Shown here: piece by piece, positions 1-64,000 of the stretch
Layout of the letters: each line of letters begins with the position of its first letter
Numbering within the stretch: position 1 is the first letter of the stretch
NCBI GenBank assembly: GCA_050943615.1
Contig: JBMNPN010000003.1
Location: forward strand, 1,058-65,057
Source: Coriobacteriales bacterium
GTDB lineage: Bacteria; Actinomycetota; Coriobacteriia; Coriobacteriales; QAMH01
Length of the DNA: 64,000 bases
Direction: 5' to 3'
Notes under the pieces: generated by a model
What the model was told of the DNA's origin: nothing
Seen by the model: the letters and a program-made list of their open reading frames with translations, nothing else
Databases searched by the model: none
Position numbers and translations under genes: made by a program

Positions 1-498
1 GTGGTAGTTGGTCAGGATGTAGCAGTCGTCTCCCTCATCGGAGATGATGACGCCCGAGCCCAGAGCCGAAGAGCTGTCAGAGGAGGAACCCGAGTTGTTG
101 AAGTACTGGGTCCAGTCTGAATTGTCGGAGGTCACGTAGATCGTCACGACCGAATCGAGGCACTTGGAAGCGACCGCCTCGGCAGTCGTCGTATCGGTGC
201 TGTCGCCATTGATGGTGATCGATCCGCTCGAGGAGCTGCCCGAGCTCTTGATGCCATCGAAGAGCGGCGTCCAGGCCCACAAGCACATGACAAGTGCCAC
301 CACGACGACGGCGCTGATGGCACCGGCGCCGATTGCCTTGCCAAAGGTCACCGGCTTGGCGGGTTTCTTGTTGCGCTTCCTTTCCTCGCGCTTGCGCTTG
401 CGCTCTTCCTTTTTCTGCTCCGCAGACATCTTCTCCGTCTTGCCCGGATCGTCTGAATCCGAAGGCGGAAATGGAACGCCATTGTTCTGGTCGGTCAT
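1..498 (-). CDS. HtrA/DegP-like S1C serine protease, N-terminal part (runs off the left edge)
   Basis: Own minus-strand translation from ATG 498-496. It is absent from the ORF track because no stop lies in the window. Sequence: MTDQNNGVPF...KKPAKPVTFGKAIGAGAISAVVVVALVMCLW (basic tail plus one TM), then ...ALGSGVIISDEGDDCYILTNYH, the conserved start of the trypsin-like domain. AGAGGA lies 8 nt upstream of the ATG. Confidence 0.6.
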   Translation of the reverse strand, partial: MTDQNNGVPFPPSDSDDPGKTEKMSAEQKKEERKRKREERKRNKKPAKPVTFGKAIGAGAISAVVVVALVMCLWAWTPLFDGIKSSGSSSSGSITINGDSTDTTTAEAVASKCLDSVVTIYVTSDNSDWTQYFNNSGSSSDSSSALGSGVIISDEGDDCYILTNYH

Positions 499-668
499 CT
501 CAAATCCTCTTTTCGAAATAGACTCTGACAACTCTGGAGAATACCTTCGAAAAGGCCTTCTCTCGATTATGCTGCCCATAGTTTTATCTCATTCGGCAAC
601 TTCCGTTCGCCAAAGTAAAGAAATCGCAACCGAATTTCAGGAAAATTTAAGTGCTACCAGCGGTTTTT

Positions 669-1643
669 CTAGAGAATTCCCAACAGTTCGACAAGCCAGC
701 CAACGAGCACGCCGCACAAGAGGAGAACTCCCATGATGCGCAGGTTCTCGTTGGCATCGCGGTTGGTGCGAAACAGCAGTAGCAGACCGAGGCCGGCGTT
801 GACGCACAGCCCCGCGATCATGGCGCCGCCGCTCATGACGCCATCGAGGTAGAGCTCAGTGGTGCCGACGCTCACGGCACAGTTGGGGATGAACGCGACG
901 ATTCCAACGAGCACCGAGCTCAGATACGGAGTCGCCGTGATGCTCGCCAGCGCGTCCTCGAGACCGGCGGAGATGAGCAGATTGATGATGAAGGTGATGA
1001 TGAAGATGAAGACGGTGACGTTGAGCGAGTGCTTGAGCGCGGGGAGCACGATGCCGTGAAGCGCTCCGGTTCCGTGGGAGTGCCCCTGCCCGTCTTCGGC
1101 CTCTTCGAGCTCTTTAAGCTCCCCGGCGGCCGCGTCGTGCTCGTCCGCCTCGCAGGCGCAGCCATCCTGCTCGCACAGGACGTGGATATCGTTTCCCTCG
1201 TGCCCCTTGTGCAGACGTGCGGAGCTCAGACCGATGTGCAGGCGCCCGGCTCGCGCGAGCAGGGCATCGAGCAGCAGGCCAAAGACGATTCCCGCAACGA
1301 CCTTGATCGCCAGGATCTTCATGACGAGCAGGGGGTCGACCTGCTCGGAGACCATGATGGGGATCATCTCGTCACTGGTGGCAAGAAAGACCGCGAGCAG
1401 GGTGCCGAGCGTGACCACGCGCCCCGCATACAGCGTTGCCGCCGCGCTGGAAAAACCGCACTGCGGAATAACGCCCAGCAGCGCTCCGATGATGGGACCC
1501 ACGCGCCCGCCCTTTGCGATGCTCTGGGAGAACTTCTCTCCCGCCCCGTGCTCGAGCCATTCCATGAACAGATAGGTGGCGAGGAGAAACGGAAAGCAGC
1601 TCAGAGTGTCGGACACGGCATCTAATAGGGCATCGGCGAGCAT
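669..1643 (-). CDS. Multi-TM putative metal-ion exporter (ArsP_2-like 10-TM permease family)
   Basis: ORF 669..1712. Start moved to ATG 1643 (MLADALLDAV), which has AGGAG 6 nt upstream. IPQCGFS motif. Central His/Asp/Cys/Glu-rich loop HKGHEGNDIHVLCEQDGCACEADEHD...GHSHGTGALHG. Family name is recalled, not searched. Confidence 0.6.
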   Translation of the reverse strand: MLADALLDAVSDTLSCFPFLLATYLFMEWLEHGAGEKFSQSIAKGGRVGPIIGALLGVIPQCGFSSAAATLYAGRVVTLGTLLAVFLATSDEMIPIMVSEQVDPLLVMKILAIKVVAGIVFGLLLDALLARAGRLHIGLSSARLHKGHEGNDIHVLCEQDGCACEADEHDAAAGELKELEEAEDGQGHSHGTGALHGIVLPALKHSLNVTVFIFIITFIINLLISAGLEDALASITATPYLSSVLVGIVAFIPNCAVSVGTTELYLDGVMSGGAMIAGLCVNAGLGLLLLFRTNRDANENLRIMGVLLLCGVLVGWLVELLGIL

Positions 1644-1783
1644 CTCGTCTCCTCTCGGCATCGGGGGTAAAAAGCATACAGACGAGAACATACCCGAGGC
1701 AGCCGCATGCAAAGCAGATGCGTTACAGAGACGTTGTTATGAACAGATGCGCACGTGAACGGGCGTTGAGAAAACGCCCAGAT

Positions 1784-2470
1784 CTAGTCGCGGTTCGAGG
1801 CAGAGGGCTTACCCTTGAATGCCTCGCGTTCCCTGATGGCGCCCTCGATGATCATCTTCTCGGCGTGCTCGAGCTCTTCGGGCGTGTTGACGTTCATGAA
1901 GACACCGCCGCGCGGCTCTGCCTTTGCAATCATGTCGCTCGTGAAATCGATGACACCAACCTGGTCGAACCAGGACGTCGCCTTGGTCTCCCCGTCTTCG
2001 ACCGCCTTTTTTATGGCAGGCAGGCACGTCGTGCGTCGGTACACCCCGTGGAACGGCTCGTAGCCGAACTGCGTCAGGGGAACGGCGACATCTTTGCCCT
2101 CGCTCATGAGCGCATTGAGCTCGGCGGCGATGAGGTTGCGGGAGGGAAAGATCATGTCGCAGGCGACGAGCGCAACGAAGTCCTTGCTGGCGGCGCTGAT
2201 GGCCGTGTAGACGCCACGCAGCGCGCCGCGTTTCTCATAGACATCGGTGACCAGGCGAATCTTGCCCAGGTCGACGAGGTCATCGAGAAAGCCGAGGTTC
2301 TCGGGCTCGTTGGTGGTGATCAGGAACTCGTCTGCCAGCGGGAGGAGGCGGTTGATGCCGCGCCAGATGAGCGGTTCGCCCAAAAAGGGAACGGTCGCCT
2401 TGCTGCGCCCCATTCTCCTCGACTCGCCACCTGCCTGTATGACGATGGTAAGATTCCCGCTCTTGCTCAT
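1784..2470 (-). CDS. mobA: Molybdenum cofactor guanylyltransferase
   Basis: 228 aa. N-terminus IVIQAGGESRRMGRSKATVPFLGEPLI matches the MobA nucleotide-binding signature (LAGGxxxRMGxxK). Size fits. Confidence 0.8.
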   Translation of the reverse strand: MSKSGNLTIVIQAGGESRRMGRSKATVPFLGEPLIWRGINRLLPLADEFLITTNEPENLGFLDDLVDLGKIRLVTDVYEKRGALRGVYTAISAASKDFVALVACDMIFPSRNLIAAELNALMSEGKDVAVPLTQFGYEPFHGVYRRTTCLPAIKKAVEDGETKATSWFDQVGVIDFTSDMIAKAEPRGGVFMNVNTPEELEHAEKMIIEGAIREREAFKGKPSASNRD

Positions 2471-2649
2471 CGCGCTACTCGCTCCTTAGTGCCTTGGAAA
2501 GCAGCCAATTCCCGTTACCTCATGTTATGCAAAAACGCCGAAAACATGGCATTCCAAAAAATACAAAGAGCAGAATACCCCACGGCCGTACTCATGCCAA
2601 CACCTAAACAATCTATCCTTTACATAAGCAAATAAAACGTGCGATGCGC

Positions 2650-3636
2650 TCAGCGCACCCTGCTTGCCGCCAGGTAGTGAAAGGCATCCAGACGCTCCGC
2701 TGCAATAGCCCCCCGAACAGCGCATCCAGGCTCGTCGGTATGCGTGCAATCTCGGAATCTGCAGCCCAGCGCGGCGTCGTAGACATCGGGAAAACTTGCC
2801 CTCAGGCTTGCCTCCAAATCGAGGATCTGCAGCGTCCTCAGACCAGGGGCATCGATGAGAAGCCCGGCGCCGGGAATCTGGACCATGCGACGGGCAACGG
2901 TCGTGTGGCGCCCCCTATCATCCGAGGAACGTACCGCGCCGGTCTCAAAGTGCTCGGTGCCGAGCAGCGCGTTTGCAAGAGAGGACTTGCCGACGCCGCT
3001 CTCGCCCAAGAGCATGCTCGTCGTGCCGGGAAGGCAGCGCGCACGGATGCGCTCGACCGCATCTTCGTCCAAGGCGGACACGACCTCGACAGGGATATCC
3101 GGCGCGATGCGGCCGACCCTTGCAAGCGTCTGCTCGAGCTTTTCGTCTTGGACCAGGTCGCCTTTGGTAAAGACGAAGACCGCCTGAGCGCCGCAGCCCA
3201 TGACCGCGGCCATCTGACGGACGAGGAGCCGCTCGTCGATGCCCGCCCCCGAAAGCGATTGGCATATCAGCACGCGATCCACGTTGGCGGCGAGCACCTG
3301 ACGGCGCGCAACGCGTTCGCGGCCGACGCGCTTCATGCGGCTGACCTCGGTTTTGCGCGGCAATATCTCGACGATGATCGCCTTCTCGTGACCTTCGGGT
3401 CTGCCCACGGCAACCCAATCGCCCACCGCGACGATACTGTCGTCGCGCTTCTTTATCTCGGCAGAAAGCTCGGCACGGAATTCTTCGCCTTCCGTGTTCA
3501 CCAGCGGAAAACCGCGGTCGAGAGAGGTCACGCGCCCCAGCACGCAGGCCCTCCCCTTCTGGGCCTGTTCTCCTTGCGCGCTCGAGAACGCCTCTTGCAC
3601 GGTACTCGTGCACCCAAGCTCGGAGAACGGAATCAT
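2650..3636 (-). CDS. rsgA: Ribosome small-subunit biogenesis GTPase RsgA
   Basis: Start at ATG 3636 (MIPFSELG); the upstream 110 codons of the track ORF overlap the preceding gene. OB-like N-terminus, P-loop LLGESGVGKSSL, C-terminal zinc knuckle CRFRDCTHTDEPGCAV. Confidence 0.85.
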   Translation of the reverse strand: MIPFSELGCTSTVQEAFSSAQGEQAQKGRACVLGRVTSLDRGFPLVNTEGEEFRAELSAEIKKRDDSIVAVGDWVAVGRPEGHEKAIIVEILPRKTEVSRMKRVGRERVARRQVLAANVDRVLICQSLSGAGIDERLLVRQMAAVMGCGAQAVFVFTKGDLVQDEKLEQTLARVGRIAPDIPVEVVSALDEDAVERIRARCLPGTTSMLLGESGVGKSSLANALLGTEHFETGAVRSSDDRGRHTTVARRMVQIPGAGLLIDAPGLRTLQILDLEASLRASFPDVYDAALGCRFRDCTHTDEPGCAVRGAIAAERLDAFHYLAASRVR

Positions 3637-4280
3637 TTGCCCTTCCCCTTTGCCCGGCGGATACGTCTGACGTAGAAGAACGAAACGACGAGAACTGCAG
3701 CGACAGCACACAGGACGACTCCTATTATGAGCCGCTGCTTGTTCACATGATGCGAAACCGCCTCTCCCCGATCGGTCACCTTGATGTCGGTCGCGTGCAC
3801 ATCGAGCTCGCCTTGATGCGTGCCGCAAGCAACGGAGTAGACGCCTGTCACCTCTACGGTGTCGCCCGTCATCTGATACGACCCGTAGTTCTCGATCTGC
3901 GCCGCCTGCTCGTCGGTCACGTACACGGAAATCGAGGAGTCCGAAGCATCGGCCACGCTCAGCCACTTATGGCCATCATCGGCATTGACGGCAGTATCGA
4001 CGACCTCGCCCGTAAAGCGCACAGTCGAGCCTTCTAGCGCTCGGTTGACGGAGGAGAGCGTCGAGATGCGCGTGCTGATGACGACATCGTCGTCGGTGTT
4101 GAGGGAGTTTGCCAGATCGTCGAGCGTCGCGTAGCGATCGGTCAGGGTCCCGATGGAGACCGATTCCGAATCCTCATCGGACTCCGCGGCACTGGCCGCG
4201 CCCGCTGCACATGTAAAGACGAGCGCAGATGCCAGAGAAAGGGACGCGAACGTCTTTGCTATGCGAGTCGCCCTACTCAT
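3633..4280 (-). CDS. Membrane-anchored secreted protein of unknown function (signal/TM, beta-rich OB-like ectodomain, C-terminal TM, basic tail)
   Basis: 215 aa. N-terminal hydrophobic segment AKTFASLSLASALVFTCAAGAASA. Ectodomain FTGEVVDTAVNADDGHKWLSV...YGSY...CGTHQGELDVHAT. C-terminal TM plus RRIRRAKGKGK. Start overlaps the trkH stop (ATGA, 4277-4280) and stop overlaps the rsgA start (ATGA, 3633-3636). Paralogous to the C-terminal ~230 aa of 5988..8219. Confidence 0.6.
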   Translation of the reverse strand: MSRATRIAKTFASLSLASALVFTCAAGAASAAESDEDSESVSIGTLTDRYATLDDLANSLNTDDDVVISTRISTLSSVNRALEGSTVRFTGEVVDTAVNADDGHKWLSVADASDSSISVYVTDEQAAQIENYGSYQMTGDTVEVTGVYSVACGTHQGELDVHATDIKVTDRGEAVSHHVNKQRLIIGVVLCAVAAVLVVSFFYVRRIRRAKGKGK

Positions 4281-5809
4281 TTGCGCCCGATTCTTCTGCG
4301 CGTGCGATCACGCGGGGACAGGAAGGCGAAGAACTCCACGATCATCGCGAAGGCGGCGATGAACTCGAGACGGCCGAGCCACATCTCGAAGATGTAGATG
4401 ATCTCGAGACCCTGCGGCATGCCCGGCGAGACAACGCCGAGGGAAAGCCCGGTGTTAGCCGCGACAGAGACCGAGTCGAAAATCGAGGGGAGAGCATCGT
4501 AGCCGTACGCAATGCCCGCAACCGCGCCGATTGCGTACGTGATGACAAAGAGCAGCGCGATGATCAGCGACGAGGAAACGAGCTCTGGCGTGACGAGCCG
4601 CCGCCCGCGCTGGTAGAAAAAGGTGCGGGGACGGGCGCGGTCGGGAGCGAGCGCCTCGCGCGTCGTCTGCACGATCGAACGGGCGATGATGGCGATGCGG
4701 AACGCCTTGATGCCGCCCGAGGCAGACGAGCTCGAGCCGGCGATGCACATCGCGAGTATGACCACGAACAGGGCCCCCGATCCCATCGTGTAGAGCACTT
4801 GACCGGGGTACAGCGTCGAGAACCCCAGGTTGAACGCGCCGGAGAGCACTTCGAAAAGCGCGCGCCTGACCTGCCCTCCCAACGTGGTGAAGTAGGAGCC
4901 CGAAAGGGCGAGCATCATGAGCACGACCAGGATGAGAACCCAGATGACGATCGTGCGGACCTCGATGTCCTTGAAGAAGTTCTTCGTGATGCCACGCCAG
5001 ATATCCCCGTATAGCACGAAGTTGATGCACCCGCAGGCGGCGAGCGTGAGCGCGATGATCTCGAGCGGCCAGGACTGGTAGAAAATGATGCCCGAGGAAT
5101 GGTTGCTCATGCCACCTGTCGTGAACGCGGCAGAGGCCACGACAAAGGCATTGTAGAGGGCCTTGAGTGGCGGGAGCCCCGAAATGAGAAGGGGCACCAT
5201 GCAGGCAAGCGTGCCGATTGCGACGATGACGGCAGCCACGCGGACGATAAAGCGGGAAGTCTGCTTGATCTCGGGCATGACCTGGCCCGTGCGCGCCTCG
5301 GCACGGTAGAGTGCGGCTGCAGCGGCGCCTGTCCCGAAAACCCCCAACGCCAAGGCGATGACGACGACGCCGACACCGCCGATCAGGTGCATGGTGCAAC
5401 GCCAGAAGACGAGGCACTGCGGGAGGTGGTCGACGTCGTTTGCGACCGAACAGCCCGTCGTGGTGAACGCGGAAACCGACTCGAAGAACGCATCGAGATA
5501 ATCGGAAAAGCTTCCGGAAAGGTAGAGCGGCAGGGCGCTGAACAGGGAAAGTACCAGCCAGCAGAGCCCCGTGATGACGAGGGACTGTCGCCAGGTGAGC
5601 TCGGGCTTGTCGACGCGGCAGAAGAGCAGCGCACACCCGACGACGGCGCTCACGCCGATGGAGAAGAGCAAGTTGGTGGCCGCCGCGTATTCCTGGAAAA
5701 GGAGGCCGATGATAAAAGACGGCACCATGGCGACGGCAATGAGCGCGATCAGAGCGCCGATGTAGTGCCCGATCGTGAGCCAGTCCGAAAGATGCAGACG
5801 CTGAATCAC
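4277..5809 (-). CDS. trkH: TrkH/KtrB-family potassium uptake permease (copy 1)
   Basis: 510 aa polytopic protein with repeated pore-loop motifs (TTTGCS, FTTGG, SGGIK, NTGLS). GTG start at 5809. N-terminus MIQRLHLSDWLTIGHYIG parallels copy 2. Confidence 0.85.
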   Translation of the reverse strand: MIQRLHLSDWLTIGHYIGALIALIAVAMVPSFIIGLLFQEYAAATNLLFSIGVSAVVGCALLFCRVDKPELTWRQSLVITGLCWLVLSLFSALPLYLSGSFSDYLDAFFESVSAFTTTGCSVANDVDHLPQCLVFWRCTMHLIGGVGVVVIALALGVFGTGAAAAALYRAEARTGQVMPEIKQTSRFIVRVAAVIVAIGTLACMVPLLISGLPPLKALYNAFVVASAAFTTGGMSNHSSGIIFYQSWPLEIIALTLAACGCINFVLYGDIWRGITKNFFKDIEVRTIVIWVLILVVLMMLALSGSYFTTLGGQVRRALFEVLSGAFNLGFSTLYPGQVLYTMGSGALFVVILAMCIAGSSSSASGGIKAFRIAIIARSIVQTTREALAPDRARPRTFFYQRGRRLVTPELVSSSLIIALLFVITYAIGAVAGIAYGYDALPSIFDSVSVAANTGLSLGVVSPGMPQGLEIIYIFEMWLGRLEFIAAFAMIVEFFAFLSPRDRTRRRIGRK

Positions 5810-5819
5810 GTGGCCCCGC

Positions 5820-5963
5820 CTACATCATGATCCAATGGATCAGGGCCGTGATTGCCACGAGAACCGCCAAGAAGAGCAGAATCGAGCCCAGCACCGTTGC
5901 CAGCCCGATGAAGGGGTGGAGCTTCTTTGTGCGGAAACGCTCTTGTTTCTCCGACTTGGCCAT
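5820..5963 (-). CDS. 47-aa single-TM micro-protein (below ORF-track cutoff)
   Basis: Own translation: MAKSEKQERFRTKKLHPFIGLATVLGSILLFLAVLVAITALIHWIMM*. GGAGG lies immediately upstream of the ATG. It exactly fills the gap between the two TrkH modules: 24 nt after the upstream stop, 10 nt before the downstream start. Confidence 0.4.
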   Translation of the reverse strand: MAKSEKQERFRTKKLHPFIGLATVLGSILLFLAVLVAITALIHWIMM

Positions 5964-5987
5964 GGTCCTCCTGTTCACGTTCTCGCG

Positions 5988-8219
5988 CTATTTTACCTTC
6001 TTTGCGCGCCAGCGCACGCTCCGGCGCCGTCCAAAGCGCACATCGTAGAACATGACCTGCAGCAAGAACACGACGAGCGCGCCAAAGATGAGCAGCAGGC
6101 CTATATGGAGCAAGTCGGTCGACGGATCGGCAGCGTCATCGTAGCCTGCCTGCGTGACGTTGACGGATGTCGCGTGGACCTCGAGTTCCCCGCAGTGCTG
6201 ATCGCAGCTCAGGTGATAGGTCCCCTTGATGGCGATCGTCGACCCCACATGGCCATAAGAGCCAAAGTCCGTGATCTGGGATAGCTGCTCGTTGGTGAGG
6301 TAGACACCGATCATGGCGCCGTTCTGCTTGACGTTGACCCACTTGTGGCCGTTGTCTGCCCAAACGGGGGTGCCGACGACCTCCCCCGAGAACTCGACGG
6401 GTTCTTCGTCGAGTCGATAGCTTGCCGAGAGAAGGCCCGAGACGCTCATCTCGCGATAGACGGTGTCGCTGTTCAGGGAAGGCACCTGGGACGCGGGAAC
6501 CTGGCCTTCGTTGAGATCCGACGTCGCAGTCGCCGCAGATGCAGATGTTGCGAACGCAAGCGAACCTGCAAGTGCGGCCACGAGCACGAAAGTCGAGGCA
6601 TGCTTTGCCTTCTCGGACGCCCCATTGCCATTTCGGTGCTGGCGCTTGCGGCGCCTCCACGCAAGGCCGCCGCGCGTGCTGCGCTTCTTTTCGCGTAGCC
6701 TCGCACGGGAGCTGCGGTTTGCAAAGTAACGGGGATCGAGCGAGATCAGCAGGCCGGCAATGGTGGCGATGAGAGCGATGAACTCGAGACGACCTGCCCA
6801 CATGAGCAGCACGGAGATGATCTCGAGGTCGAGTCCCATGCCCGCAGAGGCAATCCCCGTCGAAATACCGCAGTTGGCAACGAGCGAGGCCGCCTCGAGC
6901 ACTGACTGGAGCGCATCGTAGCCATGCGCGATGAAGGCCATGGCGCCCAAAGCGGTGACGAAGATGTAGAGCGAGCAGATCGTCATAGCGTTCATGGCCT
7001 CGGTTGCCGTCAGGTACTTCTGGCCGAAGTGCTCGTAGCGCACGCGCAGACGGGTCGATTGCGGCATGATCCTCTGCGTGATGGAGTAGCCTATCCAGCG
7101 CACGACCTGCATGATGCGGATGGTCTTGATGCCACCGCCGGCGGAATGTGAGCAGGTGCCGCAGAGCACGGCGACGACGAGCACGATGATCATGCCCTCG
7201 CTCGCCGAGGGCCCGAATTGCTGGGGATAGATCGTCTGCAGCCCCGTCGTCGTCGCACTCGACACCACCATGAAGGCATCGAGCGAGAAGAGCGACCCAA
7301 TCGTTGTGGAGAGGTCAGTCCTCGTCACGCCCGCAGTGAGGGCGATCGTAATCAGCACGAGCCATGCGGCATAGGTCCTGAGCTCGGAGTTCACCAAGAT
7401 TCTCTTGTACTTGAAGCGCGCCGCGTAGATCAGGATGCCAAAGTTCACCGCGCCGACGAGCATGAAGAGCATGAGGAAGACCTCGAGCATCGGGCTGTGA
7501 TAGGCGATGACGCCCGAAGTGCTGGGCAGGAAACCGCCGGTGCTCAACGCGGCGGACACGAGCCAGAACGCGTTCATGGCCGCATCCAACGGGGAAAGGC
7601 CGATAACCAAGCAGATGATGAAAAGCGCCACGAATCCGACGACGAGGTAGAACCCGAAGATGGTACCGATGCTCTTCACCGCCATGGAAAACTGGCTTCG
7701 GGAGTCGTCGCGCACGCTGCGCTTCTCGAGAAATGAATGGCTCCCCTCCCCGAACAGACCGTAGTAGAGCGCCGCGAAGACGATGGCAGATGCGCCCTGC
7801 AGGGAGAGAAGCGAGTACCACGTCGCCTGCGCATAGCTCATATGGTCGAGCTGCGTGTTGAGGACCACGCCCGTCGTGGTCAACGCCGACACGGCATCGA
7901 ACACCGCATCGAAGGGAGAATCGAATCCTCCGCCCCAGAACAGCGGAATCGCGCTCATGCAGCCGATCACGATCCAGCCGATTCCCAGCAGCAGAAGCGA
8001 GCGCCGCCTATCGAGCCTGCTCGCGGGGAGAAAGCGCAGCAGCACGCCTGCAGCCAGACAGCAGCCTGCTCCGAAGAGAAACGCGACAGCGTCAACTTGT
8101 TCGCCCAAGACAAAGGCGAGCAATGCGACGAGCAGCATGAGAAGGCCGCTCGCGATGAGCAGCAGGCCAAGGTAATGGCCTACTGTCGAGATATCCGACA
8201 AATGGAAACGCGGCAACAT
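5988..8219 (-). CDS. TrkH-family permease fused in frame to a TM-ectodomain-TM module (copy 2)
   Basis: Start at ATG 8219 (MLPRFHLSDISTVGHYLG). The track ORF extends to 8516 but overlaps the ATPase gene. The TrkH body ends ...MWAGRLEFIALIATIAG. A basic linker follows (RARLREKKRSTRGGLAWRRRKRQHRNG). Then TM TFVLVAALAGSLAFATSASA, ectodomain FSGEVVGTPVWADNGHKWVNV...FGSY...CDQHCGELEVHAT, a C-terminal TM and a basic tail. I saw no stop and no ATG between the two parts. Confidence 0.75.
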   Translation of the reverse strand: MLPRFHLSDISTVGHYLGLLLIASGLLMLLVALLAFVLGEQVDAVAFLFGAGCCLAAGVLLRFLPASRLDRRRSLLLLGIGWIVIGCMSAIPLFWGGGFDSPFDAVFDAVSALTTTGVVLNTQLDHMSYAQATWYSLLSLQGASAIVFAALYYGLFGEGSHSFLEKRSVRDDSRSQFSMAVKSIGTIFGFYLVVGFVALFIICLVIGLSPLDAAMNAFWLVSAALSTGGFLPSTSGVIAYHSPMLEVFLMLFMLVGAVNFGILIYAARFKYKRILVNSELRTYAAWLVLITIALTAGVTRTDLSTTIGSLFSLDAFMVVSSATTTGLQTIYPQQFGPSASEGMIIVLVVAVLCGTCSHSAGGGIKTIRIMQVVRWIGYSITQRIMPQSTRLRVRYEHFGQKYLTATEAMNAMTICSLYIFVTALGAMAFIAHGYDALQSVLEAASLVANCGISTGIASAGMGLDLEIISVLLMWAGRLEFIALIATIAGLLISLDPRYFANRSSRARLREKKRSTRGGLAWRRRKRQHRNGNGASEKAKHASTFVLVAALAGSLAFATSASAATATSDLNEGQVPASQVPSLNSDTVYREMSVSGLLSASYRLDEEPVEFSGEVVGTPVWADNGHKWVNVKQNGAMIGVYLTNEQLSQITDFGSYGHVGSTIAIKGTYHLSCDQHCGELEVHATSVNVTQAGYDDAADPSTDLLHIGLLLIFGALVVFLLQVMFYDVRFGRRRSVRWRAKKVK

Positions 8220-8239
8220 AATGAGGGGATTATAGCGCG

Positions 8240-10633
8240 CTAAGCAGAGCCGAAGCGGGCCAGATAGCGCGCCTCGTAGCGAAGCGCCACGTTGAACAGG
8301 AGATTGAACATAACGGTCACGAGCACGCTCAGCGCTATGGTCGTGATCACCATCTCGAAGCTGAAGGGCGTGAGCATGAAGACAAAGCCGAACGGCCCGA
8401 TGCCCAGCACCAGCCCGCCCACGATCACCACGAGCATGGTGACGCGGATGGGGTTGAAGGGAATCGAGAGCCGGATGACGAGGTTCACGCCAGAGACGCT
8501 GGCAAGGATCACGCACAGCGTGGAGAACTGGTCCTGGTCGAGCCCGACCAGAAAGCCCACGATGACGGCGATGATGACCGCGACCACGATGCTCACCGCC
8601 CCGGGAATCGCGCGTGTGACGACGTTTCTCAGGAACTTCCCGCGGATACGGTCGTGGTTGGGCTCGAGCGCGAGCACGAAGCTCGGAAGCCCGATGGTAA
8701 AGGCGTCGATCAAGGTGAGCTGAATGGTCATGAACGGGTAGTTGTAGGCGAGGATGAAGGTGAAGAGCACGGAAAACGCCATGGAAAAGAGCGTCTTCAC
8801 CAAGAAGAGCGAGCCCGAGCGTTGCAGGTTGTTGATGGAGCGGCGCCCCTCGGCCACGACGTGCGGCATGGAGCTGAAGTCGTTGTCGAGCAAGACGAGC
8901 TGTGCCACACTGCGGGCCGCGTCCGAGCCACTTCCCATGGCAACCGAACAGTCAGCGGCGTGCAGCGCGAGCACGTCGTTCACCCCGTCGCCGGTCATCG
9001 CGACGGTATGGCCCTGGGCCTGCAGCGCCTTGACCAGATCGCGTTTCTGCAGGGGCGTCACGCGCCCGAAGACGCGACAGTCACGGGCGGCGGCCTCGAG
9101 CTCTTCTTGCGTGGTGACGGTGCTCATGTCGATGCAGCGCTCCGCGTGCGGAACTCCCACCGAGCGGGCGATGTTCTCCACCGTCTCGACGGCATCTCCG
9201 CTGATGATGTCGATGCGGACGCCCTGCTCCTGGAAATACGAGAGCGTCTGCGCCGCCGTGCTGCGCACGCGGTCCTTGATAAAGACGAAGGCGAGCGGCT
9301 CCGCATTCCCGACGATGGCACCTTCCTCGTCGAAATCCTGCACGCGCGCCACCACGAGCGCGCGGCGCGTTCCGCTCAGGCGGCTGATAGCATCCTGAGC
9401 GTGCTCGAGAGAATCCGAGCCCGCGAGGACGAACTCGGCGGCGCCGATCGCGTAGTTGCCCGCCTCGCTGCCGTAGCAGATGCCCGAGAACTTGTGCTCG
9501 GAGGAAAACGGGATGATGCGCGGCTTTCCCGAAACGGCTTCGGGCGCATCGGGGGCCTCCTCGAGATTCTCGATATAGGCATGGACCGCCTTGGCCGTCT
9601 CGTTCACGCCGTTCTCCATGACCTTGTCGAGCGCGACGAGAGCATGGAGCGCCTCGGGGTAACCGACTCCCTGGAAGGGGACGACCTCGTCGACGTCCAT
9701 TTCACCGGTCGTGATCGTGCCAGTCTTGTCGAGGCAGACCACATCGACGCGTGCAAGGGTCTCGACGCAGTAGAGCTCCTGCACGAGCACGCGGTGCTGC
9801 GCCAGGCGCAGCACACTCACCGCGAGCACCGCGCTCGTGAGCAAGATGAGTCCCTGCGGGATCATGCCGACGAGCGCTGCCGAGACGTGCAGGATGGCGG
9901 TCTCTAACGTGCCGCCGCCCAAGGTGAGCTCCTTTGCCATGAGGAGCACGCCCAAGGGAACGATGAGCGTGGTCACGAACTTGATGATCCGGTTGAGCGA
10001 GTACATGATGTCGCTTGCCGCCTTCTTGTGGACCTTGGCGGCATTGTTGATCTTGGTCGCATAGTTGTCGGCGCCCACGGCAGTGACACGCGCCGTGCAC
10101 TCCCCCACGCTCACGAACGAGCCCGAGAGCATCGTATCCCCCGCCTTCTTGGAGACGATCGCGCTCTCTCCGGTGAGCAGGCTTTCGTTGGCACCGCAGG
10201 AACCCGAGAGTACCAGGCAGTCGGAGGGCACCTGGTCGCCGCGCCCGAGCGTGATGACATCGTCGAGCACGATCTGGTCGATGGGGATATCGGATTGGAC
10301 GCCATCGCGCAGCACGTGGGCGCGAGTCGCCGTCAGCACGCTCAGTCTGTCGATGGTGAGTTTGCTTCGAACCTCCTGGAAGATGCCGATGGCGATATTG
10401 CAGATGATGATGACCATGAAGAGCAGGTTGCGATACGAGCCCGTCCAGAAGATCGCCGCGGCGAGCACGATGTTCACGAGGTTGAAGAGCGTACAGACGT
10501 TGTCACGGACGATCTGGGCGATCGTGCGCGTCTTGACGTCGGCATTGACGTTGACCTTGCCCGCGGCAACACGTGCCGCGACCTCAGCAGAACTCAGGCC
10601 CTGAACTCTCGTATCTGTCCCCGTATTGCCCAT
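8240..10633 (-). CDS. Cation-translocating P-type ATPase (P2/CtpE-like)
   Basis: Motifs LLTGESAIV, DKTGTITTGEM and MTGDGVNDVLAL. N-terminal LSSAEVAARVAAGKVN. TM4 motif IPQGL rather than PEGL or CPC. Start is ATG 10633 (MGNTG) or 10651. Upstream ORF codons overlap the clpB terminator hairpin. Confidence 0.85.
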   Translation of the reverse strand: MGNTGTDTRVQGLSSAEVAARVAAGKVNVNADVKTRTIAQIVRDNVCTLFNLVNIVLAAAIFWTGSYRNLLFMVIIICNIAIGIFQEVRSKLTIDRLSVLTATRAHVLRDGVQSDIPIDQIVLDDVITLGRGDQVPSDCLVLSGSCGANESLLTGESAIVSKKAGDTMLSGSFVSVGECTARVTAVGADNYATKINNAAKVHKKAASDIMYSLNRIIKFVTTLIVPLGVLLMAKELTLGGGTLETAILHVSAALVGMIPQGLILLTSAVLAVSVLRLAQHRVLVQELYCVETLARVDVVCLDKTGTITTGEMDVDEVVPFQGVGYPEALHALVALDKVMENGVNETAKAVHAYIENLEEAPDAPEAVSGKPRIIPFSSEHKFSGICYGSEAGNYAIGAAEFVLAGSDSLEHAQDAISRLSGTRRALVVARVQDFDEEGAIVGNAEPLAFVFIKDRVRSTAAQTLSYFQEQGVRIDIISGDAVETVENIARSVGVPHAERCIDMSTVTTQEELEAAARDCRVFGRVTPLQKRDLVKALQAQGHTVAMTGDGVNDVLALHAADCSVAMGSGSDAARSVAQLVLLDNDFSSMPHVVAEGRRSINNLQRSGSLFLVKTLFSMAFSVLFTFILAYNYPFMTIQLTLIDAFTIGLPSFVLALEPNHDRIRGKFLRNVVTRAIPGAVSIVVAVIIAVIVGFLVGLDQDQFSTLCVILASVSGVNLVIRLSIPFNPIRVTMLVVIVGGLVLGIGPFGFVFMLTPFSFEMVITTIALSVLVTVMFNLLFNVALRYEARYLARFGSA

Positions 10634-10683
10634 TGTCCCATCATAGAGCATACGCGCCTTGAAGCCAGCCCTCTCAACACGCG

Positions 10684-10722
10684 AAAAAAGGGCCCTGTGG
10701 AATCTCTTTCCACAGGGCCCTT
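10684..10722 (-). terminator. Rho-independent terminator of clpB
   Basis: 13-bp stem AGGGCCCTGTGGA / TCCACAGGGCCCT, followed on the minus strand by a run of six T. Confidence 0.65.
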
Positions 10723-10758
10723 GTCGCACATGCCCTGCAATCTTGCAGAGCTCGAACT

Positions 10759-13374
<2,616 letters not shown>

Positions 13375-13440
13375 GTTCGTTCCTCCTTCTCTACCCTCAG
13401 TGGATAGTGTCTAGTTGTATGAGTTTATTAAACACCTAAT

Positions 13441-13475
13441 GACATAGAAAATCTATGTCTGTCATTGTCAAGTTT
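13441..13475 (-). promoter_or_regulatory. clpB promoter/operator region
   Basis: On the minus strand: AAACTTGACAA (-35 TTGACA at 13471-13466), then a perfect inverted repeat GACATAG-N5-CTATGTC (13441-13459). The 5' part is shared with the dnaK upstream region. Confidence 0.45.
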
Positions 13476-13624
13476 GCGCGTTGTTGCCTGCTCGTAACGG
13501 ATATGGCATTCCAGATGAGCATGCCAGCAAGAAGGCCGCCGACTCCCCGTGAAAGGGGAAGCCCAGCGGCCCTCATCGGCAGCTGTTCGATTGTCGAAAC
13601 CGGCATGCAACGCCGTGCCTGCTC

Positions 13625-14047
13625 TCAGTTGTGGAGCTCGTCGCCCCAGCTTTCCATCTGGCTTGCCTCGCTCAAGAGCTTGGAGTGGTTGGTGCGCTTG
13701 GTCAGTCCGGTGATGGTCTGGCGCATCCTGAGCTCGCGCACCTCGTCTTGGGAGGCGTCGAGTTGCTCGCGCAGGGACTTTATCTCGGACTTGAGGTCTG
13801 CCATCTGCTCGCGCAGGTCGAGGATGCGCATGACGCCCGCGAGGTTGATGCCCTCGTCCGTGAGCTGACTCACCAGCTCGAGGCGCTCGACGTCCGCCTG
13901 CGAGTACATGCGCGTGTTGCCCTTCGTGCGCTGGGGCGTCACAAGCCCCTTTGCCTCGTAGATGCGCAGGGTCTGCGGGTGCAACCCCGCGAGATCTGCT
14001 GCCACGCTGATCATGTATAGCGGCTTGTTCTTATCTGCCTTGGGCAT
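13625..14047 (-). CDS. hspR: MerR-family heat-shock repressor HspR
   Basis: HTH YMISVAADLAGLHPQTLRIYEAKGLVTPQRTKGNTRMYS. Last gene of the dnaK operon. ATG 14047 (MPKADKNK) has AGGAG 8 nt upstream; the track start is GTG 14056. Confidence 0.85.
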   Translation of the reverse strand: MPKADKNKPLYMISVAADLAGLHPQTLRIYEAKGLVTPQRTKGNTRMYSQADVERLELVSQLTDEGINLAGVMRILDLREQMADLKSEIKSLREQLDASQDEVRELRMRQTITGLTKRTNHSKLLSEASQMESWGDELHN

Positions 14048-14077
14048 CGTGCTCACTCCTCATCTTCCTTGCGCCCG

Positions 14078-15073
14078 CTAGGCGCGCACCTTGCTGTTCT
14101 TTATGCGCGTCACTTCGGCGCTTATATTCGAACGAAGCCCTTCGGCGGCGGGTGATGCCGCTCGATACGCCTCGATTGCCTTTTTCTGCTCTGCGTTCAT
14201 GGTCTTGGGGTAGGAGACCTTCACCGTCACGCGCAAGTCTCCCGAGCCGGAGCCCTTGAGCTTGGGCGCGCCCTTTCCCCTCACGCGCAGGACCTTGCCG
14301 TCTCTCGTCCCCGCAGGGATACGGAGCTTGACAAGAGAGCCATCGGGTGTCGGGATGACGACGCTCGTCCCGAGCAGCGCCTCGTCCAGGCTCACGGGAA
14401 GGTCCATGCACACATCGGCCTTGTCCCGCTTGTAGAGTGGATGGGCCTTCAGCTTCGTGATGATGTAGAGGTCGCCGCGCTTGCCGCCGTTCCTGCCATA
14501 TTCGCCGCGCCCGCGGTAACGAAGCTTGCCGCCGTCTTGGGCGCCCGCAGGCACCTTGACCGTGATGGACTCGGTCTCGCCGGTCGAGGGGACCTTGATC
14601 GTCACGCGCTTGTTCGTGCCCTTGAACGCCTCCTCGAACGTGAGGAGCACCGTCGCCCTGAGGTCACGTCCCTTCTCGGCGCGGTTGACGTTGAAATCCC
14701 AGTCGCTTCCGAACGCGCCGTCGCCGTTGCGGATGCTACTGAAGATATCAGCCCAGTCAAAATCGCCGCTTCCACCCGTGGAGGTGTAGGTGTAGGTGCG
14801 ACCACCTCCCGGCCAGCCCTGGGCACCTGACCATCCACCAGCCCGGCCGGCCTGCTGGGCATTGAAGCCGTCTACCGTGCCGAACTTGTCGTACATCTTC
14901 CTCTTCTGCGGATCAGAAAGCACCTCATATGCTTCGTTGATCTGCTTGAACGTTTCTTCATCGCCGCCCGCGTCGGGATGGTGCTTTTGCGCGAGCTTGC
15001 GAAATGCTTTCTTGATCTCGTCAGCGGAAGCGCTCTTCTTGACGCCGAGCACGTCGTAGTAGTTCTTTGCCAT
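14078..15073 (-). CDS. dnaJ: J-domain co-chaperone, CbpA-like (no zinc-finger domain)
   Basis: Start ATG 15073. J domain [30 protein letters not shown]. Gly-rich linker and C-terminal DnaJ_C domains present. No CxxCxGxG repeats anywhere. Confidence 0.85.
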
Positions 15074-15222
15074 GGCGCTTCGCCTACCTTTCATTCAAAT
15101 TTATTCTGTAAAGCGCAGGTCCCCGAAAACAGCCAACCGCGCATTTGCGGCCAAGTTGCCTCCGAGGACTTGCCTCATCGTATTCAATCATAGAGGGAAA
15201 CCCTCGTTTGGCTCTATGAGAA

Positions 15223-15257
15223 CCGAAATGCGCGCTCGGTCAAGGCACGCATTTCGG
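15223..15257 (-). other. Stem-loop in the 190-nt grpE-dnaJ spacer
   Basis: 10-bp stem CCGAAATGCG / CGCATTTCGG with a 15-nt loop and no strong U tract. Possibly an attenuator or processing site. Confidence 0.3.
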
Positions 15258-15266
15258 CATCATTTG

Positions 15267-15985
15267 CTATTCATCAGACTCCTCAGAATCCGACTTTTTA
15301 CGCGCCGGGCCTCCGACGCTGGTCACGACCATTGCCGGACGCAAGACCTTGTCGCCCATCATGTAGCCCTGCTGAAAGACCTGTACGACCGTCTCTTCCG
15401 GGACACTGTCGTCTTCAGCAGTGCTGACCGCCTGGTGCAAGTTCACGTCGAACGGCTCGCCCTGCGCCTCGATCTGCTCGACTTTGTGCTTGCCGAGTAT
15501 CTGGAGGAACTTGGTCTGAATGGCCTCGACGCCTTCTGTCAGACTGCCGCCCTCGCCGGTGTCCTTTGCATGCTGCAGAGCGCGCTCAAGATCGTCCAGC
15601 ACGGGAAGCAGGTCCTTGACCAGGCTCTCGGATGCACGGACCCGTTCGGCCTCGCGTTCGGCCGCCGTCCGCTTGCGGTAGTTGTCCCACTCCGCCTGCA
15701 GACGGGCGTAGCGATCGCGCAGATCGGTCACTTCCTGCTTGATCGCATCGAAGACGTTGACCTGGTCGTCGGCGTTCTGCTCGTCGGAGCTTTCCCCCGA
15801 AGCCTCCTCATCATCAGATGCCTCAGCCGAGTCAGTGGTATCGGCATCTTCGGGTGCGGGCGCCTCGGGCGTCTCCTCGGTGTCTTCCTGCTCGATTTCG
15901 GGCTCGAGCACCTCATCGGCCTCGGAAGAGGCGGCCTGCTCGACCGCCTCTTCGTTGCCGGAGGACTTGGCCTCCTCGGCCGACA

Positions 15986-15986
<1 letters not shown>
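15267..15986 (-). CDS. grpE: Nucleotide exchange factor GrpE
   Basis: Acidic N-terminus, then RLQAEWDNYRKRTAAERE...LLPVLDDLERAL...GYMMGDKVLRPAMV. The start shares 1 nt with the dnaK stop (TAATG). Confidence 0.9.
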
Positions 15987-18000
<2,014 letters not shown>

Positions 18001-18069
18001 CCTAAAACCTTTTCAGCAAACCGTTATCTTGCTGTCACTTGAGATTTTATGAGGAAGGAACGAGATGCA

Positions 18070-18495
18070 TTGAGCAGCGAGTACGCAAGGTCGCGGAATT
18101 AGAATCCGCGCAACGTATTTCGTCATCTGACCAGATTCACGGTCAGACGGCCCATAGCTGTGCGCGAGCTCGTGCGACTCGATTCCCATGCAACGTATTT
18201 CGTCATCTGACCAGATTCACGGTCAGATGCCCCGTGGCTTTGCGCGAATCCGAGATTTCTCAAACTCATGCAATGTATATCGTCATCTGACCGCGATTCT
18301 GGTCAGATGGCCCGTGGCGTTGTTCGAAGGCGAGGGACCGCGAGGTCCGCGCAACGCATAGCGTCATCTGACCGCCAATCTGGTCAGACGGCCCGTGGCT
18401 TTGCGCGAATCCGAGATTTCTCAAACTCATGCAATGTATATCGTCATCTGACCGCGATTCCGGTCAGACGGCTCGTGGCTTTGCACGGAAACGTC
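18070..18495 (+). repeat. Family A tandem repeat array 1 (5 units, 80-81 nt period)
   Basis: Units start at 18110, 18190, 18270, 18351 and 18431. Conserved module: GCAACGTATTTCGTCATCTGACC-N8-GGTCAGATGGCCCGTGGCTTTGCGCGAA. It contains a 9-bp hairpin, CATCTGACC/GGTCAGATG, with a variable 8-nt loop. Confidence 0.85.
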
Positions 18496-18519
18496 GGAGC
18501 GATATGCAGCTCTCAGCGT

Positions 18520-19098
18520 TTATTCCGTTGCATGAGCTGCACGCCAGGCGCGAATCTTTCGCGCTGTGGGACGGTAGACATCGCTGAACAGGTAGCTCAC
18601 AAGCGGCTTTACCAGCAGAAAGACGAGCGCATAAGCAATCGCCGCCGCTTTCGGGAGCATCACCAGATAGTCCGTAGGAAAGGCAGCCCACGACGAACCG
18701 CTCATCACGATGCCGAACGCCGTTCCGAAAACGCACATGATCGGCGCCATGATGCAGACGTTGATGAAGACGAAGAGCGCCTGGCTTGCGGCACCCGCAA
18801 AATAGGGAGTCACGAGATGCGCCTGCAGCCAGAAACTCAGCTTGTTGGCGAACAGGCTCCTGATGGCAAAGGCGATGGCAAACCAGATGGGAAGCGTCGC
18901 GAGCAATTTGAGAGCATGGGCAATCGGGCTTCCAACGACGATGACGTTGATGCTAAGAATCATCGCAACGGCGGTTACAAAGGCGAACAGCCCTTGAAAG
19001 ATCAGGCCTTCCCGTTTGCTGCTCGGCCCCGCAAACTGTCCGCTGAGCAGCTTGAAGTACTTGCGCAGCGCGCGTGAGAATAGTTTGAACAATTGCAT
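18520..19098 (-). CDS. Small polytopic membrane protein, unknown function (possibly DUF2798-like)
   Basis: Start moved to ATG 19098 (MQLFKLFSRALRKYF), with AAGGA upstream. About 4 hydrophobic segments. The family guess is weak. Confidence 0.5.
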   Translation of the reverse strand: MQLFKLFSRALRKYFKLLSGQFAGPSSKREGLIFQGLFAFVTAVAMILSINVIVVGSPIAHALKLLATLPIWFAIAFAIRSLFANKLSFWLQAHLVTPYFAGAASQALFVFINVCIMAPIMCVFGTAFGIVMSGSSWAAFPTDYLVMLPKAAAIAYALVFLLVKPLVSYLFSDVYRPTARKIRAWRAAHATE

Positions 19099-19539
19099 TT
19101 TGCACGTCCTTATCCATGTGCGAGAGGCAGCGGCGCCTTGGGCGGAGCGCATGCTCTCACACTTCAAAGACCCTGGATGCGCAGGTCTACGTATATAAGT
19201 GATTTTGGGAAATTCGATTTTCCGACGTAACGTCGAAAACAACGATGCCCGCCCCACTAAGGCCGCATCTGTTTTCCATTTTATACAAAGTGCAGAGCAT
19301 GTCTTACATAAATATTCGGTGAGCGGCCTGCCAGTAAATGAAAAATCTCTATACAAAGAATGTTTTCAGCAATACCTATAGCGTTGACCAGCGGCTTTGC
19401 TAATTTCGTCAACAGGTAGCCAATCGATGCATCAAAGATTTGCCAACGGCCTATTGTCATTGTGTTCTCATATCGTTATTTTCTATTCGTCGTTTGCGGG
19501 TCATCAGTGACCCATGCCCCCTACAGAGAGAGGACTACC

Positions 19540-19725
19540 ATGGCTGCTCCTGAAATTGACACTGAAGAATGCTCAGGCTGTGGCATCTGCGTTGACACAT
19601 GCCCCAATGGCGTTCTCGACATCGTCGGCAGCACTGCTGCTGTCGTCAACGAAGAAGCCTGTGACGAGTGCGGCGAGTGCATGGAGGAATGCCCCCTCGG
19701 CGCCATCGTCGTAGACGACAACTAA
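19540..19725 (+). CDS. 2[4Fe-4S] ferredoxin
   Basis: 61 aa starting at ATG 19540 (MAAPEIDTEE), with GAGAGAGGA upstream. Two CxxCxxCxxxCP motifs: CSGCGICVDTCP and CDECGECMEECP. Confidence 0.8.
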   Translation: MAAPEIDTEECSGCGICVDTCPNGVLDIVGSTAAVVNEEACDECGECMEECPLGAIVVDDN

Positions 19726-19795
19726 GCTCAACCCTCCATCACACCAGGGACAGAGCACATACGCAGGGCCCGGGCGCTATGCTCGGGTCACTAAG

Positions 19796-19827
19796 AACGC
19801 CGCCGTAAAAAGGCGGCGTTTCCTTTT
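19796..19827 (+). terminator. Rho-independent terminator after the ferredoxin gene
   Basis: Stem AACGCCGCC / GGCGGCGTT, 7-nt loop, then TCCTTTTCC. Confidence 0.55.
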
Positions 19828-19847
19828 CCACGCACATAGTTTCCCGC

Positions 19848-20423
19848 TCAGTTGAACTTGTTCATGGCCTTTTGAGGCGACTCCTCGAGGAGGTCGAGCA
19901 CAGCAGCCCCGGCACGGTCTATCGCCTGCTCGAATAGCTCGGCATCCGTACCGCGCGGCACCTGTAGCACATAGTCCACCACCGTCTTGTGACCGCCGGG
20001 ATGGCCTGTCCCCACCTTGACGTGCACGTATTCGTTCGAGCCGAGCTTTGCGTTGATCGACTTCAGGCCGTTGTGCCCACCGTGGCCGCCGCCGACCTTG
20101 ATGCGGATCTTTCCCGGCTCGAGATCCATATCATCATGTATGACCACGATTTCCCGCGGCTTTATCTTGTGATGCGCCGCAAGCTTGGAGACGGGACCGC
20201 CCGACGTGTTCATATAGGACTGGGGCTTGGCGAGCAGCAGCTCTTCTCCATCGTGTTCGACATGGGCCGTGAGCGCGCCGTCTTCGCTTTTCCAGTAGTG
20301 CGCCCCCAGCTCACCGGCAATATGGTCGATGACGAGAAAACCCGCATTATGGCGGGTTCCCTCGTATTCATCTCCGGGGTTTCCCAACCCGACGATCATC
20401 TTCACCTTGCTTGCAGCGGTCAT
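19848..20423 (-). CDS. pth: Peptidyl-tRNA hydrolase
   Basis: MIVGLGNPGDEYEGTRHNAGF signature. Start is ATG 20423 or ATG 20399; the latter has AAGGTGA upstream. Confidence 0.9.
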   Translation of the reverse strand: MTAASKVKMIVGLGNPGDEYEGTRHNAGFLVIDHIAGELGAHYWKSEDGALTAHVEHDGEELLLAKPQSYMNTSGGPVSKLAAHHKIKPREIVVIHDDMDLEPGKIRIKVGGGHGGHNGLKSINAKLGSNEYVHVKVGTGHPGGHKTVVDYVLQVPRGTDAELFEQAIDRAGAAVLDLLEESPQKAMNKFN

Positions 20424-20435
20424 GATCAGTTATCG

Positions 20436-21416
20436 CTACAGCGCAAAGTCCGGATCGAACAGCGCCGAGACCGAGCCGTTGGTAAAGACGTTGTTGATGG
20501 CCTGGGCAAAGAGCGGGGCGACGCTAATTGTCTTGATCTTTTCCTGCAGGTGCTCCTCGGGAACGGGGATCGTGTTGCAGACGACGATCTCATCGGCAAC
20601 GGAGTTCTCGAGGCGTTCGTAGGCAGGACCGGAAAAGACCGGGTGCGTGGCGCAGACGTGCACGCTCTTTGCGCCGCGGTCCTTGAGGACCTTCATGCCC
20701 GCGCAGATCGTGCCCGCCGTATCAATCATGTCGTCGTTCAAGATGCAGTTCTTACCCTCAACGTCTCCGATGATGCTCGTGATCTCGGCGACGTTGTGCT
20801 TGGGGTGCCCCTTGTGCATGATCGCAAGGTCGGCACCGAGGATGTCGCTCATCTTCTTGGCCGCCTTGGCGCGCCCGACATCGGGGCTCACGACGCAGAT
20901 ATCCTCGAGCCCCTGCTCTTTGAAGTAATCGCAGAAGAGGTTGAGGGCGGTCAGGTGGTTTACGGGAATGTCGAAGAAACCCTGGATCTGCCCTTGGTGA
21001 AGGTCGATGGTCGTGACCGTGTTGACGCCTGCCGTCTGGAGAAGATCGGCGACGAGCTTTGCCGTGATCGGCTCGCGCGCGGCAGACTTGCGGTCCTGGC
21101 GGGCATATCCGTAGTGCGTGATGACGGCATGGATACGCGCCGCGCTTGCGCGCTTGGCGGCATCGGTCATGATGAGGAGCTCCATGAGAGCATCGTTGAC
21201 GCTGCCGGAAATGGATTGGATGAGGAACACATCCTCGCCGCGAATCGATTCCATGAAGCGGACATAGCATTCGCCGTTCGAGAACTTCTCGAGCTTGATA
21301 TCGCCGAGCTCGACTCCCAGATACTCTGCGATTTCCTGCGCCAACTCTGGGTAGACGGAGCCAGAGAAGATGTGGAGCTGTCGCTCCGCCGCTCGAGAAC
21401 GTCGCCTTGCTGCCAT
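20436..21416 (-). CDS. prs: Ribose-phosphate pyrophosphokinase
   Basis: 326 aa. Motifs FSNGECYVRF, YGYARQDRK, VSPDVGRAK, DDMIDTAGT. Confidence 0.93.
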   Translation of the reverse strand: MAARRRSRAAERQLHIFSGSVYPELAQEIAEYLGVELGDIKLEKFSNGECYVRFMESIRGEDVFLIQSISGSVNDALMELLIMTDAAKRASAARIHAVITHYGYARQDRKSAAREPITAKLVADLLQTAGVNTVTTIDLHQGQIQGFFDIPVNHLTALNLFCDYFKEQGLEDICVVSPDVGRAKAAKKMSDILGADLAIMHKGHPKHNVAEITSIIGDVEGKNCILNDDMIDTAGTICAGMKVLKDRGAKSVHVCATHPVFSGPAYERLENSVADEIVVCNTIPVPEEHLQEKIKTISVAPLFAQAINNVFTNGSVSALFDPDFAL

Positions 21417-21514
21417 GATCAGTCTTGCCTTTCTCCTCAGTCAGACCAATGGAAAACGAACATCAATCAACCATTGAAAAGGTACCGCACTTGCTCAGGT
21501 AAAACGAGGTCGAA

Positions 21515-22882
21515 TTACTCTGACTTTACGTGCTTTTGATAATACCCCTCGATGTTCACCTGTTTGCTACGTTCAAGGGCGAGCGCACCATCTGGTACAT
21601 CTTCGGTAATGCAGCTTGCCGCGCCCGTGACAACATGGTCGCCGAGCGTGACTGGCGCCACGAGCATCGTGCTCGATCCGATGAACGCCCCATCTCCGAT
21701 GGTCGTCGGGTTCTTTTTTGTCCCGTCGTAGTTGCAGGTGATGGTCCCCGCTCCGAGATTGGCGTCCCGCCCGATCTTGGCGTCGCCGACATAGCTCAGG
21801 TGCGGGACCTTGCTGCCCGGTCCGATGACCGACTTCTTAATCTCCACGTGCGTGCCGGCCTTGGAGCCGTCGCACAGGTGCGTCCCGGGGCGCAGGTAGG
21901 CGCGCGGTCCGCAGTCGACGTCGTTGTCGATGCGCGTCTCGATGCCGACCGTCTCGTCGATACGACAGCGCTCGCCGACCGTGCAGTCCGTGAGACGCGT
22001 GTTCGGGCCGACGACGCAGCCCTTGCCGATGCTCGTCTTGCCCCAGAGCATCGTGAGCGGCAGCAGCTCGACGTCGTTTTCGACCTTTACATCGGGGCCG
22101 ACCCAGACCAGATTGGAATCGAGCATCGTGACACCCTCATCAAGAAGCATCGCGTTGATGCGGTGCTGCGCGACCTTCGTGGCAGCCTCGAGCTGGGAAC
22201 GCGAGTTGATGCCGAGGCACTCGTCATCGTCGTTCACGACCATGCTCGAGACCTTGAGCCCCTGATCGGCAAGGATCGAGAGCATATCGGTCAGGTAGTA
22301 CTCGTGCTGCGCGTTATCGCGGTCGAGCTTGTCGATGTTGCCGAGCAGCGCCTCTGCATCAAAGCAGTAGATGCCCGAATTGCACTCGTCGATCTTGCGC
22401 TGTTCGGGCGTGCAGTCCTTCTCCTCCACGATGCCGCAGACGTTTCCGTCCCCATTGCGCACGATACGCCCATATCCCGTGGGGTCTGCGGGGCGCATGG
22501 TGAGAACCGTTGCCGCAGATGCGGTCTTCTCATGCGAGGCGACCAGATCGGTTATCGTCTCGGCGCGGATGAGGGGTGTGTCGCCGCACAGCACGACGAT
22601 GCTTCCCTTGTAGCCCTTGAGCGCATCGGCCGCGCACATCACGGTGTGTCCTGTGCCGAGCATCTCGTCTTGATAGGAAATGACGCAGTCGCCGAGCAGC
22701 GGCTCGACCTGTTCGCGTCCGTGGCCAATGACGACATGGACCGTCTCGCATCCGGCTTCATGCGCCGCATCGACGACCCAGCGCACGAGCGGCTTTCCCA
22801 GCATTTCGTGGGCGACTTTGGGTTTGTCCGATTTCATACGGGTGCCCATGCCAGCGGCCAAAATCAAAGCTCGAGCTTTCAC
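21515..22882 (-). CDS. glmU: Bifunctional GlcNAc-1-P uridyltransferase / GlcN-1-P acetyltransferase
   Basis: LILAAGMGTRMKS motif, with hexapeptide-repeat C-terminal half. Start set at GTG 22882 (GGAG 5-6 nt upstream), because the track ATG at 22933 lies inside tRNA-Gln. Confidence 0.9.
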   Translation of the reverse strand: MKARALILAAGMGTRMKSDKPKVAHEMLGKPLVRWVVDAAHEAGCETVHVVIGHGREQVEPLLGDCVISYQDEMLGTGHTVMCAADALKGYKGSIVVLCGDTPLIRAETITDLVASHEKTASAATVLTMRPADPTGYGRIVRNGDGNVCGIVEEKDCTPEQRKIDECNSGIYCFDAEALLGNIDKLDRDNAQHEYYLTDMLSILADQGLKVSSMVVNDDDECLGINSRSQLEAATKVAQHRINAMLLDEGVTMLDSNLVWVGPDVKVENDVELLPLTMLWGKTSIGKGCVVGPNTRLTDCTVGERCRIDETVGIETRIDNDVDCGPRAYLRPGTHLCDGSKAGTHVEIKKSVIGPGSKVPHLSYVGDAKIGRDANLGAGTITCNYDGTKKNPTTIGDGAFIGSSTMLVAPVTLGDHVVTGAASCITEDVPDGALALERSKQVNIEGYYQKHVKSE

Positions 22883-22899
22883 ATGTGCTCCAAAGAAAG

Positions 22900-22973
22900 T
22901 GGCTGGGGTAGCAGGAATCGAACCCGCATTCACGGTACCAAAAACCGTTGTCCTACCGTTGAACGATACCCCA
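22900..22973 (-). tRNA. tRNA-Gln (anticodon TTG)
   Basis: Hand-folded cloverleaf, 74 nt: acceptor TGGGGTA/TACCCCA, anticodon stem ACGGT/ACCGT, loop TTTTGGT, T-loop GGTTCGATTCC, encoded CCA. Confidence 0.9.
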
Positions 22974-23091
22974 GTTTGCAGTGACAGATTCTAAATAAGG
23001 ATACCCGACCCGACAAGCTCGTTTCGACAAAATTCAATCCCTTGCCAAAAGAACACAGCCGGCACGCGCAGGGCAGACCCTTCCTGCGATC

Positions 23092-24018
23092 TCAGCGCGC
23101 AGCATGCGCAATCCGCGTCCAGGCACATTGGCCTGCGATACGCGACGCAAAGCGCTCCGCTGCCTTTTCATCTGCGCAAACCGCAAAGCTCGTCGACCCG
23201 CTCCCCGTGACATGTGCATCGAGGACGTCGGAGTCGGCCTTGGCAGCCTCCAGGCGCTCTTTCAGGCGCGGGAGCGCTGCGCATGCCGCCGGCGCGAGGT
23301 TGTTCGCGCACGCATGGGCAAGCGCCCCGGCATCGGGGGAGGCGGACTCCATGAGAGAGGCGAGCTTCCTGGCATCGGGCGCGGGGACGGGGTTGCGGTC
23401 GAAGGCGCGGTAAACCGCAGGAGTCGAGCAGCCCTCCTCGTCGCCCATGAGGACCAGCGGAAGCGGAAAGCGCGGGAGGCAGCGCACGAGGACATCGCCC
23501 CGCCCCTCCATGAGCGCCGCCCCTCCATAGAGGAAGAACGGGACATCGGCACCGAGGCTGCGCCCCACGCTGAGAAACGCATCTCCCAGCGGATTGAGGC
23601 CCTGCATCTGGGCATAGGCGCGCAGCGCGCAGGCGGCATCGCTCGATCCACCGCCCAAGCCACCGCCCGCGGGAATGCGCTTTTCCACGTTCACGCGCAT
23701 GACCTGACCGCGGGCGACAAGTGGCGTGCCGCATGCGCGCTCGATGCCATCGAGCGCCTTGAAGATGAGGTTTTCAGAAGGGTCGAGAGAAACGCCGGGG
23801 CAGATGAGTTCCACGGGCGTGCGCATCGACGTGAACGCCGCCGATGAGGACGGGGTCGACGTCGTATCCGTGAAGGTGAGCACATCGTGCAGGTCGAGTT
23901 CCTGAAACACCGATTCGAGCTGGTGGAACCCGTCTTTGGGCGGATAGGCAACCGAAAGGCACAGGTTCACCTTGGCATACGCCTCCAGCTGAAAGCTGCG
24001 CGTGATCTGCGTCGTCAT
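23092..24018 (-). CDS. ispE: 4-diphosphocytidyl-2-C-methyl-D-erythritol kinase
   Basis: AYAKVNLCLSV plus GHMP-kinase motif IPAGGGLGGGSSDAAC. Confidence 0.88.
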   Translation of the reverse strand: MTTQITRSFQLEAYAKVNLCLSVAYPPKDGFHQLESVFQELDLHDVLTFTDTTSTPSSSAAFTSMRTPVELICPGVSLDPSENLIFKALDGIERACGTPLVARGQVMRVNVEKRIPAGGGLGGGSSDAACALRAYAQMQGLNPLGDAFLSVGRSLGADVPFFLYGGAALMEGRGDVLVRCLPRFPLPLVLMGDEEGCSTPAVYRAFDRNPVPAPDARKLASLMESASPDAGALAHACANNLAPAACAALPRLKERLEAAKADSDVLDAHVTGSGSTSFAVCADEKAAERFASRIAGQCAWTRIAHAAR

Positions 24019-24062
24019 ATGCCCGTCCTCCTCTCAACCTCTGATGGAATCGGTGCGCATTG

Positions 24063-24099
24063 AAAAAGGCGGGCACCCTCAAACAGGGAGCCCGCCTTT
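24063..24099 (-). terminator. Rho-independent terminator of veg
   Basis: 10-bp stem AAAGGCGGGC / GCCCGCCTTT, followed on the minus strand by TTTTTCAAT. Confidence 0.6.
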
Positions 24100-24121
24100 G
24101 ATGCGACCGCTCGAAAAAACT

Positions 24122-24418
24122 CTACGCGCTCTCCTGCTGCAGCGCCGGGAAGAGCGGCTGCTCGTTTTCGGGGTTGGTGAGCTCGACCGTCCCCGTCAGG
24201 ACGTCGACATACTGATAGGACTGACGTGCCTTGCGTCCGCGTTTTTCTTCAGTTTCGACAATAAACAGGGAGTTATGGGCTTGAGTGAGCACGCCCTCGC
24301 GCTCGATGATCTTGGAACGCCCCATGTTGGCGCGAACCCTCAGACGCTTTCCGGTGTAGCCGACGAGCGTCTTGTGAATGTTGCTAACGGTTTCGACCTG
24401 CGTGATTGCTTCGTCCAT
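24122..24418 (-). CDS. veg: Veg-family protein
   Basis: 98 aa. Core TLVGYTGKRLRVRANMGRSKIIEREGVLTQAHNSLFIVE...YQYVDVLTGTVEL aligns to my recollection of B. subtilis Veg. Next to ispE, as in Bacillus. Confidence 0.75.
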   Translation of the reverse strand: MDEAITQVETVSNIHKTLVGYTGKRLRVRANMGRSKIIEREGVLTQAHNSLFIVETEEKRGRKARQSYQYVDVLTGTVELTNPENEQPLFPALQQESA

Positions 24419-24564
24419 TAAGTTTTAGTGCCTCCTGAGAAAAAACATCGCGAAAGTTTAACACTTTCGTGAATATAAGTACATGTATTATACTTTCCAA
24501 AATTCATCATCTGCTCACTTTGTTAAGCAGCGGTAAACAAAAGTAAGTTTTTTCGGAGAGTGAC

Positions 24565-26331
24565 ATGTCGTTTCTCACGCGTTCCGAGCTGTGCGCTTCG
24601 CCTTCTGCGAAAGCGCTCATCGAAAACAATGTCCCTTCGCGTCTGGCAGAAAAAGATGCGAGCCTGTTCGACTTCGATTCCGAGGCAGCAGAAACATCCG
24701 CCCATAGGCTCGGGTGGACGACACTTGCCACCAATCCACCGACCGACCCCTCTGAAATCGCAATCCTCGCCCAGCATGCGCGCGGCGAGAAACTCGACGC
24801 CGTCGTCCTGATCGGACAGGGCGGCTCTTCCATGGCAGCCCAGACGATCACCAAGCTGCGCAGCCTCGAGGTGACCGACGAGGTACCGTTCCGCACCATG
24901 GACTCGATGTCACCTGTCTACGTGAACCACATCCTGGGATCGTCCGATCCAGCGCACACCATCTACATCGTCTCGAGCAAGTCGGGAACGACGCTCGAGC
25001 CGACGCTTCTGTCCCACGTCGCCTGGAAATACGCCTGCGCGCACCTGGGAAGCGAGCACGCCGGCGGGCGCTTCATCGCCGTCACCGACCCGGGAACCGA
25101 GCTCGAGGCGGTCGCCCGCAAGAACGGGTGGCGCGCCATCGTGCACGGAGACCCAGATGTAGGCGGACGCTATTCCGCGCTCTCCGCCTTCGGCCTGCTG
25201 CCCATGGCCTGTGTCGGCGTCGACGTGGAAAAGACGCTCGAGGACTGCAAGCCAATGGAGCGCCTCTGCGCTTCTGATTCAAATGACAACCCCGCCATCT
25301 GGCTTGCGACCTTCCTCTACGACAACTGGAAGAGCGGACGCGACAAGTTCTCGTTGCTGATGCCGCCCACCAAGCGCGTCTTTGGTCTCTGGGTCGAGCA
25401 GCTCGTCGCCGAGTCACTCGGCAAGAACGGCAAGGGGATACTCCCCAATGTGGAAATCGACTCGGGAATTCTGGCAGATCCCCACACCGACCGCTGCATC
25501 ATCATCTGTAACATGGACAACGACCAGGCCTTCGAACATGCCCGCACCTGCATCCATCCCGACATCCCGACCTTCAGGCTCGACATCCCCGATTCGACGG
25601 CCATGGCCACTTACTTTCTGATCTGGGAATACGCCATCGCCTTCTGCGGCTGGCTCATGAAGGTCGACCCTTTCAATCAGCCCGACGTCGAGAGCACGAA
25701 GAAAGCCGCAAAGCAGATTCTCTCGAAGGGCAGCGCCTCCTTCCAGGTCCCCTTCGACGAGAAGGGTCGCCTGTCATACGAGGAGTTCGACTTGGTGGAC
25801 AACGAGGTGGCCGACCGTCTCTACGTGAGCACCGCGCTTCTCGATACCATGGCATCGCGCCCTGCGCGCATTGACATGAGCGTTGCCATGCGCGCTCTCT
25901 TCAACTCGATCAAACAAGGCGACTATTTCAGCCTCAACGCGTTTCTCCCCTTCCGTGGCGTCGGACGACGCGAAGCACTCGAACGCATCCGCCACCGTGT
26001 CGCCGAACGGCTCAAGACCTGCTCCTGCCTCGAGATTGGGCCCCGTTACCTGCACTCGACCGGTCAGCTGCACAAAGGCGGTCCGAACAACGGCGTCTTT
26101 CTGATCGTGAGCAGCACCGAGCTCTACGACATCAAGATCCCGCACCAGGACTTCACGCTCGGAGACGTCGAGTCTGCCCAGGCGCTCGGCGACTTCTCCG
26201 CTCTGGCGAGCCGTGGCAGGCGTGCCATCTACGTGCACCTGAAGGACAACGATTCGGAATATATCTCTGCGCTGGCAAACGATGCCTGCTCTGCGATTTC
26301 CGCCGCCTATGCCCTGCGCGTGCACCAGTAG
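24565..26331 (+). CDS. pgi: Glucose-6-phosphate isomerase family (SIS domains)
   Basis: 588 aa. Motifs LIGQGGSSMAAQ and SSKSGTTLEPT. GGAGAG lies upstream of the ATG. Longer than typical PGI. Confidence 0.7.
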   Translation: MSFLTRSELCASPSAKALIENNVPSRLAEKDASLFDFDSEAAETSAHRLGWTTLATNPPTDPSEIAILAQHARGEKLDAVVLIGQGGSSMAAQTITKLRSLEVTDEVPFRTMDSMSPVYVNHILGSSDPAHTIYIVSSKSGTTLEPTLLSHVAWKYACAHLGSEHAGGRFIAVTDPGTELEAVARKNGWRAIVHGDPDVGGRYSALSAFGLLPMACVGVDVEKTLEDCKPMERLCASDSNDNPAIWLATFLYDNWKSGRDKFSLLMPPTKRVFGLWVEQLVAESLGKNGKGILPNVEIDSGILADPHTDRCIIICNMDNDQAFEHARTCIHPDIPTFRLDIPDSTAMATYFLIWEYAIAFCGWLMKVDPFNQPDVESTKKAAKQILSKGSASFQVPFDEKGRLSYEEFDLVDNEVADRLYVSTALLDTMASRPARIDMSVAMRALFNSIKQGDYFSLNAFLPFRGVGRREALERIRHRVAERLKTCSCLEIGPRYLHSTGQLHKGGPNNGVFLIVSSTELYDIKIPHQDFTLGDVESAQALGDFSALASRGRRAIYVHLKDNDSEYISALANDACSAISAAYALRVHQ

Positions 26332-26339
26332 CGACTTCA

Positions 26340-26655
26340 GCTCGCGCAACGTATTGCGTCATCTGACCGCGTTTCTGGTCAGATGGCCCGTAGCTGTGCG
26401 CGAACTCGTACAACTCAATTCCCATGCAACGTATTTCGTCGTCTGACCGAAGATCTGGTCAGATGGCCCGTGGCTTTGCGCGAATCCGAGATTTTCCGAT
26501 CCCGCGCAACGTATTTGGCCATCTGACCGCGAATCTGGTCAGATGGCCCGTGGCTTTGCGCGAACTCGTACAACTCAATTCCCATGCAACGCATAGCGCC
26601 ATCTGACCGCGAATCCGGTCAGATGGCTCGCAGGCGTGCGCGGCATTTCCGCCAT
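26340..26655 (+). repeat. Family A tandem repeat array 2 (4 units, 80 nt period)
   Basis: Units start at 26346, 26426, 26506 and 26586, beginning 15 nt after the pgi stop. Same hairpin module and same orientation as array 1. Confidence 0.85.
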
Positions 26656-26809
26656 CGTCGCCCTTGCAGCCTACCAATATTCAGGAGAATGAAATTTCTC
26701 TCGCTTGAACTGCGTTTTTCCCGGGATTTCAAAGTTTTACCCGGATACGAGTCGGACATCCTGAAAGGTCGCCCCTTCATACTCCTCCCCAGAGGGGAGG
26801 TCGATTGAG

Positions 26810-27433
26810 ATGCCGTCTGCCATATATATCGCTTATGCCGCTGCCGCGTTTGCAGGCGCCGCACTTGTCGCTCCCCAGCTTGCACGTCTGCTCCTTTCCC
26901 GACGCGAACAGCCCCTGTCCCCTATCAAGCCCCTCGCACGCCTTGCGCTTGCAGCCCTTTCAACTGCGGGCGCTTGCGGCATGCTCTGGGAACACGACGC
27001 TCTTGCAACCGCACTCCTACTCGCTGGCCTCATCATCATGGAAGCGCTCGTCATCTGCGATATACGCGCACGCATCTTGCCATGGGAGGGCTGCCTCATG
27101 CTTGGAGTCCTCGGCGTGCTCTTGCGCCTTCTCGATGGTGGCCTTCTCACCTCCATCGCCCTGGCAGCCCTCGTCTTTGCCGCGCTCTTCGGTTCGAGCG
27201 TCCTGGTCTCGCATGGGAAATCGCGTGCCCTCGGGTGGGGTGACCTGCGGCTCATCCCCGCACTCGTGCTCATAGGCGGACCTGCGGGCACCATCTGCGG
27301 CGGACTTGCCTGCGCAGTTGCGGCATGCGCTCATGCGCTCGTCTGTCTTGTCGCACAAAGGGGCTCTGCATCAGATGCCTTCCCCCTCGGGCCGAGCCTG
27401 CTCGTCTGGTTCCTGGTCGTCGCGCTCTGCTGA
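26810..27433 (+). CDS. A24-family prepilin peptidase-like membrane protease
   Basis: Two catalytic Asp contexts, VICDIRARILP and GWGDLRLIPAL. C-terminal FPLGPSL. Polytopic. Confidence 0.7.
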   Translation: MPSAIYIAYAAAAFAGAALVAPQLARLLLSRREQPLSPIKPLARLALAALSTAGACGMLWEHDALATALLLAGLIIMEALVICDIRARILPWEGCLMLGVLGVLLRLLDGGLLTSIALAALVFAALFGSSVLVSHGKSRALGWGDLRLIPALVLIGGPAGTICGGLACAVAACAHALVCLVAQRGSASDAFPLGPSLLVWFLVVALC

Positions 27434-27438
27434 CGGCG

Positions 27439-29049
27439 CTACCTTTGTGAACGCGCTGCCATCAGGGCACGCGCTACGCGAATGCCGTCTATCGCCGCCG
27501 AGGTGATGCCACCCGCATAGCCGGCTCCCTCGCCGCAAGGATAGACGCCCGGCTGCCTTACGGCCATGAGCGTCTCGGGGTCGCGCAAGACGCGAACGGG
27601 AGAAGAGCTTCGCGCCTCGATTCCCGTGAGAACGGCACCGCTGGAGGCAAAACCTCGAATCTTGCGATTGAAGACCGGCAGCGCCTGGCGAAGCGCGCGC
27701 ACTGCGTATGTGGGAAGGCAAACCGCAAGGTCGGTTTCGACCACCCCGAGTGGATAGCTCGGCTCGACACGAGCGCCCGATACCGCGGCATCTGGGAGGA
27801 AATCCGCAAGCCGTTCTGCGGGCGCATGCCAATCGGACCCACCGGCAAGAAAGGCGGCATGTTCCCAGTGCCGCTGGAGCTCGACGCCCGAAAGGGGATC
27901 GTTCGCGTCGGGAAAATCTGCGGGCTGAACCGTGCACAGCAAGGCGGAATTGGCGTTCTTTCCGTCTCGTGCCTGACGAGACATGCCATTTACGCAGAGG
28001 CGCCCCTGTTCGCTCGAAGCCGCGATGACCTCTCCACCCGGGCACATGCAGAAGCTGTAAACGGACCGCCCACCCTTGAGATGGCAGGAGAGCTTGTAGT
28101 CAGCAGCGCCGAGCGCGGGATGTCCGGCAGCGCTTCCGTACTGCGCCCGGTCAAGGTCGCATTGTCGGTGCTCGATGCGCGCGCCGATGGAAAACGGCTT
28201 TTGCTCGAGGGCAAAGCCGCGGGAGACGAGCAACGAGAAGGTATCACGCGCAGAGTGCCCCGTCGCCAGTACCAGCTCGGAGCAGGGGATTCGTTCCTGG
28301 CCAGCTCCCTGACCTTGAACGATTGCCGCGGTAAGCTCACCGTCTGCGCCGAGCTCCAAGTCAACGAGCTTGGCCTTGAAGCGCACCTCGCCTCCACAGG
28401 CGATGATGCGCCTGCGCAGAGCCGCAACGACGCCGCCCAGCACGTCAGTTCCAATGTGGGGCCTGGCCTGCCAGAGAATCTCGCGGGGAGCCCCCGCCGC
28501 GGCAAAGGTCTCGAGAACGTTACGCACCAGCGGTGTGTGCTTGCCGGTCGTGAGCTTGCCGTCACTGAACGTGCCAGCCCCGCCCTCGCCAAACTGCACG
28601 TTGCTCTCCGTATTCAATTTGCGCGTCTTTCGGTAGCGATCGATATCTGCCGTCCGCTCCTCGACGCTGGCCCCACGTTCGATTACGAGCGGGGCAAGGC
28701 CAGCCTCGGCAAGCTCGAGTGCCGCGAAAAGACCAGCCGGCCCCGTGCCAACCACAACCGGGCGCTGGCCATGCGAGACGAGAGGCTCGGGAATCGGACG
28801 CTCGGAAAGGGGAACAATGGGATCGAGGCGCTCGTCCTCCTTCCCTACCAATGCCGTCGCGACAAAGTGGACGTTTCCCTTCTTGCGCGCATCGACCGAA
28901 CGGCGCAGCAAATAGGCCCTCTCGACCCCGAGGAGGTCGGCAAGCAGCGCTGAAGAGCAGTCAGGACCCAGGTCTTGCTCGATGGCAAGGCCCTCATCTA
29001 GGCTCAATGAGATATTCGATCGCTTTTCCATGGATACCGCCCGCCGCAT
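27439..29049 (-). CDS. FAD-dependent oxidoreductase of unknown function (COG2509-like)
   Basis: Dinucleotide fold VVVGTGPAGLFAALELAEAG. C-terminal GVYPCGEGAGYAGGITSAAIDG. Confidence 0.75.
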   Translation of the reverse strand: MRRAVSMEKRSNISLSLDEGLAIEQDLGPDCSSALLADLLGVERAYLLRRSVDARKKGNVHFVATALVGKEDERLDPIVPLSERPIPEPLVSHGQRPVVVGTGPAGLFAALELAEAGLAPLVIERGASVEERTADIDRYRKTRKLNTESNVQFGEGGAGTFSDGKLTTGKHTPLVRNVLETFAAAGAPREILWQARPHIGTDVLGGVVAALRRRIIACGGEVRFKAKLVDLELGADGELTAAIVQGQGAGQERIPCSELVLATGHSARDTFSLLVSRGFALEQKPFSIGARIEHRQCDLDRAQYGSAAGHPALGAADYKLSCHLKGGRSVYSFCMCPGGEVIAASSEQGRLCVNGMSRQARDGKNANSALLCTVQPADFPDANDPLSGVELQRHWEHAAFLAGGSDWHAPAERLADFLPDAAVSGARVEPSYPLGVVETDLAVCLPTYAVRALRQALPVFNRKIRGFASSGAVLTGIEARSSSPVRVLRDPETLMAVRQPGVYPCGEGAGYAGGITSAAIDGIRVARALMAARSQR

Positions 29050-29082
29050 ATGACGCGAGCCGTGAACGAACCCCGCCGGCGT

Positions 29083-30363
29083 CTAGCGGCCCTTTTTCGC
29101 CTTGGCCTTGAGCTCTTCGGCAGACAGCTGCTTTTCTTCGAAGACCTGTTCGCCGTCGAGTCCGAATGCGGAGTGCAACAGGCGCACCGCCTGCTCGGCC
29201 TTGTCCGCGGGGATGACGACGCTCGTGCGGATGTCGGAGGTGGAGATCATGGAGATGTTGATGCCGCCATCGGCAAGCGTACGAAACATCTGCGCCGCAA
29301 CGCCGGAGTTGGCCTTCATGCCGGCACCGACGATGGAGACCTTCGCGATGTTCTCCGCGACGATGAGCTCGCGGGCGCCCAGCTCCTTGATGACCTTGTT
29401 GATGACTTCGGTCACGCGCTCGATGTCGGCCTTGGGACTCGTGAAGGAGATGTCGGTATGCCCGTTTTCCGAGAGGTTCTGGATGATCATGTCGACGCCG
29501 AGGTTGGCATCGGCCATCGCGCCGAACACCGTGGCGGCGACTCCCGCCGTGTCGGGCACGTCGCGAATCGTGAACTTTGCCTCGGAACGGTCGAAGGCGA
29601 CGCCGCTGACAATAGCCTTTTCCATAGACGGATCAAACTCCTTTACGATGGTGCCGGGCTCGTCGGTGAACGCGGAGCGGCAATGGATGACCACGCCGTA
29701 GCTGCGCGCGAACTCGACACAGCGCTTGTGCAGGACCCCGGCGCCGCCCGCCGCCATCTCGAGCATCTCCTCGTATGAGATGACGTCGATTTTCTGCGCA
29801 TGGGGAACTACGCGGGGGTCGGCCGTGAAGACACCGGCTACGTCGGTGAATATCTCGCAGACATCCGCATGGATGCCCGCTGCCACGGCAACGGCGGTCG
29901 TATCGGAGCCGCCACGGCCGAGCGTAGTTATATCGCCGGCGGAGTCGATTCCCTGAAAGCCCGCGACGATGACGATGGCATCGCGCGCAAGCGCCGACTG
30001 GATGCGGTCGGCATGTATTTCGCGAATGGAGGCACGTCCGTGAAGGCTGTCCGTGATGATACCGACCTGGCGCCCGCTCAGGCTGATAGCCGGCTCTCCA
30101 AGGCTTTCGACGGCCATGGCAAGAAGCGACATCGACATCGTCTCGCCCGTCGAGAGGAGCACGTCGAGCTCGCGGGGGTTCGGGTTATCGGAGACATCGG
30201 CGGCAAGATCGAGCAGATCATCGGTCGTCTTGCCCATCGCGGACACGACGGCAACGACCTTGTCCCCAGCACGCTTGCGCCGGACGAGACGCCGGGCGAC
30301 GTTCATGACGCGCTCGGGCGTCGCCACGGAGGTTCCACCGAATTTTGCTACTATCGTTGACAT
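29083..30363 (-). CDS. lysC: Aspartate kinase
   Basis: MSTIVAKFGGTSV, GRGGSDTTA, and two C-terminal ACT-like regions. Confidence 0.9.
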   Translation of the reverse strand: MSTIVAKFGGTSVATPERVMNVARRLVRRKRAGDKVVAVVSAMGKTTDDLLDLAADVSDNPNPRELDVLLSTGETMSMSLLAMAVESLGEPAISLSGRQVGIITDSLHGRASIREIHADRIQSALARDAIVIVAGFQGIDSAGDITTLGRGGSDTTAVAVAAGIHADVCEIFTDVAGVFTADPRVVPHAQKIDVISYEEMLEMAAGGAGVLHKRCVEFARSYGVVIHCRSAFTDEPGTIVKEFDPSMEKAIVSGVAFDRSEAKFTIRDVPDTAGVAATVFGAMADANLGVDMIIQNLSENGHTDISFTSPKADIERVTEVINKVIKELGARELIVAENIAKVSIVGAGMKANSGVAAQMFRTLADGGINISMISTSDIRTSVVIPADKAEQAVRLLHSAFGLDGEQVFEEKQLSAEELKAKAKKGR

Positions 30364-30493
30364 GTACCGTATGGTAGCAAAAGCACAGGTGGCATCGGCA
30401 CAAAATCAGCCAAACGTGCGCAGACAGCGTCTCTGCAGCAAAAACGTTTGAAGTATGGGCCGCATTCGCGCGCAAAGTGGTATCCTGCCCTCC

Positions 30494-31081
30494 ATGAATA
30501 GGGGAACAGAAAAAGACCAATTGCGCGCGCAGCTCAGGCAGATCCGCAAGGGAATTCTGCAGCCCCGCCGTGCCGACCTCGAGAAGAGTCTGCAGGAACG
30601 GCTGCTCAACCTGCCTGCCGTCAAGCATGCGAAGACCTTCGGCGTCTACCATGCCGTGGGATCCGAGGCATCGATAGACGGCGCCATCAGGCACATTCGG
30701 GATTTCGACCAGCGCCCTACTATCGCTTATCCGCTCGTCATCTCCAAGACGATGATGAGCTTTGTCAAGTTCGCCAAGACGGACAACAAGACCGTGCTCG
30801 ACTCTCCCACTGCCATCATCACCAACATCCCCCACGAACGCCTCGTGCCCGCCGATCAGCTCGACCTGATCTTGATTCCGGGAATCGGCTTCGATGCGCA
30901 GGGACACCGCTTGGGCCAGGGCGGCGGCTACTACGACCGCTTCCTGCCTCACATCCGCAGAGACTGCCTCACGATCGGCATCGCGTTCGACGAACAGGTC
31001 CTCGACTCCATACCGAACGATATCCACGATTGCCGCGTGGACTACATCGTCACCCCCACGCGCCTGATCACCGCCCGATAA
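30494..31081 (+). CDS. 5-formyltetrahydrofolate cyclo-ligase
   Basis: IPGIGFDAQGHRLGQGGGYYDRFL signature. Start is ATG 30494 (MNRGTEKDQLR) or 30455. Confidence 0.8.
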   Translation: MNRGTEKDQLRAQLRQIRKGILQPRRADLEKSLQERLLNLPAVKHAKTFGVYHAVGSEASIDGAIRHIRDFDQRPTIAYPLVISKTMMSFVKFAKTDNKTVLDSPTAIITNIPHERLVPADQLDLILIPGIGFDAQGHRLGQGGGYYDRFLPHIRRDCLTIGIAFDEQVLDSIPNDIHDCRVDYIVTPTRLITAR

Positions 31082-31206
31082 AGAGCACCTGCCACCCCAA
31101 GGGCAGCTGCGAAAAAGAGAGACGCTGCACCGTAGATGGCGCAGCGCCTCTCGTCAGCTGAAAGGACGCTCGCCGTCATCTACAGCGAGCAGCCTTCCCC
31201 GTTCAA

Positions 31207-32445
31207 TTAATCGTAACGCTCGTCGATGACGCGCTTGGTCTTCTTCTGACTGCGCGGGAGCAGGCCGATCTCGACGACCTTCACGAGCGGCGTGAACCCG
31301 ATATGGCTCTTGACCTCAGCGGCGATGTCCTTTGCCAGCCCGAGGAAGTCCTGGGTGCCGTCGGTCTCCACGTAGATGCGCATCGTGTCGCGCCCTTCGA
31401 GGTGCGACAGGCGGATCTGGTACTCGCTCGAGAGCTGGGGGAACAGGCCGAGCACCTCTTCGATCTGCTTGGGGAAGACGTTGACGCCGTGGATCTTCAT
31501 CATATCGTCGCTTCTGCCCTGGATCTGGTCGATGCGGGTGAACTTGCTGCCGCAGGAGCACTGCCCGGGGATGATTCGCGTGAGGTCGTGCGTGCGGAAG
31601 CGGATGAGCGGCGCGCCCTCTTTCCTGAGCGTGGTGTAGACGAGCTCGCCGAAGGTGCCGTCCGGGACGTTCTCGCCCGTTTCGGGATCGATGATCTCGA
31701 CGTAATTGAAATCGTCCCAGTTGTGCATGCCGCTCTGCTCGCCGCACGAGATCGCCGTGCCCGGACCGTAGACCTCGGTCAGCCCGTAGATATCATAGAG
31801 CTCGATGCCGAGCAGGTCCTGGATGCGCTGGCGCATCTTGGGGCTCCAACGTTCCGACCCGATGATGCCCTTCCTGAGCTTGATCTTGTCCTTGAGACCG
31901 CGCTTCTCGATCTCCTCTGCAAGCAGCAGCGCGTAGCTCGAGGTCGCGCACAGCACCGTCGAGCCAAAGTCCTGCATCATCTGCAGCTGCTTTTCGGTAT
32001 TGCCCGGCCCCATGGGAATGGCCATCGCGCCGAACTTCTCGCAGCCGAGCTGAAAGCCGATGCCCGCGGTCCACAGGCCGTAGCCCGGGGTAATCTGGAC
32101 CCGGTCCTCCTTGGTGAGCCCCGCCATCTCGTAGCAGCGCGCGAACTGCGTTGCCCAGTCGTCGACGTCCTGCTTGGTGTAGGGGATCACGACCGGCGTG
32201 CCCGTCGTGCCCGAAGAGGAGTGGATGCGCACGACCTCGCTCGTCGGCACGCAGATCGGCCCGAGCGGGTAGGTGGCGCGCAGGTCGGCCTTGTCGGTGA
32301 AGGGGAGCTTTTGGAAATCCTCGGGCGTCTTGATGTCGTCGGGCGAGATGCCGGCGAATTTCTCCTGGTACATATTGCCGGGAAAGCTCATCACGCGCTC
32401 GAGCTGGCGCCTGATCTGCGCGAGCTGCTCATCGGTCATTTGCAT
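31207..32445 (-). CDS. Phenylacetate-CoA ligase family (PaaK-like aryl-acetate adenylating enzyme)
   Basis: 412 aa. Motifs PFTDKADLRATYPLG and SSGTTGTPVV (AMP-binding), plus C-terminal RIDQIQGRSDDMMKIHGVNVFP. Confidence 0.85.
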   Translation of the reverse strand: MQMTDEQLAQIRRQLERVMSFPGNMYQEKFAGISPDDIKTPEDFQKLPFTDKADLRATYPLGPICVPTSEVVRIHSSSGTTGTPVVIPYTKQDVDDWATQFARCYEMAGLTKEDRVQITPGYGLWTAGIGFQLGCEKFGAMAIPMGPGNTEKQLQMMQDFGSTVLCATSSYALLLAEEIEKRGLKDKIKLRKGIIGSERWSPKMRQRIQDLLGIELYDIYGLTEVYGPGTAISCGEQSGMHNWDDFNYVEIIDPETGENVPDGTFGELVYTTLRKEGAPLIRFRTHDLTRIIPGQCSCGSKFTRIDQIQGRSDDMMKIHGVNVFPKQIEEVLGLFPQLSSEYQIRLSHLEGRDTMRIYVETDGTQDFLGLAKDIAAEVKSHIGFTPLVKVVEIGLLPRSQKKTKRVIDERYD

Positions 32446-32505
32446 GGGAAAACACCTCTCCGAAAGTTGGGGACGAAAGGACCTTGCCGCTTTTCGTCGT
32501 GACGA

Positions 32506-33273
32506 TTATAAGGGCTGGAAGACCACCGCGAGCGCGCACAGCGCAACACAGGCGGCAACAGCCGCCGGATCGAGCGCCCTGAGCGGGTAGCGGCGATACG
32601 AGCTATGAGAACCGCGCAGGTCGAACCCGCGCAGCTCGGCTCCGATGGCGATGGCATCGGTCTTCTTGACCGAGCTCACGAGCAAAGGCACGCACAGCGA
32701 TATGACAAGCGGAATCTTCTTGATGATGCCTCGGCCGTCGAAGTTCACGCCGCGCGCCTTCTGCGCCTCCATGATGCTTTTCATCTCCTCGGCGAAAAGC
32801 GGGATGAAACGCACTGCCGTCGTGAAGGCGAAGGCATACTTATAGGGCAGGTGAAACGACGAGACGAGCTCGTTTGAAAGCGCGTTGAGCGGCGTCGTCA
32901 TGAACGCGAGGCTCAAAGGAAGCACCATGCAGACAATCTTGACGACGACCAGCACGCCGCTTTGAAGACCACCCACCGTGAGGGCGAGCGGACCGGCCTG
33001 GACGAGAACTGTGCCCTCCTGCACGAAGATGACCTGCAGGACCAGGGCTATCAGGGCAAGCGCCCCAAGTCCGAGCACAAGACGTGCGCTCTGACGGAAC
33101 ACGCCCGCCGAAGCCGAAAGGGCGAGCAGCACCACGATGACGCCGGTGACGAACAGGATGCTCGGGCTCATGGCGACGGCGATGCAGACGATGAGCGCGC
33201 ACAGAAAGCTCGCCACGGGATTGAGCTTGTGCAGGGGGCTATCCCCCGGCACGTACGAAAAAACGGTATCCAT
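32506..33273 (-). CDS. ecfT: ECF transporter transmembrane (T) component
   Basis: CbiQ-like with conserved Arg motifs AQKARGV and AELRGF. The start shares 1 nt with the ecfA2 stop. Confidence 0.85.
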   Translation of the reverse strand: MDTVFSYVPGDSPLHKLNPVASFLCALIVCIAVAMSPSILFVTGVIVVLLALSASAGVFRQSARLVLGLGALALIALVLQVIFVQEGTVLVQAGPLALTVGGLQSGVLVVVKIVCMVLPLSLAFMTTPLNALSNELVSSFHLPYKYAFAFTTAVRFIPLFAEEMKSIMEAQKARGVNFDGRGIIKKIPLVISLCVPLLVSSVKKTDAIAIGAELRGFDLRGSHSSYRRYPLRALDPAAVAACVALCALAVVFQPL

Positions 33274-34109
33274 CAGCTGATTCCTTTCATCTTCACGAGC
33301 GCGTCCGCCATCTCGTCTATCGTGAACAGGCCGGCAAGCGAGGGAAAATCCCGGCCGAGCTCTTGCGAGAGCGCGCAGATCTGAGGCGGCAACAACGAGG
33401 CCTGGGCGAGTAGGCCGGGCTGCGAGAAGACCTCGCGCGGCGTGCCCTGCACCAGCACATGGCCCTTTGCCAGGACGATCACGCGACTCGCGTACTGCAA
33501 GACGAGCTCCATGTCATGGCAGACCATGACGACGGTCGTGCCCGCCTCGTTCATGTGCCTGATGTGTTCCATCATCTCCTGACACTCGGCGTAATCGAAG
33601 CCCGTCGTGGGCTCGTCGAGCAAGAGGAGCTCGGGGTCAACGGCGATGAGCCCGGCAAGGGCAACGGCCTGGCGCTGCCCTTTGGCGAGCGTGAATGGGT
33701 CGACGTCGCCGTTGAGGTGCAGAAGCTCGAGGACTTCCTCGGTGCGAGATGCCACGCGCGCATCCTTCTTGCCATAGAGCGCCTTGAGCCCGAAGGCAAC
33801 CTCCTCGCGCACCGTGTTCTGCGAGATCTGGCGGTCGGGGTTCTGGAACAGGAAGCCGACCTGGCGTGCAAGCTCGCTCGTGCGCGTCGTCTCGGTCGCG
33901 TGTCCGCAGGTCACGACTCCGCCTTGGTTCGGGGCGAGCAGACCGTCTGCCAGGCGCAAAGTGGTCGACTTGCCCGTCCCGTTCGGACCGACGATGGCGA
34001 CGAACTCGCCGCGGTTCACCGAAAAGCTCAGGTGCTCGAGCACCGCCTGATCGCGGTAACCGAACGAGACGTCGCGAAACTCGAGGATGGCGTCTGCAGC
34101 GTTGCTCAC
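33273..34109 (-). CDS. ecfA: ECF transporter ATPase A2
   Basis: Walker A GPNGTGKST, signature LAKGQRQAV, Walker B LLLLDEP. Confidence 0.85.
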   Translation of the reverse strand: MSNAADAILEFRDVSFGYRDQAVLEHLSFSVNRGEFVAIVGPNGTGKSTTLRLADGLLAPNQGGVVTCGHATETTRTSELARQVGFLFQNPDRQISQNTVREEVAFGLKALYGKKDARVASRTEEVLELLHLNGDVDPFTLAKGQRQAVALAGLIAVDPELLLLDEPTTGFDYAECQEMMEHIRHMNEAGTTVVMVCHDMELVLQYASRVIVLAKGHVLVQGTPREVFSQPGLLAQASLLPPQICALSQELGRDFPSLAGLFTIDEMADALVKMKGIS

Positions 34110-34951
34110 GCGATCGCCTCCCGGATAATTCGCGCCGCTTCGGGGACCGTGAGCGGCGTGCTCGAAAGGCGCATCCCTTCCCGAGCGAGCTCATCGGCGA
34201 GCAATGTCACCGGCGGACAGCAGATGCCGTGGTCGAGGAGGCCCTCGGCATGCGAGCAGACCTCGCGCGTCGGTCCTTCCGTGACGATCCTGCCCTTCTC
34301 CATCACGACGAGGCGCGAGGCGAACTCGGCCAGAAGCTGGGCTTTCTGCTCGATCACGATGACGGTCGCGCCCTGCTCGTTGAGTTCCTTGAGGAGCTCG
34401 AAAATCTGCCGGCTCGAGAACGGGTCGAGCTCGGCGGTCGGCTCGTCGAGCAGGAGGACCCGCGGGGCAAGCGCGAGCAGGGTGGCGATGGCGACCTTTT
34501 GCTTCTGGCCGCCGGAAAGCGTCGATATCTGGCGATGGCGCAGATTAGAGATGCCGACCTGGTCGAGCGCCTGCTCGATGCGGGCGTTCGCCTCGTCTTC
34601 GGGAACACCGAAGTTCTCGAGCCCAAAGACGAGCTCGTCTTCCACGATTGCCGCCACCATCGAGCCATCGATGTCCTGGCTCACCGTTCCGATCGTGCGC
34701 GCGATGTCGGTCAGCTCCTGGTCGAAGGTGTCCTTGCCTTCGACTTTCACCGACCCGTAGTAATCGCCCTTGAAGTGGTGGGGAATCACGCCATTGATGC
34801 AGTGTCCCAGCGTGGTCTTTCCCGACCCGCTCTCCCCGCAGATCCCGACGAAGTCCCCCGCCTGGATCTCGAGCGTCACGTCATCGAGCGCCTTGCCCGT
34901 GCCCCGCTCGTAGCCAAAGCTCAAGTGCTCGATCGAGATCATGTTGCTCAC
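34106..34951 (-). CDS. ecfA: ECF transporter ATPase A1
   Basis: Walker A GESGSGKTT, signature LSGGQKQKV, Walker B VLLLDEP. 4-nt overlap with the next gene. Confidence 0.85.
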   Translation of the reverse strand: MSNMISIEHLSFGYERGTGKALDDVTLEIQAGDFVGICGESGSGKTTLGHCINGVIPHHFKGDYYGSVKVEGKDTFDQELTDIARTIGTVSQDIDGSMVAAIVEDELVFGLENFGVPEDEANARIEQALDQVGISNLRHRQISTLSGGQKQKVAIATLLALAPRVLLLDEPTAELDPFSSRQIFELLKELNEQGATVIVIEQKAQLLAEFASRLVVMEKGRIVTEGPTREVCSHAEGLLDHGICCPPVTLLADELAREGMRLSSTPLTVPEAARIIREAIA

Positions 34952-34990
34952 CTGCTCTCCTGCCTTTCGCCTGCCTTACCGAATGCCGCG

Positions 34991-35563
34991 CTAGTCCTTG
35001 TGCAGGGCCTTCTTCAGCGGAACGAGCAGGATGGCGACGATGATGGCGTTGAGCAGGGCGGTGATCACGACAATCGGGGCGTACTGCACGAGGCCGGCAT
35101 AGACGTTCATGCTCTTGATGACGACGACGATGGCGGAGAACAGGCCGCCGGAGATGAAGGTCGCGACGAAGGTGCCGATGCTCGCAGCGGCCATACCGCC
35201 CTTGCCCTGCGCGGGGATGGCGGCGATGAGACCGATAACGATGCCGCCGGCGAGCTCGGAGGCGAAGTTCACGAACGGGGTTCCGCAGAGCAGCGGAATC
35301 TGGCAGACCGCGCCGGTGATAAGGCCGATTATGGCGCCGAACGCGGCACCCTGCGCATAGCTTTTCGGCTTGATGAGGAGCAGCGCCAGGCAGTATGCGG
35401 CGATGATGAAGTTCGGCTTGACGCCGCCTTGGAAGAGCACTCCGACAAAGAGCTTGAGCACGGCGCCCGCCGCGATGAGCACTGCCGCCAGAACGAGGTC
35501 GGTGACCTGCAGTCCGGACTTCTTCTCGACGTTCATTTCGCGCTTCTGTGCAATTTCAGCCAT
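34991..35563 (-). CDS. ECF substrate-specific (S) component, TrpP-like (predicted tryptophan)
   Basis: 190 aa, 5-6 TM. GGVKPNFIIAAYCLALLLI and VVITALLNAIIVAILLVP resemble my recollection of B. subtilis TrpP. A Trp-specifier T-box lies upstream. Confidence 0.65.
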   Translation of the reverse strand: MAEIAQKREMNVEKKSGLQVTDLVLAAVLIAAGAVLKLFVGVLFQGGVKPNFIIAAYCLALLLIKPKSYAQGAAFGAIIGLITGAVCQIPLLCGTPFVNFASELAGGIVIGLIAAIPAQGKGGMAAASIGTFVATFISGGLFSAIVVVIKSMNVYAGLVQYAPIVVITALLNAIIVAILLVPLKKALHKD

Positions 35564-35753
35564 GATCCTTTTCCTTTCTCAGCTGAACGCGAACTCGGGA
35601 CCGTCCCGAACTCGCTCGCCCGTCTGCACCCTTTGGCGCATCCGGGCTTTCCCGGTAACCTCTGGGACCCCTTGTCCTAGAGGCTCGGGCGCATCTCCGC
35701 TTCTCAGCGGTGGCACGCCCTTGTTGGGCTCGTGAGAAAAAGGACCGGGCAAT

Positions 35754-36028
35754 AAAAAAATCCGCCCTCATCGCTTTCGCGAAAAGGACGGATTTGAATC
35801 CGTGGTGCCACCTTTTCTTAGCCTCCTTGCGGAGACTCTCTCACGAGAATGCCAACACATCCTCTGCCGTTAACGCCGGCGTACGTCTCGGATTGGGCTC
35901 TTGCGAGCCGCGCCCCTCGCCCTCGGTGGTCCATTTGCCTGGCTGCCTTCTGCGGAACTCTCAGCGTTCGTCCCGCTCTCTGTACTGCGCCTTACCAGAC
36001 GTTACTTCCACGTCACAGGTTTTGTGTT
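35754..36028 (-). promoter_or_regulatory. T-box riboswitch leader, specifier UGG (Trp), terminator type
   Basis: Elements on the minus strand:
- GA/K-turn-like GTGACG..AGTA.
- AG bay AGAGAG.
- Distal loop GCTGAGAG.
- Specifier loop GCAAA-TGG-A (TGG = 35933-35931).
- T-box sequence AAAAGGTGGCACCACGG (35816-35800).
- Terminator AAATCCGTCC...GGGCGGATTT followed by seven T (35795-35754). Confidence 0.75.
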
Positions 36029-36034
36029 GTGGAT

Positions 36035-36062
36035 ATTAATCTCCGCTTAGAGATTCTGTCAA
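36035..36062 (-). promoter_or_regulatory. Candidate sigma-70-type promoter of the T-box/ECF operon
   Basis: On the minus strand: TTGACA (36062-36057), a 16-nt spacer, then ATTAAT (36040-36035). Confidence 0.4.
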
Positions 36063-36117
36063 GAACTTTTTTCGAGATAACTCTTGGCGGAAAAGGGTCA
36101 GCGGCGCGTCGATCTTC

Positions 36118-36612
36118 GGTGTGGAGTTGACCGCTTGGGTCGCTTCGGTGCAGGTGACACATCGAAACCCGGGACTTGGTCGACCACCTGTGCCACCTCG
36201 ATGCAGCGTGCGCCGAAGCTCGGTAAGTGGTCGAAAGATAGTCGACCACCAGAACGACTTGGATGCAAATTCCGCATCGAGCCCCCTCACGTGGGCGGAT
36301 ACTCGCATCGAACCCAAGGACGTGGTCGACCACCAGGGGCGCTTCGATACACACCGCGATCCGAGACCTTCCACGCGCTCGCGCACTAAGGCCACTTGCG
36401 CGCAGAGTGCACGGAAGCCCTGTTCGTGTGCGCGCACCAGGGGCAGTTCCGCGCGAGAATCTGCGCACGAGCAGGAGTTCGGCACATTTCGGGCCCGATT
36501 CTTCGCAGAAGCCCCGCTCGTGTGCGCACACCAAGATGCCTTCTGCACGCCACGCGCAGAAGCCCGCTACGTGCGCGGCTGCTGAGAACGCTTCGGTACA
36601 GACCGCCGCGTA
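36118..36612 (+). repeat. Family B tandem repeat array 1 (~7 degenerate units of ~50-60 nt)
   Basis: Unit: GCATCGAAACCC-N5-GTGGTCGACCACC-AGG-GGC. Examples lie at 36159-36188 and 36305-36340. The distal units keep the frame but swap the palindromic core to GTGTGCGCGCACC (from 36427) or GTGTGCGCACACC (from 36520). Confidence 0.8.
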
Positions 36613-36675
36613 GCACATGGAAATCTCCGCAAACAAAAAGGCCAAGCGAATGCTCGCTTGGCCTTTGCCTGTTCC

Positions 36676-36751
36676 TGGTGGTCAGAGAGGGATTTGAACC
36701 CCCGGCACAGGGATTTTCAGTCCCCTGCTCTACCGACTGAGCTACCTGACC
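36676..36751 (-). tRNA. tRNA-Phe (anticodon GAA)
   Basis: 76 nt, hand-folded: GGTCAGGTAGCTCAGTCGGTAGAGC..., anticodon loop CTGAAAA, GGTTCAAATCC, encoded CCA. Confidence 0.92.
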
Positions 36752-36833
36752 AACTCATGTCGCGCTTAACGCAGCGTGCGATAGTTTACCATTTGTCGCG
36801 TCTCGGTCAAGACCGCAAACACTGCAAATGTCG

Positions 36834-38417
36834 CTATTGACTCGAGCTCGTGTCGCTCGAGCTGCTCGACGATTGCGCAGCCACTTCGTCGGCTTTTGCC
36901 TGCTGGTCTTTCTGATCTTGCTCGTCCCAGTACGCTTGGAGCTCTTCTTGCACGTCCGCTGGTAGCCCCGCGCTCATATCGAGCTCGACGGTCTGCGTAG
37001 ACTCGTAACCACAAATCTGCTCTTCTCTCTTGGTGAGCTTGGGCTTGTCACCCTGCTCTGCTTTCTGCATGAGCAAAATCCACTGGTTGCAGTAGGTAAA
37101 GACATAGCTCACCCCATCGACCATGCCCGTCGTCGAGGGCGCCATTCCCATGTAGAAGTCATCGCTGGTCATCCCTTGCATGGAGACCGCGAGATTAACG
37201 ACATCGTCAAGTGACATATCGGTCGTGAAGCACTTCGAGATGCTGTTGATGGTATTGGGAATCTGCGTTACGTCCTCAGAGAGAATCTTGGTGGCAATGG
37301 CCTGTACGAGGAGGCGTTGGCATTTGGTACGGGTGAAATCACCGTCTGAATAGGTCTTGCGATTGCGGGCAAGGGTCAGGGCCTGTTCGCCGTTGAGCGT
37401 CTGTTTGCCGGGCTGAATGGTGACTCCGTTGTACGACGCCATCTCGGGGACATCGACCTCGATGCCACCGAGGTCGTCCACGAGGTCGCTGAATCCATCG
37501 AAATAGATCTCAGCGTAATGGTCGATATCGACACCGGCGAACTCCTCCACGGTCTTGACCGCCTGCTTTGCCCCGTAACTGTAAGCGGCGTTGATCTTTT
37601 GCATCTGCCCGTTGATCATGACCTTGGTATCGCGCGGAATGGAGACGAGAGTGACCTTCTTGTTGGGCTGATCGATGCGGGCGAGCAAGATCACATCGGA
37701 GCGCGAGGAACCATCTGCACCGTCTTCGCGGGAATCAGACCCTAGAATCAATACCCAATACGGCTCCTCAGTTGACACGTTGGTCGCAAGTTCGCTTTTT
37801 ACCTCAGTGTCGCCTAGAGAGATATTGCTCTGGGCGTTCTGATAGAACGCGAGCGCCGCACCGGCAAAGGCAAAGAGCACGGCCACAACGATAAGCGTCA
37901 CCGTGAGTGCGATCTTCTGACCACGGGAAAAACGGCGGTGGCGGTACTGCCCGCTGTTTCTACTGTACTTTGAGATAGCCTGGTCCTGGGCAACGCCGCC
38001 TGCAGCGGCATATGCAACGTCTCCGCTGACTGAATATACCGCATCCCCTGCACCGTCGGAGAAGCTCCCGTTTCCATTCGTATCACCTGAGGGGCCGGGC
38101 TGTGCATCGAAGACCGCCGTCCCGTGCTCCCCTGTTGCCGGCTCCTGTGCCGATGTCTCGGCTCCGCCTTGCACCGCAGCATAATCGGAAACGGCACCTG
38201 ATGGCTGCTTTTCTTCATAGTCTTTCGGTGCGAAAGGATCATGCGCGACATTCTGTCCCGCATCGTTTTGGCTATCGATATGAGCCTGAATAGCACCAGT
38301 GTCAATGGGAACGAACTTGCTCGAATCCGTCGACCCCTTCAGGTGTTTGGGATGATAGTCGTGCGATGCGTGCCTGCCTCTGCCACGATAGTTGCGGTTC
38401 TCATGCTTGTTTGACAT
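36834..38417 (-). CDS. LCP (LytR-CpsA-Psr) family glycopolymer transferase
   Basis: Long low-complexity cytoplasmic N-terminus, one TM, then YWVLILGSDSRED...RSDVILLARID...LVSIPRDT. Ser-rich C-terminal tail. Confidence 0.85.
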   Translation of the reverse strand: MSNKHENRNYRGRGRHASHDYHPKHLKGSTDSSKFVPIDTGAIQAHIDSQNDAGQNVAHDPFAPKDYEEKQPSGAVSDYAAVQGGAETSAQEPATGEHGTAVFDAQPGPSGDTNGNGSFSDGAGDAVYSVSGDVAYAAAGGVAQDQAISKYSRNSGQYRHRRFSRGQKIALTVTLIVVAVLFAFAGAALAFYQNAQSNISLGDTEVKSELATNVSTEEPYWVLILGSDSREDGADGSSRSDVILLARIDQPNKKVTLVSIPRDTKVMINGQMQKINAAYSYGAKQAVKTVEEFAGVDIDHYAEIYFDGFSDLVDDLGGIEVDVPEMASYNGVTIQPGKQTLNGEQALTLARNRKTYSDGDFTRTKCQRLLVQAIATKILSEDVTQIPNTINSISKCFTTDMSLDDVVNLAVSMQGMTSDDFYMGMAPSTTGMVDGVSYVFTYCNQWILLMQKAEQGDKPKLTKREEQICGYESTQTVELDMSAGLPADVQEELQAYWDEQDQKDQQAKADEVAAQSSSSSSDTSSSQ

Positions 38418-38438
38418 AGGCGATTTCCTTTTCTTGGG

Positions 38439-39263
38439 CTACAAGACATCGGGAACGTCTTTGTAAAGCTTGGAATAGATTATGCACCCGCAAACGATCG
38501 TGAGCACGATAACTCCCATCCCGATTCCGAAGAAAGCAGGATCCGACCAAATCCACGACTTGCCTCCAGAAACGCTGAGAATATCCCTATAGCTTGACGT
38601 GATGAATGTTACAGGATTGAAATAGGCAATGATACGTATTGCCTCATTGTTGATATTTGAGATGGGAAACAACACACCCGAAAGCCAGAAAATCGGAGTC
38701 GAGAGCGCGGCGATGAGGTTCTTGACGTCTTTGCTCAGGGCGGAAAGCGGAGAGACCATCAAGGACCACCCGACGGAAAAACAGTACATGATGATGACAA
38801 TCAGGGGCAGCTGGAGCAAGTAGACGTCAAGTGCTCCCCCCGCGGCAAAGTATCCCACGAGAAGGCAGGCGAGCAGCATGAGGTGAATCAGCAGGCCCGA
38901 TAGCTCGTAGAAGACGGGAATCAGGACAACGGGGAACTTCAGCTTGCTGACCAGGTACGCGTACTTGTGAAAGACATCCGACCCCCCACCGAGCATATGC
39001 TGCAGGAAAAACCAGGGAATGAGCCCTGAAGAGAGCCAGACTATGTATGCTCCGCCCTCGAGTCCCGAGACGCGCGATGCCTTTAATCCGATGTCAAGGG
39101 CAAACCAGAAGCAGAGGATGTACATCGCGGGCTTGGCGAAAACCCAGACCCACCCAAGTGCGGTGCCACGTGCCCTCTTGCGCATCTCCACATAGGCAAG
39201 GTGCAGGACCTGGGCGCCCCAATCCCCCAAGCTGCCGAACAGCTCTCTCAGCGTGTAGAACAC
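38439..39263 (-). CDS. ABC-2 type polysaccharide/teichoic-acid export permease (TagG-like)
   Basis: 274 aa, 6 TM, ABC-2 architecture. GTG start shares 1 nt with the upstream ATPase stop. Confidence 0.8.
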   Translation of the reverse strand: MFYTLRELFGSLGDWGAQVLHLAYVEMRKRARGTALGWVWVFAKPAMYILCFWFALDIGLKASRVSGLEGGAYIVWLSSGLIPWFFLQHMLGGGSDVFHKYAYLVSKLKFPVVLIPVFYELSGLLIHLMLLACLLVGYFAAGGALDVYLLQLPLIVIIMYCFSVGWSLMVSPLSALSKDVKNLIAALSTPIFWLSGVLFPISNINNEAIRIIAYFNPVTFITSSYRDILSVSGGKSWIWSDPAFFGIGMGVIVLTIVCGCIIYSKLYKDVPDVL

Positions 39264-40063
39264 TAGTCATCATCTTTCTCGTAGAAGGCGATCGCATCGT
39301 CGATGGGGCCGTCAAACATCAGCTTGCCATGGTCCAGAACCATCCCACGCTCGCAAAACGCGCGTGCCGACCCAGCGCTGTGGGTGACAAAGAGCACGGT
39401 CGTCCCCTCTTCGTTCATGATTTTCCTTATGCGCTTGCGGCACTTCTTCTTGAACTTGCGATCTCCCACCGAAAGCGCCTCGTCGACGATGAGGATATCG
39501 GGGTCGATGCTCGAAGCGAAGGCAAAGCCGAGGCGCGCCTTCATTCCGCTCGAGTAACTGCGCATCGGCTGGTCAATGTAGACGCCGAGGTCGGCGAATT
39601 TGATAATCCCCTTCTCGCGGGCGGCAATCTCCTCGTTGGAAAGACCCCAGATTTGCCCGCGCAAGTAGATGTTCTGCCTGCCCGTGAGGGCATTGTCGAA
39701 ACCGGCCTTGAGCTCGAGCAGGGCGCTCACGCGCCCGTTAATCTCGATTTCGCCCGAAGTCGGGTACGTCACCCCGGTTATCATCTTCAGGCAAGTCGAC
39801 TTGCCTGCCCCGTTGGAACCCAGCAGAGCGACCGATTCGCCTTTTCTGATCTTGAAGGAGAGGTCATCGCTTGCACGGACGGCACGGTACTTGATGTGTT
39901 TGTTGAAGAACCCGAAGACGCGGGCACGGTCGTTGGCGTAGAGCTTGTATTCCTTCGTCACATGCTTGAACTCAATGACGACAGGAGGCATGTCCTCTTC
40001 CGTGACCTGCGTATTCGTTTGCTCTGCCTTGACCGGCAGCTGCTCTGTGCTCGTCTCGGGCAC
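39263..40063 (-). CDS. Polysaccharide/teichoic-acid export ATP-binding protein (TagH-like)
   Basis: Walker A GSNGAGKST, signature YSSGMKARLGF, Walker B ILIVDEALS. Start is GTG 40063 or ATG 39991. Confidence 0.85.
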   Translation of the reverse strand: MPETSTEQLPVKAEQTNTQVTEEDMPPVVIEFKHVTKEYKLYANDRARVFGFFNKHIKYRAVRASDDLSFKIRKGESVALLGSNGAGKSTCLKMITGVTYPTSGEIEINGRVSALLELKAGFDNALTGRQNIYLRGQIWGLSNEEIAAREKGIIKFADLGVYIDQPMRSYSSGMKARLGFAFASSIDPDILIVDEALSVGDRKFKKKCRKRIRKIMNEEGTTVLFVTHSAGSARAFCERGMVLDHGKLMFDGPIDDAIAFYEKDDD

Positions 40064-40302
40064 GTGCGAACCCTTTCTAAACCCCGCCCATAAGATTACA
40101 ACCCAAATGGCTGGCGAACGATAGTACCACCGAACTGCAGGAAAAGCCCCATTATCATGTAAGTACCATAAACACGTTTATCCCGACATATAAATCAGCT
40201 GGGACGTGCGGCCCCTCAGCTCCTGGTGTGTAAATCAAGTCTTTCGGTATTCTACTCTCTCGGTATTGAACCCACCAATATCATGTGTGCGAACGGAAGG
40301 TC

Positions 40303-41040
40303 TCAGCGCAGCATGTCGATTGCCTGCACCGCAAGCTGGGCAATTTCTTCGTTTTCGCTATCCGCGAGCTCTTCGAGTGGTTCAAGCGCAGAGAGGTCGC
40401 CAAAGTGCGCAAGCGCCTCGATGGCGTAACGGACGACCCATTCCGCATCGTCTTCCAGAAGCTCGATGCACACGCCGGTTGTCTGCTTGTCGGCCGGGAA
40501 GTGCCCGAGCGTCCACACGCAAGATGCCCTGAGCTCGTCGTTTTCATCCTCAAGCGCATTGAGGAGGACGATGCGCGAGCGCTCGATGAGCTCGTCGCTC
40601 GTAGCAAGGTCCGAGCCGGCCAGCGCCGCACGCTCCCCCACCGCGGTGGCAGCAGTGGCACGCACGGTTCCCGACCTGCTCTCGTCCGCAATGAGCTCGA
40701 GGAGCTTGTCCAGACACCGCGTCGCGCGAATCTGGCCGAATGCCCAGGCACAGTTGGCGGCAACGACCTCGCTCGGGTCGTCGAGGCACTGCTCGAGGGC
40801 CTCTATGGCACGCTCGTCACCATAGATACCCAGCGCGGTAGCGGCGGCGGCACGCACCTCGTCGACCGGATCGAAGAGCGCCACGAGCACGGGGGCAAAG
40901 CCGCGCGGCTCGGCCGTGCGGGCCAGCCCCGCAATCGCATACGCCCGCGTGCGCGGGTCGTCGTCCTTGGAAAGCTCGATGAGCATCTCGAGGCTCTTCT
41001 CGCGTTCGGCCTGCACGTCGCTATTCGCTTCATCGGACAT
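40303..41040 (-). CDS. HEAT-repeat (PBS-lyase type) protein, unknown function
   Basis: Start ATG 41040 (MSDEANSDVQ). Repeated D-x-x-x-x-VR-x-x-A-x-x-AL-G units, for example DDDPRTRAYAIAGLA, DPVDEVRAAAATALG, DPSEVVAANCAWAFG, DENDELRASCVWTLG. Confidence 0.7.
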   Translation of the reverse strand: MSDEANSDVQAEREKSLEMLIELSKDDDPRTRAYAIAGLARTAEPRGFAPVLVALFDPVDEVRAAAATALGIYGDERAIEALEQCLDDPSEVVAANCAWAFGQIRATRCLDKLLELIADESRSGTVRATAATAVGERAALAGSDLATSDELIERSRIVLLNALEDENDELRASCVWTLGHFPADKQTTGVCIELLEDDAEWVVRYAIEALAHFGDLSALEPLEELADSENEEIAQLAVQAIDMLR

Positions 41041-41239
41041 GATAAATGCCCCTTTCCGAATGCCTGGACACGCGTATATCGTAACCACGGAATATAGGAC
41101 ATCGGGGCTTTCATTTCCACCTGGACCCGCATCTCGCGATGTCAACGGCAGGCATTGGGCATCTCTCGTATCTGTGCGTACCAGAGTCAAAAGCGACCTC
41201 GCGAAAGGCGGGCACTTACGATAGAATCACAAGCCGTGT

Positions 41240-41314
41240 GGGCGATTGGCGCAGTGGGAGCGCAGCTGCCTTACAAGCAGAAGGCCACTGGTTCGAACCC
41301 AGTATCGCCCACCA
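41240..41314 (+). tRNA. tRNA-Val (anticodon TAC)
   Basis: 75 nt, hand-folded: GGGCGATTGGCGCAGTGGGAGCGC..., anticodon loop CTTACAA, GGTTCGAACCC, ATCGCCCACCA. Confidence 0.9.
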
Positions 41315-41472
41315 TTTCTCTCGAATCGATTCCCAAGTGCACATCACGAGACCGCCCCGGGCCCCAAGTCTTGCCCGGATTGAGACAAAGCGCGGGCGGC
41401 TCGGAGCTTTCGGCGTTACCGTCTGCCCTGAGCCTGCCCGCGTCAACAGACAATGTGTACGAGATGCAGCTG

Positions 41473-42717
41473 TTACAGGCGCATTAACGGAAGCGTGGAC
41501 CCACCATGGGGCATCACCAGAACGCGAGCGTCAGGCCCCTTTGCCTCGAGCGCTGCATCGTATGCCTGCTGCACCGTCTCGAAGGGCGTCATGAAGATCG
41601 AGCGCACAAAATCCGGCTCCATGTCGGACACGAGATACACGTCTGCCTTGAGCAGGATCTGTGCGACGGCAGCGGCCTTGTGGCCGCCGAGCTTGAACTC
41701 GCGCTTGAGGTGCTCGACCACGTCGGCGGGACTATCCGCCTCGAGCATCCACTGCTCGAAGGTCGGTTGTCCGAGCCCTTCGCGACATGAGCCGACGAGA
41801 ATGATGATGCCGCCTTCCTTGACGGGATGTTTGGCATTGTCGAGCGCCTTCTGTAGCTGGTAGAGGTTGAGGTCCTTGGGGGCACCGCCCTGGCTGACGA
41901 TGACGATGTCTGCTTCCTCGTTCAGCTCGCAGCCGTAGAGCCTGTCGAGCTGCTTGCAGGCGTCGCGCTGCGCCTTGATGAAGTCGCCGCAGGCACAGTA
42001 GACGACGCGCTTTTCCTCATCGAGAACGACATTGACAATGAAGTGCAGGCCGACCTTTGCGCACGCCTCCTCCAAATCGAGGCGCACCGGGCTTTCCATG
42101 TTGCCCGAATGCGCCGCGGGATCGACCATGATCGAATGGTTGGCCTGGATGGCCTCGAACGTAGAGACGCCCGGCATGATGGCCTTGGCACCGCCAGAAT
42201 ATCCTGCGAAATAGTGGTACTCGACGTTGCCGAGCGAGATGCGGACGTTGCAATCCATGACTTCCTCGAGGATGTCGATGGGGGTTCCGTGAGCGGTCTC
42301 GCCCACGTGCACGAGCCCCTTGGAGTCACCGTTCAGCACCTTGAGCTTGCCGTAGTAGCTACCCATGATGTGCTGCAGTTCCTCTTCTGTCTGGGGTCGG
42401 TGGCTTCCCAGCGCGATTGCGAGCAGCACGTCTTCGTCGGCAATCCCGGCAGCGTGCAGCCGGTCCATCACTGGCGGCAGCACCACCGCGGTCGGGAGCG
42501 GGCGGGTCACGTCGCTCGTGATGATGCAGACCTTGTCGCCCGGTTTGACGATTTGCTCGAGCTTGTCGGTTCCGATGGGGTGGTCGAGAGCCTCTTCGAC
42601 GACTTCGGCGCCGTACCTGTCAAAGCTCACATCGTTTGCGTGCATGACCTCGATGAGGTTCTCGTCGGCAACCTCGACGCTCTGCGTGGTCTCGCCTATT
42701 CCAAGTTCACACTTCAT
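41473..42717 (-). CDS. LarA-family nickel-pincer (NPN) dependent 2-hydroxyacid racemase/epimerase homolog
   Basis: Start at ATG 42717 (MKCELGIG), with GAAAGG upstream. HYFAGYSGGAKAIMPG contains the Lys that tethers NPN in lactate racemase. Overall length fits. Confidence 0.8.
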   Translation of the reverse strand: MKCELGIGETTQSVEVADENLIEVMHANDVSFDRYGAEVVEEALDHPIGTDKLEQIVKPGDKVCIITSDVTRPLPTAVVLPPVMDRLHAAGIADEDVLLAIALGSHRPQTEEELQHIMGSYYGKLKVLNGDSKGLVHVGETAHGTPIDILEEVMDCNVRISLGNVEYHYFAGYSGGAKAIMPGVSTFEAIQANHSIMVDPAAHSGNMESPVRLDLEEACAKVGLHFIVNVVLDEEKRVVYCACGDFIKAQRDACKQLDRLYGCELNEEADIVIVSQGGAPKDLNLYQLQKALDNAKHPVKEGGIIILVGSCREGLGQPTFEQWMLEADSPADVVEHLKREFKLGGHKAAAVAQILLKADVYLVSDMEPDFVRSIFMTPFETVQQAYDAALEAKGPDARVLVMPHGGSTLPLMRL

Positions 42718-42764
42718 GTACACGCCTTTCTCGGCGGGGAAACGGAGAGCTTCCCTTGATTTGA

Positions 42765-43295
42765 TTATTCGTCGTAGTCTTTGCCGCGCGCCATGTTGAT
42801 CATGGTCGCCTTCTCAACGAGGTGCTGGTATTCGGGAATCTGCATGCAGCGGTCGAGCTGCTCGACCACCTCGGGAAAGTCCTCGAGGCTGTCTTTCCAG
42901 GCGTCCCCATCGTCGATGGCGTTTCCGGCGCTCAGGTGGATCCAGCGCCCGCTTTCCTCGTCTTGGAAATAGCCGTCAATCGAGGTCGTGTCTGCAGCGA
43001 ACGGCTCGTCTTCGGCATAGACCGTCCCGTAGAAGATGCGCATGTCATCGAGGGCGTCGTGAATCCAATCTTCCTCGTTGGTGACGAGGACGAGCGTATC
43101 CGACCCCGCCTTCTGGATGAGCTTGGCGCTCTTCTCGAACATCATGCCCGCCATCGAGTCCTCGACCTTGTAGAGGCTTTCGCCCTCGGCCTGCATGTGC
43201 TCCACGATTTCTGTGACGGCCTCGTCGATGTGCTTGTCGAGCGCGGCGCGCTCCTTGTCATCGAGCTCGTCGATGCTCTTGTGGCGTTCTTCCAT
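42765..43295 (-). CDS. Acidic cytoplasmic protein, unknown function
   Basis: Start set at ATG 43295 (MEERHKSIDEL), with GAGGGGGA 8 nt upstream; the track start is TTG 43349. Strongly acidic. I recognise no motif. Confidence 0.5.
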   Translation of the reverse strand: MEERHKSIDELDDKERAALDKHIDEAVTEIVEHMQAEGESLYKVEDSMAGMMFEKSAKLIQKAGSDTLVLVTNEEDWIHDALDDMRIFYGTVYAEDEPFAADTTSIDGYFQDEESGRWIHLSAGNAIDDGDAWKDSLEDFPEVVEQLDRCMQIPEYQHLVEKATMINMARGKDYDE

Positions 43296-43407
43296 TGCCG
43301 TATCCCCCTCGATGTTTCGGGTATTGGCGTTGACGAAGCTATGCAGCAAAGCTGCATGCCCGTGAAATCCGAGAAACTGCGGACCCCACGGGCACTTTGA
43401 GAAAACG

Positions 43408-44298
43408 CTAGCCGAGTACGCGGTTCAACATGGAGGTCGCGTTGACGGCGTGATGGTCGATCTCGAGCTCGGAGGGGCTGAAGCCCAAGGCGAGCCCGAC
43501 GAGCTGCGGGAGGTGCAGGATCGGCATGCGGATGTCCTCGTCGAAGCACTTCTGCGCGTCGGCCTGGTACAGGTCGAGCGAGAAATGGCACAGGGGACAG
43601 GGGGTCACGATGCAGTCGGCACCGGCCTTGCGCGCGGTGATGCAGCTCACGCCATCGGAGGTGAGCGCTTCGCGCTCGGCAGGGTAGATCGAATGGAAGC
43701 CGCAGCAGGCAAGACGCTGCTCGTAATCGACGTTCTGCGCGCCGAGCGCCTCTGCGAGGTCCTCCATCGAGTGGGGGTTGCGGTCATCCTCAAAGCCCAT
43801 GACATCGGGCGGCATGAGGATGTGGCAGCCGTAGAAATTGGCGACGTGCAGGTCCGTAAGCGGGCGCTTAACGTGCTTTTTCAGCTCGTCGAGCCCGTAG
43901 TCGCGCACGAGCACCCACAGGTAGTGCGTGATGTCGCAGGTACCCTTGTATTCCAGGCCGATCTCGGCGAGGTCCTCGTTGACCTTCTTCTTGAGCTCGG
44001 GGTTCTCGTCGAGCGCCTTCTTCGTCTTGCGCAGCACGAGCGTGCAGGTGTTGCACACCGTCAGAATGCTCGTGTATCCGGCCTTTTCGGCAAGCGCGAT
44101 GTTGCGCGCGTTGACGAGGTAGCCGAAGTACTCGTCGATGTCCTGCACCTGGGAGGCGCCGCAGCACGACCAGCCGTCTATCTCTTCGATCTCGATTCCG
44201 AGAGCAGCGCAGGTCTTGACCGTCGAAGTCTTGAGCTCGGCGGAAGCCGACTCGAGCGTACAGCCCGGAAAGAACGCGTAGCGCAGTTTTTCTGCCAT
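43408..44298 (-). CDS. HdrB-like CCG-domain subunit (SdhE-type third subunit of a non-classical succinate dehydrogenase/fumarate reductase)
   Basis: Two CCG motifs (GWSCCGAS, LACCGFH) plus PCPLCH. No TM segments. Confidence 0.8.
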   Translation of the reverse strand: MAEKLRYAFFPGCTLESASAELKTSTVKTCAALGIEIEEIDGWSCCGASQVQDIDEYFGYLVNARNIALAEKAGYTSILTVCNTCTLVLRKTKKALDENPELKKKVNEDLAEIGLEYKGTCDITHYLWVLVRDYGLDELKKHVKRPLTDLHVANFYGCHILMPPDVMGFEDDRNPHSMEDLAEALGAQNVDYEQRLACCGFHSIYPAEREALTSDGVSCITARKAGADCIVTPCPLCHFSLDLYQADAQKCFDEDIRMPILHLPQLVGLALGFSPSELEIDHHAVNATSMLNRVLG

Positions 44299-44304
44299 GC
44301 TCTT

Positions 44305-45255
44305 TTACGCCTCCTCGTTGTTGCGCTTCTTCGCGAGCTCGTGGAGCTTGCGAATGTCGTCGATGCCCTTGATGGGGCTCGGGCGGTGAAGCGGGTTCAT
44401 CTTGCCGGCGACGACCATGCGCATCGCAAACGGGATGCGGTTCTTCGCGGTCTTCATCAGACCCTCGGTCTTCACCGCGAGCTTGGCCTCGTCGAGCATG
44501 CCCTTGTCGGTGAGTGAGTCCTGGAAGACCATCGCATGACGGGCGCCCATGCTGTTGGTCTTGCCCATCTTGATGGCCTCGCGGCGCAGCCAGGCGATCT
44601 CTTCGGCGACGTCGATGTCTTTGGGGCACTTCGACGTGCACTGCTCGCAGTGGATGCACTTCCACAGCTCGTTGTCGAGCACCGCGACGATGCGCTCGTC
44701 ATGGCACTTGTCGCGGCTGTCGGCGGCAAAGCGGAAGGCCTTGTTCAGGATGAACGGCTCGAGGTAGGTGCCGTCGTCATAAGCCAGCTCGCGGCACTGC
44801 GAGGCGCAGACGCCGCACAGCACGCAGTCGGTCGCCGCCATGTACTTGTGGTAGTCGGCCTCCGACTGCTTGTGGTCGTCGCGGCCCTCCTTTTCGCACA
44901 TCCACGGCATGACGCGCTTCATCTTGTCGGCCTTCTCGTCAAAGGACACGACCAGGTCGCGCACGACCGGGAAGTTGTTGAGGGGCTCGAGGTAAAAGTA
45001 GTCGGTCTCGAAGGTCTTGATGAGGTCATCGAGCTGGGTTTCGCAGGCAAGGTAGGCCTCGCCATTGACCTGGATGGCGCACGACCCGCAGATGGAGTGG
45101 CGGCAGGCCTGTGTGAAGCACAGCGAGTCGTCCTGGTTCTCGCGGATGTCGTTCAGGCAGCCGAGGAGCGTGTTCACGCAGCGTTCGAACTGGTATTCCT
45201 GGTTCCAGGTGCGCTCGCCGTCGAAGCGCTTGATGTTGAAGGTAATCGTGGACAT
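44305..45255 (-). CDS. sdhB: Succinate dehydrogenase/fumarate reductase iron-sulfur subunit with C-terminal extension
   Basis: Start ATG 45255 (MSTITFNIKRF) shares 1 nt with the sdhA stop. Cluster motifs CRHSICGSCA, CVLCGVCASQC and CIHCEQCTSKCP. About 80 extra C-terminal residues. Confidence 0.85.
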   Translation of the reverse strand: MSTITFNIKRFDGERTWNQEYQFERCVNTLLGCLNDIRENQDDSLCFTQACRHSICGSCAIQVNGEAYLACETQLDDLIKTFETDYFYLEPLNNFPVVRDLVVSFDEKADKMKRVMPWMCEKEGRDDHKQSEADYHKYMAATDCVLCGVCASQCRELAYDDGTYLEPFILNKAFRFAADSRDKCHDERIVAVLDNELWKCIHCEQCTSKCPKDIDVAEEIAWLRREAIKMGKTNSMGARHAMVFQDSLTDKGMLDEAKLAVKTEGLMKTAKNRIPFAMRMVVAGKMNPLHRPSPIKGIDDIRKLHELAKKRNNEEA

Positions 45256-46973
45256 TAGTACTTCCTCTCCTGCGGCTGATAGCTGGTGACGGCCACATCT
45301 CGCCAGTCGATGGAGTAGTCGCCGTTGGCATCGACGGAGACGAGGGAGTGCTTCATGAAGTTCTCGTCGTCGCGCTCGGGGAAGTCGCCGCGCGAATGCG
45401 ATCCGCGGCTTTCCTTGCGCTCGAGGGCACCCATACAGACCGCGCGGGCGATGGTGAGCACGTTTCCGATCTCGACGTAGTTCATGAAGGCGTTGTTGTA
45501 GACCTTGCTCGTGTCGTCGATGTAGGCGTTCTTGTATTCCGCGATGCACTCGTCGACGGTCTTCATCGCCTGCTCGATGCCCGAGCCCTCGCGGAAGATT
45601 CCGACGCCGTTCCACATCGCCTCTGCCATTTTGTCGCGAATCTCGTAGACGTGCGTTCCCTCGTTGCGGTTGCGCATGATCTCGAAGCGGTCCTCCCAGC
45701 CCCGGCCGATGCGCTCGAGCTCGTCGGTGGCTCCGAAGGAGCGTGCAGATGCCGCCTTGGCCGCGCCGATGCCCGCCTGCTTTCCGAAGAAGCAGACCTC
45801 GGAGACGGAGTTTCCGCCCAGACGGTTGGCGCCGTGCACGGAGATGTTGGAGCACTCGCCGGCTGCGAACAGACCGGCAATCTTGGTCGCGCAGGTCTTG
45901 TAGTCGATCACGTCGATGCCGCCCATGCTGTAGTGGTTGGACGGTCGGATCGGCACCGGGTCGGTGATCATGTCGACGCCCTCGAACTTCAGGGCGAGCT
46001 CGCGCACCTGCGGCAGGCGGTCCATGATCTTCTCGGCGCCCAGGTGGCGCATGTCGAGGTAGACGTAGGACTTCATGCCCGAACCCAGGCCGCGGCCCTC
46101 TTTGATCTCGGTTTCGATCGAGCGCGCGACGAGGTCGCGGGGACCGAGCTCCATCTTGTCGGGAGCGTAGCGCTCCATGAAGCGCTCGCCGTCCTTGTTG
46201 ATGAGGTAGCCGCCTTCGCCGCGGCAGGCCTCGGAGAGCAGCGTGCCGCTGCTGGCCAACCCCGTCGGATGGAACTGGACCATCTCGGGGTCCTTGATCG
46301 GCACGCCGGCGCGCATGGCGGCGGCGACGCCGTCTCCGGTCATGTTCGTTGCGTTGGTCGTGCGCGTCCAGTAGACGCGGCCAAAGCCGCCCGTGGCGAG
46401 CACGACGACCTTTGCCTGGAAGGCGCAGATCTCACCGGCGCGCAGGTCGATCGCGATCAGACCCTGGATGCCATCGCCGTCGACTGCCAGGTCGAGTAGG
46501 TTGAACTCGTCGAGGAACTCGACGCCCTGCTTCAGGCAGTTCTCATAGAGCGCATGCAGCACGACGTGCCCGGTCTTGTCCTGCGCGTAGCAACAGCGAG
46601 GATGCGATGCACCGCCGAAGGGGCGCTGGGCGATGTGGCCGTTCTCGTCGCGGGAATAGGGAACGCCCATCGACTCGAGCTCGCGCACGAGGTCGGGCAT
46701 GCCGTTGCAGAAGAACTCGACGGCGTCCTGGTCTGCCAGGTAGTCGGAGCCCTTGATGGTGTCGAAAATGTGGCTTTCGACCGTGTCCTCGGAATCACGG
46801 TACTTCAGCACGGCGTTCATTCCGCCCTGTGCGGCGCCCGTGTGGGAGCGGGTCGGGAAAACCTTGGTGATGACGCCCACGCTCAGATCGGGGTTCTTGC
46901 TCGCGTTGAGCGCGGCTTCCATGCCGGCGCCGCCGGCGCCGACCACCACGATGTCGTATTTGTAGTTGCGCAT
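45255..46973 (-). CDS. sdhA: Succinate dehydrogenase/fumarate reductase flavoprotein subunit
   Basis: DIVVVGAGGAGMEAAL; RSHTGAAQGG (FAD-linking His context); HPTG; GGNS. Confidence 0.92.
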   Translation of the reverse strand: MRNYKYDIVVVGAGGAGMEAALNASKNPDLSVGVITKVFPTRSHTGAAQGGMNAVLKYRDSEDTVESHIFDTIKGSDYLADQDAVEFFCNGMPDLVRELESMGVPYSRDENGHIAQRPFGGASHPRCCYAQDKTGHVVLHALYENCLKQGVEFLDEFNLLDLAVDGDGIQGLIAIDLRAGEICAFQAKVVVLATGGFGRVYWTRTTNATNMTGDGVAAAMRAGVPIKDPEMVQFHPTGLASSGTLLSEACRGEGGYLINKDGERFMERYAPDKMELGPRDLVARSIETEIKEGRGLGSGMKSYVYLDMRHLGAEKIMDRLPQVRELALKFEGVDMITDPVPIRPSNHYSMGGIDVIDYKTCATKIAGLFAAGECSNISVHGANRLGGNSVSEVCFFGKQAGIGAAKAASARSFGATDELERIGRGWEDRFEIMRNRNEGTHVYEIRDKMAEAMWNGVGIFREGSGIEQAMKTVDECIAEYKNAYIDDTSKVYNNAFMNYVEIGNVLTIARAVCMGALERKESRGSHSRGDFPERDDENFMKHSLVSVDANGDYSIDWRDVAVTSYQPQERKY

Positions 46974-46985
46974 AGGGGCGTGCTC

Positions 46986-47549
46986 CTAGTCCTCGACGCG
47001 GTACTTTGCAGGTCCGATCTCGTAGATGTTGTTGCCCTTGGAATCGATCGCGACAATGCAAGGATAATCCTCGACGACGAGACGGCGCACTGCCTCGGGG
47101 CCCAGATCATCGTAGGCGACGACCTCGCACTCCTTGACGGAGGCGGCGATGACCGCAGCGGCACCGCCGATGGAGGCGAAGTACACGACGTTGTTCTTGA
47201 CCATGGAGTCGATGACTTCCTTGGAGCGCGGGCCCTTGCCGACCATGCCCTTGAGACCGGCCTGCTCGATCATCTGGGGCGTGTAGGCGTCCATGCGCCC
47301 GGAGGTGGTGGGGCCGCACGAACCGATGACATGGCCCGGCTTGGCGGGCGTGGGACCTGCGTAGTAGATGACCTGGCCATGGAAGTCGACGGGGAGCGGC
47401 TCGCCCTTGTCGAGCTTTTCGGTCATGATCTTGTGCGCGGCGTCGCGGCCGGTGTAGATGACGCCGGAGATGCTGATCATGTCGCCGCAGTGCAGGTCGT
47501 TGATGACCTCGTCGGTCAGTGGAGTGGTGATTTTCTTGACTTCAGCCAT
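46986..47549 (-). CDS. Fe-S hydro-lyase beta subunit (class I fumarate hydratase / L-tartrate dehydratase family)
   Basis: Start ATG 47549 (MAEVKKITTPL). Motifs GVIYTGRDAAHK, GPTTSGRMD, GKGPRS. Confidence 0.85.
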   Translation of the reverse strand: MAEVKKITTPLTDEVINDLHCGDMISISGVIYTGRDAAHKIMTEKLDKGEPLPVDFHGQVIYYAGPTPAKPGHVIGSCGPTTSGRMDAYTPQMIEQAGLKGMVGKGPRSKEVIDSMVKNNVVYFASIGGAAAVIAASVKECEVVAYDDLGPEAVRRLVVEDYPCIVAIDSKGNNIYEIGPAKYRVED

Positions 47550-47595
47550 GATGCTTCCTCTCGAGAATAGCTTATCTGCCGATTGACCAATTGCC

Positions 47596-48441
47596 TTAGA
47601 GAACGACCTGCTTGTGACGTGCCGCATGGCAGTTGAGGGTGACGCCGACAGGCATGGTGGCAATGTGGGTCGGATAGACCTCGATGTGAACGGCGAGCGC
47701 CGTGGTGAGGCCACCGAAGCCCTGCGGTCCGACGCCGGACTTGTTGATCGTCTCGAGAAGCTCCTGCTCGAGCTTGGCGTACTCGGGGTTCGGGTTGGGA
47801 GCGCCCGCCTCGCGGCGCAGCGCCTGCTTGGACAGCTGCATCGCCTTGTCGGCATTGCCGCCGATGCCGACGCCGACGATGGTCGGCGGGCAGGGGTTGC
47901 CGCCGGCGTTGACGACGGACTCGACGACGAACTGCTTGACGCCCTCGAGGCCCTGGGCGGGCTTGAGCATCTTGAGCTGGGACATGTTCTCGGAACCAGC
48001 GCCCTTGGGCATGACGGTCAGGGTCAGCTTGTCGCCCGGAACGAGCTTGGTGTAGATGATGCCCGGCGTGTTGTCGCCGGCGTTCTTGCGGTTCAGGACC
48101 GGGTCGATGACGGTCGACTTGCGCAGATAGCCATCGGTGTAGCCCTTGGCGATACCAGCGTTGATGGCATCTTCGAAATCGCCACCGACGATGTGAACGT
48201 CTTGGCCGAGTTCTGCAAAGACGATGACCATGCCGGTGTCCTGGCACATCGGAACGGTGGTGTCACGGGCGATCTTGATGTTCTTGCAGATCTTTTCCAT
48301 GGCGTACTTGCCGAATTCGGATTCCTCTTTCGCAGTCGCCTCCTGGATGATCTTCTCGACATCAGCGGGAAGGTCGCAGGCTGCCTCGATGCACAGACGC
48401 GAAATCTCTTCGGTGATCTTATCGACGCTGATTTCCTTCAT
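47596..48441 (-). CDS. Fe-S hydro-lyase alpha subunit (class I fumarate hydratase / L-tartrate dehydratase family)
   Basis: Start ATG 48441 (MKEISVDKI), with GAAAGGTGAG upstream. VPMCQDTGM motif. C-terminal PVGVTLNCHAARH. Confidence 0.85.
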   Translation of the reverse strand: MKEISVDKITEEISRLCIEAACDLPADVEKIIQEATAKEESEFGKYAMEKICKNIKIARDTTVPMCQDTGMVIVFAELGQDVHIVGGDFEDAINAGIAKGYTDGYLRKSTVIDPVLNRKNAGDNTPGIIYTKLVPGDKLTLTVMPKGAGSENMSQLKMLKPAQGLEGVKQFVVESVVNAGGNPCPPTIVGVGIGGNADKAMQLSKQALRREAGAPNPNPEYAKLEQELLETINKSGVGPQGFGGLTTALAVHIEVYPTHIATMPVGVTLNCHAARHKQVVL

Positions 48442-48560
48442 GACTTTTCTCACCTTTCTCTTATGAACCTCTCTGCTGCATCCGTGCAGCGGGACATGAG
48501 GTCAAACAGGTACGGGAACGGCCCTTGAAAGCCCCATGGCTCAAAGGCCGTTCCTCTTTC

Positions 48561-48596
48561 CCCGCCGCCAGAGGAGTTTTCGTCCCTGGCGGCGGG
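48561..48596 (-). other. GC-rich stem-loop between the transporter and hydro-lyase genes
   Basis: 11-bp stem CCCGCCGCCAG / CTGGCGGCGGG with no U tract. Possibly an mRNA stabiliser or processing site. Confidence 0.35.
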
Positions 48597-48649
48597 AATG
48601 CGAGTGAACGGGCGCCCCCCCTATGAACGATGCCCGTTCACGAGAGGGT

Positions 48650-50245
48650 CTACATGTAGCCGATGATGCCCCACCAGCCAAAACCGACCGTGAAGAAGAT
48701 GAGCATCGTGATGATGCCGCAGATAAGGCCGATGGTCCACCACTTGCCCTGGGACACGTAGCCGCTGCCGAAGAAGACAGGGCCGGGACCGGAGCCGTAG
48801 TGGGTCAGGCAGCCCATGAGGTTGGAGAAGCAGCCGAGCAGCATGGCGGAGGCCAGCGGCGGGGCACCTGCGGCCAGGCAGACCATGAGGAATGCGCTGT
48901 ACATCGCCGAGACGTGCGCCGTGGCGGATGCGAACAGATAGTGCGAGATGAAGTAGATGACGCCGAGGATGATGAGGGCGACCAGCCAGGGCATGCCGCT
49001 CACGACGCCTGCCATGAGGTCGGAGAACCAGGGGATGAGACCCATGGTGTTGAGGTAGGTGGCCATCATGACGAGGGCGGCGAACCAGACCAAGGTATCC
49101 CAAGCGCCCTTCTCGGACTTGATGTCATCCCAGTTGAGAACGCCGAGCAGGAGGAGCAGCGACAGGCCGATGAAACCGGTGACCGTGGCGTTGAGCCCGA
49201 TGGAGGAGCCGGCGATCCAGAGGACGAGGATGATGATGAAGACCGCGATCATGAGTTTCTCGGAGGTCTTGACAGGGCCCATCTCCTGGAGCTTGGCATG
49301 AGCGAGGTCGGCCGCCTCGGGAGTCTCTTTGATCTCGGGCGGGAAGATCTTGAAGATGACCCAGGGAACGACGATCAGGCAGACGAGGCCGGGAACGCAG
49401 GCGGCAATCGCCCAGCCAGCCCAATCGATGTTGATGCCCGCAGCAGATGCCGCAAGAGAAACGGCCAACGGGTTTGCCGCCATGGCGGTCATGAACATCG
49501 AGGAGGTGATCATATCGGCCTGGAATGCGGTGACGTGCAGGTACGCGCCGATCTTGCGTCCAGTTCCGTCATCGGGGCGAGATCCGAAGACGCGCGAAAG
49601 CGACTGGACGATCGGGTAGATGACGCCGCCGGCACGAGCGGTGTTTGAGGGCATCGCCGTCGCGAGGACGAGGTCGGTCACGGCAAGGGAATAGGAAAGG
49701 CCCAAGGTCCTCTTGCCGAACTTGCTCATGAACAGGTACGCGATGCGGTTGCCAAGTCCAGTCTTGATGAAGCCGCGCGAGATGAAGAACGCGATGACGA
49801 TCAGCCAGATCGTGGTGTTGTGGAAACCGGAGAGCGTGTTGGTGATGAACGACGTAGAGGTCTTGCCGTCGTCGAGGATACCGGTGAGCATGATGACCGT
49901 CAGGGCGATAATCGAAACCGCGCCCATTGGCAGCGGCTTGGAAATCAGTCCGACGATGGTCGCCACGAAGATGGCAAAGAGATGCCAGCAGTTGACGGCG
50001 ACGTAATGAGCGGCTTCGGCATCGCTCATTCCCGCCTTGGTAATGAGGGTATTGAAAGCCCCGCCGTCACCGACAACATCCGCTGCGAAGGTCTCGAGCC
50101 CCGCAGGCATTGGAACGAACCAGAGGATGACGCCAACGAGGACCGTGATCACGAGCGCGATCCAGTTGAGTCCCCCCTTCTTCGGCTTGGCCTCTTTTTT
50201 GGCCTTCGCCGATTCGGCATGAAACGATTTTTCCGTATCAGCCAT
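48650..50245 (-). CDS. DASS-family (SLC13/CitT/TtdT-like) di/tricarboxylate anion transporter
   Basis: Start ATG 50245 (MADTEKSF), with AAGGGAG upstream. About 12+ TM. Motifs AMPSNTARAGG and SHYLFASATAHVSAMY. Confidence 0.85.
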   Translation of the reverse strand: MADTEKSFHAESAKAKKEAKPKKGGLNWIALVITVLVGVILWFVPMPAGLETFAADVVGDGGAFNTLITKAGMSDAEAAHYVAVNCWHLFAIFVATIVGLISKPLPMGAVSIIALTVIMLTGILDDGKTSTSFITNTLSGFHNTTIWLIVIAFFISRGFIKTGLGNRIAYLFMSKFGKRTLGLSYSLAVTDLVLATAMPSNTARAGGVIYPIVQSLSRVFGSRPDDGTGRKIGAYLHVTAFQADMITSSMFMTAMAANPLAVSLAASAAGINIDWAGWAIAACVPGLVCLIVVPWVIFKIFPPEIKETPEAADLAHAKLQEMGPVKTSEKLMIAVFIIILVLWIAGSSIGLNATVTGFIGLSLLLLLGVLNWDDIKSEKGAWDTLVWFAALVMMATYLNTMGLIPWFSDLMAGVVSGMPWLVALIILGVIYFISHYLFASATAHVSAMYSAFLMVCLAAGAPPLASAMLLGCFSNLMGCLTHYGSGPGPVFFGSGYVSQGKWWTIGLICGIITMLIFFTVGFGWWGIIGYM

Positions 50246-50687
50246 TACCCACTCCCTTCTTGCGTGAGCTTCCTCCTGAAGCTCTTGATGCTCGGGGGCA
50301 TTATTGAAAAATCTGCCTCCGGTGCCCTTGGGCACACCGTAGAAAGTACACGCTGTCTGGAAGCTTTCCTACACCCGCAAAGGGTGTTTTATTACCATAA
50401 ACCCCAGCTCAGAGCATGGGTGTGTAATTAAGTGACGACTGAGGGGCCGATTGCGAACCTCCTTTCCCGCATTGTGCGCGAGCACGCACCATGCCACCTG
50501 GCAGCTCTAGGACCTGTGTCATGAGAACGTTTTGGGACAAAGGGCTATAGTGGTCAGGTAAACCTTGTACTCGAACCAGTTTTTCGGTTTATGTGTAATG
50601 CCATAGGGGACTCAGGCGTCGCAGAACTTTTCGCGATGCTGCGCAATAAGCGCGCGGAAAGAAGGCGTCGTCAAAGGAGCGGCGATC

Positions 50688-52250
50688 ATGAACTCGAACA
50701 ACCGCAAGGTCGCCCTTGCTCTCGGACTGACCTTCGGTGCCATTTGGACAGGAGACTCTGTCTTTCTCGAAGCGCTGGGGCCAGCGTTTTCAGTGCTCTA
50801 CATGCGCTGTGCTTCTGCTGTGCTCTACCTGCTCTTTTTGCTGTGTGCAAAACTGTTCTACGAAAAACATGAACGCGCCGCAAAATCCCGCAGCGAGCAC
50901 CTTGTTGCTTCGGGGCGCTTTCTCATTCCGAGCTGCATCATCGGTCTCTGCTGCTATATTGCCGGAGGGACTCTCATTCTCTTCAACTTCGGCCATCCCT
51001 ACCTCGGGTTTGCGCTGACCAAGATCATTGGCGCTCCACTCACCATCGGCAGCGTGTACCTGTTCGGCTCCCCAGGACGCATTAACGTCATGAGGGATAC
51101 TGCCGAAAGCGTTTCGCTCTCTTTTTTCATCTTTGCCCTTGCACGCTTTTTGATGAGCTCGACTCTTATCGACAGCACCATCTCGGCTCTTGCAAGCTTC
51201 ATCCTTCTCGCAGCGGCAACGGCATTGATAACGCGGGAGACCGACGGCGTGATGAACCTGCTGAAAGACCTCGATGCGCGCAATGAGAAGCCCGAGGTCA
51301 TATTGCGACCACTGCACAAGATCATGAATGCCCCGCTTATCGCGGGCCTTATGCTCGTGAGCCTCATGCTCGGCTTTGTTCGGCACGGCCTTGGCTCCGT
51401 GAACCCGCCCGACGCTCTTATCATCCTCGTGTTCATGACACTTACGATGCTGGGACTCTACCTGTATAAAAAGGGACTCTCCCTAAGCCTGTTCTTTCAG
51501 GTCGGTGTCGTCTGCATGACCGCCGCCATCCTGCTCGAATCGCTTCTCGCGTTGAGCAAGTTCCCACTCGAAAACCTGCTTCTGTGGTATTCGTCGGCAG
51601 CATTCGAGACGACCTCAATGATGCTGTGCATCTGGACGTCCCATAATTCCACTCGGCCCTTCTTTGCGGCCATCATCTCGCGCACCATCATGGTCTTCGG
51701 ACATCTGCTCGGGACCCTGATCATCCTCGGAGAAATGCTTCTGTCCCTCGAAGTTCCCGGAGGCGGTACCATCGCCCCCTCCGTGCTCGTGTTCATCTTC
51801 ATCCTGATGCTCCTGTTCAGCTACCGTATCCCAACGCTGCAGGTTATCTTCTTCTCGCTGCCTCCCAACGATTTCGACGCCGAAGTCTCACCGGAGGGCG
51901 AGGCTCTCAACGCCGCCGCAGAGGGACGCAAGCCCGACGAGGTGCCAAACGCCAGCGCGGTCATGAGCAAAGAGGAGCAGTGGCGCGACCACCGGCGTCG
52001 GTCCTGCCGACGGGTCGCAGATACCTACTCTCTGACCAAGCGCGAGATCGATGTGCTCTACGAGCTTTCCGAAGGACGCTCAGTAAGCTACATGGCCGAC
52101 CGCTTCGTGCTCTCCCCCAACACCGTGAAGATGCACATCCGCCACATCTACCAAAAGCTCGACGTCCACAGCAAGCAGGAGGTCATCGACATCGTCAATG
52201 CAGCTGGGGAGCTGGTTGACGACGACGACCAGCAGAAAGTTGTAGACTAA
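50688..52250 (+). CDS. Membrane-embedded LuxR-family transcription regulator
   Basis: About 400 aa polytopic N-terminal domain. C-terminal HTH LTKREIDVLYELSEGRSVSYMADRFVLSPNTVKMHIRHIYQKLDV. Confidence 0.8.
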   Translation: MNSNNRKVALALGLTFGAIWTGDSVFLEALGPAFSVLYMRCASAVLYLLFLLCAKLFYEKHERAAKSRSEHLVASGRFLIPSCIIGLCCYIAGGTLILFNFGHPYLGFALTKIIGAPLTIGSVYLFGSPGRINVMRDTAESVSLSFFIFALARFLMSSTLIDSTISALASFILLAAATALITRETDGVMNLLKDLDARNEKPEVILRPLHKIMNAPLIAGLMLVSLMLGFVRHGLGSVNPPDALIILVFMTLTMLGLYLYKKGLSLSLFFQVGVVCMTAAILLESLLALSKFPLENLLLWYSSAAFETTSMMLCIWTSHNSTRPFFAAIISRTIMVFGHLLGTLIILGEMLLSLEVPGGGTIAPSVLVFIFILMLLFSYRIPTLQVIFFSLPPNDFDAEVSPEGEALNAAAEGRKPDEVPNASAVMSKEEQWRDHRRRSCRRVADTYSLTKREIDVLYELSEGRSVSYMADRFVLSPNTVKMHIRHIYQKLDVHSKQEVIDIVNAAGELVDDDDQQKVVD

Positions 52251-52293
52251 GGCGCACGTTGCCATCCGAAAACAAAGAGGTAGCCCCCTTCTC

Positions 52294-54078
52294 ATGACCA
52301 TCGACTTCATATCACTTGCCGTCATCGTCATCGCGGCGGTCATCTGCCCCATCATCGCGCATCTCATACCCAACAAGCTCATCCCAGAGTCTGTCTTTCT
52401 GCTGGTTGCGGGCTGCATCCTCGGACCCAACTGCCTGGGACTCATCCAAGTCGACGAGATCGTGAGCTTTCTTTCCGACCTCGGCCTCGCCTTCCTGTTC
52501 CTGCTCGCCGGCATGGAGATCAATCCCAAGACGCTCGTCGACCGACAGGGCAGGCGCGCACTCGTCACCTGGGCGGTTTCCATGGGCATCGCGCTTCTGG
52601 CGACGGCGTTCTCGCCGTTCATCAGCGAAGGCGGTCCACGGCTTGCCGTTGCCATCGCGCTGACGACGACCGCCTTTGGCACGCTCGTGCCCATCATGAA
52701 GGAGCGCGGGCTCAACGGAACCCCCGTGGGTGATGCCATCACCGCCTACGGCACCTGGGGCGAGCTTGCTCCCGTGCTCGCCATCGCCATCCTGCTCACG
52801 ACGCGCGCCAAAATTGAGACGCTCATCATTATCTGCGTCTTCATCGCGATTTGCGTGGTCATGGCAGTGGTCCCCGCGATTGCCAAGAAGGCGGGAAGCG
52901 GCCTATACCGGTTCTTGAGCGCCGATGCCAACCCGACCTACCAGACCATGATGCGCTTCACGATCATGATCCTGGTCGTGCTTGTCGCGTTCTCATCGCT
53001 CTTCGACCTCGACATCGTGCTCGGCGCCTTTGCCGCGGGCTTCGTCATGCGCTACATCATCCCCGAGGGCGATGAGAAGCTGGAAAGCAAGCTCAACGGT
53101 GCCGCCTACGGGTTCTTCATCCCGATCTTCTTCGTCGTCAGCGGCTCGAAGGTCAGCATCGCAGCCGTCGGCGCACGCCCCGCCATGCTCGTGCTGTTCA
53201 TCCTGGGACTCATGCTCATCCGCGGTCTGCCCATCTTCGTGTCGCTGTACACGGACAAGAAGAGTGCGCTTTCCATCCACAACAAGTGGACCGTCGCGCT
53301 CTACTGCACGACGGCGTTGCCCTTAATCGTCGCCGTGACCTCGATTGCAGTCTCTGCCGGCGCGATGACGCAGGACAACGCCTCCGTGCTGGTGGCCGCT
53401 GGCGCAATCACGGTCTTTCTGATGCCGCTTCTGGCGAGCCTCACCTATCGCATCGCCGACGCCAAACCCGTCGAGGCCATCGAGGAGATCACCCACAACC
53501 CGCGCGATCTGGCCAAGATCATCCGCCAACATGTCATGCTCGAGCGCATGGTGTCCATCGAGCTCGCGCTCGGGCAGCTCGAGCGGCGCAAGCGCCATGT
53601 GACCCAAGAAGGCGAAAGCTGCGATATCGACGAGTACAAGGAACTCGCGAAGCGAAAGCGCGCACTTGCCGCGACCCTCGACCACGTCAGAGCGGAACTG
53701 GGCTCCGAGCTCGGAGGGGAGAACGGCGAGCTCAGCGACGAGGACCTCGACAAGGAAATCGAGCGCATCCGTGCCGCCCGGCGCGAGTACCTGAAAGGCG
53801 ACGGGCATCATGGGCCGAACGACGAGCGCGTCTCTCAGATCAACGATGCCCTCGCGCGGCGTGCCATCGCAGAGACGCGCAAGCAGCGTGCCGACTTCAT
53901 GAAGAAGGCGGTGGCGAAGCGCGCCGAGGGCACGACGCAAAAGGTCTGGGTGCCTCCTTCTCAAGCGAACGGAACAGACGGAAACGGCGAGCAGAGTGAA
54001 GAGGGCCAAGCTCAGACGGAGGGCGCGGGCCCATCTGCACCAGAGGCTGATAAATCAGCATCGGATCGTCCTGAATAG
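52294..54078 (+). CDS. CPA2-type cation:proton antiporter with long charged C-terminal tail
   Basis: The Na+/H+-exchanger-like TM domain (LLVAGCILGPNCLGLI, LAFLFLLAGMEI) covers about 385 aa. About 205 aa of coiled-coil/charged tail follow, with no RCK/TrkA-N Rossmann motif. Confidence 0.8.
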   Translation: MTIDFISLAVIVIAAVICPIIAHLIPNKLIPESVFLLVAGCILGPNCLGLIQVDEIVSFLSDLGLAFLFLLAGMEINPKTLVDRQGRRALVTWAVSMGIALLATAFSPFISEGGPRLAVAIALTTTAFGTLVPIMKERGLNGTPVGDAITAYGTWGELAPVLAIAILLTTRAKIETLIIICVFIAICVVMAVVPAIAKKAGSGLYRFLSADANPTYQTMMRFTIMILVVLVAFSSLFDLDIVLGAFAAGFVMRYIIPEGDEKLESKLNGAAYGFFIPIFFVVSGSKVSIAAVGARPAMLVLFILGLMLIRGLPIFVSLYTDKKSALSIHNKWTVALYCTTALPLIVAVTSIAVSAGAMTQDNASVLVAAGAITVFLMPLLASLTYRIADAKPVEAIEEITHNPRDLAKIIRQHVMLERMVSIELALGQLERRKRHVTQEGESCDIDEYKELAKRKRALAATLDHVRAELGSELGGENGELSDEDLDKEIERIRAARREYLKGDGHHGPNDERVSQINDALARRAIAETRKQRADFMKKAVAKRAEGTTQKVWVPPSQANGTDGNGEQSEEGQAQTEGAGPSAPEADKSASDRPE

Positions 54079-54189
54079 CTTGTCGAGCGGGACAAGCTCC
54101 AATTACAGCTATGCGCTTTCTTGCCGGCTTGCGCGAGAGGCGAAGAGGTGACGAGCCACAGAGACGATGACGGTATCAGGTAGCGCTGT

Positions 54190-54412
54190 CTCAAGGAGAG
54201 CGCTCGACCACCTGAGGCACTTCGGCGCACGGCGCATCGAAACCCTCCAAGTGGTCGACCACCAGGGCCCTCTCGGCGCAATATCCGCATCGAACCCCGG
54301 TACGTGGGCGGATTTTCGCACCGAATTGCATCGAAACCCTTTATGTGGTCGACCACGAAAGCCACTTCGATGTTAGATGCGCCGAAAGCCGCTACGTGGT
54401 CGACTGGGAGTC
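54190..54412 (+). repeat. Family B tandem repeat array 2 (~5 units)
   Basis: Units include GCATCGAAACCCTCCAAGTGGTCGACCACCAGG (from 54233), GCATCGAACCCCGGTACGTGGGCGGAT (from 54287) and GCATCGAAACCCTTTATGTGGTCGACCAC (from 54328). Same orientation and same unit order as array 1. Confidence 0.8.
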
Positions 54413-54494
54413 ATCAATATTAGAAGGGCGAATCGTTGTTTGAGGAATCTCGAAGACGCAGTCTCTCGCTCTCGCATCGAGTCCAGCATGGACT

Positions 54495-55337
54495 CTATAT
54501 CAGGCTATCGTCATCGAGATAGTCGAGGTTGGGCTCCACACCATTGGCCTTGCAGATCTCGATGAGCTGAGCATCGCTGATAGTGTAGTTCGGCACCCCT
54601 CCACCACATGCCTGACGAGCGGCAAGATAATATCCCGCTGCCTTCTCGACCGCGTGCATCCTTCCGAACGCGGCATCGAAATCAGTCCCGCTCACGAACA
54701 TGCCGTGCTGCGTCCAAACGACTGCATCATGGTGGTCCATCAGGCGCGCGGTTGCCTGTGCGATTTCAATCCCCCCGGGCACCATCCAGGGAACAACGCC
54801 CACGCCCTGCGGAAAGAAGAGCACCGATTCGGTCATGAGCTTCCAGAGCGCACGGGTCCACACGCGTGCCTGCGGGGGCAGCAGCGTCGACATGACGATG
54901 ACGTTGGGGCAGTGCGCATGGTAGATGACCCGATCGGCACCGTCGGTCGCCGAAACGCGGACGCTGTGGTTCATGAGATGCGTGGGAAGCTCGCTCGTCG
55001 GCCTGCCACCATCGACAAGTCCCCAGACCAAACGCCATGCAGCGCCCTTTTCATCGATCTCGACGATGCCGACGGATTCCTCTGGATAGAGCGGCACGTT
55101 CTTCATGAGCTTGCCGGCACCAGTTACCAGAAAACACGAGCCTGCGAGGTTCTCGACAGAGAACCCGAGCTCGTGCCAGTCATCTTCGTCCGAAAAATCA
55201 CCTGCGCACGTGGCAAGGTCCGCTTCGCGCAAGCGATAGGAAAGATTTCCCGCATTGGCCTCGTGCCAACCCTGGGCAAAGCCATCCTCGCACAGGCGCG
55301 AAAACCGCGCAAAACAATCCGAATCAAGAACGGACAT
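54495..55337 (-). CDS. rhaD: Rhamnulose-1-phosphate aldolase-like class II aldolase
   Basis: Start ATG 55337 (MSVLDSD), with AGGAG upstream. Collinear with my recollection of E. coli RhaD: GWHEANAGNLSYRL, TGAGKLMKNV, PTSELPTHLMNH, DRVIYHAHCPN, FPQGVGVVPWMVPG, HGMFVSG. Confidence 0.8.
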   Translation of the reverse strand: MSVLDSDCFARFSRLCEDGFAQGWHEANAGNLSYRLREADLATCAGDFSDEDDWHELGFSVENLAGSCFLVTGAGKLMKNVPLYPEESVGIVEIDEKGAAWRLVWGLVDGGRPTSELPTHLMNHSVRVSATDGADRVIYHAHCPNVIVMSTLLPPQARVWTRALWKLMTESVLFFPQGVGVVPWMVPGGIEIAQATARLMDHHDAVVWTQHGMFVSGTDFDAAFGRMHAVEKAAGYYLAARQACGGGVPNYTISDAQLIEICKANGVEPNLDYLDDDSLI

Positions 55338-55348
55338 GTCTCTAGCTC

Positions 55349-56377
55349 CTACTTGCCGATTAGCGTCTCGGCAATCTGAACGGCATTGAGAGCGGCGCCT
55401 TTCCTGATCTGGTCCATGACGAGCCACAGGGCAAGGCCGTTCTCGACCGTGCGATCGATGCGAACGCGGCCCACGTAGATGTCATCAGTGCCCTGCTTGA
55501 GAGCGGGCATCGGGTAGACGAGGTTCTTGCAGTCGTCTTCGAGCGTGACGCCGGGAGCCGCCGCCAGTACCTCTCTGGCATGATCGGGCGTGATGGGCTC
55601 GTTGAACTCGACATTGAGCGATTCCGCATGGCAGCGCAGCACGGGCACGCGCACGCAGGTCGGCGCGACCTGGATGCTCTCGTCGCCGAAGATCTTCTGG
55701 GTCTCGACGACCATCTTCCACTCTTCCTTGTAGTAGTCGTCCTCGACCGGCACATCGATGTGCGGGATGACGTTGAAGGCGATCTGGTCGCTGAAGGCCT
55801 CGATGGTGAGTTCCTCGTCGTTCAGAAACTGGCGCGTCTGGTTGTAGAGCTCGTTCATAGCCTTCATGCCCGCGCCGCTTGCCGCCTGGTACGTGCTCAC
55901 GACGATGCGCTTGATGCCACCGGCCGCATCGGCGAGCGCCTTGAGCGGTACGACCATCTCGATGGTCGAGCAGTTGGGGTTGGCAATGACGCCGGAGTGC
56001 CAGGCGAGGTCGCCCGGGTTGACCTCGGGGACGACGAGCGGGACGTCGGTGTCCTGCCGAAACGCGCTCGAGTTGTCGATCATGACGCAGCCGGCATCGA
56101 CAACTGCCTGGCGAAACTGCTTAGATGTGGAGGCGCCAGCAGAGAAGAGCGCGATGTCGACGCCCTGGAAGCTGTCATCGGTCATCTCCTCGACCGTGAG
56201 CTCGCCGCCCTTGAAGGGAAGCTTCTTGCCAGCGGAGCGCGCAGACGCAAGCGCCTTGACCTTGGATGCCGGGAAGTCCCTCTGCTCGAGCACCTTGAGC
56301 ATCTCGCGACCGACCACGCCGGTGGCGCCAGCGACGGCAACGACGGGATTTGCGGGAATTTCCTTGTTCCAAGCCAT
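55349..56377 (-). CDS. asd: Aspartate-semialdehyde dehydrogenase
   Basis: Start ATG 56377 (MAWNKEIP). VAVAGATGVVG; active-site NPNCSTI; STYQAASGAG. Confidence 0.92.
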   Translation of the reverse strand: MAWNKEIPANPVVAVAGATGVVGREMLKVLEQRDFPASKVKALASARSAGKKLPFKGGELTVEEMTDDSFQGVDIALFSAGASTSKQFRQAVVDAGCVMIDNSSAFRQDTDVPLVVPEVNPGDLAWHSGVIANPNCSTIEMVVPLKALADAAGGIKRIVVSTYQAASGAGMKAMNELYNQTRQFLNDEELTIEAFSDQIAFNVIPHIDVPVEDDYYKEEWKMVVETQKIFGDESIQVAPTCVRVPVLRCHAESLNVEFNEPITPDHAREVLAAAPGVTLEDDCKNLVYPMPALKQGTDDIYVGRVRIDRTVENGLALWLVMDQIRKGAALNAVQIAETLIGK

Positions 56378-56507
56378 GGCAGATGTCCTTTCGCACAGAT
56401 ACGAAAAAGTCGTGGACTCACAATACCACCGCAACGTCGGAACTCGCACTTTGCCATACGCACCCGTTCACCAGCGCGCGCCAAACGGATGCCAGCGAGC
56501 AGGTGCC

Positions 56508-56711
56508 GCATCCGTTGCGCCCCCGAGGGGCGGCGGGGCTGCGGATGTGCTCAGCGCTCCGCTCCCGTTCGGGAGGGTCCCGCCCGCCGCTGCGGAACTC
56601 GCGCACTTCGTGCGCTCAAACAGTCCTCGCAAGGGCGCGGGCGGGACCCTCCCGAGCAGCTCCGCGAAATCGCCCATCCGCAGCCCCGCCGCCCCTCGGG
56701 GGCTTGCGAGC
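56508..56711. repeat. Family C hairpin element, copy A (MITE-like or invertible)
   Basis: 29-bp terminal inverted repeats GCCCCCGAGGGGCGGCGGGGCTGCGGATG (56519-56547 and 56675-56703), a 127-bp core, TTGC on both sides (56515-56518, 56704-56707), and conserved outer flanks. Confidence 0.8.
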
Positions 56712-56722
56712 TCTCTAATAAG

Positions 56723-56914
56723 TCAGCTCGTCTTTCCGGAGCTCCTATCAGCAATTACTTTATATCGCATCTGGGGAAGCCGTGGAGCACCGCAGTTGGG
56801 GCAGCAATCGTCCGCATCGGTGAGTTCGGCGCCACATAGATAGCAATGCTTGTCATCACCCGGTTCAAATGGCAATTTGCACTTTCCGCACCTCGTACAG
56901 AACATGCAACCCAT
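56723..56914 (-). CDS. Possible small zinc-ribbon protein
   Basis: 63 aa with three CxxC pairs: CTRCGKC, CYLCG, CPNCG. GGGAGG sits 12-13 nt upstream, which is long spacing. No other support. Confidence 0.4.
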   Translation of the reverse strand: MGCMFCTRCGKCKLPFEPGDDKHCYLCGAELTDADDCCPNCGAPRLPQMRYKVIADRSSGKTS

Positions 56915-57035
56915 GCTGCATCCGACCTCCCTCGCACTGCAATAAAGCGCGCCTCAGCGCCCTGGAGTCCAAAGTCCCGGGGCGCTGATGTTCATACCTG
57001 CGCACTTTCGACAGGCTCACATTAAGCGACAGACA

Positions 57036-58382
57036 CTATTGCGCCGCGGATTGCTGTTGCTGCAGGCGCTTTCTTGCCACGCCTCGACGCGGCATCGTGA
57101 AGGCAATTATCGCAGCAATTGCCATGGTGATGCCGACAATCAGGAAGGAGTTGCCAACAATGCCCGTAGCATCGATTACCACGCCTGCAAGCCACGGACC
57201 TAGATAGCGACCGACGATATTGATCGTGCCAACAACGCCGGTGCCCGTCGCCCGAATATCGTCATCATAGTATTCGCCTGCGCAGGTCATGATGACCGTG
57301 ATGACACCCGTACACGCGGTATTGGCAGCAACGAAGAAGTACAGGATGCCGAGATTCATCTCCACGCCCGAGGTTAGATAGAAGTAGTAGCCGAATCCGA
57401 AAATCGCGTTGAGAGCTACCATGAAGGCAATCAGGCTCTTGCGCTCCACGCGGTCGGAGATCTGTCCCAAGATGAGCTCGGTAATGATGCAGCACACGCC
57501 GGCAATCGAGATGGAAAGCGAGGCCTGAGCTAGATCGAACCCGACTGCCTGCACGCTGGCGACATAATACTGGGTCGCAGCCATGTAGCCGATTTGATAG
57601 ATGATGTAGAAAATGCCGAAATGCCAGGTAATGGGCATCTTGAGCACGCGCTTGATTGCGCTCTGGCCGTTGCCCTTTGCAGGCTCGTCACCCTTCTCGG
57701 CAGCAATCGTCGGCTCAGGAGCGGCTTGCACTCCATCGGGAGCACCGTACGGCGCAAGACCAAGTTCCTCGGGTCCCTCTCGGAAAGTCAGCATAATGAG
57801 AAGCGCGATAAGCGCGTAGATGACACCGAAAACGATGTAGGACATGGCCCAGCCAAAACTCGCGATAATCATCGGCGCGACAATGCCGAGTACTAGCGCT
57901 GAAAAGTTAGCGCCAGGGGTGATGAGCGACATGCCGAAGCCACGCTTGTGCGGGGCAAACCAGCGGGAAACGATCTTCGGCAGAATCGCCATGAGCAGGC
58001 CAGCAGTGCCACAACCGCAGATTGCCCAGGTGACGACCGCCGGACCAAGACCGAGCGGTGCGAACAGACCGAAAAGAATAGCGCCTACTGCAGCAAGACC
58101 GCAGGCAGAGGTGATAGCCTTGCGAGTGCCAATCTTATCGGCGAGCATACCCCAGGCAAAGGAAAGGCCCGAGTAGAAAATCATGTAAACCGAAGTGATG
58201 AGCCCAACTTCAGCATAGCTCACTCCGAGGGACTGGCGGATGGATTCGAGCGAAATCGCTGGTAGGCGCTGAGCGCTCAATACGATGAACTGGGTCAGAA
58301 AACCACCAAGGCAGATGATAAAAGCATAGTGAAAACCATGCTTTTTCTTTTGCGGAGATACGTCTTCTACCGTTTGCAACAT
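57036..58382 (-). CDS. MFS transporter
   Basis: 448 aa, 12 TM. AAGGAGG lies 7 nt upstream of the ATG. MFS-type loop motif GMLADKIGTRK. Confidence 0.85.
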   Translation of the reverse strand: MLQTVEDVSPQKKKHGFHYAFIICLGGFLTQFIVLSAQRLPAISLESIRQSLGVSYAEVGLITSVYMIFYSGLSFAWGMLADKIGTRKAITSACGLAAVGAILFGLFAPLGLGPAVVTWAICGCGTAGLLMAILPKIVSRWFAPHKRGFGMSLITPGANFSALVLGIVAPMIIASFGWAMSYIVFGVIYALIALLIMLTFREGPEELGLAPYGAPDGVQAAPEPTIAAEKGDEPAKGNGQSAIKRVLKMPITWHFGIFYIIYQIGYMAATQYYVASVQAVGFDLAQASLSISIAGVCCIITELILGQISDRVERKSLIAFMVALNAIFGFGYYFYLTSGVEMNLGILYFFVAANTACTGVITVIMTCAGEYYDDDIRATGTGVVGTINIVGRYLGPWLAGVVIDATGIVGNSFLIVGITMAIAAIIAFTMPRRGVARKRLQQQQSAAQ

Positions 58383-58489
58383 GGGTGTTCCTCCTTATTT
58401 CTAATGATTTTTCGAACTTGAGAAATTGCTAGCTATCCTCGTGCCCAATAGACACGAGGCCCAAGCCAGCAGAGATTCCGACGGTGCTC

Positions 58490-58942
58490 TCAGACCATGC
58501 GCTTGACCAAGCGCAGCAACCTCTCTCGCCGTTGCTCGTTGCGTTCGAGCTCGTTGTGCTTCTTCTTGGCAAGTGCATCGGCATTGAATTGAGCTCGTGC
58601 CCGTGCCGCTTCTTCGCTCTGCTCGAGCTCTGCGGCAGCGCGCAAGCGTCCCTCATCACTGATGAGCTTTTCTGCACGATGTTTGTGCTCTATCGGAACA
58701 TAGATATCTACGCCATAGTTCTTGTCCTTGCTTTGCGGGAGTGCAAGGCAGGCAACCGGATGATTCATCTTTAGCGTTCCAAGGTCCTTGCCGAAAAGAG
58801 GAATGCCCGCTTCCCTGAACAGGTAGGCCATGCCGTCGTACTGCCATTTCATCTTGAAATTTGTCAGGTATGTCCATGTCATTTGCTCGAACTGTTCAAG
58901 ATCAACGACGGTTGTCCAGCCTTTCTTTTGCTGGGGAAGCAT
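58490..58942 (-). CDS. Hypothetical protein (small alpha/beta N-domain plus charged coiled-coil tail)
   Basis: 150 aa, SD-like GAGAGGAAA upstream. Follows the Fe-S subunit gene after a 29-nt gap. No recognised motif. Confidence 0.5.
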   Translation of the reverse strand: MLPQQKKGWTTVVDLEQFEQMTWTYLTNFKMKWQYDGMAYLFREAGIPLFGKDLGTLKMNHPVACLALPQSKDKNYGVDIYVPIEHKHRAEKLISDEGRLRAAAELEQSEEAARARAQFNADALAKKKHNELERNEQRRERLLRLVKRMV

Positions 58943-58971
58943 GGCATTTCCTCTCTTCGCATTTGAAGGTA

Positions 58972-59304
58972 TTACGGCATAAAGCAGGTGACCTTCGAAG
59001 CGCCCAGCTCGACCATCCGCTTTCCGAGCTCGTCGACGGGGAGAATCTCAATCACCTTTGCCAGGCAGTGCATTTCACATGGAGCGACCTTGCCGGCCTC
59101 GCGTCTACCTGCACATAAATCGCAAAGCCGGGAGGGAACAGGGACGTAGTCCCACTCCCACTGCCCTCCAAGCTTTTTGGGACCGATCTGCTGAACCTGG
59201 ATTCCCCATTCATCAGCAGGTAGTCCCTTTTCCTTGAGACAGGAGACCTCACAAGTTTCGCAGCCTGTGCACAGGCCATAGTTGATGAGCATTCCGTATT
59301 CCAT
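58972..59304 (-). CDS. 2[4Fe-4S] electron-transfer small subunit
   Basis: Start ATG 59304 (MEYGMLINYG), with AGGAGG 6 nt upstream and 10 nt after the large-subunit stop. CTGCETCEVSC plus CDLCAGRREAGKVAPCEMHC. Confidence 0.8.
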   Translation of the reverse strand: MEYGMLINYGLCTGCETCEVSCLKEKGLPADEWGIQVQQIGPKKLGGQWEWDYVPVPSRLCDLCAGRREAGKVAPCEMHCLAKVIEILPVDELGKRMVELGASKVTCFMP

Positions 59305-59314
59305 GACTTCCCTC

Positions 59315-61603
59315 CTAACCAAGGCTCTCGACTTTGCGGATCTTGCAGATGCCGTTCTTGTACGGCGCGCCATATCCCGTGACCGAAACACTCTCGTGCG
59401 GAATCAGGTTGTTCGCATTTGCCTTCCAGACTCCGTAGAGGTTGGGTGCCTCACCGTCCTGCTCGGGGAACCACCAGGCATGCTCGACATGGATGAACTT
59501 GTCGTTAACCTCTTCGGTGAGATGCGCTTTCTGCGTCATCTTTCCAAGCGGGCTTTCCACCTCGACCCAATCGCCTTCTTCGATGCCATACTTCTCGGCA
59601 GTAACAGGATTAATCGTCACGAGTGGCCAGGGGTGCAGGCGTCGCATCGTCGTGCCCTTCTGACGGTGCTCGGAATGGAACATGGAGATATGACGTCCGC
59701 CAGTGGTGTAGTACAGCGGATACTCCTCCGCCAGATCAGGTCGCGAGATATGGCTGTACTCAGGCTCTTCGTAATAAGGAACCGGCTCCTCGCCAAAGCC
59801 CGCCAGAACTGGGGACCACAGCTCGATCTGACCGGACGTAGTGTCGAACCCAGGCTTTCCATCTGGACGGAGCAGCCCCTTCTCGTATTTTCGATACTCA
59901 TAGCCCGACATCTTTGCCGGAACCGCCTTGACATCGTCGAGACCATAGCCATACGTGTCCTTGAGCATCTTGTCGAAGAACTTGTCGGGCGTATCCATGT
60001 CCTTCCAGAGTTCGGGACGCATGCGCTTGCCCATATCGATGAGGATCTCAAGGTCGGACTTGGTGTTGGGATTGTGCACTGCCTTGTTCATGGCACCGAT
60101 GAAGTGCTGGTTGCGACCATAGTTGGGCGTCACGAGTCCCTCATGTTCAGCAAAAGTCGAAAGCGGCAAAACCAAGTCGGCCAACCCCATGATCGTCGGC
60201 GTCATGAAGATGTCCTGGACGACGGTGAACTCGAGGTCTTTCATGGCCTCGTACCATCGTTTGGGCTGGTCGGCCATGCATGCGAGCGGATTGCTTCCGA
60301 TAATCCAGCACATGCGGAGCTTGTAATATTCGGGACGGTCTGCCCATTTCCCCTCGAGCCAGTTCAGAAGCGTGTCACCCTGGACGCCGCCCATTGCTGC
60401 GCCGGCATTGAACAGAGCATACTTGCCATCGAGATCTACGATGTGCTTTGCTGCCATCTCTGGGGAAATGGTGTCGGACATGTCATAGCGCCACTGGCCG
60501 ATGAAGCTCGTCGGTTTGGTGATGGTCACACCGCCCGGCACGTCGATGTATCCGCAAATAGCGACAAGTGCGAGGAAGCATTGAGCTGCCTGAGTCGAGG
60601 CTTTGGACTGGTCAAGTGCTACGCCCCATGTAGCAGTAGAGGGAGCATTCGTCGCAAACGCACGTGCGGCACCAACCAGCTGCTCGGGATCGACCCAAGA
60701 CACCTCCTGGACCTTCTCCGGAGTCCACTCTTCAACAGCTTCGGCAAGTTGATCGAATCCGTAGCACCACTTGTCGACAAACTCGTGATTGTAGAGGTCT
60801 TCTTTGATAACGACGCGCAGAAGCCCCATGCCCACCGCCGCATCGGTGCCAGGCCTGAGTTGCAGATGATACTCTGCATGTGCGCCAAGCCAGGTCAAAC
60901 GCGGGTCAATGGTGATGATCTTTGAGCCGCGCTTCATAAGATCGATAATGCTATGGCCAAAAAACCCGTCTGGACTTGAATAAAGCGGATCCTTGCCCCA
61001 TACGATAATGTACTTGGGCGCCTCCCAACCAGGATGGTCGTAGCGGTCTTCCCAATACTGCGCCCAGTCGATCTCGGGAACCCCAGCACCGAGCAGGTAG
61101 TTGGTAATCGTAGCGCGCGGACCATAGCACGCCTCGCCGGAAAATGCATAGGTGGATGCACCGTTACACGTGTTGCAGACGGCAGGACCATACACGGGGG
61201 CATACAACGTCGACTCACGCCCTGTACCAGTCAGGGTAAAGATAGTCTCCGCACCCCACTTGTCCCAGATTTCGCGAATCTTTTGCTCGAGAAGGTCGTA
61301 TGCCTCGTCCCAACTGATCTTTACCCACGCATCTTGCCCGCGTTTATCGCGGTCACGCTTCATCGGACTTGTCAAACGCTCGGGACTGTACATGATCTCA
61401 TCAAGCGCCAGACAGCGGGGGCACACGCGACCGTTGGTCACGGGATTATCGGGATCCCCTTCTACCTTGATGAGCTTGTTGTCCTTGACGTACAGAATGA
61501 GACCACATCCAACGGGGTGGTCCCCCGGCGGCGACCAGGCGCAAGTGCGCACTTTCATCACGCCATCCTCTTCGGTGACGTAGGGCTTTATTGCCTCAGC
61601 CAT
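59315..61603 (-). CDS. Cytoplasmic molybdopterin (bis-MGD) oxidoreductase, DMSO-reductase superfamily, substrate unknown
   Basis: 762 aa. AGGAGGAGG lies upstream. No twin-arginine signal (N-terminus MAEAIKPYVTEEDG). MopB-like body (ITIDPRLTWLGAHAEYHLQLRPGTDAA, IGSNPL). C-terminal beta-barrel (ITINPVTAEKYGIEEGDWVEVES). Confidence 0.88.
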   Translation of the reverse strand: MAEAIKPYVTEEDGVMKVRTCAWSPPGDHPVGCGLILYVKDNKLIKVEGDPDNPVTNGRVCPRCLALDEIMYSPERLTSPMKRDRDKRGQDAWVKISWDEAYDLLEQKIREIWDKWGAETIFTLTGTGRESTLYAPVYGPAVCNTCNGASTYAFSGEACYGPRATITNYLLGAGVPEIDWAQYWEDRYDHPGWEAPKYIIVWGKDPLYSSPDGFFGHSIIDLMKRGSKIITIDPRLTWLGAHAEYHLQLRPGTDAAVGMGLLRVVIKEDLYNHEFVDKWCYGFDQLAEAVEEWTPEKVQEVSWVDPEQLVGAARAFATNAPSTATWGVALDQSKASTQAAQCFLALVAICGYIDVPGGVTITKPTSFIGQWRYDMSDTISPEMAAKHIVDLDGKYALFNAGAAMGGVQGDTLLNWLEGKWADRPEYYKLRMCWIIGSNPLACMADQPKRWYEAMKDLEFTVVQDIFMTPTIMGLADLVLPLSTFAEHEGLVTPNYGRNQHFIGAMNKAVHNPNTKSDLEILIDMGKRMRPELWKDMDTPDKFFDKMLKDTYGYGLDDVKAVPAKMSGYEYRKYEKGLLRPDGKPGFDTTSGQIELWSPVLAGFGEEPVPYYEEPEYSHISRPDLAEEYPLYYTTGGRHISMFHSEHRQKGTTMRRLHPWPLVTINPVTAEKYGIEEGDWVEVESPLGKMTQKAHLTEEVNDKFIHVEHAWWFPEQDGEAPNLYGVWKANANNLIPHESVSVTGYGAPYKNGICKIRKVESLG

Positions 61604-61784
61604 CTTGATGTCCTCCTCCTTCTCTTTCGCTGCACGAACCTTGCATGCCGCTTACATGCAGGCAGTCAGCGGACATGCGATTAACGTGAAAATATCGAGA
61701 GAAGGAGATACGACAAAGCCACCCCAGGGGTTGTTTTTCACAAACCGAGGGTGCTGATTCGGGTTGTCTTTTCGCGTCAGAGGC

Positions 61785-61799
61785 AACCCTCAGAGGGTT
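61785..61799. promoter_or_regulatory. Perfect palindrome AACCCTC-A-GAGGGTT between the LuxR gene and the molybdoenzyme operon
   Basis: 7-1-7 inverted repeat. More GGGTT/AACC half-sites occur at 61730-61770. Candidate regulator-binding site. Confidence 0.3.
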
Positions 61800-61823
61800 A
61801 TATACAAGTCTGACCTGCGCTTA

Positions 61824-63314
61824 TCAAGAGATGCCCCTGAGAGCGTCATCGATAAGGTCAAGAAGCTCCTCGCGTGAATGAACCTGAAGTTTGGCATAGA
61901 TTCTTCGCACGTGCCCCTTGGACGTGTTATAGGAGATGCCAAGTTCCTCAGCGATAAAAGACGTGCTTCTGCCACGTCCCAGATATGCGAGAACTTCGCG
62001 CTCGCGCGCAGTGAGCCCCGCGCGGCCGGCAAGATTGTCATATGCGAGCTTGCGCCGCTCTTCAACGTTTGTTTCTGGTCTGGATTCGGCTTGAAGCGTC
62101 TCTTCGCGGAACGTCTTTTCGAGGGCAGATTCAATAGTACGTTCATCGAGGACAAGGAACGACATCATAAGCACGAGAACTACCAGAACAATGCTGATCG
62201 TGCTCATAAACGAGAACAGCCCTGGAACGAGCGACGATGCGCAGACGACAATGAGCTGTCCAGCAGTGGTGCCAAGGGCAGATGCACCGCGACCAAAACC
62301 GAAAACACATACAGGACTCATCGTCGTCTGGCCGGCGATATTGGCAAACAGGCACCAGAGCGTGAGCACGAAAATATTGTAAGCACAGTTCACGATGATA
62401 GCCTGCAGGGAGAGAAACTCGGGACCGAGCAAAGGTGCGAGCAGCAGGCCAAGAGCAGCAACGATAATCACGGGATAATAGATTTTACTCAGGTCAAAGC
62501 GCTTCACGCTGTTTACTAGGGCAAAGACGACCACGAGAGCCGCTGAAACAATCAGGGTCACAAACACGCTCATCGCCGCCTGAGCACGCACGACTTCAAT
62601 CTCGCCTTGCAACGTGAACGTCCCCTTTGTAATCCCAACAGCAAGTGAGAAAACGGCGACAAAAAGCACACACCGCAGAAAGAACCCACGAGGAAGAAGC
62701 TTGATGGGGATCGCGTCGGTCTTGTCTATTTCACGGCTATCGACAGGACGCAGGAGCGCAAGCAACATAGCGCAGATGAGAAACAAGGAAATTACAAGAA
62801 CCGAAAGCCACCGATCGAGGCCAACGCAGACAAAGTAAAGCAGATTGGCGAGCATGCCCGAAGCAAAGGTTGTGAAGAAGACGCTCATGGAGTCAAGTGA
62901 GCTATACATATAGCCTATGCGCAGGCAGAGAAACGAAGTACCGACGCCGGTACCAATACCGAGCAGGGCAAAGGTCAAGCCATTTATCGGAAGCCCAGAA
63001 CCACCCATGAGAAAGAAAGTGCACGCAGCAGCAAGCACTGACATGGCAGGCACAAGCGGGCCGCGGCTAATGGTAGGTTCGACGCGCCGCGAAAAAGCAC
63101 CGCAGAGAATGAGGACAATGGTAAGCGGAACACCCGAATACAGATAGAGCAGGTTATTGGCATTTCCCTGCAGCAGTTCCTGCGAAGACGGAACAACTGC
63201 ACTTCCGCCCATCATGAAGAGAATCCAAGCGCTGTAGAAGCCGAGGCTGCAATATTTGAGCCCCGGCCATTGGCTATCGATTCGCTCAAGACTCCTCTTC
63301 CACAGCTCAGCCAC
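61824..63314 (-). CDS. Membrane-embedded LuxR-family transcription regulator
   Basis: GTG start 63314. About 400 aa polytopic domain. C-terminal HTH LTAREREVLAYLGRGRSTSFIAEELGISYNTSKGHVRRIYAKLQV. Confidence 0.8.
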   Translation of the reverse strand: MAELWKRSLERIDSQWPGLKYCSLGFYSAWILFMMGGSAVVPSSQELLQGNANNLLYLYSGVPLTIVLILCGAFSRRVEPTISRGPLVPAMSVLAAACTFFLMGGSGLPINGLTFALLGIGTGVGTSFLCLRIGYMYSSLDSMSVFFTTFASGMLANLLYFVCVGLDRWLSVLVISLFLICAMLLALLRPVDSREIDKTDAIPIKLLPRGFFLRCVLFVAVFSLAVGITKGTFTLQGEIEVVRAQAAMSVFVTLIVSAALVVVFALVNSVKRFDLSKIYYPVIIVAALGLLLAPLLGPEFLSLQAIIVNCAYNIFVLTLWCLFANIAGQTTMSPVCVFGFGRGASALGTTAGQLIVVCASSLVPGLFSFMSTISIVLVVLVLMMSFLVLDERTIESALEKTFREETLQAESRPETNVEERRKLAYDNLAGRAGLTAREREVLAYLGRGRSTSFIAEELGISYNTSKGHVRRIYAKLQVHSREELLDLIDDALRGIS

Positions 63315-63425
63315 GTTGTCTCATACCTCTTCTCTTGTAAGGAATTGCAGCGTCTCGCCTTTCGAAAGTGCAGGTCATTTATATCAATTCGATTGTAGTG
63401 GGTATTCAACCGTTGAAATAGTACA

Positions 63426-63629
63426 GCATCCGTTTGTGCCCCGAGGGGCGGCGGGGATGCGGATGGGCGATTTCGCGGAGCTGCTCGGAAGGGCCCCGCC
63501 CGCGTCCTTGCGAGGACTGTTTGAGCGCACGAAGTGCGCGAGTTCCGCAGCGGCGGGCGGGACCCTCCCGAGCGGGAGCGGAGCGCTGAGCACATCCGCA
63601 TCCCCGCCGCCCCTCGGGGGCTTGCGAGC
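63426..63629. repeat. Family C hairpin element, copy B (core inverted relative to copy A)
   Basis: Terminal inverted repeats at 63438-63465 and 63593-63621. The 127-bp core (63466-63592) equals the reverse complement of the copy A core with 4 mismatches. The outer flanks have the same orientation as in copy A. Confidence 0.8.
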
Positions 63630-63679
63630 CCCTACACGCTCATCGCGCGCTGCATCTGCCCAGAGTTGCTAAAAATCTA

Positions 63680-63709
63680 TCATATGATTGTTATTATACA
63701 GTCATATGA
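63680..63709. promoter_or_regulatory. Paired TCATATGA palindromes upstream of the XRE gene
   Basis: TCATATGA at 63680-63687 and 63702-63709, 22 bp centre to centre, flanking TTATTATACA in a very AT-rich stretch. Confidence 0.35.
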
Positions 63710-63761
63710 GTGTTATTTTTATTCATGCGATTGCAGTTCTCCAATCAATTACGAGGTCTTC

Positions 63762-64000
63762 ATGACGGTAGAAATCACAGCAGACGAGATCAAGGAAACG
63801 CGCGAGCGATACGGCCTGACGCAACGGTCGTTTGCAACGCTTCTCGGCATTGGCGAGGCGAGCATGGTGCGCTACGAAAAGGGGGGCACGCCTAGCAAGG
63901 CTAATGCGAACCTACTCCTTGCCGCAAGAGACCCCCGGTTCATGAAAGGCTGCCTCGAGCGAGAGGGACAGGCTATTCCCGAAGCGCAACGCGCGAAAGC
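63762..64000 (+). CDS. XRE-family HTH protein, N-terminal part (runs off the right edge)
   Basis: Own translation: MTVEITADEIKETRERYGLTQRSFATLLGIGEASMVRYEKGGTPSKANANLLLAARDPRFMK... GAGG lies 7 nt upstream. HTH of the MqsA/antitoxin-associated type. Confidence 0.7.
   Translation, partial: MTVEITADEIKETRERYGLTQRSFATLLGIGEASMVRYEKGGTPSKANANLLLAARDPRFMKGCLEREGQAIPEAQRAK

Follow-up and report, generated by a model that had tools for sequence, protein, structure and literature searches.

The window, as the whole 64,000-nucleotide stretch of Coriobacteriales DNA analysed here is called, was found to hold two paralogous modules, each combining a TrkH body with a small membrane-anchored OB-domain protein, one split and the other fused. 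The coordinates given for both modules by the initial annotation all held when the open reading frames were checked, and one overlooked feature, a single-TM ORF of 47 aa lying between them, was added. The features were located as follows.

5988-8219, minus strand: TrkH–OB fusion gene, 743 aa (ORF from ATG at 8219 to stop at 5988; Pfam TrkH; homologs)
6732-8219, minus strand: TrkH body of the fusion, residues 1-496 (profile alignment, motifs)
7869-7889 (TTTG), 7530-7547 (STGGF), 7239-7256 (TTTGL) and 6864-6881 (NCGI), minus strand: P-loop glycine motifs of the fusion
6600-6731, minus strand: basic, predicted cytoplasmic linker of the fusion, residues 497-540, with conserved GG-x-AWRRRK motif
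6534-6599, minus strand: hydrophobic segment inside the fusion that resembles a signal peptide, residues 541-562, with A-S-A at its end
6144-6461, minus strand: residues 587-692 of the fusion, forming its OB ectodomain (Cys672/His675/His682; pLDDT 91-97, five strands)
5991-6113, minus strand: C-terminal TM anchor of the fusion (residues 703-725) and basic, predicted cytoplasmic tail
5820-5963, minus strand: gene for a small single-TM peptide, 47 aa (sequence; GGAGG Shine-Dalgarno)
4277-5809, minus strand: unfused trkH, 510 aa (Pfam PF02386, TIGR00933, motifs)
3633-4280, minus strand: OB partner gene, 215 aa (signal peptide, OB ectodomain, TM)
4188-4280, minus strand: signal peptide of the 215-aa protein, predicted to be cleavable
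3765-4085, minus strand: OB ectodomain of the 215-aa protein, with Cys152/His155/His162
3669-3731, minus strand: C-terminal TM of the 215-aa protein, followed by a basic tail
2650-3636, minus strand: rsgA, 328 aa (TIGR00157, E=6.8e-43, above cutoff)

In the split module, the stop codon of trkH and the start codon of the 215-aa gene overlapped as ATGA at 4277-4280, as already described. A second ATGA, missed at that time, was found between the stop of the 215-aa gene and the start of rsgA at 3633-3636, and trkH, the OB gene and rsgA are coupled through these overlaps. The rsgA gene is treated here as a co-transcribed neighbour, with no claim of membership in a complex. A P-type ATPase gene was located directly upstream in the window and was absent upstream in the homologous loci L004-L014; its assignment as KdpB was rejected, the score being 124.6 bits against a kdpB cutoff of 527.9 and type II/III models fitting better.

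Both TrkH bodies were recognized by Pfam, the unfused product with E=3.9e-37 (PF02386, 128.3 bits) and the fusion with E=4.1e-20 over residues 103-487 (72.2 bits), compared to a cutoff of 27 bits. The unfused TrkH also matched NCBIfam TIGR00933 with E=1e-64. On the NCBIfam TrkH subfamily model, the two paralogs scored 219 and 136 bits, both below the cutoff of 331, which indicated a divergent TrkH branch; they were 33% identical to each other (E=5e-71). All four P-loop filter glycines, the intramembrane loop (GGGIK in the fusion) and the GRLEF arginine of D4M2 were kept in both bodies. By profile alignment, the TrkH body of the fusion corresponded to residues 6-476 of Vibrio parahaemolyticus TrkH (3PJZ/4J9U) with E=6e-48. 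The Foldseek comparison of this part with 3PJZ gave a TMt of 0.86 and an rmsd of 3.1 over 495 columns; the TrkH fold was found with its extra N-terminal D0 helices, and KtrB matches scored lower than the TrkH matches (TMt 0.82-0.86).

The fused gene raised the question of its reality, since the neighbouring split pair overlaps by ATGA, where one indel could fuse such genes, and the sequence comes from a metagenome-assembled genome. That trkH was joined to a downstream OB gene by a frameshift of sequencing or assembly has, however, a practically negligible chance of being correct, and this reading was refuted by the homolog survey: about 45 other clusters, with proteins of 700-825 aa that are 38-49% identical to the fusion, had the same full-length architecture, some of them with hundreds of member sequences. 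The identical protein was present on 4 contigs, and an exhaustive search returned more fusions of 718-822 aa. Across the linker, a stretch of about 45 residues with a conserved motif, GC3 remained the highest of the codon positions throughout 6600-6731. The in-frame fusion reported by the initial annotation is thus real and free of a frame error at the linker, and by the criterion of sequence conservation it is a paralogous lineage of its own. The AF2 model of the whole 743-aa protein had a pLDDT of 82 and a pTM of 0.83.

The ectodomains of the fusion and the 215-aa protein were 41% identical over 154 residues (E=3e-29), and their alignment contained exactly the shared motifs listed by the initial annotation. 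According to the AF2 secondary structure (pLDDT 86 for the 215-aa protein), the ectodomain was a five-stranded OB barrel, with strands 3 and 4 separated by a short helix. Foldseek against the PDB returned 120 matches at E<=1e-3; all those listed were OB domains, including those of AspRS/LysRS/AsnRS, ExoVII, Stn1 and RPA32, with an E of ~1e-5 and TM-scores of ~0.5 by query length and <=0.66 by target length. Only this generic OB-fold match, for which the initial annotation had allowed, was obtained with Foldseek and Pfam, and such a fold names no ligand. The anticodon-binding domains of AspRS/LysRS/AsnRS, the ExoVII large subunit and Stn1/RPA32 share the five-stranded barrel and the strand 3-4 helix, but differ in that the domain described here is extracytoplasmic, carries a C-terminal TM anchor and has its own C-x2-H-x6-H signature. 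No Pfam or NCBIfam family lay above cutoff for the OB protein, window proteins and 131 members having been scanned against Pfam. The best sub-cutoff Pfam match of the window protein was Stn1 (E=0.023), while tRNA_anti_2, tRNA_anti-like and DUF4131 appeared below cutoff in 1-7 of the 131 members (E 2e-4 to 4e-3); tRNA_anti-codon likewise failed to reach its Pfam gathering threshold. The family was nevertheless large, with 646 representatives at E<=1e-10 in the exhaustive search, and is uncurated.

Residues C152, H155 and H162 were all present in 116 of the 131 members and were lost together in 13, so the triad was kept or lost as a unit, a covariation that may trace to a single subclade. The corresponding C672, H675 and H682 were invariant across 46 fusions. 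In addition, E92 was near-invariant (130/131), W106 was invariant and position 160 was Asp or Glu in 129/131. The kinds of residue, their covariation and the strand register point to a possible metal site at the Cys-His-His triad. Membrane-flanked or periplasmic OB proteins are known, such as the N-terminal DUF4131 of ComEC and CusF, the latter showing that an OB barrel in the periplasm can carry a metal site; CusF was absent among the listed top Foldseek matches.

Most bacteria take up K+ mainly through TrkH/KtrB channels, which are understood as pores under the cytoplasmic control of RCK rings that bind nucleotides; to our knowledge, the RCK ring has been thought universal for them. The claim that no TrkA/KtrA gene is encoded nearby was borne out: no RCK/TrkA gene (TrkA_N/TrkA_C) was detected in the scan of ten large ORFs of the window or in the flanks of the 11 loci examined, and tblastn of the window with an approximate KtrA query gave no match. 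The OB gene lay directly after trkH, usually overlapping it, in 11/11 loci with different flanks, a strong enrichment of the family next to trkH. The proposed Rosetta-stone argument for association held, and was strengthened by this split arrangement together with the conserved fusion lineage. The combination of TrkH with an OB ectodomain had been considered undescribed, and neither a Pfam/NCBIfam model nor a description in the literature searched was found for it.

Genomic linkage has to be read with care, since rsgA adjoined the module in 9/11 loci, nearly as tightly as trkH, and operon membership alone is no proof of a complex. The OB protein could then be an independent envelope protein of a housekeeping operon that does not touch TrkH, binding wall polymer, nucleic acid or metal or acting as a "hydrolase", the name given to two family members in NCBI records. 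Its generic fold resembles nucleic-acid-binding OB domains, and in one representative (P0262) the domain is joined to an AcrB N-terminal fragment. This explanation is considered improbable. The trkH–OB adjacency persisted where rsgA was absent or moved (L011, L014), start and stop codons overlapped with trkH, and conserved in-frame fusions to TrkH recurred while none to RsgA was seen. Furthermore, no hydrolase family was matched in Pfam/NCBIfam, and no staphylococcal-nuclease-type OB fold occurred among the listed top 50 Foldseek matches. When the divergence of TrkH was compared with that of the OB protein in a mirror-tree test, the correlation was not robust (Pearson 0.73, Spearman 0.13).

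The 47-aa peptide had a basic N-terminus, a single TM running to the C-terminus and a GC3 of 0.81, and matched no Pfam or NCBIfam family. A small-TM ORF of about 45 aa was present in 11/11 loci, and judged by this conservation such a peptide is a third component of the module.

The C-terminus of TrkH is cytoplasmic, as established by the V. parahaemolyticus structure. In the fusion, hydrophobic segments flanked the OB domain on both sides, and the linker and the tail were both basic. In most fusions, the internal segment had a basic n-region, a hydrophobic h-region and a c-region with helix breaker and small residues at -3/-1, as in a Sec signal peptide. The initial annotation had read it as a signal peptide turned into an extra TM; the topology was indeed consistent, whereas a permanent TM was not favoured. 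A signal peptidase I-type end, Pro(-5/-6)/Ala(-3)/Ala(-1), was kept in 38/46 fusions, although A-x-A is fairly common in Ala-rich sequence and was favoured by design of the cleavage-site picker, so that independent evidence comes from the enrichment test and from where the proline lies. The density of the pattern P-x(1,2)-[AVS]-x-A was 1.8 per 100 residues at this outer end compared to 0.19 in the remaining protein, an approximately 10-fold enrichment, and in one fusion homolog a lipobox replaced the A-x-A end. These results suggested that the fusion is probably cut at this segment by signal peptidase I.

Alternatively, the fusion may stay intact, with the segment as a permanent eleventh/twelfth TM, TrkH and the OB domain covalently joined and the split paralog forming a non-covalent complex. 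The topology fits either way, a single ORF kept in ~45 clusters suggests selection for covalent linkage or at least co-synthesis, the GG-x-AWRRRK motif hints at a linker function of its own, and the segment in the window's own fusion is without the helix-breaking proline. A plain TM helix, on the other hand, has no cause to hold Pro at -5/-6 and Ala at -3/-1 while its remainder drifts, or to exchange this end for a lipobox, and we regard the intact form as possible but doubtful.

With probable cleavage preferred, it is considered reasonably probable from the sequence evidence that Coriobacteriia have a lineage-specific three-part complex, in which TrkH as the K+-uptake pore would be accompanied by an outer OB beta-subunit and a small TM peptide. 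The OB subunit would be single-pass, with a small barrel near the membrane, a C-terminal TM helix, the Cys-His-His triad on its surface and, in addition, the invariant Glu, Trp and Asp. Of the two paralogous modules in one operon, the older and widespread form would be the separate, translationally coupled OB gene with cleavable signal peptide, and the second form has this subunit joined to TrkH, at its cytoplasmic C-terminus, by the basic linker and the signal-like segment. This segment would insert N-in/C-out and place the OB domain outside before the probable cut, and both modules would yield the same TrkH:OB-subunit complex in a 1:1 ratio. We infer that the OB subunit contacts the outer face of TrkH and affects K+ flux by stabilising or tuning the channel; the pTM of the fusion and the pLDDT of its C-terminal TM (96-97) indirectly suggest confident packing against TrkH in the model. 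Through the Cys-His-His site, the channel may be linked to a ligand outside the cell, either a metal ion or a thiol-reactive/redox signal. It is rather unlikely that the full scheme holds, namely a three-subunit TrkH gated or tuned from outside, whose OB metal/redox sensor replaces or supplements the RCK ring, with the fusion as a polyprotein split by signal peptidase.

Similar partnerships exist in other K+ systems. KdpA is channel-like and belongs to the K+ transporter superfamily that also includes TrkH. KdpC has an N-terminal TM anchor and is not an OB fold. Likeness to KdpFABC was seen in the TrkH-related pore, the single-TM subunit with its soluble domain outward near the selectivity filter, the tiny single-TM peptide and the P-type ATPase gene adjoining the module in the window. 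The pore subunit here is TrkH and not KdpA, however, and the OB protein and the 47-aa peptide had no sequence similarity to KdpC or KdpF (Pfam/NCBIfam). The two accessory subunits are possibly analogues, without homology, of the KdpC/KdpF subunits that accompany KdpA. For KdpC, a beta-subunit-like role that raises K+ affinity has been proposed (PMC6255902). The TrkH-TrkA and KtrB-KtrA complexes (PDB 3PJZ, 4J9U, 4J7C) share the pore fold, four filter glycines, gating loop and D4M2 arginine with the proteins described here, but their partners are cytoplasmic RCK rings instead of an extracytoplasmic OB protein and a TM peptide with no linked RCK. None of the solved chains of the K+ transporter superfamily carried an OB domain by Foldseek.

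If the proposed complex is correct, TrkH would gain, through the extracytoplasmic subunit and the KdpF-like peptide, a second level of control or stabilisation that faces outward, and a KdpA/KdpC/KdpF-type assembly would have arisen independently on the TrkH scaffold. With a conserved signal-peptidase motif within a polytopic chain, the fusion would be an unusual bacterial membrane polyprotein. The beta subunits of BK channels and Na,K-ATPase are also small, membrane-anchored and mostly extracellular, and tune a cation pore or pump. They are unrelated to the OB subunit in sequence and fold, an analogy only, and an uncleaved OB fusion would match the TM-ectodomain-TM topology of BK beta. The split and fused forms side by side offer a ready experimental handle, and the OB family was also found in medically relevant human-gut Eggerthellaceae of the Coriobacteriia.

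A tight gene string on the minus strand occupied positions 2650-10729, and the genes described in the initial annotation (trkH, a 215-aa gene overlapping its stop, and a single-frame fusion of the two) were all recovered in it at the coordinates listed here.

Gene string in the window
8240-10729, minus strand: P-type ATPase, 829 aa, ending 20 nt before the fusion gene
5988-8219, minus strand: TrkH-OB fusion, 743 aa, ATG at 8219 and stop at 5988, 20 nt downstream of the ATPase
5820-5963, minus strand: 47-aa ORF with a GGAGG ribosome-binding site, 24 nt beyond the fusion
4277-5809, minus strand: unfused trkH, 510 aa, 10 nt beyond the 47-aa ORF
3633-4280, minus strand: OB protein (215 aa; signal peptide, OB ectodomain, C-terminal TM), its ATG overlapping the trkH stop
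2650-3636, minus strand: rsgA, its ATG overlapping the OB-gene stop (ATGA, 3633-3636)

Greedy ORF picking was unreliable in this high-GC sequence. The ATPase was of a generic type II/III and not KdpB. A perfect TATAAT was located at 8227-8232 (minus strand) within the 8220-8239 spacer, 7 nt upstream of the fusion ATG and without a Shine-Dalgarno sequence, and it may mark a leaderless start or an internal promoter directly after the ATPase stop codon.

Both large proteins matched the Pfam TrkH model (E=3.9e-37 for the unfused and 4.1e-20 for the fusion) and their TrkH bodies were 33% identical. The 215-aa protein aligned with residues 581-732 of the fusion at 41% identity (E=3e-29), an alignment in which the ectodomain motifs listed in the initial annotation were seen. 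A frameshift artefact was considered as the source of the fusion and was excluded by the homologue survey and the codon usage: four contigs were recorded as carrying an identical 743-aa protein, another 45 fusion clusters of 700-825 aa were found with 38-49% identity, their alignments covering 92-100% of the 743-aa protein (67% in one exception), and third-codon-position GC was high, in frame, throughout the linker. Some clusters held hundreds of member sequences, and the few named records were Coriobacteriales and Coriobacteriaceae MAGs. The fusion-type TrkH bodies were 46-51% identical to each other but shared 32-33% identity with the unfused TrkH from their own genome, therefore the duplication and fusion are old.

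The initial annotation had read the adjacent split and fused pair as a Rosetta-stone argument for physical association, which depends on the ectodomain gene being enriched beside trkH. Ten further loci with differing flanking genes were examined besides the window, and the OB gene was found directly after trkH in every locus (11/11), its start overlapping the trkH stop in most. The OB partners shared 28-49% identity with that of the window. An upstream fusion gene was present in L001 and L004 and absent from L008, L009, L010, L011, L012, L013 and L014. A single-TM ORF of 43-48 aa was also located just upstream of trkH in 10 of the 11 loci; in the exception, L012, the small-TM ORF had 92 aa and lay just downstream. 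Since all 11 loci carried such an ORF, it probably encodes a third subunit. The 47-aa ORF of the window (GC3 0.81) had a basic N-terminus and a TM reaching its C-terminus, and no curated family covered the peptide. Based on this linkage pattern, the ancestral unit consisted of the small peptide, TrkH and the OB protein in that order, and the window is this unit plus a fused paralogue. L012 (3833-6900) showed a variant module, with a 590-aa TrkH bearing a long Arg/Gly-rich tail and a 299-aa OB protein.

The gene rsgA, which encodes a ribosome-biogenesis GTPase and is coupled by its overlap to this K+ channel operon, adjoined the module in 9/11 loci; despite this linkage, the fusions joined the OB domain to TrkH only. 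Mirror-tree correlation between TrkH and OB divergence was not robust and was set aside. As the initial annotation had noted, no RCK subunit was encoded nearby: no RCK/TrkA domain was detected in the locus flanks or among the ten large ORFs scanned in the window, a Rossmann-motif regular expression for TrkA had no match in the window, and a KtrA query sequence gave none either.

The two TrkH paralogues look functional. The fusion profile aligned with residues 6-476 of V. parahaemolyticus TrkH (E=6e-48), a profile search of the fusions having matched where phmmer of the fusion against PDB gave no match, and the AF2 model of the fusion superposed on 3PJZ with a TMt of 0.86. The four P-loop glycines were kept in both (TTTG, STGGF, TTTGL and NCGI in the fusion; TTTG, TTGG, NLGF and NTGL in the unfused trkH), as were the intramembrane loop (GGGIK and SGGIK, respectively) and the GRLEF arginine. 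Neither reached the NCBIfam TrkH cutoffs, therefore they represent a divergent TrkH branch.

For the OB protein, a word-indexed search returned only four clusters, and an exhaustive profile search returned 1003 representatives at E≤1e-3, of which 646 also passed E≤1e-10. Most were proteins of 165-330 aa carrying a hydrophobic segment at the N-terminus and a TM at the C-terminus, and several were fusions of 718-822 aa. No Pfam or NCBIfam family covered the OB protein when both libraries were searched and 131 members were scanned, and a few of these members gave sub-threshold matches to OB-fold models. AF2 predicted a confident five-stranded barrel (pLDDT 86 for the OB protein alone and 91-97 within the fusion), and Foldseek, with E-values near 1e-5, matched it to the OB domains of AspRS, LysRS, AsnRS, ExoVII, Stn1 and RPA32. 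The modelled ectodomain is a generic OB fold, lacking an informative relative. Two members, P0282 and P0312 (Eggerthella timonensis and Eggerthellaceae bacterium 3-80), are named "hydrolase" by NCBI; a nuclease or hydrolase reading was rejected, since the sequences matched no hydrolase family and the name occurs in these two records only. Another member, P0262 (307 aa), matched positions 1-215 of the AcrB/RND model (E=3e-38) as well as the OB-ectodomain profile, and is either an assembly chimera or an OB domain on a second kind of transporter.

Among the 131 members, W106 and G139 were invariant, E92 was present in 130, and position 160 held Asp in 126 members, with Glu in another 3. The complete triad of C152, H155 and H162 was present in 116 members and replaced jointly in 13 (Cys by Asp; the first His by Gln, Asn or Glu; the second by Thr, Arg, Val or Ala); the L012 OB protein was a further case of joint loss, and the triad was kept in 46/46 fusions. 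A single subclade may be the source of this covariation. In the model, strand 4 ends at C152 and the 4-5 loop contains H155; D160 and H162 occupy alternating positions on strand 5. By hairpin register the four side chains could share one outward face. These results suggested a surface Cys-His-His(-Asp/Glu) cluster as a candidate metal or thiol-reactive ligand site.

The C-terminus of TrkH is cytoplasmic, as established from solved structures. In the fusion it led into a strongly basic linker (residues 497-540) and then a hydrophobic segment of 22 residues; the OB domain came next, with a second TM and a basic tail behind it. This order places the OB domain outside, in agreement with the initial annotation. 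The initial annotation also took the hydrophobic segment for an additional TM, but this segment ends like a signal peptide. At its end, 44 of the 46 fusions had Ala at -1 and 40 had it at -3, counts made with a cleavage-site picker that favoured A-x-A by construction; the independent evidence comprised the position of Pro, at -5 or -6 in 35/46, and the enrichment of P-x(1,2)-[AVS]-x-A, found in 38/46 and roughly tenfold commoner there than in the rest of the proteins. The hydrophobic helices otherwise varied freely. In P0093, a 714-aa fusion homologue, a lipobox (LFGC) replaced A-x-A at the internal segment end, suggesting release of the OB part as a lipoprotein. Judged from these sequence features, signal peptidase probably cleaves the fusion; that it stays uncleaved is less likely. 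Cleavage would yield TrkH retaining a C-terminal anchor, and the same mature OB-TM protein as in the split module. The interpretation in the initial annotation was supported, but corrected for this probable processing and for the 47-aa TM component that it had missed.

We propose a three-part TrkH complex, in which the OB subunit would be anchored via its C-terminal helix on the outer face of TrkH as a beta-subunit and the small peptide would pack in the membrane. The predicted whole-fusion pTM of 0.83, together with a last-helix pLDDT of 96-97, gives an indirect hint of confident packing against TrkH; the function of the assembly is inferred. KdpA with KdpC and KdpF is the closest known arrangement: KdpC spans the membrane once, faces the periplasm close to the selectivity filter and has been proposed to increase the affinity for K+, and KdpF is a lipid-like subunit with a single membrane span (PMC6255902). 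The likeness is architectural only. Membership of KdpFABC was ruled out, because the OB protein and the 47-aa peptide lacked KdpC/KdpF homology and the neighbouring ATPase was not KdpB; nor was this ATPase conserved, a related one lying upstream of the fusion in L001-L003 and not in L004-L014. None of the solved TrkH, KtrB and HKT chains carried such an OB domain, and in the literature searched no paper linked TrkH to an OB fold, Eggerthella, Coriobacteriia or a comparable accessory subunit, consistent with the claim that the architecture had not been described. What is new is the conserved accessory subunit set on a known channel, not a new category.

A heat-shock cluster was located at 10759-17944 on the minus strand (clpB 10759-13374, a MerR/HspR-type regulator 13625-14056, dnaJ 14078-15094 and dnaK 15986-17944), and the clpB/MerR/dnaJ neighbours recurred in L001 and L013. 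Elsewhere in the window, a LuxR/GerE C-terminal domain was detected in two large proteins with provisional starts, whose genes share a region with a molybdopterin oxidoreductase gene and of which one adjoins it (50607-52250, plus strand; 59315-61651 and 61824-63320, minus strand).

What the first reader, a model, noticed from the sequence alone, without database searches (positions are those of the whole stretch)
18070..18495. Family A: 80-nt-period tandem array of a conserved hairpin module with mosaic tails
Five units have a strict 80/80/81/80-nt period. Each unit carries a 9-bp stem, CATCTGACC/GGTCAGATG. The stem is conserved while the 8-nt loop varies freely (AGATTCAC, GCGATTCT, GCCAATCT, GCGATTCC). 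That pattern indicates selection on structure.

The ~27-nt tails fall into about three interchangeable types:
- CTCGTRCRACTCRATTCCCAT
- TCCGAGATTTCTCAAACTCAT
- GGCGAGGGACCGCGAGGTCCGC

The array sits directly upstream of the dnaK promoter region. The units are too long and too similar overall to be CRISPR repeat/spacer pairs, and no transposase is nearby.
Basis: seen in the sequence. Interest (0 to 1): 0.55.

Follow-up and report, generated by a model that had tools for sequence, protein, structure and literature searches.

The report
Clustered palindromic intergenic repeats, Coriobacteriales
The 80-base tandem hairpin array upstream of dnaK is real and has a second copy 8 kb away, but it looks like a species-specific family of small non-coding palindromic repeats of the REP/NIME kind rather than a new type of functional RNA or a dnaK regulator.

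Summary
There are five head-to-tail units at 18107-18490 with period 80/80/81/80. Each has the arms CATCTGACC / GGTCAGA(T/C)G around an 8-nt centre. A second array of the same family, four units with period 80, lies at 26343-26642, 11 nt after the stop codon of pgi.

Each unit is a ~60-nt two-tier palindrome followed by a ~20-nt linker of three recurring types.

The inner arms are constrained as sequence: 2 of 18 columns vary, against 16 of 31 in the rest of the core. There is no covariation, so selection on structure is not demonstrated. The centre is not free: seven loops are 0-3 mismatches from GCGAATCT, and two are its reverse complement (a flipped loop).

Both arrays have the same orientation but sit in oppositely transcribed contexts, each just downstream of a stop codon.

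The arrays are present in strains of about 95% identity and absent at the orthologous sites in four related species. Nothing matched in Rfam, phage, plasmid, viral or metagenome collections. No transposase, recombinase or cas gene was found in the window.

Best reading: a lineage-specific REP/NIME-like intergenic repeat, expanded by tandem block duplication, with at most a generic 3'-UTR hairpin effect. Genome-wide copy number could not be measured. Interest is modest.

The parts
18107..18490 (+). Array 1: five head-to-tail units (A1-A5), period 80/80/81/80. Two-tier palindromic modules at 18107-18166, 18187-18246, 18267-18326, 18348-18407 and 18428-18487.
   Evidence: TRF; the repeat finder; alignment; nhmmer; covariance-model search
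18124..18149 (.). Inner hairpin of A1 (CATCTGACC AGATTCAC GGTCAGACG). The equivalent hairpins of A2-A5 are at 18204-18229, 18284-18309, 18365-18390 and 18445-18470. The A1 and A2 loops are the reverse complement of the majority loop.
   Evidence: folds
18167..18186 (+). Linker type a. The other linkers of array 1 are 18247-18266 (type b), 18327-18347 (type c, which contains the mini-hairpin GGACC-GCGA-GGTCC at 18335-18348) and 18408-18427 (type b).
   Evidence: alignment; sequence
26343..26642 (+). Array 2 of the same family: four units (B1-B4), period 80. Modules at 26343-26402, 26423-26482, 26503-26562 and 26583-26642. Hairpins at 26360-26385, 26440-26465, 26520-26545 and 26600-26625. Linkers at 26403-26422 (a), 26483-26502 (b') and 26563-26582 (a).
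   Evidence: TRF; sequence
18520..19098 (-). 192-aa membrane protein gene with no family match. Its stop codon is 32 nt from unit A5, so array 1 lies in its 3' flank. The gene is absent from relatives L111 and L118.
   Evidence: gene table
17968..17996 (-). dnaK promoter-like site (TTGACA, 17 nt, CATTAT), 110 nt from the array. Homology with relative L111 runs up to window position 18037.
15986..17923 (-). dnaK, the first gene of dnaK-grpE-dnaJ-hspR-clpB.
24565..26331 (+). pgi (glucose-6-phosphate isomerase). Array 2 starts 11 nt after its stop codon.
26810..27433 (+). Prepilin-peptidase-like gene downstream of array 2. The pgi-peptidase adjacency is conserved in relatives L118 and L120, which have no array.

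Best explanation
Family A is a lineage-specific family of small non-coding palindromic intergenic repeats in an uncultured Coriobacteriales bacterium. It is of the same general kind as REP/BIME, neisserial NIME arrays and pneumococcal BOX elements.

Anatomy. Each unit is a ~60-nt two-tier palindrome:
- an outer stem (C)GCGCAA/TTGCGC(G);
- a roughly 8-10 x 8-10 nt asymmetric internal loop;
- an inner stem of 9-13 bp built on the invariant arms CATCTGACC/GGTCAGATG;
- a 6-8-nt centre;
- a ~20-nt linker.

Shown:
- Two arrays of 5 and 4 units lie in the same orientation 8 kb apart.
- Each starts 11-32 nt after a stop codon, but in oppositely transcribed contexts.
- The arms are constrained at the sequence level, while the centre and the linker drift.
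- The arrays are absent from the orthologous sites of related species and present in strains of about 95% identity.

Inferred:
- A founder block of at least 3 units was copied from one intergenic site to the other.
- The arrays then grew by unequal crossing-over or replication slippage of one- and two-unit blocks.
- The arms are kept identical because they are the recognition site of a DNA-processing protein encoded elsewhere (a transposase or recombinase acting on the hairpin or inverted repeat), and/or because the two arms correct each other.
- The loop flip in A1/A2 is the footprint of such arm-to-arm exchange.
- When transcribed as the 3' end of the upstream gene, the string of stable hairpins acts as a generic exonuclease block or partial terminator, as shown for E. 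coli REPs. For array 1 this would incidentally insulate the dnaK promoter from read-through.
- It is not a dnaK-specific regulator.
For: Statistical reality: 9 sites against 0.01 expected.

Two arrays, all nine units in one orientation: nhmmer scores 60-80 bits on the + strand against 30 bits or less on the - strand; the covariance model agrees.

Structure: a two-tier fold is predicted for most units on both strands, with free energies of -17 to -39 kcal/mol and z-scores of -1.5 to -7.1. ssDNA hairpins fold at -6 to -14 kcal/mol.

Conservation profile, as mean pairwise difference:
- arms 2.5-5.6%;
- outer stem 16%;
- internal loops 25%;
- centre 51%;
- linker 58%.
Variable columns are 2 of 18 in the arms against 16 of 31 in the rest of the core (Fisher p = 0.006).

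Block duplications:
- 18221-18340 against 18382-18501, 88%;
- B1 against B3, 91%;
- 222 nt of array 1 against array 2 in register, 83%.

Position: no intrinsic terminator or + strand promoter is predicted around the arrays. dnaK -35/-10 lies at 17996-17968.

Distribution:
- Absent at both syntenic sites in L111, and absent in L118, L120 and L125.
- The orthologous outer units are present in strains from SRR19849517, SRR11702762 and ERZ21942150, and every contig breaks at the hairpin.

What it is not: no coding potential (stops in all frames; no protein-space hits) and no Rfam family.

Comparison from the literature:
- REPs act as 3'UTR terminator/stabilisers (bioRxiv 10.64898/2026.03.23.713779).
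- CGTC-tagged REPs have 8-9-bp stems beginning A-T, T-A (PMC3733652).
- NIME arrays are a short inverted repeat with a variable 8-nt centre, separated by recurring spacers (PMC1797815).
Against: - Only nine copies at two neighbouring loci are visible in about 72 kb of this genome. High copy number and genome-wide dispersal, which define REP-like families, could not be tested.
- No partner protein (RAYT, IS110-type or tyrosine recombinase) was found in the window.
- The units are head-to-tail, whereas REP/BIME and CGTC elements are mostly inverted dimers.
- No expression data exist, so the 3'-UTR effect is pure inference.
- The same element strand (+) folds better as RNA in both arrays, although array 1 is presumably transcribed from the - strand. 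This argues against local RNA-level optimisation.
Confidence: 0.58

Rival explanations
1. The inner inverted repeat is a working DNA site: a recombinase or transposase target, or a protein-binding site. On this reading the arrays are NIME-like recombination substrates that promote exchange or insertion of neighbouring DNA, and the hairpin-forming ability is secondary.
For: The arms are invariant in sequence while the 8-nt centre varies. This is the layout of dRS3 (ATTCCC-N8-GGGAAT) and of lox/FRT-type core sites (PMC1797815). There is no compensatory variation. Array 1 abuts a two-gene insertion that is absent in relatives, and the dnaK-upstream locus is variable among relatives, carrying Wadjet JetD in L125. 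Element orientation is independent of transcription.
Against: No recombinase, integrase or phage gene lies in the 64-kb window. The site is absent from viral, phage and plasmid collections. Array 2 sits in a conserved gene adjacency (pgi-peptidase), not at a breakpoint. There are no target-site duplications or flank homologies.
Confidence: 0.17
2. The units are a dedicated structured RNA, either a cis-regulatory 3'-UTR or leader element or an array of small RNAs, and selection acts on the fold.
For: Folds are stable and better than shuffles (whole array z = -8.5). Both arrays start 11-32 nt after a stop codon. The only variable arm columns are the two partners of one base pair, and the ortholog of B1 in a 95%-identity strain has that pair changed from A-T to G-C.
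Against: There is no covariation among the nine copies: at the variable pair the combinations are A-T 5, A.C 3 and G.U 1, which is independent assortment. Orientation relative to transcription differs between the two arrays. There is no Rfam match, and no promoter or T-run terminator per unit. The element is absent from related species that keep the same genes.
Confidence: 0.12
3. It is a neutral minisatellite. A local tandem duplication happened to contain a palindrome and was copied once to a nearby intergenic region. It is not a dispersed or mobile family and has no function.
For: Only two arrays, 8 kb apart, are seen in about 72 kb. The arrays are collinear over 222 nt. Nothing similar turned up in any public collection searched.
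Against: Units are 70-91% identical, so they are old, yet the arms are almost invariant. That needs constraint or homogenisation. Every short-read contig from other strains breaks exactly at the hairpin. The same genome carries at least two more hairpin repeat families, which is typical of genomes with active small-repeat dynamics.
Confidence: 0.1
4. It is a heat-shock operator array controlling dnaK (HspR/HAIR-like or HrcA/CIRCE-like), or a degenerate CRISPR or type III antitoxin array.
For: It lies close to the dnaK promoter. Its 9-N8-9 inverted repeat has the same layout as CIRCE (9-N9-9).
Against: The arms match neither CIRCE (0 hits) nor HAIR (hits at chance level). The array lies 110 nt or more upstream of the -35 and is missing in relatives with the same operon. 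An identical array follows pgi. The linkers recur, so they are not spacers. There is no cas or toxN-like gene. An 80-nt unit is twice the size of type III antitoxin repeats (the last point is from my own knowledge of ToxI-type repeats).
Confidence: 0.02

Closest known systems
Neisserial intergenic mosaic elements (NIME: dRS3 inverted repeats separated by RS elements), as described in PMC1797815
   Same: Intergenic arrays in which a short inverted repeat with conserved arms and a variable 8-nt centre recurs in direct orientation. The repeats are separated by a limited repertoire of recurring spacer types. The arrays are dynamic and lineage-specific.
   Different: The arm sequence is unrelated (CATCTGACC against ATTCCC) and longer (9 bp against 6 bp). 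Here the spacing is fixed at 80 nt, and 34 of the 54 nt between hairpins are conserved, so the unit is one ~60-nt palindrome rather than an inverted repeat plus more than 100 unrelated RS families. The organism belongs to a different phylum. No phage or IS110-type recombinase is known to target the site.
CGTC-tagged REP superfamily (Di Nocera et al. 2013, PMC3733652)
   Same: CGTC lies immediately 5' of the stem in 7 of 9 units. The stem is 8-9 bp and begins with A-T, T-A (ATCTGACC). The elements are extragenic and mostly downstream of coding regions.
   Different: The loop is 6-8 nt rather than 4-5 nt. There is no CCA tail (GGCC here). The last three bases of the tag (GTC) can pair with the 3' side here, so the tag is not unpaired. 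Units are head-to-tail rather than head-to-head dimers. Copy number is unknown.
E. coli REP/BIME elements
   Same: Extragenic palindromes clustered with specific linker motifs (mosaic), located at 3' ends of genes. The expected effect as a 3'UTR stabiliser or partial terminator is the same (bioRxiv 10.64898/2026.03.23.713779).
   Different: BIMEs alternate REP orientation, whereas here all units are direct. There is no GTAG tag, no RAYT gene in view, and the unit is longer.
Pneumococcal BOX elements (boxA-boxB(n)-boxC), PMC3049150
   Same: Modular small repeats with tandemly reiterated internal modules and extensive predicted secondary structure. They are species-restricted and interpreted as largely parasitic, with side effects on co-transcribed genes.
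   Different: There is no sequence similarity and there are no distinct terminal A/C modules. Unlike in BOX elements, the hairpin arms are invariant.
MIRU-type minisatellites of Mycobacterium (from my own knowledge)
   Same: Intergenic tandem repeats of 50-100 nt in an actinobacterial genome.
   Different: MIRUs are oriented with the operon, are not built around a palindrome, and carry short ORFs coupled to the flanking genes. Here the period is not a multiple of 3, all frames carry stops, and orientation is independent of transcription.

Membership tests
REP (RAYT-associated, GTAG type) / BIME | 20-40-nt imperfect palindrome located outside genes | tested here: met
   The inner hairpin spans 26-32 nt. 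Both arrays are intergenic.
REP (RAYT-associated, GTAG type) / BIME | Unpaired GTAG tetranucleotide at one end | tested here: not met
   There is no GTAG next to either arm. The 5' flank is CGTC/CGCC/GGCC and the 3' flank is GGCC.
REP (RAYT-associated, GTAG type) / BIME | High copy number, typically more than 100 per genome, dispersed | not testable with these tools
   Only about 72 kb of this genome was reachable, and it holds 9 copies at 2 loci.
REP (RAYT-associated, GTAG type) / BIME | Associated RAYT (Y1 transposase) gene flanked by REPs | tested here: inconclusive
   None is present in the 64-kb window. The rest of the genome was not seen.
REP (RAYT-associated, GTAG type) / BIME | Clusters with alternating (inverted) REP orientation | tested here: not met
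   All nine units are head-to-tail on the + strand.
CGTC-tagged REPs (PMC3733652) | Terminal CGTC (or TGTC/CCTC) tag 5' of the stem | tested here: inconclusive
   CGTC precedes ATCTGACC in 7 of 9 units and is CGCC or GGCC in the other two. However, the last three bases of the tag (GTC) can pair with the 3' side, so the tag is not clearly unpaired.
CGTC-tagged REPs (PMC3733652) | Stem of 8-9 bp starting with complementary A-T residues; loop of 4-5 nt; CCA tail; mostly head-to-head dimers | tested here: not met
   The stem criterion is met (ATCTGACC). The loop is 6-8 nt, the tail is GGCC, and the arrangement is head-to-tail.
NIME arrays (PMC1797815) | dRS3 inverted repeat ATTCCC-N8-GGGAAT | tested here: not met
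   The arms are CATCTGACC/GGTCAGATG. The layout is the same but the sequence is different.
NIME arrays (PMC1797815) | Arrays of the inverted repeat separated by many families of 19-214-bp RS spacers | tested here: inconclusive
   Recurring linker types a, b and c are present. However, spacing is fixed and most of the inter-hairpin DNA is one conserved sequence.
NIME arrays (PMC1797815) | The inverted repeat is the integration target of a phage-encoded recombinase | not testable with these tools
   The site is absent from the viral and phage collections. This does not test the unsampled phages of this host.
CRISPR array | 23-47-nt repeats, unique spacers of similar length, cas genes or a leader | tested here: not met
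   The repeat is about 60 nt. The ~20-nt linkers recur within and between arrays. There are no cas genes in the window.
Any Rfam family | Covariance-model score at or above the gathering threshold | tested here: not met
   Only three tRNAs reach the gathering threshold in the window. In the array, the best hits with E-value up to 10 are snoR14 at E = 9.
Integron attC site | R''/R' core sites RYYYAAC ... GTTRRRY with conserved AAC/GTT, cassettes between sites, intI nearby | tested here: not met
   The 5' GCAAC resembles R''. The 3' partner reads TTTGCGC, TGTGCGC or CGTGCGC, and only A3 (GTTGTTC) has a GTT at that place, so GTT is not conserved. There are no cassettes and no integrase.
Heat-shock operators (HAIR, CIRCE) | CTTGAGT-N7-ACTCAAG or TTAGCACTC-N9-GAGTGCTAA near the promoter | tested here: not met
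   CIRCE gives 0 matches. HAIR gives 2 matches with 3 mismatches against 2.0 expected, and neither is in a unit.

The most novel reading that the evidence does not exclude
The invariant 9-bp arms with a variable 8-nt centre are the core site of a still unidentified site-specific recombinase or hairpin-recognising transposase in this Coriobacteriales lineage. [quoted passage not shown] This would explain sequence-level rather than structure-level conservation, orientation independent of transcription, and the variable gene content next to array 1.
Probability: 0.15. Interest if true: 0.6.

Novelty: new member of a known kind. Interest (0 to 1): 0.3.

Why it matters
If the reading is right, this is one more species-restricted family of small palindromic intergenic repeats, here in a poorly sampled gut-type actinobacterial lineage.

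Its practical consequences:
- It breaks short-read assemblies. Every Logan and ENA contig from related strains ends at the hairpin.
- It could serve as a strain-typing (VNTR-like) marker.
- It probably shapes the 3' ends of the upstream transcripts.

It should not be annotated as a dnaK regulatory element or as a CRISPR array.

The more interesting possibility is that the invariant arms are a recombinase or transposase site organised in NIME-like arrays. That would extend a repeat architecture known from Neisseria to another phylum and point to an undiscovered partner enzyme. It needs the complete genome to test.

Tried and rejected
**Searches that found nothing or only noise**
- Genome-collection scan with the bare hairpin pattern of 16 specified bases. 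The pattern was too loose. blastn shows no homology to the window.
- Two metagenome scans with stricter patterns, one covering the 3' half and one the 5' half: zero hits.
- Viral scans: zero hits, plus one chance coding hit.
- Plasmid and phage blastn: no match.
- Translating the arrays and searching protein space for ORFs miscalled through other copies: no hits.
- nhmmer and covariance-model searches of the window, 8 kb of extra sequence and three related loci: no further or diverged copies.

**Look-ups that added little**
- Extending the sequence at the right end of the window returned only a short contig lying inside the window.

**Sequence analyses with negative results**
- Covariation counting on the nine copies: uninformative or negative.
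- Search for target-site duplications or shared flanks: none. The 20-nt direct repeat 26296/26645 reported is weak and was judged to be chance.

**Alternative identities considered and rejected**
- CRISPR, integron attC, HAIR/CIRCE operators and Rfam families: rejected on the tests listed in the membership table.
- Type III antitoxin arrays, LhrC-like sRNA arrays and MIRU-type minisatellites: rejected on unit size, the lack of a promoter or T-run terminator per unit, stops in all frames and orientation independent of transcription.
- Assembly artefact: rejected, because the array is identical in three independent assemblies.

Full report
**1. Observation**

The sequence at 18107-18490 is a head-to-tail array of five units.
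- Tandem Repeats Finder gives period 80, 4.7 copies and score 369.
- The repeat finder gives five 58-nt copies spaced 80, 80, 81 and 80 nt.
- Each unit carries CATCTGACC-N8-GGTCAGA(T/C)G.
- That pattern occurs at nine places in the 64-kb window against 0.01 expected from dinucleotide shuffles. No solo or degenerate copies appear even with 3 mismatches or a variable gap.

Four of the nine sites form a second array of the same family at 26343-26642, with period 80.

The array is not an assembly artefact.
- Three independent JGI metagenome assemblies carry it identically.
- Contigs from other samples stop inside its outermost units.

**2. Anatomy**

Aligning the nine units and folding them shows that the conserved module is about 60 nt, not just the hairpin. 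It consists of:
- an outer stem (C)GCGCAA/TTGCGC(G);
- an asymmetric internal loop, whose 5' side is AT-rich (GTATTTC-like, 42% G+C) and whose 3' side is GC-rich (CCCGTGGC-like, 71% G+C);
- an inner stem of 9 bp that extends to 11-13 bp in some units;
- a centre of 6-8 nt.

A 20-23-nt linker follows. It occurs as type a (A1, B1, B3), type b (A2, A4, B2) and type c (A3). Types a and b look like diverged versions of one sequence.

Predicted stabilities:
- RNA folds are -17 to -39 kcal/mol, with z-scores of -1.5 to -7.1.
- The + strand of the element folds better in both arrays.
- ssDNA hairpins are -6 to -14 kcal/mol.
- The whole array as RNA has z = -8.5.

All frames carry stops, because TGA lies inside the arm, and 80 is not a multiple of 3. 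The units are therefore non-coding.

**3. What is constrained**

Units are only 70-91% identical overall. Mean pairwise difference by segment:

| Segment | Mean pairwise difference |
|---|---|
| Inner arms | 2.5-5.6% |
| Outer stem | 16% |
| Internal loops | 25% |
| Centre | 51% |
| Linker | 58% |

Two of 18 arm columns vary, against 16 of 31 other core columns (Fisher p = 0.006). The arms are therefore held constant.

They are held constant as sequence, not merely as a pairing.
- Pair counting finds no compensatory change in the inner stem among the nine copies, and one cell in the outer stem. No measure exceeds the shuffles.
- The only variable arm columns are the two partners of one pair. 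Their states (A-T 5, A.C 3, G.U 1) assort independently.
- Between strains the same pair changes again. Ortholog B1 is G-C in the strain of about 95% identity. Ortholog A5 is A-T in three other strains, where the window has the mismatch. So it is a tolerated or mutable position.
- The single A-T to G-C double change is suggestive (my rough estimate, not a computed test, is p of about 0.03). It is equally explained by arm-to-arm correction or by conversion from other units.

The centre is not free. Seven loops are 0-3 mismatches from GCGAATCT. A1 and A2 carry AGATTCAC, which is its reverse complement with one change. This is a flipped loop of the kind produced by exchange between inverted arms.

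**4. Context**

Both arrays have the same orientation.

Array 1:
- It lies 32 nt downstream of the stop of a minus-strand 192-aa membrane-protein gene.
- It lies 110 nt upstream of the dnaK -35 (TTGACA at 17996-17991, CATTAT at 17973-17968).

Array 2:
- It starts 11 nt after the stop of the plus-strand pgi gene.
- It ends 167 nt before a prepilin-peptidase-like gene.

Each array thus sits at the 3' end of a gene, but in opposite orientation relative to transcription. No intrinsic terminator is predicted in either intergenic region, and no promoter-like site lies within or beside either array.

The window encodes housekeeping, transport and respiratory genes typical of Coriobacteriia. No transposase, recombinase, RAYT or cas gene was found (gene tables; Pfam; ORFs). 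The source is an NCBI MAG named 'Coriobacteriales bacterium'.

**5. Distribution**

| Locus | Relation to the window | Result |
|---|---|---|
| L111 (GCA_965336985.1) | GlmU 77%, DnaK 92% identical | Same gene order. 87 bp after pgi and 297 bp before dnaK, with no hairpin. Homology with the window's dnaK promoter region ends at window position 18037, just before the array. |
| L118 | GlmU 74% | No array and no tandem repeat within 10 kb either side. |
| L120 | GlmU 73% | No array and no tandem repeat within 10 kb either side. |
| L125 | DnaK 91% | No annotated gap for an array upstream of dnaK: a Wadjet JetD gene ends 228 bp upstream of it. The DNA of this locus was not scanned. |

Strains at about 95% nucleotide identity carry the orthologous outermost units of both arrays. 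These are L112, L122, L123 and L124, from three further samples.

Public collections gave nothing:
- two metagenome scans;
- viral contigs;
- plasmids and phages;
- protein space, searched with array translations;
- Rfam.

My one genome-collection scan used too loose a pattern and was wasted on chance hits and an unrelated REP family. Genome-wide copy number in this organism therefore remains unknown. This is the main gap.

**6. History of the arrays**

- Array 1 and array 2 are collinear over 222 nt at 83% identity without gaps: A1-A2-A3 against B1-B2-B3.
- Within array 1, a block spanning the A2-A3 junction matches the corresponding block across A4-A5, 161 nt downstream, at 88% over 120 nt.
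- B1 and B3 are 91% identical.

The simplest history has two steps. A block of several units was copied between the two intergenic sites. The arrays then grew by unequal exchange or slippage in register, which also explains the strict period.

**7. Comparison with known systems**

- *NIME arrays of Neisseria.* The layout is closest to these: a short inverted repeat with conserved arms and a variable 8-nt centre (dRS3), repeated in arrays and separated by recurring spacer families (PMC1797815). The arm sequence, the fixed spacing, the largely conserved inter-hairpin DNA and the host phylum all differ.
- *CGTC-tagged REPs.* In 7 of 9 units the tetranucleotide CGTC precedes an 8-bp stem beginning A-T, T-A, as in this superfamily (PMC3733652). 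Loop length, tail and dimer arrangement do not fit.
- *Classical REP/BIME.* Membership fails on the GTAG tag and on alternating orientation. It cannot be tested for copy number or RAYT association.
- *Function.* The best documented role for such elements is a context-dependent 3'UTR terminator/stabiliser (bioRxiv 10.64898/2026.03.23.713779). BOX elements offer the precedent of species-restricted, largely parasitic modular repeats with side effects on co-transcribed genes (PMC3049150).
- *Rejected on tested features.* CRISPR, attC, HAIR/CIRCE, type III antitoxin arrays, sRNA gene arrays and MIRUs were rejected.

**8. Verdict**

This is a real feature, extended here to two arrays and a ~60-nt unit. 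It is best explained as a lineage-specific REP/NIME-like palindromic intergenic repeat (confidence about 0.58).

The constraint is on arm sequence, which points to a DNA-level recognition or homogenisation process. The association with dnaK is incidental.

Novelty: a new family of a known kind. Interest: about 0.3. A 15% chance remains that the arms are the site of an unidentified recombinase or transposase organised in NIME-like arrays, which would be more interesting.

Noticed in passing
window 36159-36463 and 54234-54382: A second, unrelated family of tandem hairpin repeats. Units are about 47-55 nt, of the form GCATCGAAACCC..GTGGTCGACCACC..GGGC..TTCGATGC. It sits in two intergenic regions, one of them next to a tRNA gene.
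   Followed up: partly
window 56503-56550 / 63421-63468 and 56557-56664 / 63476-63583; L114 13568-13681: A third repeat family: a 48-nt GC-rich palindrome plus a ~110-nt repeat, about 80% identical between copies. One copy lies outside the window. Logan contig L113 spans window positions 56689-63487, so its ends lie close to these repeats.
   Followed up: partly
L125 773-1954; L111 10705-11001; L118 13315-13614; window 18520-19460: The region upstream of dnaK is a variable locus among related Coriobacteriales. The ferredoxin gene lies directly upstream in L111 and L118. A Wadjet JetD gene is there in L125. In the window there is a 59-aa gene, a 192-aa membrane-protein gene and array 1.
   Followed up: partly
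L001, L003, L009, L027, L028, L034, L040, L052, L053, L056, L071, L083, L088, L096-L098, L100 (MAG CBFICI01, 'Pseudomonadales bacterium'): A high-copy, clustered REP family with consensus CCAGCATCTGACCCCTGACGGGGTCAGACACTT, found by accident because it shares CATCTGACC...GGTCAGA. It is not homologous to the window element.
   Followed up: partly
window 18335-18348: Linker type c, which occurs only in unit A3, contains its own mini-hairpin GGACC-GCGA-GGTCC with a GNRA-type loop on the + strand.
   Followed up: no
window 18069-18089: ATTGAGCAGCGAGTACGCAAG matches the HspR operator consensus (HAIR) with 3 mismatches, at the junction between the dnaK promoter region and array 1. The number of such matches in the window is at chance level.
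   Followed up: yes
window 18247-18266 and 18408-18427, minus strand: In the whole-array fold of the minus-strand RNA, linker type b forms its own G.U-rich hairpin, GAGUUUGAGA-AAUC-UCGGAUUC. This hairpin would not form on the + strand. It may be chance.
   Followed up: no
L118 4504-5357: A HigB-like toxin / HTH antitoxin pair and an HTH_17 gene are inserted between the FAD-dependent oxidoreductase gene and the prepilin peptidase gene in a relative. They are absent from the window.
   Followed up: no

Follow-up and report, generated by a model that had tools for sequence, protein, structure and literature searches.

Introduction

Among bacterial intergenic repeats with inverted termini, those closest to the element considered here are the Correia elements of Neisseria and the ERIC/IRU sequences of enterobacteria. 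A related kind of repeat, the REPIN, is a REP doublet that forms one long hairpin from two inverted terminal modules; it is mobilised by RAYT (Y1) transposases and is mainly described in Proteobacteria, not in Coriobacteriia. Segments bounded by inverted repeats are also known as invertons, for instance the Mpi-dependent invertible promoters of Bacteroides fragilis and fimS of E. coli, while the attC sites of integrons and CALIN arrays are imperfect hairpins of one polarity, which separate gene modules including toxin-antitoxin pairs. Finally, template switching between inverted-repeat arms has been documented to homogenise the arms as well as to invert the spacer between them, the published spacer inversions comprising a few bases (PMC8604942) as compared with the 121-127 nt at issue here.

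The present analysis concerns a stretch of 64 kb, hereafter the window, of the metagenome-assembled genome of an uncultured member of the Coriobacteriales (window proteins MGI6031984-92, on a contig of 66,307 bp). An earlier note on this DNA had described two copies of a rod-like hairpin element of ~185 bp, which share their flanks but carry inverted cores, and had offered two explanations, a DNA-inversion switch acting across the terminal repeats or a MITE inserted in both orientations at a specific site. As outlined below, the reorientation of the core between arms and flanks that stay fixed is most likely the result of passive recombination or of copying errors, and not of a regulated switch.

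Architecture and predicted fold of the element

Copy A occupies positions 56519..56703 (185 bp, 77% GC), its core being termed forward here, whereas copy B at 63438..63621 (184 bp) corresponds at ~97% to the reverse complement of A; neither copy nor any of its repeats is assigned to a strand. Both copies were found at these positions by direct reading of the sequence. Alignment of B with the reverse complement of A yields six mismatches and one 1-nt indel, while same-strand alignment is poor. Four of the six mismatches fall within the 127-bp core, which is the count that the earlier note had reached by hand, and the other two represent a single arm position seen in both arms, which reads C/G in A and A/T in B. 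The element as a whole has a GC content of 76%, its core one of 75%.

The terminal arms of copy A, 56519..56550 on the left and 56672..56703 on the right, are perfectly complementary over 29 nt and at 97% over 32 nt, in agreement with the terminal inverted repeats of 28/29 bp noted before. Those of copy B lie at 63439..63468 and 63590..63619 and are complementary at 97% over 30 nt. In the window the right arm of B reads CATCCCCGCC, whereas other assemblies of the same organism as well as a related strain have CAGCCACGCC instead. An 18-nt motif of the arms occurs four times in the 64 kb, with 0.17 occurrences expected. Inside the arms of A, an inner inverted repeat (56569-56587 and 56637-56655, spanning 56569..56655) is perfect over 19 nt, slightly longer than the 17 bp reported earlier, and encloses the central GCGCAC-TTC-GTGCGC, which was located at 56601-56615. 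The inner inverted repeat of B matches at 90% over 21 nt.

In line with the rod-like shape that had been proposed, the element is predicted to fold as a nearly continuous rod, at -92 kcal/mol for DNA and -166 kcal/mol for RNA. The corresponding z-scores are -11 and -11.6, and none of 200 shuffled sequences was as stable. In addition, each terminus of the element can fold on itself (GCCCC-CGA-GGGGC). A function as intrinsic terminator was considered and rejected, as no T-run follows the hairpin on either strand. Searches against Rfam returned only tRNAs above the gathering threshold in the window, and the matches of the element itself were far below threshold and confined to models of eukaryotic miRNA hairpins.

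Genomic setting

Most of the window represents core genome with 60.5% GC, including dnaK-grpE-dnaJ-clpB, glmU, prs, pth, ask and the genes of fumarate reductase. The last gene of this region is asd, encoding aspartate-semialdehyde dehydrogenase (55349..56377, minus strand). Copy A is situated upstream of asd, at a distance of 142 nt, and downstream of a gene for an MFS transporter, at a distance of 333 nt, and it is exactly at copy A that the GC content drops from 60.5% to 53-54% (1-56518 versus 56704-64000). This coincidence suggests that a horizontally acquired island begins at the element. Between A and B lies a block of five genes on the minus strand (57036..63314, 54% GC), which encode the MFS transporter, a protein of 150 aa, an Fe-S protein of 110 aa, a molybdopterin oxidoreductase and a membrane-bound LuxR regulator. 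Copy B separates the LuxR gene from the divergent gene of a pezA-like antitoxin, which starts at 63762 on the plus strand; pezA and pezT run past the window end at 64000 and are followed by a third copy of the element, C. Thus, copies B and C enclose a toxin-antitoxin pair of the pezA/pezT (epsilon/zeta) type (2895-4471 of contig L128). Gene callers have fused the antitoxin with an ORF whose start lies within copy B, which yields a 'PezA' of 267 aa.

Pfam scans of ~68 ORFs on both strands revealed no recombinase or transposase gene in the 64-kb window, as the earlier note had stated. Outside the window, the five genes are known as a unit: LuxR regulator, Mo-oxidoreductase, Fe-S protein, small ORF and MFS transporter form a conserved arrangement, and the cluster of the oxidoreductase comprises 395 members. 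In another species of the Coriobacteriales the five-gene module shows 73-78% nucleotide identity and resides in a different neighbourhood, where it is devoid of hairpins. Ten loci with the module in this other species (L134-L143) contained neither the element nor alignable boundaries; in one of them (L143) a transposase gene of the IS110 family takes the place of the MFS gene, and another (L137) has acquired an rve integrase gene downstream. Likewise, the orthologous asd loci of three relatives, whose proteins are 86-89% identical, carry no element and no conserved DNA upstream of asd.

The window also harbours repeats of other kinds. Two tandem arrays of an 80-nt unit at 18110-18484 and 26346-26627 (4.7 and 3.5 copies, 75-78% matches) are intergenic and ~8 kb apart, and each of their units contains a hairpin, CATCTGACC-N8-GGTCAGATG. 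A further intergenic family with a unit of ~50 nt, which includes GTCGACCAC, is present at 36159-36463 and 54186-54382. Analogous arrays of GTCGCCGCGACCGAAACCTG occur upstream of asd in a relative (L126, 9400-10000), and intergenic arrays of this ~50-nt type may be common in the lineage.

Asymmetric junctions shared by the copies

On the plus strand, copy A is preceded by GCATCCG and TTGC (56508..56518) and followed by TTGC and GAGC (56704..56711), so that the TTGC at 56515-56518 recurs after the element as a perfect direct repeat. Copy B is preceded by GCATCCGT and TTGT (63426..63437), while its right flank at 63622..63629 reads TTGCGAGC, or TTACGAGC in a related strain. TTGCGAGC is found directly to the right of A as well as of B. 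The motif GCATCCGTT occurs three times in the 64-kb window, each time beside an element: two occurrences lie directly to the left of A and B, at an equal and ungapped distance from the arm, and the third is an inverted partner to the left of that of A. This partner, AACGGATGC at 56484-56492, is separated by 15-16 nt from GCATCCGTT, and the segment 56484-56516 just upstream of asd therefore resembles a small hairpin or a dimer-operator-like site, for which there is no counterpart at B.

For random 20-mers of the window, the probability that a 9-mer is shared at matching offset amounts to ~3e-4, and that of an identical first 8-mer to ~7e-5; together with the ungapped alignment, these estimates confirm the flank identity that had been read by eye. 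The claim that both copies share flanks of the same orientation can be upheld insofar as the resemblance is real and asymmetric, but it needs refinement on the left side, where the ungapped junctions of A and B differ in a block of 4 nt, GCGC versus TGTG, between GCATCCGTT and CCCCGAGG. Because of this block the direct repeat at the ends is perfect only at A (TTGC/TTGC), whereas at B it matches in three of four positions (TTGT/TTGC). The same end tetranucleotide is present at all copies and may belong to a more extended conserved junction, the consensus of which is GCATYCG followed by a T/G-rich spacer on the left and TTRCGAGCYC-CTA on the right.

Divergence is greater in the flanks, with 4 differences in 17 nt, than in the hairpin, with 6 in 185 (P ~0.002). 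This is to be expected if homogenisation of the copies stops in the arms, and it would also be expected of a target preference. Hence, the flank motifs may constitute the outer part of an original repeat unit that is beyond the reach of conversion, or else the preferred target of the element. A derivation of the left flanks from an older element copy was rejected, as their local alignments scored no higher than those of shuffled sequences (p > 0.3 for all left flanks).

A third copy and a related strain

The ORF with its start in copy B led, via its protein cluster, to short contigs of the same organism (L128, L129 and L133), which extend beyond the window through pezA and pezT into copy C. 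This copy starts at the equivalent of ~65124, that is ~1.1 kb past the window and 17 nt after the stop codon of pezT. The short-read contigs stop within it, and C was read from its left end and core. C has the same orientation as B and a core identical to that of B, and its left flank motif is of the same polarity (...ACACGCATTCGTGT|GCTCTCGAGGGG). Altogether, three copies that are 95-100% alike are found within ~9 kb, surrounded by otherwise unrelated DNA.

A related strain is represented by contig L132 (Logan, SRR11702762), which is 93.3% identical to the window's organism at the DNA level over pezAT, starts inside the copy at site B (termed B') and ends inside the copy at site C (C'). As copies are present at both sites in both strains, sites B and C were either occupied already in the common ancestor or hit independently in each strain. 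The orientation of C' is that of C. On the contrary, B' is oriented opposite to B, its core reading GCGCACTTCGTGCGCTCAAACAGTCC...GAAATCGCCC toward pezA as in copy A; B' and C' differ in sequence and are opposite in orientation. The right flank of B' is orthologous to that of B (TTACGAGCTCCTACACGCTCATCGCGCGC...) and its right arm carries CAGCCACGCC, a CCAC variant that in the window's organism is restricted to the right arm of B (L128, L129). Since this single-nucleotide variant of the arm and the orthologous flank are both retained in B', the outer right arm and the flank at site B appear to have stayed in place while the interior changed its orientation, as judged from one arm SNP plus the flank. 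The idea of an inversion across the terminal repeats is thus supported as far as the event is concerned, with opposite cores at site B and right flank and CCAC variant preserved, though not as far as a switch is concerned.

Copies B in the window and in the same-organism contigs differ in yet another respect. L128 deviates from the window at two positions out of 3361 and L129 at two out of 506, and these are the same two bases, 3 nt apart, in the right arm of B. In the version of the window this arm complements the left arm without any mismatch. A clustered change of two bases that perfects a palindrome is a signature of templated correction.

Orientation at individual loci and the question of a programmed switch

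A difference in orientation, be it among paralogous copies or, at one and the same locus, among strains, would also be compatible with a programmed inverton, in which an invertase encoded elsewhere flips the 121-127-bp core at several loci and thereby switches an orientation-dependent function. Moreover, inverted repeats of ~30 nt around a segment of ~125 bp, found at several loci with the same repeats, constitute the architecture of an inverton, and copies A and B lie 142 and 124 nt upstream of genes. Such a system is nevertheless very improbable in our view. No sigma-70-like promoter or other promoter-like site was detected in or next to copies A and B on either strand, where the core has ~75% GC, and copy C is located 17 nt behind a stop codon instead of upstream of a gene. 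In addition, the whole element is a rod, and both orientations are accordingly near-equivalent hairpins. The 64 kb encode no recombinase, and the identity of the B core with that of C argues for conversion rather than flipping.

Furthermore, each locus was found in a single orientation in every assembly, with the qualification that these are consensus contigs, in which a minority orientation would not show. In samples JGI 3300064082, 3300060803 and 3300061563 and in Logan runs SRR31066036 and SRR31066337, all consensus contigs agree with the window: copy A in L118 and L131, copy B in L118, L119, L128 and L129, and copy C in L128, L129 and L133. On these grounds (single orientation per locus in consensus contigs, no promoter-like site, no recombinase in 64 kb), the proposal of a DNA-inversion switch is not supported.

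The ends of contigs were also considered as evidence of mixed alleles and discarded as such, since most of them are explained by the sharing of 31-mers between copies, two being ambiguous. The first bases of contig L133 (Logan) are the TTGC that adjoins copy B on its right (window position 63622), and contigs L119 and L120, which stem from different runs, both stop at base 56689, which is 15 nt inside the right arm of A. These ends at 63622 and 56689, which 31-mer sharing does not explain, could reflect strain variants, an allele with an empty site or loss of coverage at the hairpin. In general, the repeat breaks short-read assemblies of the source organism at predictable points.

Probable passive reorientation of the core

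The explanation we favour, and hold with middling confidence, is that the element is a GC-rich quasi-palindromic repeat of the MITE/REPIN kind, in which template switching or recombination mediated by the arms, together with gene conversion, leads to concerted evolution of the copies. According to this model the element would be a non-coding repeat, at least three copies of which occupy the junctions of gene blocks in the low-GC island. Its arms of 29-32 nt, being mutually complementary and common to all copies, would permit switching or recombination between arms, while gene conversion between neighbouring copies could rewrite the region between the arms in either orientation. The outer ends of the arms and the flanks would remain fixed, which would generate the observed pattern of an inverted core between the same flanks, and the same process would keep the arms perfectly complementary. 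Concerning site B, conversion that is primed in the arms and uses C as its template would replace the core with that of C, including its orientation, and leave the outer right arm of B untouched; RecA-type recombination between the 29-32-nt arms would be an alternative route.

Concerted evolution is indicated by the cores of B and C, which are identical even at the sites where both differ from A, whereas B' and C' differ from each other in the related strain. Given that the B core is identical to that of its neighbour C, the change at B may represent gene conversion. An inversion between A and B by replicative transposition was considered in addition and rejected, as the reverse-complement target duplications that it predicts are absent. 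What we infer is the molecular route, be it template switching, recombination or conversion, together with the lack of regulation and the initial spread of the copies. Moreover, template switching and conversion leave the origin of three copies with similar asymmetric flanks unexplained.

If passive reorientation is correct, the locus provides a natural example of a segment that is bounded by inverted repeats and reorients at a fixed site in the absence of a dedicated switch, and paralogous copies appear to pass their orientation among themselves. This bears on surveys of invertons, where phase variation is inferred from orientation differences of repeat-flanked segments.

Possible insertion as a mobilised element

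The other explanation put forward earlier attributes the two orientations to the outcome of insertion: a MITE mobilised in trans would prefer a site of approximately GCATCCG/TTGC/GAGC, duplicate TTGC and insert either way round. Terminal inverted arms of 29-32 nt, the direct repeat TTGC, which is perfect around A and matches in three of four positions around B, and the presence of three copies that are 95-100% alike within DNA that is otherwise unrelated are in keeping with such an element, as is the stronger divergence of the flanks mentioned above. Symmetric arms would also be expected to result in random orientation even at an asymmetric target. We nonetheless regard this account as rather unlikely. 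The symmetric transpososome of DDE enzymes would not usually have a conserved, asymmetric target as long as ~20 nt, and the ~20-nt junction is asymmetric and of the same polarity at three copies. Besides, the orientation difference at site B with its retained arm SNP would call for two independent insertions. Target-specific insertion in both orientations may have taken place, but it is no longer needed in order to explain opposite cores between identical flanks.

Neither an empty site nor further copies came to light. The reconstructed empty site GCATCCGTTGCGAGC had no match in the window beyond chance level, and both strains carry a copy at B as well as at C. Apart from A and B, the 64-kb window contains no element. 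In the genome collection, the 18-nt arm returned at least 117 matches, which are attributable to chance in GC-rich genomes and among which those listed include no real copy; the metagenome collection gave no match to a 22-nt arm pattern and none to the 20-nt conserved centre, and arm and centre patterns had no true match in the viral, plasmid and phage collections. A six-frame peptide search for ORFs across other copies retrieved only the window's own ORF at copy B, and an nhmmer profile search of 143 loci only the copies already described. Similarly, no insertion sequence or autonomous partner with the same termini was present in the window or in the collections searched.

A possible site for the capture of gene modules

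The polarity of the flank motifs, which is the same at all three copies, together with the discrete modules that the copies bracket, namely the five-gene operon and then the pezAT toxin-antitoxin pair, brings to mind a third possibility. Left motif, hairpin and right motif might jointly form a site that captures circular gene modules in analogy to integron attC or Xer/pdif, in other words a folded-DNA recombination site of a module-capture array of Coriobacteriales whose recombinase is encoded elsewhere. The position of copy A exactly at the transition from the 60.5% GC core genome to the 54% GC island and the fact that another species has the five-gene module as a unit, devoid of hairpins and amid other neighbours, would fit this scheme, and a circle with one unit that integrates into a resident unit would produce exactly such an array of one polarity.

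Several observations nevertheless make both the capture of circles and the existence of such an array improbable. The window encodes no integrase or other recombinase, and the ends depart from the R'' (RYYYAAC) and R' (GTTRRRY) consensus of attC, reading ..CCGTTGC|G.. and ..C|TTGCGAG.., that is as direct and not as inverted repeats. The outer 29 bp pair perfectly and lack bulges, and thus the extrahelical bases that attC requires. On top of that, the module content is the same in both strains, only three sites have been seen, and any intergenic insertion would be located 'between modules'. If the idea were true, the system would resemble integrons or pdif in function though with an unrelated site, and the orientation of the core would be irrelevant. 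As regards the spread of the element, an old unit of ~215 bp with a homogenised hairpin or a module-capture site would fit the junction equally well.

Comparison with known systems

Integron attC sites and CALIN arrays share with the present copies the arrangement of similar imperfect hairpins in one polarity, which separate modules including toxin-antitoxin pairs. They differ in the R''/R' consensus, in flanks that are not direct repeats, in extrahelical bases and in the presence of an integrase, and one module here amounts to 6.7 kb. Invertons such as the Mpi-dependent promoters of B. fragilis and fimS of E. coli are similar with respect to a segment of ~125 bp with inverted repeats of ~30 nt, which bound the segment in A and B, and with respect to several loci that share repeats and differ in orientation between loci and strains. 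Unlike invertons, however, the element contains no promoter or other orientation-dependent function, no site-specific invertase is encoded among the window's ~68 ORFs, no mixed orientation was detected in the consensus contigs, and the invertible part is itself palindromic, so that flipping changes little. REPINs are comparable in that a pair of inverted terminal modules yields a single long hairpin, the termini can self-fold and the repeat is non-autonomous, whereas the present element has about twice the usual length, lacks a head of the GTAG type and is not accompanied by a RAYT (Y1 transposase) gene in the window. Inverton, attC and REPIN memberships are each at variance with at least one feature examined.

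Quasi-palindrome template switching as in the Ripley model (PMC8604942) is paralleled by the two-base correction of an arm and by inversion between perfect arms, although 121-127 nt are inverted here in place of a few bases; for the change at site B, gene conversion between copies is an equally good route. Of the features expected of a MITE, four are present, namely the arms, with 29 nt of terminal inverted repeat perfect in A, the small size, the lack of coding capacity and the perfect TTGC repeat at A, while no empty site, dispersed copy or autonomous partner turned up in the window and the collections searched, and MITE membership is tentative at most. As in Correia elements and ERIC/IRU, the repeat is ~100-200 bp long, non-coding and intergenic, has terminal inverted repeats, forms a rod-like hairpin when single-stranded or transcribed, occurs in both orientations and, in one copy or more, is bounded by a short direct repeat. 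In contrast to these families it has 76% GC, is known from only three clustered copies and no cognate insertion sequence, carries the same ~20-nt asymmetric flank at every copy and changes its orientation at a fixed locus. Taken together, we read the element as belonging in kind with the palindromic intergenic repeats of bacteria (Correia, ERIC, REPIN-like) and as a new family among them, which adds a previously undescribed repeat to those of gut-type Coriobacteriales and marks the boundary as well as the internal junctions of what is suggested to be a horizontally acquired island.

Follow-up and report, generated by a model that had tools for sequence, protein, structure and literature searches.

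We examined a 64,000-nucleotide stretch of DNA (hereafter, the window) and detected a 6.6-kb cassette of five genes on the minus strand, in the order luxR, MopB, Fe-S, unk150 and MFS according to the open reading frame list (Table 1). All the open reading frames described in the original prediction were recovered on that strand and at the same positions, as were the two palindromic repeats (Family C) that it placed on either side of the cassette. The five-gene module was kept in at least 20 Eggerthellaceae species at the orthologous loci that we compared. The full set is not obligatory, since 7 orthologous MopB-FeS pairs occurred without MFS and unk150, and 6 out of those 7 also had no LuxR match. 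In the gene proposed as mobA we detected an NTP transferase domain of the MobA-like type (E=7e-31), which agrees with that assignment.

Table 1. Features of the cassette and its surroundings, with positions in the window.
Feature	Position	Strand	Description
MobA-like gene (mobA)	1784-2470		NTP transferase domain
Palindromic repeat copy A	56503..56711, core 56519-56701	.	Between cassette end and asd start
Cys-rich double zinc-ribbon-like ORF	56723..56914	-	63 aa, own GGGAGG ribosome-binding site
Intrinsic terminator candidate	56946..57008	-	After MFS gene; nested GC-rich hairpin, GCGCGC end, then UUUAUU
MFS transporter	57036..58382	-	448 aa, MFS_1 E=2.7e-52
unk150	58490..58942	-	150 aa, small orphan family
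Fe-S electron-transfer subunit	58972..59304	-	110 aa, 8 Cys
MopB catalytic subunit	59315..61603	-	762 aa, bis-MGD, DMSO-reductase superfamily; 3 MopB Pfam domains
luxR-MopB spacer	61604..61823	-	220 bp, candidate operator/promoter elements
Ribosome-binding site			GAAGGAGGAGGA, in luxR-MopB spacer
TAnnnT -10-like hexamer	near 61690-61695		Conserved, in luxR-MopB spacer
Two AAARACAACCC boxes	61761-61771 and 61728-61738		33 bp apart, in luxR-MopB spacer
Candidate operator palindrome AACCC-N5-GGGTT	61785-61799		In luxR-MopB spacer
Membrane LuxR-type regulator	61824..63314	-	496 aa, GerE E=1.8e-14
Palindromic repeat copy B	63421..63629, core 63439-63621	.	Between luxR start and divergent MqsA-like HTH gene

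The Pfam domains of MopB were Molybdop_Fe4S4, Molybdopterin and Molydop_binding. We found neither a twin-arginine motif nor a signal peptide in its N-terminus (MAEAIKPYVTEEDGVMKVRTC), in line with the earlier description of an oxidoreductase without Tat signal. Four cysteines (C21, C33, C61 and C64) were predicted as ligands of the FS0 [4Fe-4S] cluster, and the candidate Mo ligand, Cys159, aligned with Cys173 of PsrA (2vpw). The FS0 motif of the MopB subgroup was C..WSPPG-D-H-PVG-C, whereas 5 out of the 6 characterised members compared had GCHxGC. The nearest PDB relative was acetylene hydratase 2e7z (E=1.4e-63; 218 bits for the whole protein, with the similarity confined to three local pieces), and no NCBIfam equivalog was reached by MopB, as none of the scores came to half of its curated cutoff. 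In PMC7028382, acetylene hydratase is given as the characterised enzyme nearest to catechol dehydroxylases.

The comparison with characterised enzymes was based on the first 400 residues of each and left out Gs Vadh, (+)-Eldh2, Eadh1 and Eadh2. Over the N-terminal ~400 aa, MopB was 41-46% identical to (+)-Eldh1, Cldh/(-)-Eddh, Gp Hcdh, Dodh and Eadh3, and 59% identical to G. pamelaeae C1877_01450; its identity to Ellagibacter F8C90_01555 was 80% over 392 N-terminal aa. The N-terminal ~360-400 aa scored 303-340 bits against characterised and 344-673 bits against most uncharacterised Gordonibacter/Ellagibacter enzymes, and one Eggerthella-type enzyme gave 31% identity and 132 bits (N-terminus). 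In a NJ distance tree of 400 aa, built without support values, MopB was located inside the Gordonibacter-type clade, and the tree and scores together group it there and not with a housekeeping reductase. Also in agreement with the original prediction, the sequence does not reveal the substrate: the highest identity to any characterised member compared was 46% (N-terminal 380 aa), against a cutoff of 75-80% for same-function homologues in PMC11887054. The authors of that paper take 419 sequences as catechol dehydroxylase homologues by SSN, and the Ellagibacter ortholog F8C90_01555 is one of them.

The Fe-S gene was found directly downstream of the MopB gene at all the orthologous loci compared. 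The cysteines of its product (C12, C15, C18, C22, C61, C64, C76 and C80) are sufficient for two [4Fe-4S] clusters, as originally proposed for the 110-aa protein, and none of the eight was lost in any of the 11 orthologs or 3 paralogous partners compared. This subunit showed weak similarity to DmsB and TtrB N-termini (NCBIfam).

No Pfam or NCBIfam family was matched by unk150, apart from sub-threshold matches to DUF2007. Its AF2 model (pLDDT 78.5) showed an alpha/beta domain of ~95 aa and, C-terminal to it, a long charged helix, and matched no PDB fold at E<1. The family included 57 clusters, each at least 49% identical, and was represented by 18 sequences among 1.84 billion proteins; K58, N60, H61, P62, D73, N75 and G77 were among its invariant residues. 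The unk150 and MFS genes were both present in 20 loci and both absent in 7, with no locus carrying one alone, and their adjacency was also seen beside distant paralogs. The unk150 protein is possibly a transporter-associated or ligand-binding accessory. The MFS protein was nearest to organic-anion (ACS-type) subfamilies, its top NCBIfam subfamilies, all below cutoff, being D-galactonate, phosphoglycerate, L-lactate and aromatic acid/H+ symport, and it was 66-86% identical across orthologous cassettes. It is predicted to import the substrate; PMC12771579 proposes this role for MFS transporters beside cytoplasmic dehydroxylases.

The LuxR protein combined about 11-12 hydrophobic/TM helices in residues 20-390 (hydropathy) with a GerE HTH at residues 434-486 (Pfam). 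At 20 orthologous loci a LuxR gene preceded MopB, with an identity of 33-56%; inducers may therefore differ across the orthologous cassettes. We predict that the LuxR protein acts as substrate sensor and activator of the adjoining operon. In PMC9734109, the 10-12-TM LuxR family is shown genetically to activate catechol dehydroxylase genes. Within the luxR-MopB spacer, the AACCC-N5-GGGTT palindrome had 1 match (0.03 expected) and the AAARACAACCC box had 2 matches (0.02 expected), with none outside the spacer in the 64-kb window. An alignment of 16 orthologous upstream regions showed conservation of the palindrome, of the proximal box and of the TA column, and we infer from these patterns that the motifs may serve as operator and promoter elements.

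At the downstream end, the minus-strand fold of positions 56915-57040 (-49.6 kcal/mol, z=-1.9) contained a hairpin that could possibly be an intrinsic terminator, though a weak candidate that was not called by the consensus scan. The zinc-ribbon ORF gave weak DZR/Zn_Ribbon_1 matches (E about 0.004-0.008). Its implied membership of the unit was not supported by conservation, as no homolog was found 3' of MFS in the cassettes of other species and the ORF was seen in the source organism only; it probably lies outside the module.

PMC7028382, PMC12771579, PMC9734109 and PMC11887054 describe the Gordonibacter-type enzymes as lacking a Tat signal, smaller than the Eggerthella enzymes and paired with a small 4Fe-4S partner, with genes beside MFS and under 10-12-TM LuxR control; the members named in PMC7028382, PMC11585353, PMC11887054 and PMC12771579 are Dodh, Cldh/(-)-Eddh, (+)-Eldh1/2, Gp Hcdh, Gs Vadh and Eadh1-3. 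The dehydroxylase template described in the original prediction matches this literature, and each of its sequence-level features is present in the cassette: a cytoplasmic bis-MGD subunit of ~750-800 aa without Tat signal, a small Fe-S partner gene immediately downstream, and an adjoining MFS transporter and membrane LuxR regulator. The cassette enzyme also shares the clade, by similarity and distance tree, and the Mo-ligand Cys within an ACYGPR motif. It differs in belonging to a separate orthogroup, which also includes Ellagibacter F8C90_01555 and proteins of many gut and rumen MAGs, in an FS0 that uses an upstream Cys and has Asp in place of the usual second Cys, and in the extra conserved 150-aa gene, as the published descriptions consulted mention two subunits and not this gene. 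The Eggerthella-type enzymes (Dadh, Cadh, El Hcdh) belong to the same superfamily, with probably the same reaction class and the same kind of 12-TM LuxR regulator, but they are 1000-1200 aa long, are exported by Tat, and come with a membrane anchor, a four-cluster subunit and a number of accessory genes for maturation. DadR, CadR and HcdR, as described in PMC9734109, match our regulator by architecture (N-terminal polytopic membrane domain and C-terminal GerE HTH), and their genes adjoin the regulated dehydroxylase; unlike dadR, described there as divergent, luxR is co-directional with the operon and upstream of it.

Based on these comparisons, we consider it likely that the segment encodes a catechol dehydroxylase module of the Gordonibacter type, inducible by its substrate and from an orthogroup without a characterised member. 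The membrane-embedded LuxR regulator would detect a phenolic compound and switch on a promoter in the spacer via the AACCC-containing boxes, leading to transcription of the operon MopB-FeS-unk150-MFS. The MFS transporter would bring in the substrate, probably a phenolic acid in anionic form, and a cytoplasmic heterodimer of the bis-MGD subunit (one [4Fe-4S], Mo on Cys159) and the 2x[4Fe-4S] subunit, fed by an electron donor, would reductively strip one hydroxyl group off a catechol-type ring. Since the 150-aa protein is co-inherited with MFS, its part would be at the transporter or the substrate and not in maturation of the enzyme. Such enzyme sets are of the kind by which gut Eggerthellaceae take hydroxyl groups off plant and host catechols; the family is already well described and the cassette adds an uncharacterised member, so the finding is real yet unsurprising.

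That MopB serves as a housekeeping molybdoenzyme of respiration or assimilation (formate dehydrogenase, or a thiosulfate/polysulfide, nitrate or DMSO reductase) is extremely improbable: the generic similarity to Fdh-alpha (267 bits) and PhsA (221 bits), and the generic JGI name "anaerobic selenocysteine-containing dehydrogenase", are effectively overruled by the sub-cutoff equivalogs, the missing Tat signal, membrane anchor and selenocysteine codon, and a MopB far nearer to the Gordonibacter dehydroxylases, with variable presence and genomic contexts. We regard as unlikely that the same gene family and sensor-transporter-enzyme layout serve another chemistry, namely a non-catechol substrate or a non-dehydroxylating reaction. 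Examples would be hydration, as in acetylene hydratase, or the reduction of another xenobiotic functional group. About a dozen of the 215 unique clade sequences are characterised in the literature, and the low identity to those compared and the unusual FS0 motif leave room for such a reaction. A non-reductive or non-catechol reaction is also possible because the closest structural relative is a hydratase. The Pelobacter acetylenicus enzyme is similarly cytoplasmic, with a single [4Fe-4S], bis-MGD and a Cys metal ligand, but it is monomeric without Fe-S partner, non-redox and tungsten-dependent, whereas the cassette keeps a two-cluster redox partner, which favours a redox reaction. Catechol dehydroxylation is further favoured by a module layout equal to that of characterised dehydroxylases, and by the published reports, in which all the Gordonibacter-type members tested to date are catechol or urolithin dehydroxylases.

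As to the origin of this dehydroxylase-like module, it is quite unlikely to be a recently acquired mobile unit with the Family C palindromes as its ends, either hairpin-bounded or composite-transposon-like. The repeat cores are 183 nt each and 97% complementary, with copy B inverted relative to copy A (97% identical inverted vs 72% direct) and the outer flanks in direct orientation (left GCATCCGTT.., right GCTTGCGAGC); copy A folds as a single long hairpin (-168 kcal/mol, z=-10.6) and matched no Rfam family. The short-read contigs of the source organism end within the repeats, the GC drop starts just after copy A and stops at copy B, and two relatives examined (L160 and L161) have different genes immediately upstream of asd. 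The reading of the repeats as marks of a mobile cassette, implied by the original prediction, is not supported: neither the cassette flanks of all the 30+ other species nor the relatives L160-L163 carry them, and we found no gene for a transposase, integrase or recombinase between or beside them. Other dispersed palindromic families occur in the window, so the bracketing may reflect intergenic repeat spread, with the right flank seen to 64000 only. At the DNA level, each of the sampled cassettes is only 69-79% identical to this one, hence no recent donor is visible. The cassette still looks foreign, since orthologous cassettes mostly equal the GC of their host. In a related genome (Asd 86%), the orthologous cassette has native GC, lies in equal orientation 17 kb upstream of asd, and fits long residence with local rearrangement; a foreign origin in the source organism is therefore plausible but unproven. 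Sliding-window GC and codon usage, checks suggested originally, showed the cassette to be the lowest-GC 6.6-kb stretch of the window (54.6%, vs 60.5% for positions 1-56500 and a minimum of 57.6%, sd 1.55 points, among 999 other 6.6-kb windows), and its genes to have a GC3 of 0.58-0.67, compared with about 0.75-0.90 for most housekeeping genes of the window. The direction of the predicted GC contrast was thus correct, but its size was somewhat too large; clpB had 64.1% GC and a GC3 of 0.88. Finally, shorter low-GC patches were observed at 18-20, 24-25, 37-39 and 50-51 kb.

The ORFs and Pfam matches agreed with the genes and gene order of the original prediction for the minus strand at 56.7-63.3 kb, and a MobA-like gene was found where mobA had been placed. 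The zinc-ribbon ORF, which had been put forward as a possible member of the cassette, was not conserved in the orthologous loci. The proteins of the window correspond to MGI60319xx (locus tags ACOX69_), from a MAG labelled "Coriobacteriales bacterium", and the surroundings of the cassette are ordinary chromosome, with dnaK, dnaJ, clpB, aspartokinase, asd and fumarate reductase. The molybdopterin oxidoreductase (MopB) was the sole MopB enzyme among the window ORFs scanned. Its N-terminus is MAEAIKPYVTEEDGVMKVRTC, with the Fe-S motif from residue 21 onward and no twin-arginine (RR) signal, and its size falls within the ~740-840 aa of Gordonibacter-type enzymes. The domain search found no DmsC/NrfD-type membrane-anchor gene in the cassette. 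The eight Cys of the small partner protein (FeS) were invariant across 11 orthologs and three paralogous partners, a number that would be enough for two [4Fe-4S] clusters.

Features of the cassette, its surroundings and the repeats of the window
Feature	Coordinates	Strand	Length	Remarks
MobA-like gene	1784-2470
222-nt repeat units	18102-18489; 26339-26644
Tandem units	36159-36463; 54234-54382		~50-nt units	two intergenic regions 18 kb apart
DASS-family Na_sulph_symp transporter	48650-50335	minus
Second membrane LuxR-type regulator	50688-52250	plus		GerE plus ~10-12 hydrophobic segments
Family C palindrome, copy A	56503-56711
LuxR-type protein		minus	496 aa	C-terminal GerE HTH by Pfam; ~11-12 hydrophobic helices ahead of HTH
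MopB, molybdopterin oxidoreductase		minus	762 aa	Pfam Fe4S4 E=4.6e-11, Molybdopterin 2e-30, Molydop_binding 6.7e-18
FeS, Cys-rich protein		minus	110 aa	starts 10 nt downstream of MopB
unk150		minus	150 aa	belongs to no family
MFS transporter		minus	448 aa	MFS_1 by Pfam
Cys-rich zinc-ribbon ORF		minus	63 aa
AAARACAACCC boxes	61761-61771; 61728-61738
AACCC-N5-GGGTT palindrome	61785-61799
Family C palindrome, copy B	63421-63629
AT-rich hairpin	63680-63709		12 bp	perfect; upstream of HTH_3 / MqsA-like gene
HTH_3 / MqsA-antitoxin-like gene	63762-64000			begins just past copy B, continues beyond window end

The closest PDB match of MopB was acetylene hydratase (E=1.4e-63). The two enzymes aligned, however, only in three local stretches (218 bits in total) and were not full-length collinear, and acetylene hydratase has no redox partner, whereas MopB has the dedicated FeS protein. 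MopB reached less than half of every cutoff of the NCBIfam equivalogs for formate dehydrogenase and for thiosulfate, nitrate, DMSO and TMAO reductases: 267 against Fdh-alpha (cutoff 666), 221 against PhsA (cutoff 694), and lower scores for all the remaining equivalogs. Tight clustering with a housekeeping reductase, the outcome that had been set against the original prediction, was not found; the equivalog scores lay below cutoff and the nearest relatives were catechol dehydroxylases.

To compare MopB with catechol dehydroxylases, we took as references the N-terminal 400 residues that Supplementary Table 4 of PMC11887054 gives for each enzyme; the table comprises 419 sequences that its authors took from an SSN as catechol dehydroxylase homologues, among them the Ellagibacter ortholog F8C90_01555. 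Scores over ~360-400 aa were 303-673 bits for the characterised Gordonibacter/Ellagibacter enzymes and for most of the uncharacterised ones, against only 132 bits for one Eggerthella-type enzyme. In a distance tree of the partial sequences, MopB fell in a tight orthogroup within the Gordonibacter-type clade, with Gp Hcdh on the neighbouring branch. The Ellagibacter ortholog is not Eadh3, which is F8C90_00245. The locus tags of the orthogroup and of the nearest Gordonibacter paralogs had no match in the searchable literature.

Identity of MopB to reference enzymes
Enzyme	Status	Identity	Remarks
Ellagibacter isourolithinifaciens F8C90_01555	uncharacterised	80%	N-terminal 392 aa
G. pamelaeae C1877_01450	uncharacterised	59%	partial reference, ~400 aa
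G. pamelaeae C1877_12885	uncharacterised	54%	partial reference, ~400 aa
Gordonibacter sp. 28C C1878_05740	uncharacterised	52%	partial reference, ~400 aa
(+)-Eldh1	characterised	46%	maximum among characterised enzymes compared
Cldh/(-)-Eddh	characterised	44%
Gp Hcdh	characterised	43%
Dodh	characterised	43%
Eadh3	characterised	41%
Eggerthella-type enzyme	unnamed reference	31%

Passages of PMC7028382, PMC11887054 and PMC12771579 place acetylene hydratase, among characterised enzymes, nearest to the catechol dehydroxylases, a bis-MGD clade, and describe the Gordonibacter members as smaller enzymes with no Tat signal, a small 4Fe-4S partner and adjacent MFS transporters; a passage of PMC9734109 names 10-12-TM LuxR regulators as the activators of catechol dehydroxylase genes. 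The template set out in the original prediction agrees with this literature, and the cassette has the MopB, FeS, MFS and membrane LuxR components described there and no Tat signal. These comparisons support the cassette enzyme as a probable new addition, so far uncharacterised, to the known Gordonibacter-type family of catechol dehydroxylases. The criterion for same-function homologues stated in PMC11887054 is 75-80% identity, so no substrate can be transferred to MopB: identity to a characterised enzyme reached 46% at most, in a set without Gs Vadh, (+)-Eldh2 and Eadh1/2. It had been anticipated that the substrate could not be read from the sequence, and the comparison bears this out.

Within MopB, Cys159 lies in a conserved ACYGPR motif and aligns with Cys173 of Thermus PsrA, which we take to be the Mo ligand; by offset it is equivalent to Cys141 of acetylene hydratase. 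At the N-terminal [4Fe-4S] cluster (FS0), the MopB subgroup has the motif C21-AWSPPG-D28-H29-PVG-C33 ... C61-x2-C64, unlike the characterised catechol dehydroxylases, 5/6 of which have T/S..GC-H-xGC at this position among the members compared. The FS0 Cys set was completely lost in some orthologs from Hadza MAGs and in the characterised Gp Hcdh, so FS0 loss recurs within the clade. In one such ortholog (L013, 81% identical) and in Gp Hcdh, the Cys ligands are replaced by W/D/N or S/Y/N/N.

One scan of species-representative genomes recovered 32 Eggerthellaceae-type loci, 31 of them at 75-89% identity to MopB. They included Ellagibacter isourolithinifaciens DSM 104140 (76% over the full length), RUG-series MAGs (83-89%), which presumably come from rumen, chicken-gut Aphodovivens and Hadza human-gut MAGs. 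The order LuxR-MopB-FeS-unk150-MFS was kept in 20 loci. Another 7 had only MopB-FeS, and exactly these lacked both unk150 and MFS; no orthologous locus had one of the two without the other. In one metagenomic strain (L163, 449-6828), ~6.8 kb with PqqD-like and NTP_transf_5 genes splits LuxR from MopB. Another locus (L166, 1-8800) has two tandem MopB-FeS-unk150-MFS modules with a LysR-type regulator between them and no LuxR, so the regulator type is interchangeable in the subclade.

The family of the 150-aa protein unk150 is small, with 57 clusters out of 5.8 billion, all at least 49% identical, and 18 representatives among 1.84 billion proteins. For its more distant members, too, an MFS gene comes immediately downstream, and the neighbouring MopB paralogs share only 43-60% identity with the MopB of the window. 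In the AF2 model (pLDDT 78.5), a long helix extends from the C-terminal side of a small alpha/beta domain; the model had no significant match in the PDB, and two sub-threshold hints pointed to a DUF2007-like fold. Since unk150 also accompanies the CH-motif paralog of L166, it is not a marker of the subgroup with the D-H Fe-S motif. We infer that the function of unk150 is linked to transport or to the handling of substrate; this is the most tentative part of the model.

The spacer between luxR and MopB (220 bp) contains an AACCC palindrome and two AAARACAACCC boxes spaced 33 bp apart; neither motif recurs elsewhere in the 64 kb, for which 0.03 and 0.02 matches, respectively, would be expected. 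Across orthologous loci the palindrome was kept, as were the proximal box and a TAnnnT hexamer. The position of the proximal box is that of a class II activator site overlapping the -35 region, and the box is a candidate operator. Scans for sigma-70 and terminator consensus gave no score above shuffle expectation; a weak terminator-like hairpin lies 3' of the MFS gene. The second membrane LuxR gene of the window is divergent from the DASS-family transporter gene, and the two may act as a further pair of sensor and transporter, one that lacks an adjacent enzyme gene.

Catechol dehydroxylases determine which dietary polyphenols, lignans, urolithin precursors, neurotransmitters and drugs get converted in the gut, and the majority of those predicted have no substrate assigned. 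Induction of such enzymes by their substrate typically exceeds 100-fold. The orthogroup is a sensible target for deorphanisation because it is widespread, from Ellagibacter to human (including Hadza) and chicken gut and the RUG-series MAGs. The published G. urolithinfaciens expression system (pXD80, PMC11887054) is directly applicable, and a cultured strain, DSM 104140, carries an ortholog. The unk150/MFS pair and the operator motifs offer handles, through reporter fusions for the inducer and knock-outs for the accessory protein. The cassette opens no new category of biology; its additions are modest, namely a co-inherited orphan unk150/MFS pair, conserved operator-like motifs and flip/flop palindromes.

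The lower GC content of the cassette proved real by sliding-window GC and GC3, but the contrast was smaller than the spot counts of the original prediction had implied: 54.6% vs 60.5% in the rest of the window, the lowest of 999 other 6.6-kb windows being 57.6%. GC3 was 0.58-0.67 in the five cassette genes and mostly ~0.75-0.90 in housekeeping genes, and the drop begins just past repeat copy A and extends to copy B. Cassette and flank GC agreed in most species; in the window and in two of the compared loci (L002, L018) the cassette lay 6-11 points below its flanks, which suggests acquisition from a donor of ~54% GC. Several observations argue against a recent insertion. DNA identity to all sampled cassettes was only 69-79%, and a related genome (Asd 86% identical) has the orthologous cassette, of native composition and unchanged orientation, on the scaffold that carries asd, 17 kb upstream of that gene. 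In a further relative (Asd 85%), an ABC transporter takes the place upstream of asd. As relatives carry different genes there, the region upstream of asd is a variable neighbourhood in the clade, and horizontal replacement at the window locus is plausible. After its cassette, the related genome (L162, 12795-19384) has another LuxR gene and a MopB of 802 aa with a Tat signal, accompanied by a Fer4 subunit and two DmsC anchors; the window lacks this 17-kb block, which extends to asd.

The two copies of the Family C palindrome flank the cassette. Their 183-nt cores (56519-56701 and 63439-63621) are 97% identical when inverted and 72% in direct orientation, and each core by itself is long and imperfectly palindromic (RNA fold -168 kcal/mol, z=-10.6), with noise only in an Rfam search of 56300-64000. 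The bases just outside the cores are in direct orientation, GCATCCGTT.. on the left and GCTTGCGAGC on the right (10/10). The copies are thus flip/flop isomers: they share short outer flanks in direct orientation, and the palindromic core between these flanks is inverted, a pattern suggesting that the two arms of a long hairpin recombined. No transposase, integrase or recombinase domain occurred in the genes that the repeats enclose, the repeats themselves are non-coding, and no Family C was found beside the orthologous cassettes of other species. Contigs of the window's organism showed no cassette-free allele (empty site). Since the window also has other palindromic repeat families, we take Family C to be a palindrome dispersed over intergenic sites and not a demonstrated vehicle of the cassette. 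A 27-mer scan of metagenome contigs for further copies gave 0 matches, in a collection apparently without this organism, and an 18-mer scan gave 120, each of 18-30 nt and due to chance. Short-read contigs from the organism of the window terminate inside the repeats, which is no proof of many copies, as two inverted copies suffice. In a bolder reading, to which we give little credence, unk150 would work with the MFS importer as a partner not recognised before, or would serve as a third subunit or in handling the substrate, and would define a distinct cytoplasmic dehydroxylase subclass for a new class of gut phenolics; separately, the flip/flop palindromes could be active recombination or insulator elements; if true, active palindromes would explain the reshuffling of such modules in Eggerthellaceae chromosomes.

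Finally, two other kinds of repeat were observed in the window. One consists of ~50-nt tandem units (GCATCGAAACCC..GTCGACCACC..). The other is a repeat family of 222-nt units with CATCTGACC..GGTCAGATG hairpins, in direct and inverted matches, which bracket an 8-kb stretch including low-GC patches at 18-20 and 24-25 kb and form a second repeat-bracketed interval.
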